NCBI RefSeq assembly: GCF_031412415.1
Contig: NZ_JANOCX010000138.1
Location: 1 to 38,677, forward strand
DNA: 38,677 nucleotides
From: Phenylobacterium sp.
Lineage (GTDB): Bacteria; Pseudomonadota; Alphaproteobacteria; Caulobacterales; Caulobacteraceae
Direction of reading: 5' to 3'
A program made the position numbers and the translations under genes. Of the stretch, positions 1-38,677 are shown piece after piece. Each line of letters opens with the position of its first letter. Position 1 is the stretch's first letter. The notes beneath the pieces were generated by a model, which was given only the letters and a program-made list of their open reading frames with translations, was not told the DNA's origin and searched no databases.

Positions 1-77
1 GTAGTGGAGGTCGATCACAGGCGTCTCCCGGGCCTCTCGTCGGGCCTTGGAGACAGACTACTTGGCTGACCAGCCGG

Positions 78-105
78 CGCCAGCCTCTCTTGCGAGAGGC
101 GGGCG
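78..105 (-). terminator. Stem-loop downstream of the 105-aa ORF (possible terminator/3' stabiliser)
   Basis: GCCTCTC-loop-GAGAGGC at 83-100 (loop reads GCAA, a GNRA tetraloop, on the - strand), extendable by CGCC/GGCG; no U-tract. Confidence 0.4.
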
Positions 106-114
106 GGACTGGCG

Positions 115-432
115 CTATCGGCTGGTGTTGTCGGTGATCGCCTTGAGCGCGCCGCCGAGCATGTTCTGAAGCGGTCCCAGCGCGCCGGCCATGATGCCGC
201 CCACGCCGCCGCTCGAGGGACCAGCGGCCGTCTTGAGGTTCTGGAGCCGGGTCCAGAGGTCGTTCATTTCAAGCTCGAGATTGAAATTCGGCTTGGAGCC
301 CGCGCTGGAGGCCGTGGCCACCAGGACGGCGATGAACGCCTTGCGACTGTCGGCCATCGGGACCTTGCCCAAGGCCTCAAGGATGGCAGGCGACAGCAGC
401 GCCCCGCCCATGAGCTTGCCAATTCCGAACAT
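115..432 (-). CDS. Small Gly/Ala-rich hypothetical protein (105 aa), candidate T6SS-associated
   Basis: ATG at 432 with GGAG about 7 nt upstream; host-like GC3; putative promoter motif at 462-488; downstream hairpin; no recognisable domain. Confidence 0.7.
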   Translation of the reverse strand: MFGIGKLMGGALLSPAILEALGKVPMADSRKAFIAVLVATASSAGSKPNFNLELEMNDLWTRLQNLKTAAGPSSGGVGGIMAGALGPLQNMLGGALKAITDNTSR

Positions 433-461
433 CCTACCACTCCGTGTTGCCTCTAGCTCAT

Positions 462-488
462 AGGCGTAGCGTGAGGGACTGACGGGTC
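462..488 (-). promoter_or_regulatory. Putative ECF promoter GACCCG-N16-CGCCT
   Basis: Minus strand reads gcgtGACCCG tcagtccctcacgcta CGCCTa, ending about 30 nt before ATG 432. Confidence 0.65.
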
Positions 489-533
489 ACGCCGCGCGCG
501 GTCGCGGCGATCGGCGGGCGCCAGGCGGCGAGA

Positions 534-1016
534 TCAGAACTGCCGGCCGGCGAGGAAGTTCTGGTACATGCTCTTCAGTTCGGGATCGAGATTGTTGGTG
601 TGCATGAACATGCCGGTCACCACGACGATCTTGTCTGCAGCCATGTCGACGGCATAGGCGTAACCCTTAGCCGGCTGCGGCAGGTTTTTCATGTACTTCG
701 CAGCGATCTTCAGCAACACCTTATACATTGCAGCCACTTCCTCTGGCGGAGGCAGCGGATATGTACGATTCATCTTGTCGATCTTCTGAGCAAAACTAAT
801 CAATACGTCGTAATCAGCCTTGTATCCTTTGACTTTCTCGTAATAACCCATACCATCGACGCAGGTTTTTAGCGTCTTCTCCATATAGGGCATATGAAAT
901 TGAGAGGTGTAGTTGGAACTATTGAACGCCTTCACGAGCTTGTGGACGTTCTCGATCAACTGCTTGGAATCCATCGCTGAGACCTTGCCGGTCGCCCAGT
1001 CGATAAACGTGCTCAT
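534..1016 (-). CDS. Hypothetical, probably helical protein (160 aa) with AT-rich core; candidate T6SS effector/accessory
   Basis: ATG at 1016 with GGAG RBS; stays open through an AT-rich stretch; K/Y/M-rich; no signal peptide or known motif. Confidence 0.8.
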   Translation of the reverse strand: MSTFIDWATGKVSAMDSKQLIENVHKLVKAFNSSNYTSQFHMPYMEKTLKTCVDGMGYYEKVKGYKADYDVLISFAQKIDKMNRTYPLPPPEEVAAMYKVLLKIAAKYMKNLPQPAKGYAYAVDMAADKIVVVTGMFMHTNNLDPELKSMYQNFLAGRQF

Positions 1017-1099
1017 CGTCAGCTCCAGTCAGATCTTTCGGCGGCGCGGGACCACCCCGGCCGCGCCTGTCGCGATGCGCGAGGGGGCGTCGTTCGAAT

Positions 1100-1126
1100 A
1101 GGCGTCTACGGCGAGGATTTCGGGTC
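1100..1126 (-). promoter_or_regulatory. Putative ECF promoter GACCCG-N16-CGCCT
   Basis: Minus strand reads gcGACCCG aaatcctcgccgtaga CGCCTattc, upstream of ORF 534-1016. Confidence 0.65.
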
Positions 1127-1183
1127 GCGAGCGATGCGCCGGCGCCGCGTGGACGGCTGACGAGCCGCATGACCGGAACGCGT

Positions 1184-1210
1184 GACCCGAAAGCGGCCCG
1201 CCTTGCGCCT
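1184..1210 (+). promoter_or_regulatory. Putative ECF promoter GACCCG-N16-CGCCT of the clpV-hcp-vgrG operon
   Basis: gcgtGACCCG aaagcggcccgccttg CGCCTt, about 80 nt before clpV ATG. Confidence 0.65.
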
Positions 1211-1292
1211 TTCTAACAGGGGCAGGAACAGAGGCGCGGGCGTACGCCGTCAGCGCCTGTCCTGGTGAGAACTTTCACAGGAGTCGGGCGAC

Positions 1293-3995
<2,703 letters not shown>

Positions 3996-3996
3996 A

Positions 3997-4476
3997 ATGG
4001 CTATCTACCTCGATATCGCCGGCATCAAGGGCAAGAGCGGACACGACAACTACAAGGACTGGATCGTGGTCCAGAGCATGCACTGGGGCGTCGAGAACGA
4101 CGCGAAGACCACGGTCGGCGTCGCGGGCAGCCGCATGCCCGCCGGCAAGATCACGCCGCACGACGTCAGCATGATGAAGGAAATGGATCAGTCGACGGTG
4201 CCGCTGATGAAGCTGGTGTTCGCCGGCACCAACCAGGCCAAGGCCCGGATCGTCGTCACCCAGTCAACCGACAGCGGCGACGCCTATCTCGAATACACGC
4301 TGACCAACGCCATCGTCTCCAGCTTCCAGACCTCGGCCAACAGCGAAGGCCTGCCCATCGAGAACTTCGCCATCAACTTCACCAAGGTCGAGGTGAAGGC
4401 GAACCCCACCTCCGCGACGGGCGGCTCTCAGCAGGTCGTCGGCGAGTACGACTTCGAGAAGGCTAAGGCCGGTTAG
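3997..4476 (+). CDS. hcp: T6SS tube protein Hcp/TssD
   Basis: 159 aa; IYLDIAGIKG..KDWI.VQS..WG, KEMDQST, P.ENFAINFTKV; starts 1 nt after clpV stop. Confidence 0.93.
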   Translation: MAIYLDIAGIKGKSGHDNYKDWIVVQSMHWGVENDAKTTVGVAGSRMPAGKITPHDVSMMKEMDQSTVPLMKLVFAGTNQAKARIVVTQSTDSGDAYLEYTLTNAIVSSFQTSANSEGLPIENFAINFTKVEVKANPTSATGGSQQVVGEYDFEKAKAG

Positions 4477-4519
4477 CGAAATCGGCGCCGGCCAACGGCG
4501 GCCCGCGCCACCGGCCGGG

Positions 4520-4547
4520 CGCCGCGACTCCGCCATGAGTCGCGGCG
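4520..4547 (+). other. Perfect 11-bp inverted repeat between hcp and vgrG
   Basis: CGCCGCGACTC-cgccat-GAGTCGCGGCG. Confidence 0.7.
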
Positions 4548-4581
4548 ACCTCGTCGGTTTGCATGCATCGGTGAGTAAGGA

Positions 4582-6435
4582 ATGAGTTCCGAACGCGATC
4601 CGAATACGTTCCTTCGTCTCTACAAGGCGCCGGGCGTTCTGGAGAACTACTTCGTCTCCGAGCTTCAAGGCGAGGAGTGCCTCTCCACGCCCTTCCTGTT
4701 CACGTTGACGGTGCGGTCGCTGGGCGACATTCCCGACGTGAAGGATTGGATCGGCGCCTCGATCACCTTCGGCATGGGCGCCTCCGACAGCAATCTGCGC
4801 AAGGTCAACGGACAATGCGTGCGGCTGGAGCAGACCTACCATAAGGCCGAGTACGTCGAGTTCGTGATCGACGTCGCGCCTCTGTTCGCGCGCGCCAAGC
4901 ATCGCAGCGACTGCCGCATCTTCACCGACATGACCGCGATCGACGTGATCCGGAAGGTGCTGGGCGAGCACCGCCTATCGTTCGACTCCTCGAAGGTGAC
5001 GTCGGCCAATGAGGTACGGGAGTACTGCGTTCAGTACTGGGAGACCGACTTCGACTTCTGCTCGCGCTTGATGGAAGAAGAGGGGATTTTCTACTACTTC
5101 CTGCACGATGAAGACGCCGGAAACGGCGAGCACACTATGTACATCGCCGACGACGAGACCGCGTTCTTCGATGGCGAAGTTTTCGAGATCACCTTCCGCG
5201 AGGACGAGCATCACAAGGGCCTGACCACCATCGACCTGCAGCACATGCAGATGACCAGCGCCTGGATGAGCCACGACTACAACTTCAAGAAGCCGCACGC
5301 GCTGACACCCATCAAGAGCTCGACCAAGCTCAGCTATCCGGCCAAGAACACCAAGCTCTACGAGTGGCCCGGCCGCTACGACAACATGAACTCCGGCGAT
5401 CGGATGGCCAAGTTCGGGATCGAGGAGGCCGAGGCCGCCTCGGTCATCATGTCGGGGACCGGCACCTATATGGGCTTCATGCCGGGAGCCCGGCACCTGA
5501 TCGTCGACAAGCGGCTGAAGCCTGCCGAGCGCAAGGTCGCCGTCCGGTCCGTCAAGCACTACTGCCACAATCCCAAAAGCCTGTCGGAGGGTGCGTTCGA
5601 CTACCAGCAGTCGTTCACCGCCGTGCGCAGCTATGAACCGTACCATCCGCCCCGGACCACGCCGCGCGCCATCGTGCGCGGACCCCAGACCGGCGTCGTG
5701 GTCGACCAGGTCGATCCTGAGGGCTACGGACGGGTCAAGGTCCGCTTCCATTGGGACCACGCCAACAGCTCCAGTTGCTGGCTTCGCGTCGCTCAGCAAT
5801 GGGGTGGCGACCAGATCGGAGCTCAATGGATTCCGCGCGTCGGCATGGAAGTGCTGGTCGTGTTCCTGGAGGGAAACCCCGACCGGCCAATTGTTTCCGC
5901 GTGCCTCTACAACGGTGAGAACAAGCACCCCTTCCCGGTGCCTGACAACCTGTCCCAGGCCGGCTGGCGCACGCGCAGCCACCCCAAGGGCGATGTGGTC
6001 AACGCCTTCATCTTCGAGGACAAGGCCGACGCCGAAGAGATCTACACCTATGCCGGCCGCAACTATCGCCGGGAGGTCATCAAGGACGAGGACGTCGACA
6101 TCGGCGGTTTCCGAACCACCAAGATCGGCAAGGACGAAACCCGCGAGATCGGCGGCCAGCGTCGCACCAAGATCGGCAAGGACCAGTTCACCGAGGTCGG
6201 CGCCTCCTCCCAGACCGTGGTCAAGCGGGGCGCCCACCTGAAGGTCGGCGAGGGTCTGGGCGTCGAGGTGAAGGGTGACATCCGCATCGACAGCAACTCG
6301 GCCACCAAGATGGTGACCACTGGCAGCTTCACCCTGGAATCCCTGACCCAGCTGGTGTTCCAGGTCGCGGGCAACCGCATCGAGATCACCGCCGCCGGCG
6401 TGACGATCAACGGCGCCCTGGTGAAGATCAATTGA
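4582..6435 (+). CDS. vgrG: T6SS spike protein VgrG/TssI, no effector extension
   Basis: REYCVQYWETDFDFCSRLMEEEGIFYYF; GPQTGVV; GRVKVRFHWD; CWLRVAQ; PRVGMEVLVVFLEGNPDRP; C-terminal gp5-like beta-helix repeats. Confidence 0.97.
   Translation: MSSERDPNTFLRLYKAPGVLENYFVSELQGEECLSTPFLFTLTVRSLGDIPDVKDWIGASITFGMGASDSNLRKVNGQCVRLEQTYHKAEYVEFVIDVAPLFARAKHRSDCRIFTDMTAIDVIRKVLGEHRLSFDSSKVTSANEVREYCVQYWETDFDFCSRLMEEEGIFYYFLHDEDAGNGEHTMYIADDETAFFDGEVFEITFREDEHHKGLTTIDLQHMQMTSAWMSHDYNFKKPHALTPIKSSTKLSYPAKNTKLYEWPGRYDNMNSGDRMAKFGIEEAEAASVIMSGTGTYMGFMPGARHLIVDKRLKPAERKVAVRSVKHYCHNPKSLSEGAFDYQQSFTAVRSYEPYHPPRTTPRAIVRGPQTGVVVDQVDPEGYGRVKVRFHWDHANSSSCWLRVAQQWGGDQIGAQWIPRVGMEVLVVFLEGNPDRPIVSACLYNGENKHPFPVPDNLSQAGWRTRSHPKGDVVNAFIFEDKADAEEIYTYAGRNYRREVIKDEDVDIGGFRTTKIGKDETREIGGQRRTKIGKDQFTEVGASSQTVVKRGAHLKVGEGLGVEVKGDIRIDSNSATKMVTTGSFTLESLTQLVFQVAGNRIEITAAGVTINGALVKIN
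6118..6183 (+). repeat. 18-bp direct repeat within vgrG gp5-like repeats
   Basis: ACCAAGATCGGCAAGGAC at 6118-6135 and 6166-6183, both encoding TKIGKD. Confidence 0.8.
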
Positions 6436-7073
6436 ACGCCCAGGCGCCCCTCGACGCCGCCGGCCGGGCCATCGATCCCGGCTTCCCGGGCCTGCGTCCG
6501 TTCGACAGCGACGAAGCGCCCGCGCCGGCCCGCCGCAGGGCCGAGCTGATCGCCGGACCGGGACCGGCCGGCTGGCGCGAGATCATCGACAGCTTCTCGG
6601 CCGATCCCGGCGGCGGCGGACCGTTGCTGCGGACCCTCGCCTGGGGACTGGCCACCGAACGCCTGCTGCGCTGGATGTGCCTGGCCGCCCGTCTGGAGGA
6701 GATCGTCAGCGAACGGAAACGCCAGTCTCAAGCTCTCATCACCGCCGAGCGGTGGCTGCGCGAGCAGGACGACACCTTGCGCTACGAGGCCTACCGGCAG
6801 GGCCAGGCCGAGAACTTCGAGACGCCCGCGGCCATGGCGGCCCTGGCCACCTTCGTGTCGGGGCCTTCCCTGGCGCCGGCCGACGCGCCGGCCGAGCCGC
6901 CCGCGCCCGGACTTGGCCGCGCGTCGGCGACCTCGGTGCTGATGGCCGTCGCGGGATCGGATGCGCTTACCGTCGACGGCTTTGGGCGCGTCAACAAGAT
7001 CGGCCTGGACCTGGCGCGCGGAGGCGACGGCCGGTCCGGCGCGCGCGACGCTCTGACCGGAGCCGTCGGATGA
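6432..7073 (+). CDS. vgrG-coupled protein of unknown function (DUF6931-like)
   Basis: TTG start overlaps vgrG stop; pattern RW.CL..R...AL..AE.W...R..A....FETPAAMAALA.F.SG.SLAP...P.P resembles proteins commonly found after vgrG. Confidence 0.7.
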   Translation: MNAQAPLDAAGRAIDPGFPGLRPFDSDEAPAPARRRAELIAGPGPAGWREIIDSFSADPGGGGPLLRTLAWGLATERLLRWMCLAARLEEIVSERKRQSQALITAERWLREQDDTLRYEAYRQGQAENFETPAAMAALATFVSGPSLAPADAPAEPPAPGLGRASATSVLMAVAGSDALTVDGFGRVNKIGLDLARGGDGRSGARDALTGAVG

Positions 7074-7089
7074 GCAGGACAAGCACGCC

Positions 7090-8625
7090 ATGTTTCTTCT
7101 GAGACTCTTTCATCAGAGCAACCCCACCCGGCAGGTCGACTCCCGGTCGCTGGCGCAGGGCGAGCTGATGATTGGCCGCGATCCTGGGCAGGGCTGGCGG
7201 ATCGATGACCCGGATCGGCAGATTTCGCGGACCCATTGCACGGTGGCGGTACGGGGTGACGGCTTGTTCGTCCGCGACTCCAGCGCCAACGGCATCATCC
7301 TGGGTCGCACCCAGGAGAGGCTGCCCGCCGACCAGTTCGTCCCCCTGGCGCTGGGCGAAAGCCTGATCATCGGCAAGTTCGTGATCGTCGTGGAGCAGGC
7401 CACGAGCGACGCCTTCGGCGAATCCACGTTCGACCCCCCGCCCCTGGCCCGACGCGACACCGGCCCCTCCCCGTTCGCGCCACCACCTGGCCTTGGCGAT
7501 CTGCGCGGCCTGTCGACCCCGCGAGAGCCCGATCCATTCGCCAGCGAACTGAAGCGCACGCCGCTGGACGCCGATCCCTTCGGTTCCGACCCGCTCGACC
7601 GCGCTGTCGGGCGCAGAGGGCCGTCATCGATCGACGAGGACGCCTGGCAACGTCGCGAGCCCGGCCGGGTCGGCGACTGGAACGGACCGACGGAGCATCG
7701 CGCGGTCAGCCACGAGACCCTCATCGGCTCGGCCCGCGAGTGGTCCGAGCCGCCCAGCGCCGGATTGCCGGAGGTCGGCTTCGGCTTCGACGCGCCGTTC
7801 CACCGCCCGATCCTGAAGGCCGAGCCGGTGCCAGCGGAGGCCCTGATCATCCCCTCCGACTGGGAGGCGCCGCCCCCGGCCACGCCGCCGTCCGCTCCGG
7901 TGGAGGTCGCGGCCAGTCTCGTCGTCGTCCCGCCGCCGGCCCCGATCGTGGCCGAGCCGCCGCCGCGCCCCGCGCCTGTGGCCGTCGCCGCGCCGCCGCC
8001 CATCGTGCAACCGGCCGCCGTCGCCACGCCCGGCGGCGACGCTCTGTTCAGGGCCTTCTGCGAAGGCGCGAATCTCGATCCGGAGGAATTCGTCGGCGAG
8101 GATCCGGCTGCGGTCCTGCAGCGGGCCGGCGCCATCTATCAACAGATGGTGCTGGGCCTTGGCGACCTGCTCAGCGAGCGAACGTCCCTGAAAAACGAAT
8201 ACCGCATGGCCCGAACCACAGTCGCTCCGGAGGGCAACAACCCCTTCAAATGGGCGCCGGCCCGCCGGGTGGCGGTGGACCTGTTGCGCGGCGCCAACGA
8301 CGGTTTCATGAGCGGCCCACCGGCCGTGCGCGAGTCGTTCGAGGACCTGAAGAAGCACCTGCTTTGCCTGCTGGCGGGGATGCGGGCCTCCATCGCCTCG
8401 GCCTTGAACGCGCTCAGTCCGCCCAGCGTCGAGGCGCACCTGAAGGGTCAGTCCTTCGTCATCAAGGCCAGCCGCGGCGCAGCGGCCTGGTCTGAGTATT
8501 CGCGCCTTCACGCCGAGTTCCAGCGCCAGGCCGACGACAACCCCGACAGCCAGATCAATCGCGATTTCCGCGCCGCCTACGAACAACAGCTTGGAGAGCT
8601 CGATGGCCTCAGCGCACGCCGATAG
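7090..8625 (+). CDS. tagH: T6SS FHA-domain protein TagH/Fha
   Basis: FHA motifs IGR, ISRTHC, D.SANG; Pro-rich linker; C-terminal NNPFK and FEDLKKH. Confidence 0.93.
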   Translation: MFLLRLFHQSNPTRQVDSRSLAQGELMIGRDPGQGWRIDDPDRQISRTHCTVAVRGDGLFVRDSSANGIILGRTQERLPADQFVPLALGESLIIGKFVIVVEQATSDAFGESTFDPPPLARRDTGPSPFAPPPGLGDLRGLSTPREPDPFASELKRTPLDADPFGSDPLDRAVGRRGPSSIDEDAWQRREPGRVGDWNGPTEHRAVSHETLIGSAREWSEPPSAGLPEVGFGFDAPFHRPILKAEPVPAEALIIPSDWEAPPPATPPSAPVEVAASLVVVPPPAPIVAEPPPRPAPVAVAAPPPIVQPAAVATPGGDALFRAFCEGANLDPEEFVGEDPAAVLQRAGAIYQQMVLGLGDLLSERTSLKNEYRMARTTVAPEGNNPFKWAPARRVAVDLLRGANDGFMSGPPAVRESFEDLKKHLLCLLAGMRASIASALNALSPPSVEAHLKGQSFVIKASRGAAAWSEYSRLHAEFQRQADDNPDSQINRDFRAAYEQQLGELDGLSARR

Positions 8626-8636
8626 GGGCTCCCGCC

Positions 8637-9983
8637 ATGTACGGCGATAACAAGGTCCTCTGGGCGGAGGGCATGTTCCTTCGCACCCAGCACTTCCAGC
8701 AGTTCGACCGCCATGTCGAACGGCTGGCCCGCGACGGCCTGCAGGCGCTTCGGCCCTTCGCGTTCGGGTTCACCAGCCTGGAGATCGACGAAGCTCTGCT
8801 GAAGACCGGCGTCGTCGCCTTGTCGAAGGCGTCCGGCCTGCTGCCCGACGGCACCCTGTTCAGCCTGCCGGAGAGCGACGACCATCCGGCGCCCTTCGAG
8901 GCCCCCGCCGATCTGCGGGAGTCGGTGATTCATCTGGCCCTGCCCATCCGCCGGGCCGGAAGCGTCGACTCCAGCCTGGAGGTGAATCCCGACCGCAACG
9001 TCCGCTGGCTCGGCCAGGAGATCGAGGTCGCCGACAGCCTGGACGAGACCACCGTGCGCGCGCCGATCACTGTGGGGAAATTGGACCTGCGCCTCCTGCA
9101 CGACCGCCAAGAGCTGGCCGGCTACGTCACCCTGCCGATCGCCCGGATGATGGAGAAGCGCGTCGACGGCTCGATCATCCTGGATCCGGAGTTCATCCCG
9201 ACCGCGCTGACCTGCGACGCCGCGCCCAAGCTGCGCAGCTTCGTGTCGGAGATCCTGGGCCTGCTGACCCATCGCGGCGGGGCGATCGCCGCGCGGCTGA
9301 GCGGATCCGGCGGCAAGGGTACGGCCGAGATCACCGACTTCCTGGTGCTGATGCTGGTGAACCGCAACGAGAGCCTGTTGCGGCATCTGGGCGCCCTGCC
9401 AATGCTGCATCCCGAGGAGCTCTATCGGTTCTTGACCGGCCTGGCCGGCGAGCTCGCCACCTTCACCGAAAGTTCCACCAACCGTCCGCCCACCTTGCCC
9501 GAGTATCGGCATGTGGCCTTGCAGGAGTCCTACGCGCCCCTGATGGCTTTCCTGCGCGACGCGCTCAGCGCGGTGTTCGAGCAGACCGCCATCCCGATCC
9601 CGCTGGAGCAGCGGCCGTTCAACATCAGCGTCGCCAAGATCACCGACCGCTCGCTGTTCACCGACTGCATCTTCGTGCTGGCCGCCAAGTCATCCATCGA
9701 CGCGGAGAAGGTGCGCCTGAACCTGCCGCGCCGCACGACCATCGGGCCGGTCGAGCGCATCCGGGACCTGGTCAACCTACAGCTCGGCGGCGCGCCGATC
9801 CGCCCGTTGCCCACCGAGCCCCGGCAGATCCCATTCCGCGCCGGCATGGTCTACTTCGAGGTCAACACCAACGCCGACGACTGGAAGATCGTCGAGCGCT
9901 CGGGCGGCGTCGCCATCCATGTCTCCGGCGAAGTGCCTGATCTCACCCTCGAGCTCTGGGCCATTCGAGGGCGCGTCCGTTGA
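8637..9983 (+). CDS. tssK: T6SS baseplate protein TssK
   Basis: KVLWAEGMFLRTQHFQQFDR; HPEELY; PRQIPF; LELWAIR. Confidence 0.97.
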   Translation: MYGDNKVLWAEGMFLRTQHFQQFDRHVERLARDGLQALRPFAFGFTSLEIDEALLKTGVVALSKASGLLPDGTLFSLPESDDHPAPFEAPADLRESVIHLALPIRRAGSVDSSLEVNPDRNVRWLGQEIEVADSLDETTVRAPITVGKLDLRLLHDRQELAGYVTLPIARMMEKRVDGSIILDPEFIPTALTCDAAPKLRSFVSEILGLLTHRGGAIAARLSGSGGKGTAEITDFLVLMLVNRNESLLRHLGALPMLHPEELYRFLTGLAGELATFTESSTNRPPTLPEYRHVALQESYAPLMAFLRDALSAVFEQTAIPIPLEQRPFNISVAKITDRSLFTDCIFVLAAKSSIDAEKVRLNLPRRTTIGPVERIRDLVNLQLGGAPIRPLPTEPRQIPFRAGMVYFEVNTNADDWKIVERSGGVAIHVSGEVPDLTLELWAIRGRVR

Positions 9984-11329
9984 GCGGAAAAGACCCCTTC
10001 AGTTTCGGCGAGGAAGAAGGCGACCGCACCGTGATCGGCGGTCGCGCCGCGCCTCCGGACGCCGGCGATCGGACGATGATCGGTCCCTCGACCGCGCGAC
10101 CGGCCTTCGCGCCGCGCGTGGTGATGCTGGAAGACCTGGAGACCACCGGCAACAATCCGCTGCTGGCCGCTGCGGCCCCGCTGATCACCCTGGTCAACGC
10201 CCTGCGCTCGGCGACCCAGCCCGGCGACATCGGCCAGCTCCGCCAGACGGTCATCGACGAGCTTCGCCGGTTCCAGCAGGTGGCTCGCGCTCGCGCCGCG
10301 CCCGACGACGAGGTCCGTCACGGGCACTACGCGCTGTGCGCGCTGATCGACGAGGTGGTGCTCTCGACCCCCTGGGGCTCGAAGAGCGCCTGGCCCAAGC
10401 AGAGCCTGGTCGCCACCTTCCACAACGAAGTGGTCAGCGGCGACCGGATGCTGGAGATCGCCGAGGCCCTGGAGGCCCGGCCGAACCGCTCGCCCAACCT
10501 GCTGGAGCTGATCTATCTCTGCCTGTCCTTCGGCTTCGAGGGCCGTTTGCGGCTGGAGACCCAGGGCGCCAACCGACTCTTCCAGATGCGCGAGCGGATC
10601 TACAACGCCATCCGCCAGGTTCGCGGCGCCTTCGAGCGCGCCCTGTCGCCCAAGTGGCGCGGCGTGGACGCGGGCTATCAGCCCATCGCCAAGGACATCC
10701 CGCTGTGGGTGTTCGGCGCGGCCTTCGCCACCCTCGCCCTGCTGGTCTATGCCGGGTTCCTGTTCAGCCTTTCCAGCCTCGGGGATCGGGCGTTGAAGCC
10801 GCTGACCGGCCTCTATCGCGCCGGGGCGCCCGCGCTAAACCGCACCGCGCCGCCGCCGGTCGTGGCCGACAGCCGCCTGTTCCTCACCATCCTGGACATC
10901 CTGAAGCCTGACATCGACGCCGGCCGCGTGGCGGTCACCGACAGCCCTGACGCGGTGCTGGTGCGCCTGAAGGACAAGGGCCTGTTCGCCTCGGGCTCGG
11001 CCCAACTGGACGCCGACTATGGCGAGACCATCGCGCGCCTGGCCCAGGCCATCGACCTGACCGTGGGGACCGTCGCGGTGACGGGTCATACGGACAACCA
11101 ACGCATCCGCTCGCTGCAGTTCGCCTCCAACCAGGAGCTCTCCGAGGCTCGCGCCAACGGCGTGATCGCGCAACTGACCGGCCGCGGCATCGACGAGGGG
11201 CGGCTCAGCCCCACCGGCCTTGGCGAGAGCCAGCCCGTGGCCGGCAACGAGGACCCTGACGGCCGCCGCCAGAACCGGCGGGTGGAAGTGACCATACCCA
11301 AGACCTATGCGGCGGGAGCGCAGCCATGA
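9980..11329 (+). CDS. tssL: T6SS membrane protein TssL/DotU with C-terminal OmpA/MotB peptidoglycan-binding domain
   Basis: NPLLAAA; YALCALIDE; LELIYLCLSFGFEG; one TM; GHTD..N.ELSEARA..NRRVEV; TTG start overlaps tssK stop. Confidence 0.96.
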   Translation: MSGKDPFSFGEEEGDRTVIGGRAAPPDAGDRTMIGPSTARPAFAPRVVMLEDLETTGNNPLLAAAAPLITLVNALRSATQPGDIGQLRQTVIDELRRFQQVARARAAPDDEVRHGHYALCALIDEVVLSTPWGSKSAWPKQSLVATFHNEVVSGDRMLEIAEALEARPNRSPNLLELIYLCLSFGFEGRLRLETQGANRLFQMRERIYNAIRQVRGAFERALSPKWRGVDAGYQPIAKDIPLWVFGAAFATLALLVYAGFLFSLSSLGDRALKPLTGLYRAGAPALNRTAPPPVVADSRLFLTILDILKPDIDAGRVAVTDSPDAVLVRLKDKGLFASGSAQLDADYGETIARLAQAIDLTVGTVAVTGHTDNQRIRSLQFASNQELSEARANGVIAQLTGRGIDEGRLSPTGLGESQPVAGNEDPDGRRQNRRVEVTIPKTYAAGAQP

Positions 11330-14300
11330 ACCGCGTCGCCGCCTTCTTCCAGGGTCTGGGACGCATCCGCATACCGCGCTGGACCATGGTGGTTCTGGGC
11401 GCGGTGATGCTGGCAATCCTGGTCTGGTTCGTGGGCCCGCTGATCGGCATCGCCAAGTGGACACCCCTGGCCAGCTGGTGGGTCCGGCTGATCGTCATCG
11501 CTCTGATGGCGTTGGGCGTGGGCGGCTACTACGCCCTGCGCGAAGTCCGTCGTGGGCGCGAGAACGCCCGGATGATGGCCGAGCTCGGTCCCAGCACCGA
11601 GACCGCGCCGAGCGACGACTATTCGGCCGAAGACATCAAGGCGATGAACGAGCGCGCCAAGGAAGCGCTGGAAATGATGCGCACGACGCGCATCGGCAAG
11701 AACCGGGAGTTCGTCTACGAACTGCCCTGGTACCTGATCATCGGCCCTCCCGGCGCCGGCAAGACCACGGCCCTCCACAACGCCGGCCTGAAGTTCCCGG
11801 TGTCCCAGGAAGCCGGCGCCTCGCCGCTCAAGGGCATCGGCGGCACGCGGAACTGCGAGTGGTGGTTCACCGATCAGGCCGTGATGATCGACACGGCCGG
11901 CCGCTACACCCTGCAGGACAACCACGCCGTCACCGACGGGAAGGCCTGGCAGGGCTTCCTCGAGATCCTGGCGCGCTACCGGCCTCGCCAGCCGGTGACC
12001 GGGATCATCGTGGCCCTGTCGGTGCAGGATCTGATGGGCGGGGACGAAGCCGACATCGCCGCCCACGGCCGGGCGATCCGCGCCCGCCTGAACGAGGTGG
12101 CGCAGAAGCTGGGCGTCCGCGCGCCGGTCTATGTCGTGGTCACCAAGATGGACCTGCTGGCGGGGTTCAACGAGTTCTTCGACGACGCCGGACAGCCCGA
12201 GCGCGACCAGGTCTGGGGCCACACCTTCGACATCGAAGCCTCCCGCGCCGGAACCACCGGGGCGGAATACGAGACCGGCTTCTCAGGCCTGATCGGACGG
12301 CTGAACGACCGGCTGCTCAGCAGGGTTCAGGGCGAGCGCGACATCCAGCGCCGCGGCCTGATCTTCGGCTTCCCGCAACAGATCGTCGGACTGAAGGGGC
12401 CCCTCGCCTCGGTCCTGCAGATCATCGGGCGTGAGACCAAGTATGAGCCGACGCCGCTCATCCGCGGCGTCTACCTGACCAGCGCCGCGCAGTTCGGCCG
12501 GCCCATCGACCGGTTGATGGGCGCCATCTCCGCCAAGTTCGGCCTGGACGTGGTGGCCCAGGGCGCCGCCGCCGGCGCCGGGCGCAGCTACTTCCTCCGC
12601 GACCTGCTGCATTCGGTCATCTTCCAGGAAGGCGCGCTGACCGACCGCGATCCCAAGACCGAGCGCCGTCGCCGCCTGATGCGCAACGGGGCGATCGTGG
12701 GCGGCGCGGCGGTCCTGGTTCTGATCTCGACGCTTTGGCTGGGAAGCTATCTCCGCACGGCCAGCCTGCTGCGGCAGCTGGAGACCCGCTCCGCCCACCT
12801 GCAAAAGACTGTCGCGGCCCTGCCTTCCGGCGACGTCAGTGACAGCGACATCACCCAGGTCCTGCCCGCGCTGGACGAGGCGCGCGCCCTGCCCTTCGCC
12901 TCCACCGCGCCCAAGGCGCTCCGCCCACCCGCGATCGGCCTTGGGCTTGGCCGCCGCAAGGCGGTCCAGACCCAGGTCGACGCCGCCTACGCCAACCTCC
13001 TCAACCAGCAGATGCTGCCCCGCCTCATCCTCACGCTGGAGGACGATCTGCGCTCGTCGCTGCAGGGCGGAACGACGCCGGGCGTCGACAATCGGCCGGC
13101 GATCTACAACCTGCTGCGGACCTACCTGATGCTGGGTCGCGCGCCGGGCGCGCCCCTGGAGAAATCGCAGATCTCAACCTGGTTCGCCGGCGAATGGGCC
13201 AACCGCTACGCCAGCGCCGAGGACGATCCGACCCGCGCGGCCCTCGAGCGCCATCTCGACGCCCTGCTGGCCAGCCGCATGACCTCGCCGGCCCTGGACC
13301 GCGACCTGATCGCTCAGGCGCGGGAGCGGGTGCGTAGCCTGGGCGCCGGGGAACGGGCCTACGCCCGGATGCTGTCGGACCCGAGCCTGGAGGACCTGAC
13401 GCCGTTCAACATCGTCGACATTCCCTCGGTGGGGACCTCAGGCCTCTTCGCCCGCCGGTCGGGCAAGTCTCTGACCCTGGGCGTTCCCGGCCTCTACCGC
13501 CGGCAGTATTTCTACTCGACGATCATGCCGGCCATCGCCAAGGCCGCGAGCCTCTCGGTGAACGAGAGCTGGGTGACCAACGAGAAGCCGACGCCGGGAC
13601 CAAGACTGCCCGACGCCGGCGCGATCGGCCGGACCAAGGACGAGATCCTTGTCGCCTATCTGAAGGACTTCACGCGCCACTGGGACGACTTCATCGCCGA
13701 CATCACGATCAGCGGCGAGCATAGCGCCGGCGAGCGGATTCAGGTCGCCACCCGGCCACCTTCCCCCGTGAAGCTGTTGATCAACGCCCTGGCCGCGGAG
13801 ACCAACCTGACCCCGCCAAGACTGACGGGCAAGGGTAGCGGTAGCGGCGGAGCGGCGGCGGCGGCCGTGCGGGTTGGGGCGATCTTCTCGTCCCGCATCT
13901 ATCGCGGCATGTCCCAGGCCAACGCCGTGGGCTACGCGGTGAACAACGGCCAGGGCCGGGCCGGGCCGCCTGGCCCATTGGACGAGGTGATCGCGCACTT
14001 CAAATGGCTGCAGGACATGAACCCCGCCCAGGGTCCCTCGCCATTGGATCCTGCCCTGGCGGCCCTGGCAGGGGTCGGCGACTCGGCCATAGCGGCCCAG
14101 GCGGCGGCGGGCCTTGGAGATCCCCTCCTCCAACGCACCAAGACCAGTTCGGCAATGGAGGCCACCGCGCGCCTCGACCAGACGGCCGCCACCCTGCCGC
14201 CCATGGTGCAGGGCATGTTCACCGGCTTTGTCCGGACCTCCTCGGCCCAACTCAACAAGAGCGTCAAGCAGTCGATCCAGGGCGGATACGCCGCGGAGCT

Positions 14301-14955
14301 CCTGCCCCAGTGCCAGTCGATCGTGCGGCAAGGCTTCCCGTTCTCCGACTCCGACCACCAGGCGACCATCGACGATCTCAGTCGGTTGCTGCGTCCCAGC
14401 GGACTGATGGATCAGTTCGTGCAGGACAACCTGGCGGGCATGGTCGAGATGACCTCCGGCGGCTGGTCGATCACGCCGGCGGGGCGTGTCCTGGGGCTGC
14501 AGCCGGCCTCGATCCGTGAGTTCGAGCGCGCCGACCGCATCCGCAAGCGGATGTTCATGCCGGGCGACGTGCGGCCCAACGTGCGGTTCCTGCTGGAGCC
14601 CGTGCAGATCGGGGGCGAGGCGAGCGGCGTGGCGATCTCCGTCGACGGGGTTCCAGCCTCCTTCGACAGCGTCAATCGCCGGCCCGTTGAGATGAAGTGG
14701 CCCGGCCCGACACCCGGGGTCACCCTGACCTTCCAGAAGCGAAATGGCGCGCCGGCCACGCGAACGTGGAGCGGCGACTTCGCCCTCTTCCGGATGGTGC
14801 GGACCAGCCGGGTGATCGCTTCGTCCAACAAGAGCCTGACCTTCGAGGTGTCCGAGGGCGGCGCCCAGGCCAGATTCACGATGCGGTTCCTGAACACCTC
14901 CAACCCGTTCAATCTGAGCGACCTCCGCAGCTTCTCATGCCCGGGGCGCCTCTGA
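11326..14955 (+). CDS. tssM: T6SS membrane protein TssM/IcmF
   Basis: Two N-terminal TMs; YELPWYLIIGPPGAGKTT; GGTRNCEWWF; IDTAGRY; third TM; 1209 aa. Confidence 0.97.
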   Translation: MNRVAAFFQGLGRIRIPRWTMVVLGAVMLAILVWFVGPLIGIAKWTPLASWWVRLIVIALMALGVGGYYALREVRRGRENARMMAELGPSTETAPSDDYSAEDIKAMNERAKEALEMMRTTRIGKNREFVYELPWYLIIGPPGAGKTTALHNAGLKFPVSQEAGASPLKGIGGTRNCEWWFTDQAVMIDTAGRYTLQDNHAVTDGKAWQGFLEILARYRPRQPVTGIIVALSVQDLMGGDEADIAAHGRAIRARLNEVAQKLGVRAPVYVVVTKMDLLAGFNEFFDDAGQPERDQVWGHTFDIEASRAGTTGAEYETGFSGLIGRLNDRLLSRVQGERDIQRRGLIFGFPQQIVGLKGPLASVLQIIGRETKYEPTPLIRGVYLTSAAQFGRPIDRLMGAISAKFGLDVVAQGAAAGAGRSYFLRDLLHSVIFQEGALTDRDPKTERRRRLMRNGAIVGGAAVLVLISTLWLGSYLRTASLLRQLETRSAHLQKTVAALPSGDVSDSDITQVLPALDEARALPFASTAPKALRPPAIGLGLGRRKAVQTQVDAAYANLLNQQMLPRLILTLEDDLRSSLQGGTTPGVDNRPAIYNLLRTYLMLGRAPGAPLEKSQISTWFAGEWANRYASAEDDPTRAALERHLDALLASRMTSPALDRDLIAQARERVRSLGAGERAYARMLSDPSLEDLTPFNIVDIPSVGTSGLFARRSGKSLTLGVPGLYRRQYFYSTIMPAIAKAASLSVNESWVTNEKPTPGPRLPDAGAIGRTKDEILVAYLKDFTRHWDDFIADITISGEHSAGERIQVATRPPSPVKLLINALAAETNLTPPRLTGKGSGSGGAAAAAVRVGAIFSSRIYRGMSQANAVGYAVNNGQGRAGPPGPLDEVIAHFKWLQDMNPAQGPSPLDPALAALAGVGDSAIAAQAAAGLGDPLLQRTKTSSAMEATARLDQTAATLPPMVQGMFTGFVRTSSAQLNKSVKQSIQGGYAAELLPQCQSIVRQGFPFSDSDHQATIDDLSRLLRPSGLMDQFVQDNLAGMVEMTSGGWSITPAGRVLGLQPASIREFERADRIRKRMFMPGDVRPNVRFLLEPVQIGGEASGVAISVDGVPASFDSVNRRPVEMKWPGPTPGVTLTFQKRNGAPATRTWSGDFALFRMVRTSRVIASSNKSLTFEVSEGGAQARFTMRFLNTSNPFNLSDLRSFSCPGRL

Positions 14956-15590
14956 TGATCGGACCTGGCTTCAATACGGGCGCGTTCGGCAAGCTTCCCT
15001 GCGCGGGCGATTTCGTCCGGCGCAGGCTGCGGGCCGACACCATCACCGAGCTCGATCTTTGGCTTCAGGTTCGTCTCGCCGACGATCCTGGGGGCGAACC
15101 GCCGGACGCGGCGACGCCATGCCGCTTCGCCGCGGCGCCTGGGGTCTTCGGAGTGATGGCGGTCATGGGCTTGATCTGGCCCAGTCGAGACAGCGTGGGG
15201 CGAAGCTTCCCCTTCGTGATCGCCGTCGAGGCCGGGCCGCGCACGGCGCACGTCTACGACCTGGACCTCGACTGGTTCGACCTCGCCGAAGTCGCCTTGC
15301 GGCGAAGCATCGACTTCGCGAGCCTGGACGACCTGGACCGCGCGCTGTCCGATCTGCAGGCCTCCGTGGGACTGGGCGCAATCAACCAGCGCATTGAATT
15401 CCCTGCGCCGGCCTCCCTATGGTGGGCGCCGACAGACATCCATGACGCGCTGGCCTTGGCGGGGCAGCCTGACGCCGAGGCCTTCGCCGCGCTCACCTCA
15501 TCCTGGCGAGAGCCACCGGAAGCCGACCCGGTGACAACCCCCACGCCGACCACACCCTTAGAAGCCGGTTCGAAAGGCGCGCCAATATGA
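14955..15590 (+). CDS. tagF: T6SS negative regulator TagF
   Basis: FGKLP..GDFV and PSRDSVGRSFP; start placed at ATG 14955 overlapping tssM stop (track start 14697 lies inside tssM). Confidence 0.9.
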   Translation: MIGPGFNTGAFGKLPCAGDFVRRRLRADTITELDLWLQVRLADDPGGEPPDAATPCRFAAAPGVFGVMAVMGLIWPSRDSVGRSFPFVIAVEAGPRTAHVYDLDLDWFDLAEVALRRSIDFASLDDLDRALSDLQASVGLGAINQRIEFPAPASLWWAPTDIHDALALAGQPDAEAFAALTSSWREPPEADPVTTPTPTTPLEAGSKGAPI

Positions 15591-16381
15591 GCCCCGGTTC
15601 CATAAGCTTCGAATCCGCCGCCAGGACCCATGTGGGGCTGGTCAGGCAGTTCAACGAGGACAACTTCGTAGACCGACCCCTCGTGGGCCTGTGGGCCGTC
15701 GCCGACGGCATGGGCGGTCACTCCGCGGGGGATGTGGCCAGCGGCCTGATCGCCGAGGCCCTGAACGGCGTCGACACCATGACCACCGGCTTCGCCTTCC
15801 TGGACGAGGTCCGTGAGAACATCATGCGGGTCAACCGGACCCTGGTGGCGAAGGCTTCCTTGCTGCCTGCCGGCACCGTGATCGGCTCGACCGTGGTGAT
15901 CGTGCTGGCCTATGGCGGGCACTACGCCTGCCTGTGGGCCGGCGACAGCCGCGCCTATCTCCTGCGCGGAGGTGAGTTTCGTCGGATCTCGCGCGACCAC
16001 AGCATGGTCCAAGAGCTGATCGACACCGGCAACCTGAGCCAGGCTGAAGCCCGCGGACACCGGCGCTCCAATGTCATCACCCGGGCGGTCGGCGTGCATC
16101 CCGAGCTCTTGGTGGACATGAGCGAGGGCGTCATCGAGCCAGGCGACATCTTCCTGCTTTGCTCCGACGGCCTGACCGGCATGTTGGAGGATGACGAGAT
16201 CGCCGGCATGCTGACCGGCCCGTCCCTGGACGACGTCGCCGAAAACCTGATCGCCCAAACGCTCGAGCGCGGCGCCAGAGACAATGTCACCGTGATCCTG
16301 GTTCGCGCCGCCGCCAGTCCAGACGATACGGTGGATGGCCAGGCGGCGCCGACGACGGCGACCGGCCACTGGGGTCCCTAG
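15587..16381 (+). CDS. pppA: PP2C/PPM Ser/Thr phosphatase PppA
   Basis: R..NED; VADGMGGH; GDSRAY; LLCSDGL; DNVT. Confidence 0.94.
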   Translation: MSPGSISFESAARTHVGLVRQFNEDNFVDRPLVGLWAVADGMGGHSAGDVASGLIAEALNGVDTMTTGFAFLDEVRENIMRVNRTLVAKASLLPAGTVIGSTVVIVLAYGGHYACLWAGDSRAYLLRGGEFRRISRDHSMVQELIDTGNLSQAEARGHRRSNVITRAVGVHPELLVDMSEGVIEPGDIFLLCSDGLTGMLEDDEIAGMLTGPSLDDVAENLIAQTLERGARDNVTVILVRAAASPDDTVDGQAAPTTATGHWGP

Positions 16382-17454
16382 GCGGCCGCGGCGCGCTCTC
16401 GCGGACGCCATCGCGCATCAAGGATGGCGTCCTCGCGATCCCGTTCCGGCGGACGCGACACGACCCACGTGGTCTGTCCCAGCATGGCCGGGTTGTCGCG
16501 GTCGCCGAGCCGGATGTTCGGTACGTCCTCCTTGCGCAGGACCAGCTGAAGGTCGAACTCGACCGCCGGTCCGACCGAGAGGCGCACGAGGTCCACCAGG
16601 GCGCGCCGATAGGGGCCGCGGTCCAGGAAGCGGCGGAAGGTCGCCAGGTCCAGGGGACCGATCCGGATGCGGAACCGGCTCTGAACGTCCCAGACCTGAG
16701 ACCCCAGCACGGCGGTCTGGCCCAACACTGCGTACGTCTTGGCCCCTGAGGCGCCGCTCAGTTGGGTCTGTTCGGCGGGGTCAATGGCGATCCATCGCCC
16801 CTGCAGCTCCACCACCGTCATCGGCAGATCATACAGCGCGCTCAGCGTGCGGCGCAGGCCGTCGGCCGACCGGACTCGCCGCGACATGGGACCGGCGACA
16901 CTGAGCAGTTCGCCGCCATCCAGCGAGAGCCGGGCGCGCGACGAGTCCAGGCCAAGGCCGATCATCGACGCCAGGGCGCGGCTGAACGGATCGTCCAGCG
17001 GCCGGGCGGCCTCCTCGTAGCGGATCGGCAGCCGGTACTTGGCCCAGGCCCGATAGAACAGGCCGATGGTCCGATGATTGAACAGATCGAGGAAGTCGCT
17101 CGCCGCGGGGCTACGCGCCTGGCGCTGGGCGACCAGCAACTCGCTGTAGTAGTCCGGCAGAACCCCCATGGGCCCGGTGAGCCCCAGGAACGACACGGTG
17201 AGTTCGGGAACACCGTCCTCTGGCCGGGTGTGAGCCGCCACGATCTCGTTGGCAGGATGGCGCATCCCGACGGCCGCGCGGAAACGGACAGGATCGTCCC
17301 GGGGCCGAAGCGCCAGGCCACCCTTCGGCCGCCCGCCGCCGCGGCGGGCCAGCCGATGGAAGAGACGCACGATCTGAAAGAAGCTCGAAGACGACGCCGT
17401 CGTCTGCAGCCGCTCGATCAGATCAGCCGCCGCGTGCCGGTTCTCGCGTGCCAC
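16378..17454 (-). CDS. tssG: T6SS baseplate protein TssG
   Basis: FFQIVRL; FLGLTGPMGVLP; FLDLFNHR..LFYRAW.KYR; FRIRIGPL; GTG start at 17454 overlaps tssF end by 37 nt. Confidence 0.93.
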   Translation of the reverse strand: MARENRHAAADLIERLQTTASSSSFFQIVRLFHRLARRGGGRPKGGLALRPRDDPVRFRAAVGMRHPANEIVAAHTRPEDGVPELTVSFLGLTGPMGVLPDYYSELLVAQRQARSPAASDFLDLFNHRTIGLFYRAWAKYRLPIRYEEAARPLDDPFSRALASMIGLGLDSSRARLSLDGGELLSVAGPMSRRVRSADGLRRTLSALYDLPMTVVELQGRWIAIDPAEQTQLSGASGAKTYAVLGQTAVLGSQVWDVQSRFRIRIGPLDLATFRRFLDRGPYRRALVDLVRLSVGPAVEFDLQLVLRKEDVPNIRLGDRDNPAMLGQTTWVVSRPPERDREDAILDARWRPRERAAAA

Positions 17455-19238
17455 GCCTGCCAGATTCCTTTCTCGCCCTTGAGCCTCAGCCGCACCCGGG
17501 TGAAGGCGTTGATCGCCGCCAGTCCGGAGAAGGCGGCCTCCAGCACAGCGCCCAGCATGAATGTCCCCGTGCCCGACAGGCGCCGATCGTCGAATTCCAG
17601 GGTGATGTCGGTGCCGCTCGTGAAGGCGATCCGCCCGCCGCCCGGGGCGCGGGCGACGCTCGGGGCGGTGGACACGTCCGTCAGGCGCTCGATGACCGCC
17701 CGGCTTCCGGAGGCGTCGGCGTGGTCGTAGAGCGCCAGCATCTCCTTCACTAGGTCGGTGGCCAGTCCGTCGTCGGCGACGGAGAGGTGGTTCAAGGAGA
17801 GGTGCGAGATCAGACGCCACAGGTTGGCGTGGCCGCGACGGGTGCGCAGGGCGCGGCTGGGCGCGATCAGGCAGGCGCATCCGGCGGCGCCGACCTCATG
17901 GTTCAATCTCAACCGCGGCCGACCGGCGCCGAATGGCAGTTGCTCGGGCAGGTTCCGGTTCGTGGCGGTGACGTCGATGGAGGCCACCAGATCGCGGTCG
18001 CCCGCGGCCTGTCCCTCCTCGTCGACCACGGAAAGGAAGACGTCATCTCCACCGCCCTCGTAGGTGCTGGCGCGCCGCGTCGTGTGCCAGAACCGATTGA
18101 CCGCCTCGCGCGCGACCTGCCGACGACCGAAGGAGAAGAATGGGCTGAAGGGCATCTCCGCCCCGTTGCGGTCGGAGACCACAACCTTGTCGACCGAGTA
18201 GACCTCCATGCTGGTCTCGCGCCGCGCGTCGGGCACCACGCGATACTCGAACCGGCCTGGGTCGAGGCGGATCGGGTCGGCCTTGGCCGGGAACAGGTTG
18301 ATGATTGGCGTGCAGAACAGCCGGAAGTCGGATTTGCTGATCAGCCCTTCCAGCGCCGGGTCATAGCGGTCGATGTAGAGGAAAATCTCCATCGTCCGGC
18401 CAGCCTTGAGCAGAGTCTTGGCTGACAGTCCCTCGATGTCGAAGAACAGGAACTTCTCCGGGAACGCGAAGTACTCGCTGAGCAGAGCGTAGCCTGGCTC
18501 CGACCCGGCGCCGAGCGGCAAGAGGACCTCATCTCGGGTGAGGCCCACAGGCTTGATCGCCGAAGGATCGAGGATGATCGGGGCGTCGTCGGCGGCCGAG
18601 TCCGCCAGGGCGATCGAGACGACGCCGCCGGTGACCAGCTCGTACAGGATCTGCGAGGTTCGGGACTCGCTGTGGATATGGAACCGCAGGCGATCGAGGC
18701 CGAGGTCGGAGAAGGTCTTGTCCGACGCCGTGCAGGTTAGGCTGAAACGCAACGCGCAGAGCGCCGCGCCGGCCTTCCGGTTGGTCGGCGCCACCAGCGG
18801 CAGTCCCGACAGCGAAACCTGGGTCAGCTCGACCGGCCACAGCTCGACGTCATAGCCCGTACGGTATTCGCAGGTCTCTTCGTCCACCGGCTCCGTGGTG
18901 ATCTGGGCGCCCGCCGCAATGGTGGTCTGCCCCACCGTCGTGGCGTGCGGCGAGAACTCGGCGACGCACATCGAGGGGATCGGCGAGAGATAGTGCGGAT
19001 AGAGCAGCCCCAGCAGCGATTGGGTCAGCTCGGGGAACTCGTCGTCCAGCTTCATCCTCAGCCGCGCGTTGAGGAAGGCGAAGGCCTCGATCATCCGCGA
19101 GACGTGGGGGTCCTCGACGGCGTCCTGCGACACGCGCAGGCGGCCGGCGATCTTCGGATTGGCGGCGGCGAAGTCCTTCGCCATCTCGCGCATGAACCGG
19201 AGTTCGCTGTTGTAGTAGGGGAGCAGGTCGTCGAACAC
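17418..19238 (-). CDS. tssF: T6SS baseplate protein TssF
   Basis: LLPYYNSEL; DPHVSRMIEAFAFL; EYFAFPEKFLF; CTPIINLF; WRLISHLSLNHLS; GTG start at 19238. Confidence 0.96.
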   Translation of the reverse strand: MFDDLLPYYNSELRFMREMAKDFAAANPKIAGRLRVSQDAVEDPHVSRMIEAFAFLNARLRMKLDDEFPELTQSLLGLLYPHYLSPIPSMCVAEFSPHATTVGQTTIAAGAQITTEPVDEETCEYRTGYDVELWPVELTQVSLSGLPLVAPTNRKAGAALCALRFSLTCTASDKTFSDLGLDRLRFHIHSESRTSQILYELVTGGVVSIALADSAADDAPIILDPSAIKPVGLTRDEVLLPLGAGSEPGYALLSEYFAFPEKFLFFDIEGLSAKTLLKAGRTMEIFLYIDRYDPALEGLISKSDFRLFCTPIINLFPAKADPIRLDPGRFEYRVVPDARRETSMEVYSVDKVVVSDRNGAEMPFSPFFSFGRRQVAREAVNRFWHTTRRASTYEGGGDDVFLSVVDEEGQAAGDRDLVASIDVTATNRNLPEQLPFGAGRPRLRLNHEVGAAGCACLIAPSRALRTRRGHANLWRLISHLSLNHLSVADDGLATDLVKEMLALYDHADASGSRAVIERLTDVSTAPSVARAPGGGRIAFTSGTDITLEFDDRRLSGTGTFMLGAVLEAAFSGLAAINAFTRVRLRLKGEKGIWQAWHARTGTRRLI

Positions 19239-19242
19239 GGCC

Positions 19243-19707
19243 CTAGTCCCGCACGACGACGCAGCGAACCGGATCGACGTGGCTGTCGAAACTGATCTGC
19301 TGGCGATCGCCCCCCAGGTCCACGAAGCCGATGATCCGGAAACGGAGGATGCGATCGATCGCATCCTTGTTCTCGATGATCGACACCTCGAAATTGGTGA
19401 TGCGGGGTTCCAGCCGCTGGATCAGGCCCTGGACCTCGGCGACGAACGCGCTCCGAAAGGCTTCTGACTTGATGGCGCCGTTGGTGAAGTCGGAGAGGCC
19501 ATAGCTCAGCAGCGAGCGGTCCAGCTCGTCCAGGTCGTCGGACCAGGAGAGGAACCGGCGCCGCGTGTTCAGGATCCCCTCCAGATCCCGGCGCAGGCCG
19601 TCGCGCAAGGCGCTGATCGAGATCGTATCCGTGCGCTTTTCGGACGGATCGTCCAGCAGGCGATCCAGCAGCGATCCCTGGCTGGCGGTTCGGGCGGGCG
19701 TGCTCAT
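19243..19707 (-). CDS. tssE: T6SS baseplate protein TssE (gp25-like)
   Basis: SLLDRL; RRDLEGILNTR; SLLSYGL.D; EPRI; ATG 19707 overlaps tagJ stop. Confidence 0.93.
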   Translation of the reverse strand: MSTPARTASQGSLLDRLLDDPSEKRTDTISISALRDGLRRDLEGILNTRRRFLSWSDDLDELDRSLLSYGLSDFTNGAIKSEAFRSAFVAEVQGLIQRLEPRITNFEVSIIENKDAIDRILRFRIIGFVDLGGDRQQISFDSHVDPVRCVVVRD

Positions 19708-20501
19708 GAGGTCTCGGTCCCTTCCAACGAGAGGTCCGAGAACTCGGCCAGGGAGACCACATCGTCGCCGACCAGCAGGCAACGCAGGCCGACGCCGCGC
19801 ACGACGCCGCGCTCGTCGATCCAGTCGGTCTGGCGCCCCAGGCGGTGCGCGGCCGACTTGTCGGCCTCCGGCGCGACGTAGGTGGTGGGGATATAGACGA
19901 CGCCGTCGGGACCATCGACCACGTCCAGCTCGGCGGGCCGCCAGATCAGATCGCGCAGGTGTTCGGGCGCCTTGAGCTCAAGAGATCGGACGCTGGCCCA
20001 TGGGATCCAGAAGTACTTGCCTGTGCTGGTCAGCACCTCCAGGACACCGGCCGTACGGTCGTCCAGGTCGCGCACGCCCACGAACGGCCGACCGTCGATC
20101 GTGCCCACCAGCGGCGTGGCGGCGAGGTCGGCGGCCTCGCGCACAGCGGCGGGATCACCCTCCGTCCGCAGCTCCAGCAGGACCTTCAGCGCCGCTTCTA
20201 CCTCTGCGGTGGCGTCGCCGATCAGGTCGGGCGTGCGCCCCTCGGCGAACACCTCTCGCCGCGCCAGCTCGCCCCGGATGAGCTGGCGGATGAGCGCCAC
20301 GCGCAGTCCGTAGGCCAGGTCCTGCGTGGCGATCAGGTCGAACTGATTGTCGGCTCGTTCCCACTCGCCCAGGACCAACAGCAGCTCGGCCAGTTCGAAC
20401 CGGTGACCCACATGGCTGGGCTTGGCCTTGACCCGATCCTGCAGCATGGCGCGCGCCGCGCCCAGGTCGTCGGAATTCAGAAACTCGATCGCCGCTGACA
20501 T
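19704..20501 (-). CDS. tagJ: T6SS accessory protein TagJ/ImpE
   Basis: LLLVLGEWERA; R.EVFAEGRTP; DLDDR; YFWIPW; LRDLIWRPA; LGRQTDW. Confidence 0.92.
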   Translation of the reverse strand: MSAAIEFLNSDDLGAARAMLQDRVKAKPSHVGHRFELAELLLVLGEWERADNQFDLIATQDLAYGLRVALIRQLIRGELARREVFAEGRTPDLIGDATAEVEAALKVLLELRTEGDPAAVREAADLAATPLVGTIDGRPFVGVRDLDDRTAGVLEVLTSTGKYFWIPWASVRSLELKAPEHLRDLIWRPAELDVVDGPDGVVYIPTTYVAPEADKSAAHRLGRQTDWIDERGVVRGVGLRCLLVGDDVVSLAEFSDLSLEGTETS

Positions 20502-20515
20502 CTAGGCTTCCCCTG

Positions 20516-22015
20516 TCATAGCTGCCGCTCCACGCCCTGAACCACCGTCACGAGCTGGAACTCGGAAATCGCCTGGTCGAGCTGCAGGTGAGGTTTCAGG
20601 TGCACGGTGCATTCGAACGAACCGGGCTGGCCGACCACGGCCTGGACCCGCACCCGCGCGGACTCCAGCGGGTAGCGCGCCCGCAGCTCATAGGACATGT
20701 CGTCGCCGATGCTGCAGTACTTCGAGATCCAGCCTGACAGGCGGACCTCGCACTCTTCGGCGGTCTTGTAGGATCCGACCCAGTCGCGGGCCATCACCTT
20801 GATGTAATGGGCGAACCGCGCCACGCAGAGCACGTAGTTCATCATCGCGCCCAGCTGCTCATTGATGCGGGCGACCTCGGTGACATAGGCGCCTTTCGGG
20901 CGGTGGGCGCTGGGAAGGTTGGCGACCGAGGCGAAGGGCGTGTCCTTGCATCGTCGGATGCAGATGAACCCGGCGTCTGACAGGTCGCGCTCCAGGGCCT
21001 CGGTGAGATTGACCTCCAACGGGAACTTCAGGAGCGTCCGGGGCGCATCGGTCTCGAAGTCCGGCGTCGGCAGGTCGATGATCACCCCGCCCGCCAGCTC
21101 GTCCTGAACCGTGCCACGGATCGAGGCGAGCCACCGGTAGTCGTTAAAGGCGCGCAGGCAGATATGCGCCATGGCGAGCGAGCCGACACCCCAGACCTGA
21201 TCTGTCCCGGCCTCGTCGATCGTTTCGGCGAACTGGAACCCGCAATCGCCCACCTCGCGACCGCGATAGGGCGCGCGCAGCAGGACCCGCGGGCAGACGA
21301 GGCCGATGAACCTGGAATCCGACAACGCGCGGAAGCTGTTGAAGCGGCCGTACTCCGCACCTCGGAAGGTCGCGGCCAGCGAAGCGCGCCGTTCGAGGTC
21401 ACCGAAAGTCTCGGCGCCCACCATCGTCGGGCGCACGCCAAACAGAACGGGGGAGAAGGCCGCCGCGGCCACCGCGCTCATCCGGCGTAGGACGGCGACG
21501 TCGTCGGTCGGGCGATCGCGCGTGGGGCGGTGCTGGATCTCGTAGAGGCCGATCAGCAGCGCGTAGGGAATGCCACCTGGCATCCCGAACTCCTGATTGT
21601 AGATCAGGTCGAACAGGGCGCTCTGGTCGAAGTCGGCGGCGCGCTCCAGGTCACGCGCAAGCTCCGCCCATCGGCAATCCAGCAGCCGCAGCCTGGTCTG
21701 GCCGTCCGCGCTGAGCGAGCCGGTGAGCCAGAAGACGCCCCGCCAGGCCGCCTCGAGCGCCAGGAACTTCGGGTGATGCAGGATCCGGTTGCAGCACGCG
21801 GAGAGCACATCGTCGATCTCGGCGATGTCGCGGTCCAGCATCCTGCGAAGCCGCCCGGCGTCGCAGTTCGCCTTCAGGACCTCATCGCCGAACCAGGCCC
21901 GCAGCGCCTCGCCGGCGTCGTCCGCGGCGAGGAAGGTGTCAACCGGCGCCCGATCACCCTCGGGGACGCCGAGATCGGCGAGCAGGCGGGCGCGAAGCGG
22001 CGACGAACTGTCCAC
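20516..22015 (-). CDS. tssC: Second, divergent sheath large subunit TssC (ImpD-like)
   Basis: ILHHPKFLALEAAWRG; DFDQSALF; EFGMPGG.PY; RFAHYIKVMARD; L.PHLQL; start uncertain (GTG 22015 chosen; frame open to 22108). Confidence 0.88.
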   Translation of the reverse strand: MDSSSPLRARLLADLGVPEGDRAPVDTFLAADDAGEALRAWFGDEVLKANCDAGRLRRMLDRDIAEIDDVLSACCNRILHHPKFLALEAAWRGVFWLTGSLSADGQTRLRLLDCRWAELARDLERAADFDQSALFDLIYNQEFGMPGGIPYALLIGLYEIQHRPTRDRPTDDVAVLRRMSAVAAAAFSPVLFGVRPTMVGAETFGDLERRASLAATFRGAEYGRFNSFRALSDSRFIGLVCPRVLLRAPYRGREVGDCGFQFAETIDEAGTDQVWGVGSLAMAHICLRAFNDYRWLASIRGTVQDELAGGVIIDLPTPDFETDAPRTLLKFPLEVNLTEALERDLSDAGFICIRRCKDTPFASVANLPSAHRPKGAYVTEVARINEQLGAMMNYVLCVARFAHYIKVMARDWVGSYKTAEECEVRLSGWISKYCSIGDDMSYELRARYPLESARVRVQAVVGQPGSFECTVHLKPHLQLDQAISEFQLVTVVQGVERQL

Positions 22016-22041
22016 GATGCCGCCCCGCGCCCCGCCCGCCG

Positions 22042-23541
22042 TCAGACCTTCTGCGGAATACGCGCCACCAGGCGGAGAGACGCGGTCAGTTCCTCCATCT
22101 GCAGCCACGGCCGCAGGTAGGCGACCGCGTTGTAGGAGCCCGGCGAGCCGGGAACCTGGGTCACCTCGACGCGGGCTTCACGCAGGGGATACTTGGCGCG
22201 GATCTCCTGGCCGCTGCCCTCGGCGGCGTTGACGTAGTTGTTGATCCAGCGGTTCAGCCAGCGTTCGCAGTCCTCGACCTCCATGAAGGAGCCGATCTTG
22301 TCGCGCGCCATGACCTTCAGGTAGTGGGCGAACCGCGACGTGGCCATGATGTAGGGCAGCCGCGCCGAGATCGCCGCGTTCTCCGTGGCCTCGGGCCGAT
22401 CGTACTTCTTGGCCCGCTGCGAGGTCTGCGCCCCGAAGAACACCGCGTAGTCGGTATTCTTGTAGTGGCAGAGCGGCAGGAAGCCCAAGTCAGACAGCTC
22501 CTTCTCGCGCCGGCCGGTGATGGCCAGCTCGGTCGGGCACTGTTCGGAGGTGTCGCCGTCGTCGGACATGAAGACGTGGGTCGGCAGGTTGGTGACCTTG
22601 CCGCCGCCTTCGGCGCCCCGGATCGTGGTGCACCATCCGCTCTCGAAGAAGGCGCTCGTCATGCGCACGCCCATGGCGTATGCGGCGTTCATCCAGCAGT
22701 AGTCGTCGTGGCGCAGCGGGCGCGGATTGCCCTGGGCGTCGTAGGGGGCTTCCTCATAGCTGAACTCGTCGATCGCCCGGGTCGCCGAACCGTAGGGCTG
22801 GCGAGCCAGGACGCGCGGCATGGTCAGGCTGACGAAGCGGCTGTCCTCGGTGTCACGGAATCCACGCCATTTGGCATATTCCGACGCGGTGAACTTGTCG
22901 GCCAGGTCGCGCGGCTTGGAGAGGTCCTCGAAGGTCTCGAAACCGAACATCTTCGGACCTGCGGCCGACACGAACGGCGCGAACGCCGCGGCGGCTACGC
23001 CCGAGATGTTCCGCAGGAGCTCGATGTCGTCCTGACTATTGTCGAAGTAATAGTCGCCGATCAGCGCGCCGTAGGGTTCGCCGCCCGGGGTTCCGAACTC
23101 GCTCTCGTAGATCTTCTTGAAGAGCATGCTCTGGTCGAAGTCGATCGCCTTGGCCAGGTCGCGCGAGAGTTCACGCTTGGAGGTGTTCAGCATCCGGACC
23201 CGGATGTCCTTCCCGGTCTGGGTGTTGGCGACCAGATAGTGCAACCCGCGCCATGACCCTTCCAGGGCCTTGAACTTCTCGTGGTGCATGATCGCGGCGA
23301 GCTGGGTCGACAGCTTCTCGTCGATCGCCGCGATGGCCTGCTTCATCGTCACGGTGAGGTTCTTGGAGAACGTCACCGTGCCGGCGAGGGCTTCCTCGGT
23401 CAGGGTCTTCAGCAGTTCATGAACCTGTTCCGGCTCGGTCTGCTTGGTCGCCGTGATCGCCTGTTCCAGCAAGCTTGGGGCCTGCGTGGTGGTGGTGGCG
23501 GCGGCCTTGGCCGCGGGCGTAGAGGTCTTGGCTCCGGCCAT
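22042..23541 (-). CDS. tssC: Sheath large subunit TssC/VipB
   Basis: LEGSWRGL; EFGTPGGEPYG; IRGAEGGG; CPTE; SRFAHYLKVMARDKIGSF. Confidence 0.98.
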   Translation of the reverse strand: MAGAKTSTPAAKAAATTTTQAPSLLEQAITATKQTEPEQVHELLKTLTEEALAGTVTFSKNLTVTMKQAIAAIDEKLSTQLAAIMHHEKFKALEGSWRGLHYLVANTQTGKDIRVRMLNTSKRELSRDLAKAIDFDQSMLFKKIYESEFGTPGGEPYGALIGDYYFDNSQDDIELLRNISGVAAAAFAPFVSAAGPKMFGFETFEDLSKPRDLADKFTASEYAKWRGFRDTEDSRFVSLTMPRVLARQPYGSATRAIDEFSYEEAPYDAQGNPRPLRHDDYCWMNAAYAMGVRMTSAFFESGWCTTIRGAEGGGKVTNLPTHVFMSDDGDTSEQCPTELAITGRREKELSDLGFLPLCHYKNTDYAVFFGAQTSQRAKKYDRPEATENAAISARLPYIMATSRFAHYLKVMARDKIGSFMEVEDCERWLNRWINNYVNAAEGSGQEIRAKYPLREARVEVTQVPGSPGSYNAVAYLRPWLQMEELTASLRLVARIPQKV

Positions 23542-23545
23542 GGGT

Positions 23546-24055
23546 CTATTCCTTCTCGCCGTCGGTGACGCCCAGTTCCTTGCGCAGGCCGTCCAGTTGC
23601 TCGCCGTTCTGAAGCACCTGCTCCAGGAGTGTTTCGAGCTTCTCGGAACTGTCAGCCTTCGCCATCAGGTCGCGCAGTTTGTTGCGGGTCTCCATCAGCC
23701 GGCGCAGAGGCTCCACCTGCTGGACGATGCGGCCCGGTTCGAAGTCTTCGAGGGAGTCGAACTTCAGCTCGACCGGCATCTCGCTGCCATCGGCCTTGAA
23801 GGTGTTCTCCACCCGCAGCTTCAGGCCCGGCGACATGCGCCGCATCACCTGATCGAAGTTCTCCCGGTCGATCTGAACGAACTTCCGGTCCCGCAGCGGC
23901 TTGAGCTCCTCGGTGGGATCCCCCGAGAAGTCGCCCAGGACTCCGACGACGAACGGCAGTTCCTTGACTTCGCTCGCGCCCTCGGTCTCGACGTCATAGG
24001 TGATATGAACGCGAGGCTTCCTGACTCTCTTGAGTTTTTCGTGAATGCTGTCCAT
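23546..24055 (-). CDS. tssB: Sheath small subunit TssB/VipA
   Basis: [10 protein letters not shown]; [14 protein letters not shown]; DF.P..QV. Confidence 0.98.
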
Positions 24056-24135
24056 CGGTCAACCCTTCGGTGTCTTGGATAGAGTTTCGTAAATCAAGAT
24101 CGACTTCCGAGAACAACATTCTACGGATCTGGAAG

Positions 24136-25236
24136 TCAGTTACTGGCGTCTCGAATCCCTGCTCTCAGCAGGAACTCTCGGCGTTGGGCGTCTTCGGGAA
24201 GAAGTTCGTAGATGAGCTCATTGATCGGCAGTCTCGCGCGCCTGACCACTTCGCGAATGCTGGACCCGATCAGGGACTGAGGTTCGGTGCGCTCGAAGAA
24301 ATCCGCCACCTCGCCGAGTTGGGCCAGCGCGTCCTCGCGCCGGTTCAGCGCCTTCGGGCCGGCGGCGCTGGTCGTCGTCACGCCGTCGGCGTCGGGGACG
24401 ACCTCGTCGTCATTTCCCGCCGCCTCGATGAACAGATGACCCACCCGGTCGTCGAGCAGCTTGGCGATCGCGTTGAGCGGCTCGGCGACCTGACTGGCGA
24501 AACCGCCTAGCTGGGTGCGGGCGTCGACCGCTCGCATCAGACGATCCAGGTTATCGAGCGAGGCGGTGATGTCGGCGCGGATCTGCTTCAGGAAGGCCGG
24601 GCTGGAACGGACAACCGCCTGGATCATGGCGTCGACCTGTTCGCTTTGACGGTCGCGCGCCTCCTGGGACTCGCTTCGCACCGGCGTGAACGCCAGCTCG
24701 ATGGTCCAGAGGGCGGCCGCCGCGCCGTCCTGCCGGTCAGTCAGCGGCAGAAGCTTGATGGGTTGAACCAGACTGCCGGCCACGCCGCGGCCGATCAGCC
24801 CGGCGAGGGGGGCGATGCGCGACTCGACGCCGTCCTCGTCCTCACCCGGATAGAGGCCTTCGTCCCAGTAGGTTTCAACCAGCCTTGCGAGCAATTCCAG
24901 CCCCTGCGCCAAACCCGAGAAACCCGCGGTTCGGACCAGGGCCTCGCAATACCAACATGCGATTTCCAGGTCCTTCGACTGCTCCCGGAGGGTGCGGTCG
25001 GCGAGTTCACAGATGTCTCCCCACTGATTCAGGGCCGCCGAAAGGGGGCCTAAGTCGGGGTCGTCACTGCTGGCGACTTCGCGTTCGGAACGACGCGCAT
25101 CCGCCCTCAAATCCTTAAGCGTCAAATAGGGAGATTCCGGGTCAACGGAGGCGCGAAAATCTTTCCCGACCGCTATTTCGTGGCCCGATAGTGGATTCAA
25201 GAGCGAATCTATGTCGAGGAATAGTGACTTTTCCAA
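24136..25236 (-). CDS. tssA: T6SS TssA (ImpA N-terminal domain)
   Basis: LL.P......G...; SKDLEIA; GLAQGL; REDA...L..VADFF.RTEPQS; TTG start with GGAGG RBS. Confidence 0.92.
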   Translation of the reverse strand: MEKSLFLDIDSLLNPLSGHEIAVGKDFRASVDPESPYLTLKDLRADARRSEREVASSDDPDLGPLSAALNQWGDICELADRTLREQSKDLEIACWYCEALVRTAGFSGLAQGLELLARLVETYWDEGLYPGEDEDGVESRIAPLAGLIGRGVAGSLVQPIKLLPLTDRQDGAAAALWTIELAFTPVRSESQEARDRQSEQVDAMIQAVVRSSPAFLKQIRADITASLDNLDRLMRAVDARTQLGGFASQVAEPLNAIAKLLDDRVGHLFIEAAGNDDEVVPDADGVTTTSAAGPKALNRREDALAQLGEVADFFERTEPQSLIGSSIREVVRRARLPINELIYELLPEDAQRREFLLRAGIRDASN

Positions 25237-25409
25237 GATACCCTCCCATGATCGGCGCGACCATTACCCGGGCGGTCTTCGTCGTCAACGCGCGATTGGA
25301 GCGATGATTGTCTGTTCTCTTCATGTTTGATTGCGGATCGCGATGAATAGGCGCCAGCGGCGATTTTATACAGCACCCGTACATCGCGAAGAATCGTGGA
25401 GGACGCCCC

Positions 25410-27245
25410 GTGCTTGACCTGGTCGGACGTTTCCAAGTGCAGGAGAGGATCGGCGAAGGCGCGATGGCCGACGTCTATCGGGCCTATGATCCGAGCATCC
25501 GCCGGGCCCTGGCCATCAAGGTCCTCAAGGACCAGTACCGGGAGGATCCGGAGTACGCCTCGCGGTTCCTACGCGAGGCCAAGGCGGCGGGCGCGCTGTC
25601 GCACCCCAACATCGTCACGATCTACGACGTGGGTGAGGTCAACGGTTATCCGTACATCGCCATGGAGCTGTTGGATGGAGAGCCGCTCAACGAGGTGATG
25701 TCGCGCACCGGCCGGCTGACCAACGAGCAGGTCCTCGACATCTCCCACCAGCTGGCCGACGCCCTGCGCTACGCCCACACGCTGGGGGTCGTTCACCGCG
25801 ACATCAAGCCGTCCAACATCATGCTGGGCGCCGACGGCCACAGCGTCAAAATCCTCGACTTCGGCATCGCGCGGGTCGCCGAGGCCGACGGCCTGCTAGA
25901 CGCCGATCACCTGAAGACTCAGATCGGGCAGGTCCTGGGCACGCCGCGCTACATGAGCCCCGAGCAGGCGCTGGGACGCGACATCGACGGGCGCTCGGAT
26001 CTGTTTTCCCTGGGCGTGGTCATGTACGAGATGATCACCGGCCAGCGAGCCTTCGCTGGCGGCAGCGCCGCGACCCTCGCCCTGCAGGTGACCCAGCAGG
26101 ATCCCGAGCCGATCGCCAAGCTAGCGCCCGAGAGCCCGCGCGGCCTGCAGTTCATCATCAACAAACTGCTCGCCAAGCGGCCGGAACGTCGCTTCGCCAA
26201 CGGGGCGCAACTGGCCGACGCCTTGCGGCGCGAACAGAGCGTCTACGCCACGGTGAAGGCCGAGGGGACCGCCAAGCGCTACCTGCCGATGCAGGTCCGC
26301 CTGACCCTGCTCATGGGCGTTGTGACGGCCGCTGTCCTGGCGATCGCCGTCGGCTTCGTGGTGGTGCGGCAGGGCGAGGCCCTGCGCAGGACGGCGATGA
26401 CGTCCGGCGCGGCCATGACCTCCTTCGTCGCCACCAATGCGGCCCTGACCGCCGCCGACAACGCCACCCTGCCGCCTGAAAGCCGCGACTGGTTGCCAGT
26501 GCAGGCCTTCGTCGGCGCCGCCTCGGCGGACAAGAACGTGGTCGGCATCGTTGTCGTCGACGCAGACGGCGTGGTGCGCGGCGCCACCGATCCCGCCCTG
26601 ATCGACACGCGATACCGGCCGCCGCAGAACGAGCGCGTGGAGTCCTCGCAAGACGACTTGCGGATCACCAGCTTCACCAGCCCGAAGGCCGGCGGCGCCT
26701 TCCGGTTCATCAAGCCGATCACCTATGCCGGCCGGCCGATCGGCAAGGTGGACGTGAGCCTGTCGCGGAGCGAACTGGAGTCCGCCGCCACCTTGACCCG
26801 CGGTCTTCTGATCATGCTGGGGATCGTCGTGCTGGGGGTGGTGGCGGTGGCGACCTATGTGGTCACCCGCATGCTCGCCCAACCCCTGCGGCGGTTGCGC
26901 AAGGCCCTGGACGACGGGGCCGCGGGCGACCTCGACTTCCGGATATCCCACAATCGCAGCGACGAATTCGGCGAACTGTTCGACGCCTTCAACCGCTTCT
27001 CCGCCACGATGCAGGAGCGGCTGGACAACGTCGAGGCGATCGCTCTGGAGACCCCGCCCGCCGAGGTCGCCGCGGAGGCCGAGGCGCCCGTCGAGGCCGA
27101 CAATGACGAACAATCGGCGCCGGCTCCAAGGAGCGCGTTCGCCGCGCCTGAGGCCGACGACGCAGACGACGATCCCCTGAGCACCCACAAGGACGACGAC
27201 CGCACCATGATCGGCGGCGGCGCGGGTTCCGATGGCCGGAACTAG
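25410..27245 (+). CDS. Ser/Thr protein kinase with TM-periplasmic domain-TM-HAMP and acidic tail (probable functional PpkA)
   Basis: GEGAMA; AIK; HRDIKPSN; DFG; GTPRYMSPE; two hydrophobic segments; HAMP signature PLRRL...GDLDFRI....DEFGEL..AFN; GTG start with GGAGG. Confidence 0.92.
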   Translation: MLDLVGRFQVQERIGEGAMADVYRAYDPSIRRALAIKVLKDQYREDPEYASRFLREAKAAGALSHPNIVTIYDVGEVNGYPYIAMELLDGEPLNEVMSRTGRLTNEQVLDISHQLADALRYAHTLGVVHRDIKPSNIMLGADGHSVKILDFGIARVAEADGLLDADHLKTQIGQVLGTPRYMSPEQALGRDIDGRSDLFSLGVVMYEMITGQRAFAGGSAATLALQVTQQDPEPIAKLAPESPRGLQFIINKLLAKRPERRFANGAQLADALRREQSVYATVKAEGTAKRYLPMQVRLTLLMGVVTAAVLAIAVGFVVVRQGEALRRTAMTSGAAMTSFVATNAALTAADNATLPPESRDWLPVQAFVGAASADKNVVGIVVVDADGVVRGATDPALIDTRYRPPQNERVESSQDDLRITSFTSPKAGGAFRFIKPITYAGRPIGKVDVSLSRSELESAATLTRGLLIMLGIVVLGVVAVATYVVTRMLAQPLRRLRKALDDGAAGDLDFRISHNRSDEFGELFDAFNRFSATMQERLDNVEAIALETPPAEVAAEAEAPVEADNDEQSAPAPRSAFAAPEADDADDDPLSTHKDDDRTMIGGGAGSDGRN

Positions 27246-28251
27246 CCGCCGGCTGGGCGTCTGCCTCGCGGTCGGGCTGGCGGTGGCGGGTTGCGCGACC
27301 ACGCCCTCGGCGCCGCCCCGTCCGATGCCCGCCACCGAGCTGGGCCGGACCCCCAACGCCGTGATCGCGGTGGCCCAACCCGGCGACACGGCCGCGAGCC
27401 TGGCGCAACGCTATCTGAACGACGCCAGCCTGACCCGCCGGGTGTTCCCCATCGGCGGAGAGACCGGCCTGCGCGCCGGCGACGCAGTGGCGATCGCCCT
27501 GCGCCCGGTGGATCCGGGCGGCACCCTGGGCCGCAGCGCCCAGCGCGTGCCCATTCTCTGCTACCACCGCTTCACGGCGCAGCCGAAGCGCCGCTCGCGG
27601 ATGGATGTCACGGCCGCCGACTTCGAGGCGCAACTGATCTACCTTCGCGACAACGGCTACACCGTCGTATCGCTCAAGCGGCTCCAGGCCTTCCTGGAGG
27701 GCGAAGGCGATCTGCCGGCGAAGCCCGTGGTGCTGACCATCGACGACGGGTACCGCTCGGCCTACACGGTCGCCCTGCCCCTGCTGCGGAAGTACGGCGC
27801 ACCCGCGACACTGTTCGTCTATTCCGATTTCGTCGGCTCCGGGGAAGCCCTGACCTGGGCCCAGATCGCCGAGCTGGAAGGCTCGCAACTCGTGGACGTC
27901 CAGGCGCACTCCAAGACCCACGCCGACCTGACCCGACGGCTCAATGGCGAGGGCGAGGCCGCCTTCCAGCGGCGGCTGGCGTCGGAATTCGCCGCGCCTC
28001 GCGATCAGATGGCGGCTCGCCTGGGCGTGCGTCCGACGGCCTTCGCCTATCCCTACGGCGCGGCCAACGCCAGGGTCCTCTCGATCGCCCGACGCTCGGG
28101 ATGGAGCATGGGGCTGACGGTGCTGCGGGGCGGCAATCCGAGCTGGTCCGATCCGATGCTGCTTCGGCGCGACATGGTGTTCGGCGTCGACAGCCTGGAC
28201 ACCTTCGCACGGCGGCTGGCGGCGGCTGAGGTCGCGGGACGTCGTCCATGA
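27232..28251 (+). CDS. Lipoprotein polysaccharide deacetylase (CE4/NodB fold, IcaB/PgaB-like) with degenerate N-terminal LysM
   Basis: Lipobox VAGC; QPGDTAASLAQRY; PILCYHRF; LTIDDG; HSKTH; FAYPYG. Confidence 0.88.
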   Translation: MAGTSRRLGVCLAVGLAVAGCATTPSAPPRPMPATELGRTPNAVIAVAQPGDTAASLAQRYLNDASLTRRVFPIGGETGLRAGDAVAIALRPVDPGGTLGRSAQRVPILCYHRFTAQPKRRSRMDVTAADFEAQLIYLRDNGYTVVSLKRLQAFLEGEGDLPAKPVVLTIDDGYRSAYTVALPLLRKYGAPATLFVYSDFVGSGEALTWAQIAELEGSQLVDVQAHSKTHADLTRRLNGEGEAAFQRRLASEFAAPRDQMAARLGVRPTAFAYPYGAANARVLSIARRSGWSMGLTVLRGGNPSWSDPMLLRRDMVFGVDSLDTFARRLAAAEVAGRRP

Positions 28252-28742
28252 CGCGCGTCCTCGGCGGACTGCTCCTCGCGATGAGCCTCGTCATTTCGGC
28301 CTGCGCCACGACCGCGCGGAACAGCACGCCGCCCCCCGAGCCGGCGGGGTCGGCGCAGAAGCGCGAGGCCTATGCCAACGCTTCCGCCCGAGCCGAGGCG
28401 ATGGAACGCCAGGGGCGCCTGCGCGAGGCCGTCTGGTGGTGGCAGGTCGCCGAGGCCGTGGCCCCCAACCCGCAATCGGTTCGCGCCGAGACCGCCCGGC
28501 TGGTCGGCGAGATCGCCGGACGGGCCGAGAGGCTTGTTAGCGAGGGCGACGCGGCCCGAGCCAAGCGCGCGACGGCGAAGGCGTCGGCGGCCTATCAGCA
28601 GGCGCTGGCCCTCGACCCCAAGTCAAAGCGCGCGCGCGACGCCCTGCGCGAGATGGAGGCCAGCGCGGTCCTGAGCGCCATCGGGCGGTTCAGCGGCGGA
28701 CCCGCCGCCCCGAAGACCGACGGCCGTGGCGGGCCCGACTAG
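28248..28742 (+). CDS. TPR-like lipoprotein
   Basis: Lipobox ISAC; A..AYQQALALDP TPR motif; ATGA overlap with upstream gene. Confidence 0.8.
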   Translation: MTRVLGGLLLAMSLVISACATTARNSTPPPEPAGSAQKREAYANASARAEAMERQGRLREAVWWWQVAEAVAPNPQSVRAETARLVGEIAGRAERLVSEGDAARAKRATAKASAAYQQALALDPKSKRARDALREMEASAVLSAIGRFSGGPAAPKTDGRGGPD

Positions 28743-29551
28743 CCGCCTGGCCGAATGCCGCCGAGGATACGCACGGCGCGGTCGAGATCGCGCTGGATGA
28801 CCACATTGCCCGGATCGAAAGTCAGGGCCCGTCGCAGGAGCGGCACCGCCTGTTCGATGAGCCCGCGGCTCATCAGTTCCAGCGCCGATCCCCGAAGCTG
28901 GCTCGCGCGCGCGGGATTGCGCGCGACGGCCGTGGGCTTCGGCGCGGCCGCCGGGGGCGGGGTCGCGGCGCGCTTGGCCTCGAGCCGCTGCTGGATCAGC
29001 TCATCGTCGCTCTTGGCGACGCGCGGCCGGGGACGGATCTCGGCGGCCCGTCGCGGCACGCCGGGAATCTGGATGACCTGACCGACCTCGGACTGGCTGG
29101 GCACGGCGATGCCGTTGTAGCGCGCCAGCGCATAGAATTTGAACCGGTCGTCGAGATAGCGGTCGGCCAGCATCGACAGGGTTTCCCCCTGCTGGATCGT
29201 ATAGGCGTAGCTCTGCGCGCCCAGCAGAACCTTCGGATCCTCGGTGATCTGGGACAGGAGGCTGCGCCCCAGGTCGTTGTCAGGTTGTTCCAGCAGAAAC
29301 GCCTGGATTTCCGCCTTGGCCTGAACCGGGTCACCCCGGGACAGCAGCTCGATCGTCAGCTTCATCCGCTGCCTCGCGGTAAGGCCGGGCGTCGGGACCC
29401 CTTCCGGCGCCTTCGGCGGCGCGCTGGGACGCGCGACGGGACTCTGCGGTCGCGGGGGCGTCACCGGCGCCGGCCCGGTCGAGGCGCATGCCGCCAGTTG
29501 AAGTGCGATGAACGATAGTCCGATCACCGCGGAAGAATTCAGAATACTCAT
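28739..29551 (-). CDS. LysM + TPR lipoprotein
   Basis: Lipobox LAAC; LysM YTIQQGETLSMLADRY..LARYNGI..VGQVIQIP; helical repeats either side (LRRALTFDPGN). Confidence 0.87.
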   Translation of the reverse strand: MSILNSSAVIGLSFIALQLAACASTGPAPVTPPRPQSPVARPSAPPKAPEGVPTPGLTARQRMKLTIELLSRGDPVQAKAEIQAFLLEQPDNDLGRSLLSQITEDPKVLLGAQSYAYTIQQGETLSMLADRYLDDRFKFYALARYNGIAVPSQSEVGQVIQIPGVPRRAAEIRPRPRVAKSDDELIQQRLEAKRAATPPPAAAPKPTAVARNPARASQLRGSALELMSRGLIEQAVPLLRRALTFDPGNVVIQRDLDRAVRILGGIRPGG

Positions 29552-29619
29552 TGACAGTCCCCGAGGCTCACGGCTCTCTGATGCTTGACTGGTCGGCTTA
29601 CATCAGAGGATTTACGGCA

Positions 29620-29907
29620 ATGGGAAAGCCCGCCGCCCGTATTGGTGATAATCATAACTGCACCATTGCTCGACCGCTCCCGCACAAGGGTGGCCCCATA
29701 CTGACTGGCGCCGCAACCGTGCTGATCTGCCAACGCCCCGCGGCGCGCGTGACCGACAAGGCGCTCTGCCGCGGGCAGGACGACGTGATCGCGACGGGGT
29801 CGGCGACAGTCCTGATCGAAGGCCTTCCGGCCGCGCGTATCGGGGACCGCACGGTCCATGACGGGGTCATCGTCGAGGGTGCGGAAACGGTTCTGATCGG
29901 CGGCTGA
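29620..29907 (+). CDS. PAAR spike-tip protein (95 aa, no extension)
   Basis: Three motifs KPAARIGD, RPAARVTD, LPAARIGD; His/Cys metal ligands; AGAGGA RBS before ATG 29620. Confidence 0.93.
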   Translation: MGKPAARIGDNHNCTIARPLPHKGGPILTGAATVLICQRPAARVTDKALCRGQDDVIATGSATVLIEGLPAARIGDRTVHDGVIVEGAETVLIGG

Positions 29908-30062
29908 ATCGTCATGATCGGCTCGCAGTCCGGCCCTCGACTCGATCCGGTGCGCCCGGGCGGCGCCCCGTGATCGTCGCATCGGGACTCCACTGACTAG
30001 GCGCGATGCGCGTGAAATTCAGGTCAGCGACCGTGTCGGCCTCGACCGTTCGCCTCGAAAGG

Positions 30063-30638
30063 TCAGGCGCCGAGCTGGCTGAGAAGCCAGGCGCGAGCTC
30101 CGCGCCACTGGCGCTTCACGGTGCTCTCGGAAACACCGGAGACCTCGGCGATCTCCTCGATAGTCAGGCCGGCATAGAACCGCTGCTCGACGATCTTGGC
30201 CTTGTCCGGATCGAACTGCGCCAGGCGCTCCAGGGCGTCGTCGAAGGCTTCAAGATCGAGGACGGGCTGTCGCTGCTCCCCGCCGGATTCGATCCAGAAG
30301 GTTTCGACCGACGGCTGTTGGCGTTTGCTGGCGCGAAACCTGCGCACCTCGTCCAGCAAGACCTGGCGCATGATGCGGCTGGAAAGCGCGAGGAAGTGTG
30401 CCTTGTCGCGCACGCTGATCCGGTCCAACCGTAGCAGTCGGATCGCGGCTTCGTGGGCCAGGTCGGTCGGTTGGATCTGTAGCTTGACGGCGTCCCCGGC
30501 CAGCACGGACCGAGCGACACGCCGGAACTCCTCGTAATGCATCGCCAGGAGGCGTTCACGGGCGCGAGGCTCACCGCCGCAAAAGCCGATCCAGAGCGCC
30601 TCGACATCATTCGCGGCATGATCGACGGACAATGACAT
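30063..30638 (-). CDS. ECF sigma factor of the kinase-associated type (EcfK/EcfP-like)
   Basis: YEEFRRVA; QPTDLAHEA; HFLA..SRIMRQVLLD..R...ASKR; region 4 GLTIEEIAEVSGVSESTVKRQW..ARAWL; ATG 30638 (frame open to 30650). Confidence 0.92.
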   Translation of the reverse strand: MSLSVDHAANDVEALWIGFCGGEPRARERLLAMHYEEFRRVARSVLAGDAVKLQIQPTDLAHEAAIRLLRLDRISVRDKAHFLALSSRIMRQVLLDEVRRFRASKRQQPSVETFWIESGGEQRQPVLDLEAFDDALERLAQFDPDKAKIVEQRFYAGLTIEEIAEVSGVSESTVKRQWRGARAWLLSQLGA

Positions 30639-30651
30639 TCGCCTACCCACC

Positions 30652-30668
30652 CGAAACGAAACGAAACG
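30652..30668. repeat. Short tandem repeat (CGAAA)x3
   Basis: CGAAACGAAACGAAACG just upstream of the ECF start. Confidence 0.6.
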
Positions 30669-31085
30669 CGCCCAGCGAGATTAGGCATCAACTTCCGACT
30701 TTTGCAAAGCGCTCAGACGATCCGACGGGTCGCTATCTCGACCGAATGCCACAAACGCAGAGGTAACGAACAATGACTGGGCGATTTCGCGAGCCGCTTA
30801 CTCGCCCAGGGCCATAGGGTGGCGGCCATGGCCCAGATCACCGCCTGTCGCACCTCCCGGGTCAAGGGCGCCTTCACTTATCGCGACTTGAGTGAGAAAA
30901 CCGTCGATTGAATAGGCCTCGCCTTCTACCGCGCCGCGCCGATCTAATTGATTGCTCATTCGCATCTATTCAGTCGCGCGCGGCGCGAGCCTGATCGGCG
31001 ATCCTTGCAACCTTGCGAAACCTGCGCGACGTTGCCGCAAGCGCGTTCAGGGGGAGGCGCCCAATAGTCCTTGGGATTGGGGCCA

Positions 31086-33746
31086 ATGCGGCCGTTTCGG
31101 TTCAACTTCGGTCGCCGCAAGCCGCCGCGCGCGCGCGTGGACGAGGCGCCCCGTGCGTCCGGCGTTGGCGACGCCGCCGCGGCTGCGGCGACCGAGCTTA
31201 AGCCCTCTCCGCTGGCCGCCTTCGACATGCACCAGCGTGCGCTTCAGGCGCTGGATCAACTGCTGGAAAGCTCCGACGAGGAGCGAGCGGCGTGGTTCGC
31301 CGAAACTGGCGCGCTCGACCCCACCTTGGCGACCCAGGTGGCCCTTCTGCTTCGCGCCGACGCGGTCGGCAGCCAGGCGCTGCCCACTGCCCTGCCGCAG
31401 CCCCTTGCCCCGGTCTCCGCCAAGCCGCCCGAGCGGATCGGCCCCTACCGCCTGATGGAGCGTCTGGGTCAGGGCGGAATGGGCGAGGTGTTCCTCGGTG
31501 TCCGGGACGACGGCCTGTTCGACCAGAAGGTGGCGATCAAGGTGATCCGCGCCGGCCTGCTGTCGCCGCAACTCGCCGTGCGCTTCGCCGAGGAGCGGCG
31601 AATTCTCGCCAAGCTGCAGCACGCACAGATCGCCCAGCTGTTCGACGGCGGAGTCGACGCCTCCGGCCTGTCCTACATCGTCATGGAGTACCTGCAGGGC
31701 CAGGCGATCACCGACTATGTCCGCGCCGAGGGGCTGGGCCTGGACAAGATCCTGCAGCTCTTCCTTGATGTCTGTTCGGCCGTGCAGTTCGCCCACCAGA
31801 ACCTGGTCGTTCACGCCGACATCAAGCCGAACAACATCGTGGTGACGCCGAAGGCCGGGGTCAAACTGCTGGACTTCGGGATCGCCCAGTTGATCGACCC
31901 GAACCAGGGCGACGCCTCGTCGGCGGCTCACCCCGAGCCCATGACCCGCGCCTATGCGGCCCCAGAGCGGCTCGTGGGTTCTCCGGCCAGCGTGGCCGGC
32001 GACGTCTACGCCCTTGGCGCCCTGCTGTTCGAGCTCCTGACCGGCGGCCTGCCCCAGGCCCTGACCAACACCGAAGAGCACACCGTCGCCATCTCCGCGC
32101 CCGGCCCTTCGAACTGGACGCTTCCCAGCCGCGAAGTCCGCGAGCGGCGCGAACCTGGACCCGTGCGACCTTCGGAACTCGAGGGCGACCTGGACGCCAT
32201 CGTCTCCAAGGCCCTCTCCCCCACGGCCGCCCAGCGCTACACCAGCGTCGTCGAGCTTTCGGAAGACATCGAACGCTTCCGGCGCCGTCTGCCGGTGAAG
32301 GCCCACGCGGACAGTTGGCAGTACCGGTCTTCGAAGTTCATCAGCCGTCACAGGTTGGGCCTCGCGGTGACCACCATCGCCATGGTCGCCCTCGGCTTCA
32401 TCGCCGTCGCCATGACGACGCTCTATGTGGAGTCCGAACGCGCCCGCGCCCTGGCTATCCAGCGCTTCGGCGAGACGCGCAGCATGGCCAACTACATGAT
32501 CTTCGAGGTGGATCCCCAGCTTGCGCGGCTACCGGGCAGCCTCGATCTGCGGCGCGCCATGGTCTCCAAGAGCCATGACTATTTAAAGACCCTGGAGGCC
32601 GACCCCAAGGCGCCGCCGGCCCTGCGCCTCGAAGTCGCGCGCGGCTATCTGCGGCTCGCCCGGATCTACGGTCTCGATATCAACGGCGGGATCGGCGACA
32701 TCGCGGCGGCTCGCGGCAGTCTCCGCCGGGCGCTGGCGATCCTCGAGGCCCTGCCGCCCGGAACGGCCGATGAGACCGGCGTCATCTTCGTGCGCGCCGA
32801 GGCCGACCTGGCCCAGGCCAGCGAGTCGTTTCTCTCGCCCGACGCTCAAAGCCTGAAGGACGGCCTGGCCTTCCTCGACGCCGCCGGCAAGAAGTACGAG
32901 GCCGTCCTACGCCGCGAACCCGGCAATATCGACGCCTCGCTCGGCCTATGGCGCGCACAGGCGATATCCGGCCGCCTGCTGAACTACATGAGCAAGCCGG
33001 CGGAGTCCGTCGCGATCCTCGAGCGCACCCTTCAGACCACGAGGCCCGCGCCCGTCACGATGGCTCAGAAGATCGAGACCAACTATCTCCGCACAGGTTC
33101 GTACTTCCTGCTCGCCGAGGACTTCGAGCAACTGAAGCAATACGACAAGGCGCTTTCTTACCTCACGGTCCTCAACGCCGACATTTCCGAGCTTCGCAAG
33201 CAGGGCATGGCCGGCTTCGAGAACGACTACATGCAGTCCAGCGCCCTGGCCGGAATGGGCAGCATCCTCATCCACAAGAAGCAGTACGATCAGGCGGTCG
33301 CCCGCTACCAGGAGGCGATGGCCGTGATGCGGCGGCTCATGCTGTTCGGGGAGAACGACGCCCTCGCCATCAGCTTCAATCATGAGCGAGTGGGCCTGGC
33401 GAACGCGCTGTCGCTGGCGGGCCGGCACGCCGAAGCCATAGCCCTCATTTCGGACGCCGTGGCTCAGTCTCGGGCGCGAGCGCAGCGTAAGCCGGACGAC
33501 ATGGGCGCCCTGCGGATTCTCGCCCTCTACCTGAACGGCCAGGCCAAGATGGAGCATCGCTCCGGCGCCGCCGCCCGTGGGTGCGCCACGGACGTCACCG
33601 CCTGGAACGTCTGGGTCGATGTCGCCGCGAGGACCGGCTTGGTCGGCATGGATCAGAACCCGGACGGTCCCATTCCCCAGGGCCAGGCCCGCCTGAAAGC
33701 CTGCGGGTACACCGTGGACGCCAAGCAGATGAAGAAGATCGGCTAG
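31086..33746 (+). CDS. Membrane Ser/Thr kinase with extracytoplasmic TPR region (PknS/PknT-like)
   Basis: LGQGGMGEV; VAIK; HADIKPNN; DFG; YAAPE; GDLDAIV.KAL; one TM; TPR-like C-terminus; start uncertain (31071/31086/31227). Confidence 0.92.
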   Translation: MRPFRFNFGRRKPPRARVDEAPRASGVGDAAAAAATELKPSPLAAFDMHQRALQALDQLLESSDEERAAWFAETGALDPTLATQVALLLRADAVGSQALPTALPQPLAPVSAKPPERIGPYRLMERLGQGGMGEVFLGVRDDGLFDQKVAIKVIRAGLLSPQLAVRFAEERRILAKLQHAQIAQLFDGGVDASGLSYIVMEYLQGQAITDYVRAEGLGLDKILQLFLDVCSAVQFAHQNLVVHADIKPNNIVVTPKAGVKLLDFGIAQLIDPNQGDASSAAHPEPMTRAYAAPERLVGSPASVAGDVYALGALLFELLTGGLPQALTNTEEHTVAISAPGPSNWTLPSREVRERREPGPVRPSELEGDLDAIVSKALSPTAAQRYTSVVELSEDIERFRRRLPVKAHADSWQYRSSKFISRHRLGLAVTTIAMVALGFIAVAMTTLYVESERARALAIQRFGETRSMANYMIFEVDPQLARLPGSLDLRRAMVSKSHDYLKTLEADPKAPPALRLEVARGYLRLARIYGLDINGGIGDIAAARGSLRRALAILEALPPGTADETGVIFVRAEADLAQASESFLSPDAQSLKDGLAFLDAAGKKYEAVLRREPGNIDASLGLWRAQAISGRLLNYMSKPAESVAILERTLQTTRPAPVTMAQKIETNYLRTGSYFLLAEDFEQLKQYDKALSYLTVLNADISELRKQGMAGFENDYMQSSALAGMGSILIHKKQYDQAVARYQEAMAVMRRLMLFGENDALAISFNHERVGLANALSLAGRHAEAIALISDAVAQSRARAQRKPDDMGALRILALYLNGQAKMEHRSGAAARGCATDVTAWNVWVDVAARTGLVGMDQNPDGPIPQGQARLKACGYTVDAKQMKKIG

Positions 33747-34159
33747 GCGGCCATCGCCAGGATGATGGTCCACTCCGCCGCGGTCACCGGCGACACCGAG
33801 AGCCGCGACTGACGCAGGATCTTCATCTCGGCGAGGTCGGCCCGCGCCTTCATCTGCGCAAGGGTGACCGGCTTGGCCAAGGCCGACACCGGCGCGATCT
33901 CCACCGCCACGAACCGTCCCGACGCGTCGCCGGGATCGGGAAAGGCTTCGCGGATCACCTTGGCCACGCCGACCGCGGCCGGTCCGGCGCCGGAATGGTA
34001 GAACAGCATCTGATCGCCGACCCGCATGGCACGCAGGTTCAAGGCCGCGGCGTTGTTGCGCACGCCGTCCCAGACGGTCTTGCCGTCTGACAGCAGGTCG
34101 TCGAAGGCGTAGGTGTCAGGTTCGGACTTCACCAGCCAGTAGCGCGCTTCCGACGTCAT
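33743..34159 (-). CDS. EVE domain protein
   Basis: YWLVKSEP; WDGVRN; GD..LFYHS; SRLSVSPV; ATG 34159 has better RBS spacing than 34168. Confidence 0.93.
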   Translation of the reverse strand: MTSEARYWLVKSEPDTYAFDDLLSDGKTVWDGVRNNAAALNLRAMRVGDQMLFYHSGAGPAAVGVAKVIREAFPDPGDASGRFVAVEIAPVSALAKPVTLAQMKARADLAEMKILRQSRLSVSPVTAAEWTIILAMAA

Positions 34160-34231
34160 CGCCTTCATCTCCTTCGGGGGGCCGGACGCCCAAGGCCCAG
34201 GATGTCAGGAGCCGCCGCACGGTTCCAGCCT

Positions 34232-35281
34232 TCAGCGATCTAGAACCGCCAGGGCGGTCTCGGCCAGGATGATCGCGCCGGAATTGTCCGTACTCGGATC
34301 ACTGGTCCCGATGCCGTCCAGATTCCGCTTGAACACGCCCTGCGAGATCGAAGCCAGGCGGAAGATCGAGAAGGCCAGGTAGAAGGCGAAGTCGGGGATC
34401 CCGTCACGACCGGTCCGGCGACAGTAGGTGGCGACGTGCTCGGCTTCGGTGGGGATGCCGGCCTTCGCCAGGTCGATCCCATCCAGCGTGCCCCAACTCT
34501 CCGAGCGCGAGTGCCAGAGGATGCAGGTATAGGCCAGGTCCGCCAGCGGGTGACCCAGGGTCGAGAGCTCCCAGTCAAGCACGGCGATGATCCTGGGTTC
34601 GGTCGGATGGAACATCACGTTCTCCAGCCGATAGTCCCCATGGGCGATGGTGACCGGACCATCCGTCGGGATGCGGCCCGGCAGGCGCTCGATCAGCGCC
34701 TCCATGGCTGGGATCGTTTCGGTCTCCGCGCCCCGATACTGTTTGATGAAGCGGCCGATCTGGCGCTCGAAATAGTTTCCGGGCCGCCCGTAGTCCGCCA
34801 GGCCCACGGCCTGCGGATCGATGGCGTGCAGCCGCGCCAGCACGGCGTTGAGCTCGTCATAGATCGCGCTCCGTTCGGCCGGCTCCAGGCCCGGCAGCCG
34901 CGCGTCGCGGAATATCCGGCCTTCCAGGAAGTCCATCACGTAGAAGCTGGTCCCGGCGACGCTCTCGTCCTCGCAGAGCGCCCGCATCTTCGGAACGGGG
35001 AAGCCGACCTCGCCCAAGGCCTTCATCACCCGATACTCGCGGTCCACCTGATGGGCGCTGGCCAGCAGCACGCCGGGCGGCTTCTTGCGCAGGACATAGC
35101 GGCCGCTTCCGGCGGTGAGCAGATAGGTCGGGTTCGACGCGCCGCCCTTGAACTGGCTGACGCTCAAGGGGCCCTGATAACCCTCGACATTGGCCGCCAG
35201 CCAGCGGTCCAGCGCGGCTTCGTCCAGGCGATGGGCGGCTCTCACCTCGCCGAGATTTGGCGTCCCTGGGTCGGTGGTCAT
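34232..35281 (-). CDS. APH-family phosphotransferase (ACAD10/11 N-terminal-like)
   Basis: GGASNPTY; VLRKKP; AHQVDREY; HGDYRLEN; LDWELSTLG.PLADL. Confidence 0.93.
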   Translation of the reverse strand: MTTDPGTPNLGEVRAAHRLDEAALDRWLAANVEGYQGPLSVSQFKGGASNPTYLLTAGSGRYVLRKKPPGVLLASAHQVDREYRVMKALGEVGFPVPKMRALCEDESVAGTSFYVMDFLEGRIFRDARLPGLEPAERSAIYDELNAVLARLHAIDPQAVGLADYGRPGNYFERQIGRFIKQYRGAETETIPAMEALIERLPGRIPTDGPVTIAHGDYRLENVMFHPTEPRIIAVLDWELSTLGHPLADLAYTCILWHSRSESWGTLDGIDLAKAGIPTEAEHVATYCRRTGRDGIPDFAFYLAFSIFRLASISQGVFKRNLDGIGTSDPSTDNSGAIILAETALAVLDR

Positions 35282-35398
35282 GGCATGCTCCGGCGTGGTT
35301 CGGCGCCAAGCCTACACCCCCTTCCCCGGCGGTGGGCCAAGAGCTCTTCGCTGACGCCGCGAAAGGGGGTCATGCTGGGGGAACGCCGGGAGGACGCC

Positions 35399-36208
35399 AT
35401 GGCCCAGATCGAGACCGCCGACTTCGTGCACGTGCTCTACGCCGTGGACGACCACATCGCCCGCATCACGCTGAACCGCCCCGAACGCCGCAACGCGCTC
35501 AACCCCCGGGCCTATGCCGAGATCGAGGCCGCGTTCCGCCACGCCAGCGCCGATCCAGAGGTCCGCTGCGTCCTGGTCACCGGCGCCGATCCGGCCTTCT
35601 GCTCGGGCGAGGACGTCAAGGAGATGATGACCGGCGAGGCCCCTGCCGGACCGCCCCGGCCGCCGCGCGTCAAGTTCGAGCCCACCCCGGCCGCCATGGC
35701 CGTGATCGACTGCGAGAAGCCGGTGATCGCCGCGATCAACGGCGCGGCTGTCGGCTGGGGCATGGAACTGGCCCTCTACGCCGACATCCGCCTGGCCTCG
35801 GAAAAGGCGGTGTTCGCCGAGCTGTTCATCAAGCGCGGCCTGATCTGCGACGTGGGCGGTCTCTGGATGCTGCCGGCCATCGTCGGCCCGGCCAAGGCCG
35901 CCGAACTGCTGTTCACCGGCGATCCCATCGACGCCAGGGAGGCTGAGCGCATCGGCCTCGTCACCGACACTGTTCCGCACGAGGACTTGCTGCCCCGCGC
36001 CGAAGCCATGGCTGCCCGCATCGCCGCCAACCCGCCGCTCGCCCTGCGCTACATGAAGCAGGGCCTGCGCCGGACCACCCACGGCGACCCGCGCGAGATC
36101 GGCGGCTGGGCCATCGAGATCATCTACCGCCTGTTCGCCACCGAGGATCACCGCGAGGGGGTGAAGAGCTTCCTGGAAAAGCGCCCCCCGGTTTTCACCG
36201 GCCGCTAG
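35399..36208 (+). CDS. Enoyl-CoA hydratase/isomerase (crotonase) family protein
   Basis: ITLNRPERRNAL; FCSGED; KPVIAAINGAAVGWG; EGVKSFLEKR.P.F.G; GGAGG RBS before ATG 35399. Confidence 0.93.
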   Translation: MAQIETADFVHVLYAVDDHIARITLNRPERRNALNPRAYAEIEAAFRHASADPEVRCVLVTGADPAFCSGEDVKEMMTGEAPAGPPRPPRVKFEPTPAAMAVIDCEKPVIAAINGAAVGWGMELALYADIRLASEKAVFAELFIKRGLICDVGGLWMLPAIVGPAKAAELLFTGDPIDAREAERIGLVTDTVPHEDLLPRAEAMAARIAANPPLALRYMKQGLRRTTHGDPREIGGWAIEIIYRLFATEDHREGVKSFLEKRPPVFTGR

Positions 36209-36280
36209 CGCGCGGACACTGGACTCCCGCGCCGGGCGATGGTCGGACAGGACTCAACGACATCTTGGGGAGACGGCGCC

Positions 36281-38452
36281 TTGCGGACCTTCGGCTTGAT
36301 CCTGTTCCTGACCCTGGCGGCGGCGACGAGCGCCTCGGCCGCCGACGACCTCAAGGCCGGGAAGCGCCAGGCGGCGAACGTCACCATCGTTCGTGACGAC
36401 TGGGGCATCGCCCACATCACCGGCAAGACGGACGCCGACGCCGTGTTCGGTCTCGTCTACGCCCAGGCCGAGGACGACTTCAACCGGGTCGAGACCAACT
36501 ACATAAACGCGCTGGGCCGCCTGGCCGAGGCGGAGGGCGAGGCCGCCGTCTGGCAGGACCTGCGGATGAAGCTGTTCATCGACCCTGTCGAGCTCAAGGC
36601 CCAGTATGCGAAGAGCCCGGCCTGGCTGCGCAAGCTGATGGATGCCTGGGCCGACGGCCTCAACTACTACCTCGCCACCCACCCGCAGGTGACGCCGCGG
36701 GTGATCAAGCGCTTCGAGCCCTGGATGGCGCTCTCCTTCTCCGAAGGCAGCATCGGGGGCGACATCGAGCGGGTGTCGCTGAGCCAGCTCGAGGCCTTCT
36801 ACGGCAAGACCAAGGTCGCCCTGGCGGCCGATGAGATCGGAACCACCTTCAAGGAGCCCACCGGCTCCAACGGCTTCGCCATCGCGCCAAGCAACACCAA
36901 GGACGGCCACGCCCTGCTGCTGATCAATCCGCACACCTCGTTCTTCTTCAGGTCGGAGGTGCAGGTAACCAGCGGCCAGGGGCTGAACGCCTATGGCGCG
37001 GTCACCTGGGGCCAGTTCTTCGTCTATCAGGGCTTCAACGAACACGCGGGCTGGATGCACACCTCCAGCGGCCTCGACGTCGTGGATGAGTTCGCGGAAA
37101 CCATCGGCGGCTTGGGCGACAAGCTCACCTACCGCTATGGCTCGGAGGACCGAGCCGTCCGGATCAAGACCATCGCCGTGCCCTACATGGCCGCCGATGG
37201 GAAGATGGCCAGCCGGACCTTCACCACCTACGCCACCCACCACGGCCCCATCGTCCGCGAGGCGGACGGTAAGTGGATCGCCATGGCCCTGATGAACACG
37301 CCGGTCGCGGCCCTGCAGCAGTCGTTCCTGCGCACCAAGGCCCGTGACTATGCCAGCTTCCTGAAGGTGGCCGAGCTCAAGGCCAACTCGTCCAACAACA
37401 CCATCTTCGCCGACGCCAAGGGACAGATCGCCTATCTGCACCCGCAGTTCATCCCGAGGCGCGACGACCGGTTCGACTACACCAAGCCGGTGGACGGGTC
37501 CGACCCGGCCACCGACTGGAAGGGCCTGCACGCGCTCGCCGACGCGCCATCCGTCCTGACCCCCAAGACCGGCTGGATCTTCAACACCAACGACTGGCCC
37601 TGGTCGGCGGCCGGCGCCGACAGCCCCAAGCGCGAGGCCTTTCCGCGCTACATGGACGACGCGGGCCCCAACCCGCGCGGCGCCCACGCGGCCTTGGTGC
37701 TGAACGCCCGCAAGGACTTCACCCTGCCGACCCTGATCGAGGCCGCCTACGATCCCTACCTGCCGGCCTTCGCCCGCCTGATCCCGGCCCTGGTCGAGGC
37801 CTATGACGCTACCCCCGCCGCCGACCCGCTGAAGCTCAAGCTGGGCGACCAGATCGCCGCCTTGCGCGTCTGGGACCATCGCTGGTCGGCGGCGTCGACG
37901 CAGACCTCGCTGGCGGTGTTCTGGGGCGAGGCCTTGTGGGCGCAGGCCGCCCCAGCCGCCAAGCTCGCGGGGATCAGCGTGTACGACCACATGGCCACGC
38001 GCACGACGAACGTTGAGAAGCTCCAGGCCCTGGCCGCGGCCTCCGACCGCCTGGCTCAAGACTTCGGGACCTGGAAGACCCCTTGGGGCGAGATCAACCG
38101 CTTCCAGCGCCTGACCGGCGACATCATCCAGCCCTTCGACGATGCGGGCGCGAGCATCCCCGTACCCTTCACCTCGGCCCAGTGGGGCTCGCTGGCCTCC
38201 TTCGGCGCCAAGCGCTATCCGACGACCAAGCGCTACTACGGAACCAGCGGCAACAGCTTCGTCGCCGCCGTCGAGTTCGGCCCCAAGGTGAAAGCCTTCG
38301 CCGTCACCGCCGGTGGCGAGAGCGGCGACCCCAAGTCCAGGCACTTCAACGACCAGGCCCTTCGCTACAGCCAGGGGGCGCTCAGGGAGGTGTATTTTTA
38401 TCCGGAGCAGCTTCAGGGGAAGGTGGAGCGGACGTATCGGCCTGGGGAGTGA
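36281..38452 (+). CDS. Penicillin acylase / Ntn-hydrolase family protein, exported
   Basis: Signal peptide; IVRDDWGIAHI; YAQAED; beta-subunit nucleophile G|SNGFAIAP; LLINPH; TTG start with GGAG RBS (frame open to 36239). Confidence 0.92.
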   Translation: MRTFGLILFLTLAAATSASAADDLKAGKRQAANVTIVRDDWGIAHITGKTDADAVFGLVYAQAEDDFNRVETNYINALGRLAEAEGEAAVWQDLRMKLFIDPVELKAQYAKSPAWLRKLMDAWADGLNYYLATHPQVTPRVIKRFEPWMALSFSEGSIGGDIERVSLSQLEAFYGKTKVALAADEIGTTFKEPTGSNGFAIAPSNTKDGHALLLINPHTSFFFRSEVQVTSGQGLNAYGAVTWGQFFVYQGFNEHAGWMHTSSGLDVVDEFAETIGGLGDKLTYRYGSEDRAVRIKTIAVPYMAADGKMASRTFTTYATHHGPIVREADGKWIAMALMNTPVAALQQSFLRTKARDYASFLKVAELKANSSNNTIFADAKGQIAYLHPQFIPRRDDRFDYTKPVDGSDPATDWKGLHALADAPSVLTPKTGWIFNTNDWPWSAAGADSPKREAFPRYMDDAGPNPRGAHAALVLNARKDFTLPTLIEAAYDPYLPAFARLIPALVEAYDATPAADPLKLKLGDQIAALRVWDHRWSAASTQTSLAVFWGEALWAQAAPAAKLAGISVYDHMATRTTNVEKLQALAAASDRLAQDFGTWKTPWGEINRFQRLTGDIIQPFDDAGASIPVPFTSAQWGSLASFGAKRYPTTKRYYGTSGNSFVAAVEFGPKVKAFAVTAGGESGDPKSRHFNDQALRYSQGALREVYFYPEQLQGKVERTYRPGE

Positions 38453-38480
38453 GGGGCCGCTTCAGGCGCTTTGGAGGCGG

Positions 38481-38675
38481 TCACCTTCGAGAGGCATATT
38501 TGGAAGGCTCGCCAGTCCGGAGGAAGGAATCAAGGTCGATCAGTCGCCGCTTGGCCAGCCAGATCGCAGTCTTGACACTCGTCCACTGACCAAACCCCGG
38601 TTCGAACAGCAGCAATTTGATCCAGCGTCCGAACGGCGAGAAGCGGCCATAGATTTGATCTGCACCCCATAATTC
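38481..38675 (-). CDS. Possible 3' end of a gene running off the window
   Basis: Open frame ELWGADQIYGRFSPFGRWIKLLLFEPGFG...KYASRR* converging on the acylase; no recognisable motif. Confidence 0.35.
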   Translation of the reverse strand, partial: ELWGADQIYGRFSPFGRWIKLLLFEPGFGQWTSVKTAIWLAKRRLIDLDSFLRTGEPSKYASRR

Positions 38676-38677
38676 GC

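Follow-up and report, generated by a model that had tools for sequence, protein, structure and literature searches.

The locus studied here raises the question of whether a T6SS is switched on directly by a sigma factor encoded beside it. We analysed a window of 38,677 nt from Phenylobacterium sp., which is contig C138 of genome G000 (3.9 Mb, 68% GC). It contains a complete T6SS in two main operons, clpV(tssH)-hcp-vgrG-DUF6931-fha-tssK-tssL-tssM-tagF-pppA (1293..16381, + strand) and tssA-tssB-tssC1-tssC2-tagJ-tssE-tssF-tssG (16378..25236, - strand), along with a ppkA operon, a PAAR gene, a LysM gene, an ECF sigma factor gene and a receptor kinase gene. The two tandem tssC paralogs (20516-23541) also occur in related loci, and the block at 25410-29551, comprising ppkA (kinase plus HAMP), a polysaccharide deacetylase gene, a TPR gene and the LysM gene, accompanies this T6SS type in relatives. 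The genome gave single hcp, vgrG and PAAR matches. We identified no pair of effector and immunity genes in the window; a 144-aa ORF (29548-29982, -) probably shadows PAAR.

The sigma factor gene (30063..30638, -) scored 155.5 bits against TIGR02999 (cut-off 126.15) and matched PF07638 (E 6e-34). Its sigma2.2 reads QIQPTDLAHE, with QPTD replacing DAED and the threonine at T58, counted from the ATG at 30638; a replaced DAED with a threonine (QTTA-like) is the ECF43 signature given in the sections of PMC13147305 available to us. Divergent from this gene lies that of a Hanks-type receptor kinase (31071..33746, +), with a kinase domain (motifs GQGGMG, HADIKPNN with Ala for the usual Arg, DFG and APE), one hydrophobic helix (approximately 429-447) and TPRs (725-799). 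The two genes are adjacent and divergent in the window, G142 and G431, and the kinase gene lies directly downstream of the ECF gene in most other relatives.

Three intergenic copies of a spaced motif

The initial annotation had reported three exact copies of GACCCG-N16-CGCCT and read them as the promoter of this sigma factor. We recovered exactly three matches in the window, at 462-488 (-), 1100-1126 (-) and 1184-1210 (+). All are intergenic and directed into a gene, which starts 30, 84 and 83 nt beyond sites 1, 2 and 3, respectively, in agreement with the 30-85 nt described earlier. A longer form common to two of the three had also been noted; indeed, GCGTGACCCG is present at sites 1 and 3, and site 2 lacks the T. 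Site 1, TGACCCG-N16-CGCCT(A) (461..489, -; 24.7 bits), is the predicted ECF43 promoter of a 105-aa ORF. Site 2, CGACCCG-N16-CGCCT(A) (1099..1127, -; 15.4 bits), is a predicted weaker promoter of a 160-aa ORF, and site 3, TGACCCG-N16-CGCCT(T) (1183..1211, +; 25.5 bits), is the predicted promoter of the clpV-hcp-vgrG-fha-tssKLM-tagF-pppA operon.

These scores come from a profile built from 31 sites of relatives only, in which box columns hold 1.45-2.0 bits and spacer columns mostly less than 0.9 bits; the box values are inflated because the 31 sites had been picked with a near-exact pattern. Site 2, in which the consensus T is absent, falls below the training minimum of 16.9 bits. A first profile of ten sites was dropped because it overfitted a T-run. 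An Rfam search returned no match, the single sigma-70-like site in 1-1400 lies within the 160-aa ORF and is at chance level, and matches to GCCTATT upstream of tssA and of the ECF gene were set aside for want of a -35 box.

For a fixed pattern, the earlier estimate of about 0.1 chance matches in the window held (0.09-0.14): none of 100 dinucleotide shuffles of the window reached three matches, with 0.09 expected. It did not hold for a pattern chosen afterwards, given that, when the 25 upstream regions of the window were shuffled 300 times, 31 of the shuffles produced a 6+5 spaced word in at least three regions; the real regions also hold one GC-only 6+5 spaced word common to at least three of them. 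The evidence from the window by itself is only suggestive after this correction, and we therefore applied the pattern, unaltered, to further sequences.

The 105-aa ORF (115..432, -) has two homologs, and the 160-aa ORF (534..1016, -) has two close and two distant homologs of the same length. Pfam, NCBIfam and Atlas assigned neither ORF to a family, and three further long homology matches look like repeat artefacts. The earlier proposal that these orphan ORFs are tied to the T6SS retains the predicted co-regulation in its favour, but we found no homolog of them in any other locus examined. GC content is 50% in the 160-aa ORF and 55-57% in the 5' region of tssA (25000-25410), compared with 68% for the genome.

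The boxes are unchanged in a related strain

Low-depth contigs from three DNA runs, apparently from one related strain, provided a footprint of the sites. Relative to positions 433-533 of the window, this strain has 24 differences, which alter 6 of the 16 spacer positions of site 1 and none of its 12 box positions; at the local rate, the absence of box changes has a probability of about 0.02. The contig covering 1092-1292 has 30 differences, 29 of which are listed. Twenty listed differences fall within 1092-1292, none of them in 1100-1126 or 1183-1210, and 14 of these 20 lie in the 54 nt between sites 2 and 3. The related strain also carries an extra T in the run that follows site 3.

The motif tracks a clade of ECF43 sigma factors

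A refined pattern gave 22 matches in 11 of 17 ECF43-positive genomes, and 13 matches in 8 of 14 when the genomes that had shaped the pattern (G000, G155 and G205) were left out. It gave no match in ten T6SS genomes in which no ECF ortholog was found. The reversed control yielded two matches, and one further refined match was present in G038. The other 6 of the 17 ECF43-positive genomes had no refined match; G142, which has the closest ECF ortholog (74%), has none, only a CGCTT variant. Five genomes (G370, G173, G116, G401 and G431) have the motif and no tssC match. Four sites surround the ECF-kinase pair in G370, and one site lies just beyond the kinase in G173. Across family-level neighbourhoods totalling 649 kb, there were ten strict intergenic oriented matches at spacer 16 versus zero to one at 13 other spacers, the ten dropping to eight without two regions that had been chosen for a match.

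At ECF loci from other families of the order, the unchanged pattern matched in 7 out of 29, with 0.19 matches expected; other spacers gave zero to two matches, reversed and swapped patterns gave none, and allowing one mismatch raised the count to 16 out of 29. Most order-level sites point into the gene divergent from the ECF gene, and 12 of them are not independent because all precede one homologous gene family; the remaining sites precede the kinase gene and several unrelated families. Across all loci, the targets include clpV, hcp, the ECF gene itself, the kinase gene and several unrelated families, so the motif is not merely inherited DNA. In one further family, five out of five genomes matched, four of them within approximately 3 kb of the ECF gene, and two out of five matched in a second set. 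A one-mismatch site also lies beside an ECF43 gene outside the class (G1016). Profile sites of at least 17 bits numbered zero in the ECF-less T6SS loci (101 kb), seven in the ECF-linked loci (88 kb; four being training sites) and five around two further ECF genes (35 kb).

Among 79 more distant metagenome ECF43 loci, two matches at spacer 16 represented no excess. In another order, five genomes contributed eight ECF43 loci, which lacked sites of at least 17 bits and had no T6SS genes in their vicinity. The region-4 helix differs in many of the more distant ECF43 loci, and a plasmid search retrieved distant ECFs only. Since the motif occurs at ECF43 loci without a T6SS and shows no excess at distant ECF43 loci, it belongs to the sigma clade rather than to the T6SS or to ECF43 as a whole.

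Several features of these neighbourhoods deserve separate mention. A Gln/Asn-rich family of approximately 176-210 aa is repeatedly found next to ECF43 genes, in most cases behind the motif (L272:6180-6800 in G370, L153:1463-2089 in G155, L351, L321, L322, L352 and L358); some members have signal-peptide-like starts, the G370 member has no Pfam match, and the family may be a core regulon member. A membrane protein family of 182-191 aa, one member of which has no Pfam match, is encoded divergently from ECF43 genes and behind the motif in 12 loci (L319, L323-L327, L330, L331, L333, L334, L340 and L341). The G142 locus (L255-L256) still has the kinase gene in divergent orientation and a homolog of pppA, with no tssC match found, and is possibly a remnant or a source of the T6SS-linked module. 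In the order of G913, 106 out of 121 genomes carry TIGR02999 sigma factors, many with 10-25 copies.

Putative T6SS promoters of relatives

The ClpV type of the window, whose closest named relatives are from Caulobacteraceae, occurs in 12 family members, of which 11 have informative upstream regions (the twelfth has 14 nt upstream). The strict motif precedes clpV in 2 of the 11, G155 (160 nt) and G205 (35 nt); the genes neighbouring the site differ between the two, and both genomes carry an ortholog of the ECF, at 63% and 66% identity, respectively. No ortholog was detected at E<=1e-3 in G216, G137 or G111, and the remaining T6SS genomes, several of them 70-90% complete, were not among the matches at 1e-45. 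Thus, the expectation that the motif would recur in orthologous clpV promoters was borne out in the two relatives with the ECF ortholog but not in T6SS relatives in which no ortholog was found. This pattern suggests that, from lineage to lineage, T6SS loci of a single type are placed under an ECF43 or under some other control. In G205, the hcp-vgrG unit is split from clpV, and each unit has its own site.

Among 80 distant clpV loci, which together showed no motif excess, 35 upstream regions were scanned and the strict motif was confined to L064; its upstream sequence is matched by that of L087, and the two were counted once. In L088-L095, from T6SS relatives without the ECF, a different conserved spacer element, which includes TTGC...GCAAGCTT or GCAGGCTT, precedes clpV and is possibly another promoter type; the gene divergent from clpV in these loci has what we take to be a methyltransferase-like motif.

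Two further candidate sites in the window

Neither strict nor one-mismatch sites precede tssA, ppkA, the kinase gene or the ECF gene in the window. Autoregulation of ECF genes is common, not universal; the window's ECF gene has no site before it, and in G375 one site is directed into the ECF gene. Within tssA, at codons 32-41 or thereabouts, lies site 4, TGACCCG-N16-CGCTT (25116..25144, -; 16.2 bits), the genome's only match to its CGCTT variant pattern. The tssA gene of G205 has the same boxes at the same codons, with all five spacer codons differing in amino acid, and the box uses CTT, a codon rarely chosen for Leu in this genome (4.9% of Leu codons). The site is absent from the other mapped tssA genes, that of G155 included. 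The CGCTT variant also occurs in four of five ECF-less genomes, and we rejected it as a genome-wide discriminator, as it is common by chance elsewhere. Found in two related genomes, site 4 is a candidate internal promoter for tssB-tssC1-tssC2-tagJ-tssE-tssF-tssG, a role that we judge about evenly balanced between true and false. A transcript from site 4 covering tssB-tssG would account for the absence of a site before the tssA operon.

Site 5, TGACCTG-N16-CGCCT(A) (29998..30026, -; 19.3 bits), lies between the 3' ends of the PAAR and ECF genes and is directed antisense through PAAR toward lysM, the LysM/TPR gene at 28739..29551 (-). G205 has a site before its lysM gene. Site 5 might serve lysM, although we put the chances of this at somewhat under even.

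The motif is of modest use for finding effectors genome-wide

The initial annotation had also offered the motif as a means of finding unlinked effectors. The strict pattern matched 16 times in the genome at spacer 16, which is background when set against 7-24 matches at spacers 10-23, and most of the 13 matches outside the window lie inside ORFs. Restricting the scan to intergenic, oriented matches, based on rough gene calls, left four at spacer 16 and zero to three at spacers 8-25; the profile scan gave no genome-wide excess either. A 24.3-bit site on contig C94 falls within an ORF, which indicates the false-positive level of the profile. The value of the motif for effector searches is modest because 11-13 fixed bases amount to background in a genome of 68% GC.

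Only two intergenic candidates emerged outside the window, neither of them a proven effector. One (C97:1364-1392; 23.5 bits) lies 41 nt before a 226-aa ORF with DGTG and GYSRG motifs and an alpha/beta hydrolase fold. Its model reached a pLDDT of 90 (a single-sequence fold, with a pLDDT of 34, was discarded), and its best structural match was Legionella lpg2422 (TM 0.58), Tle-like entries ranking 15 and lower. It does not fit a Tle1-type T6SS effector, a class marked by a PF09994 domain, an immunity gene and linkage to vgrG: it has no PF09994 match, and PF09994 occurs in 3 of its 55 homologs. The ORF adjoins tRNA-Ser(TGA), a possible integration site (C97:472-561 and 643-1323); its neighbours are this tRNA gene and a long divergent ORF, and no small partner gene was called. 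The other candidate (C283:1970-1998; 17.3 bits) precedes a 265-aa lipoprotein-like ORF whose start the gene caller had placed too late.

Which factor reads the motif

The motif consists of two conserved boxes at a spacing of 16 nt, oriented into genes and co-occurring with the sigma clade, and this comparative evidence supports the -35/-10 architecture that had been ascribed to it. From sequence comparison, we consider it likely that TGACCCG-N16-CGCCT is the -35/-10 promoter recognised by one clade of ECF43 sigma factors that are activated by kinases, with the window's ECF (30063-30638) as its predicted reader here. That some ECF43 reads the motif is very likely, and that the linked one does so, alone or with cross-talk, is only slightly less so.

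Could the sites instead be chance matches in GC-rich DNA, chosen post hoc and common to relatives by descent? The spaced words in 31 of 300 shuffles, the background-level counts in the genome and the non-independence of kin all speak for this reading, but the fixed pattern recurs only at spacer 16, in four families and before unrelated genes, and spacer letters diverge while the boxes stay. The out-of-sample counts largely refute chance, which we regard as very improbable. A second possibility is that the boxes bind a relay factor resembling TagK, the AraC factor through which EcfK works in X. citri according to the parts of the review PMC13584744 available to us, or another factor that travels with ECF43 loci. 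A non-palindromic motif that always faces a gene, keeps its spacing fixed at 16 nt and comes to within 22 nt of start codons fits such a factor poorly; moreover, a Pfam scan of 35 window ORFs revealed no AraC or other regulator, and what the loci have in common is the ECF-kinase pair. We therefore hold this reading to be improbable.

A further alternative keeps the same kind of promoter and assigns its reading here mainly to a second ECF43, encoded with its own kinase on contig C220 (4479-5033), rather than to the T6SS-linked one. The C220 protein passes TIGR02999, is 45% identical to the window's ECF, has SESTVKR in region 4 as the latter does, and forms a basal branch of the clade in which the motif is often found next to the ECF gene. 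Its 7.4-kb contig has no site, however, and four to five of the genome's best intergenic sites are on the same contig as the window's ECF. G155, in addition, has a clpV site and a single ECF43 match, which lies within its T6SS locus, and this argues that the linked sigma factor suffices. We consider a leading role for the C220 protein unlikely, if a little less so than a relay. The attribution of the motif to the window's ECF is thus favoured by the -35/-10 form and by how the motif tracks the orthologs of this ECF, and it is tempered by the nearly identical region-4 helix of the C220 protein.

If the linked ECF43 is the reader, the TPR receptor kinase would sense an outside cue and phosphorylate T58 in QPTD, and the phosphorylated sigma factor would bind core RNA polymerase, both steps being modelled on EcfK and EcfP. 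Region 4 would read TGACCCG and region 2 CGCCT, and the holoenzyme would start transcripts a few nucleotides past CGCCT. Back-to-back promoters would then drive clpV...pppA one way and the 160-aa ORF the other, and the 105-aa ORF would be transcribed from a separate promoter; the sheath and baseplate genes would probably be transcribed from a start inside tssA. Control of the T6SS would be direct, with no AraC relay. The most far-reaching version strikes us as doubtful: the motif would serve a widespread ECF43 clade of Caulobacterales as its promoter code, some lineages would have rewired an entire T6SS under it, with a promoter inside tssA boosting the sheath genes, and the sigma factor would co-induce orphan effectors, among them the 105-aa and 160-aa ORFs and the Tle-like hydrolase beside tRNA-Ser.

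Comparison with known systems

As far as the accessible parts of the reports go, the closest parallel is PknS-EcfK(-TagK) of X. citri, where, as here, an ECF43-type sigma factor and a transmembrane TPR Hanks kinase are encoded in a T6SS locus (PMC13147305, PMC13584744). QATE of EcfK and QPTD of the window's ECF both place a Thr with an acidic neighbour in sigma2.2 (PMC13147305), and tagF, pppA, ppkA, fha and tagJ are common to the two loci. Unlike in X. citri, a sigma-type motif lies directly on T6SS operons here, with no AraC relay among the 35 scanned ORFs; the kinase gene is divergent from the ECF gene rather than at +1, and the host belongs to a different class. EcfP/PknT of Vibrio parahaemolyticus and the ECF43 of Hyphomonas neptunium likewise combine a DAED-less sigma2.2 containing Thr with a neighbouring kinase, although EcfP controls polymyxin resistance (PMC8999054, PMC8103513, in the sections available). 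Those sections contain no promoter sequence.

The portions of the 2021 ECF reclassification accessible to us describe group 43 with features also found here, namely PF07638, a one-helix kinase with TPRs, S/T in sigma2.2 and no anti-sigma factor (PMC7826278). Its predicted promoter for the group, GTC (-35) and CAG (-10), which is a prediction and not a grouping criterion, does not match TGACCCG/CGCCT. The form of our motif is nearer to that of ECF41/42 (TGTCACA or TGTCGAT with CGTC), and TGACC, GACCC, CGCC and GACC have zero occurrences in the available portion of the supplement text, which comes without logos (PMC7826278). We did not find the motif in the literature searched; Lima 2022 and Iyer 2020 may give experimental motifs.

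The design of a kinase-activated ECF43 is thus already known, and what appears to be new is a defined, testable -35/-10 pair for a clade. With such a pair, regulons of this clade can be predicted in four families belonging to one order, and a ready reporter becomes available for what TPR kinases sense. If an ECF43 promoter does lie on the T6SS genes, the sigma factor here would switch the secretion system on directly, where EcfK of X. citri acts through TagK.
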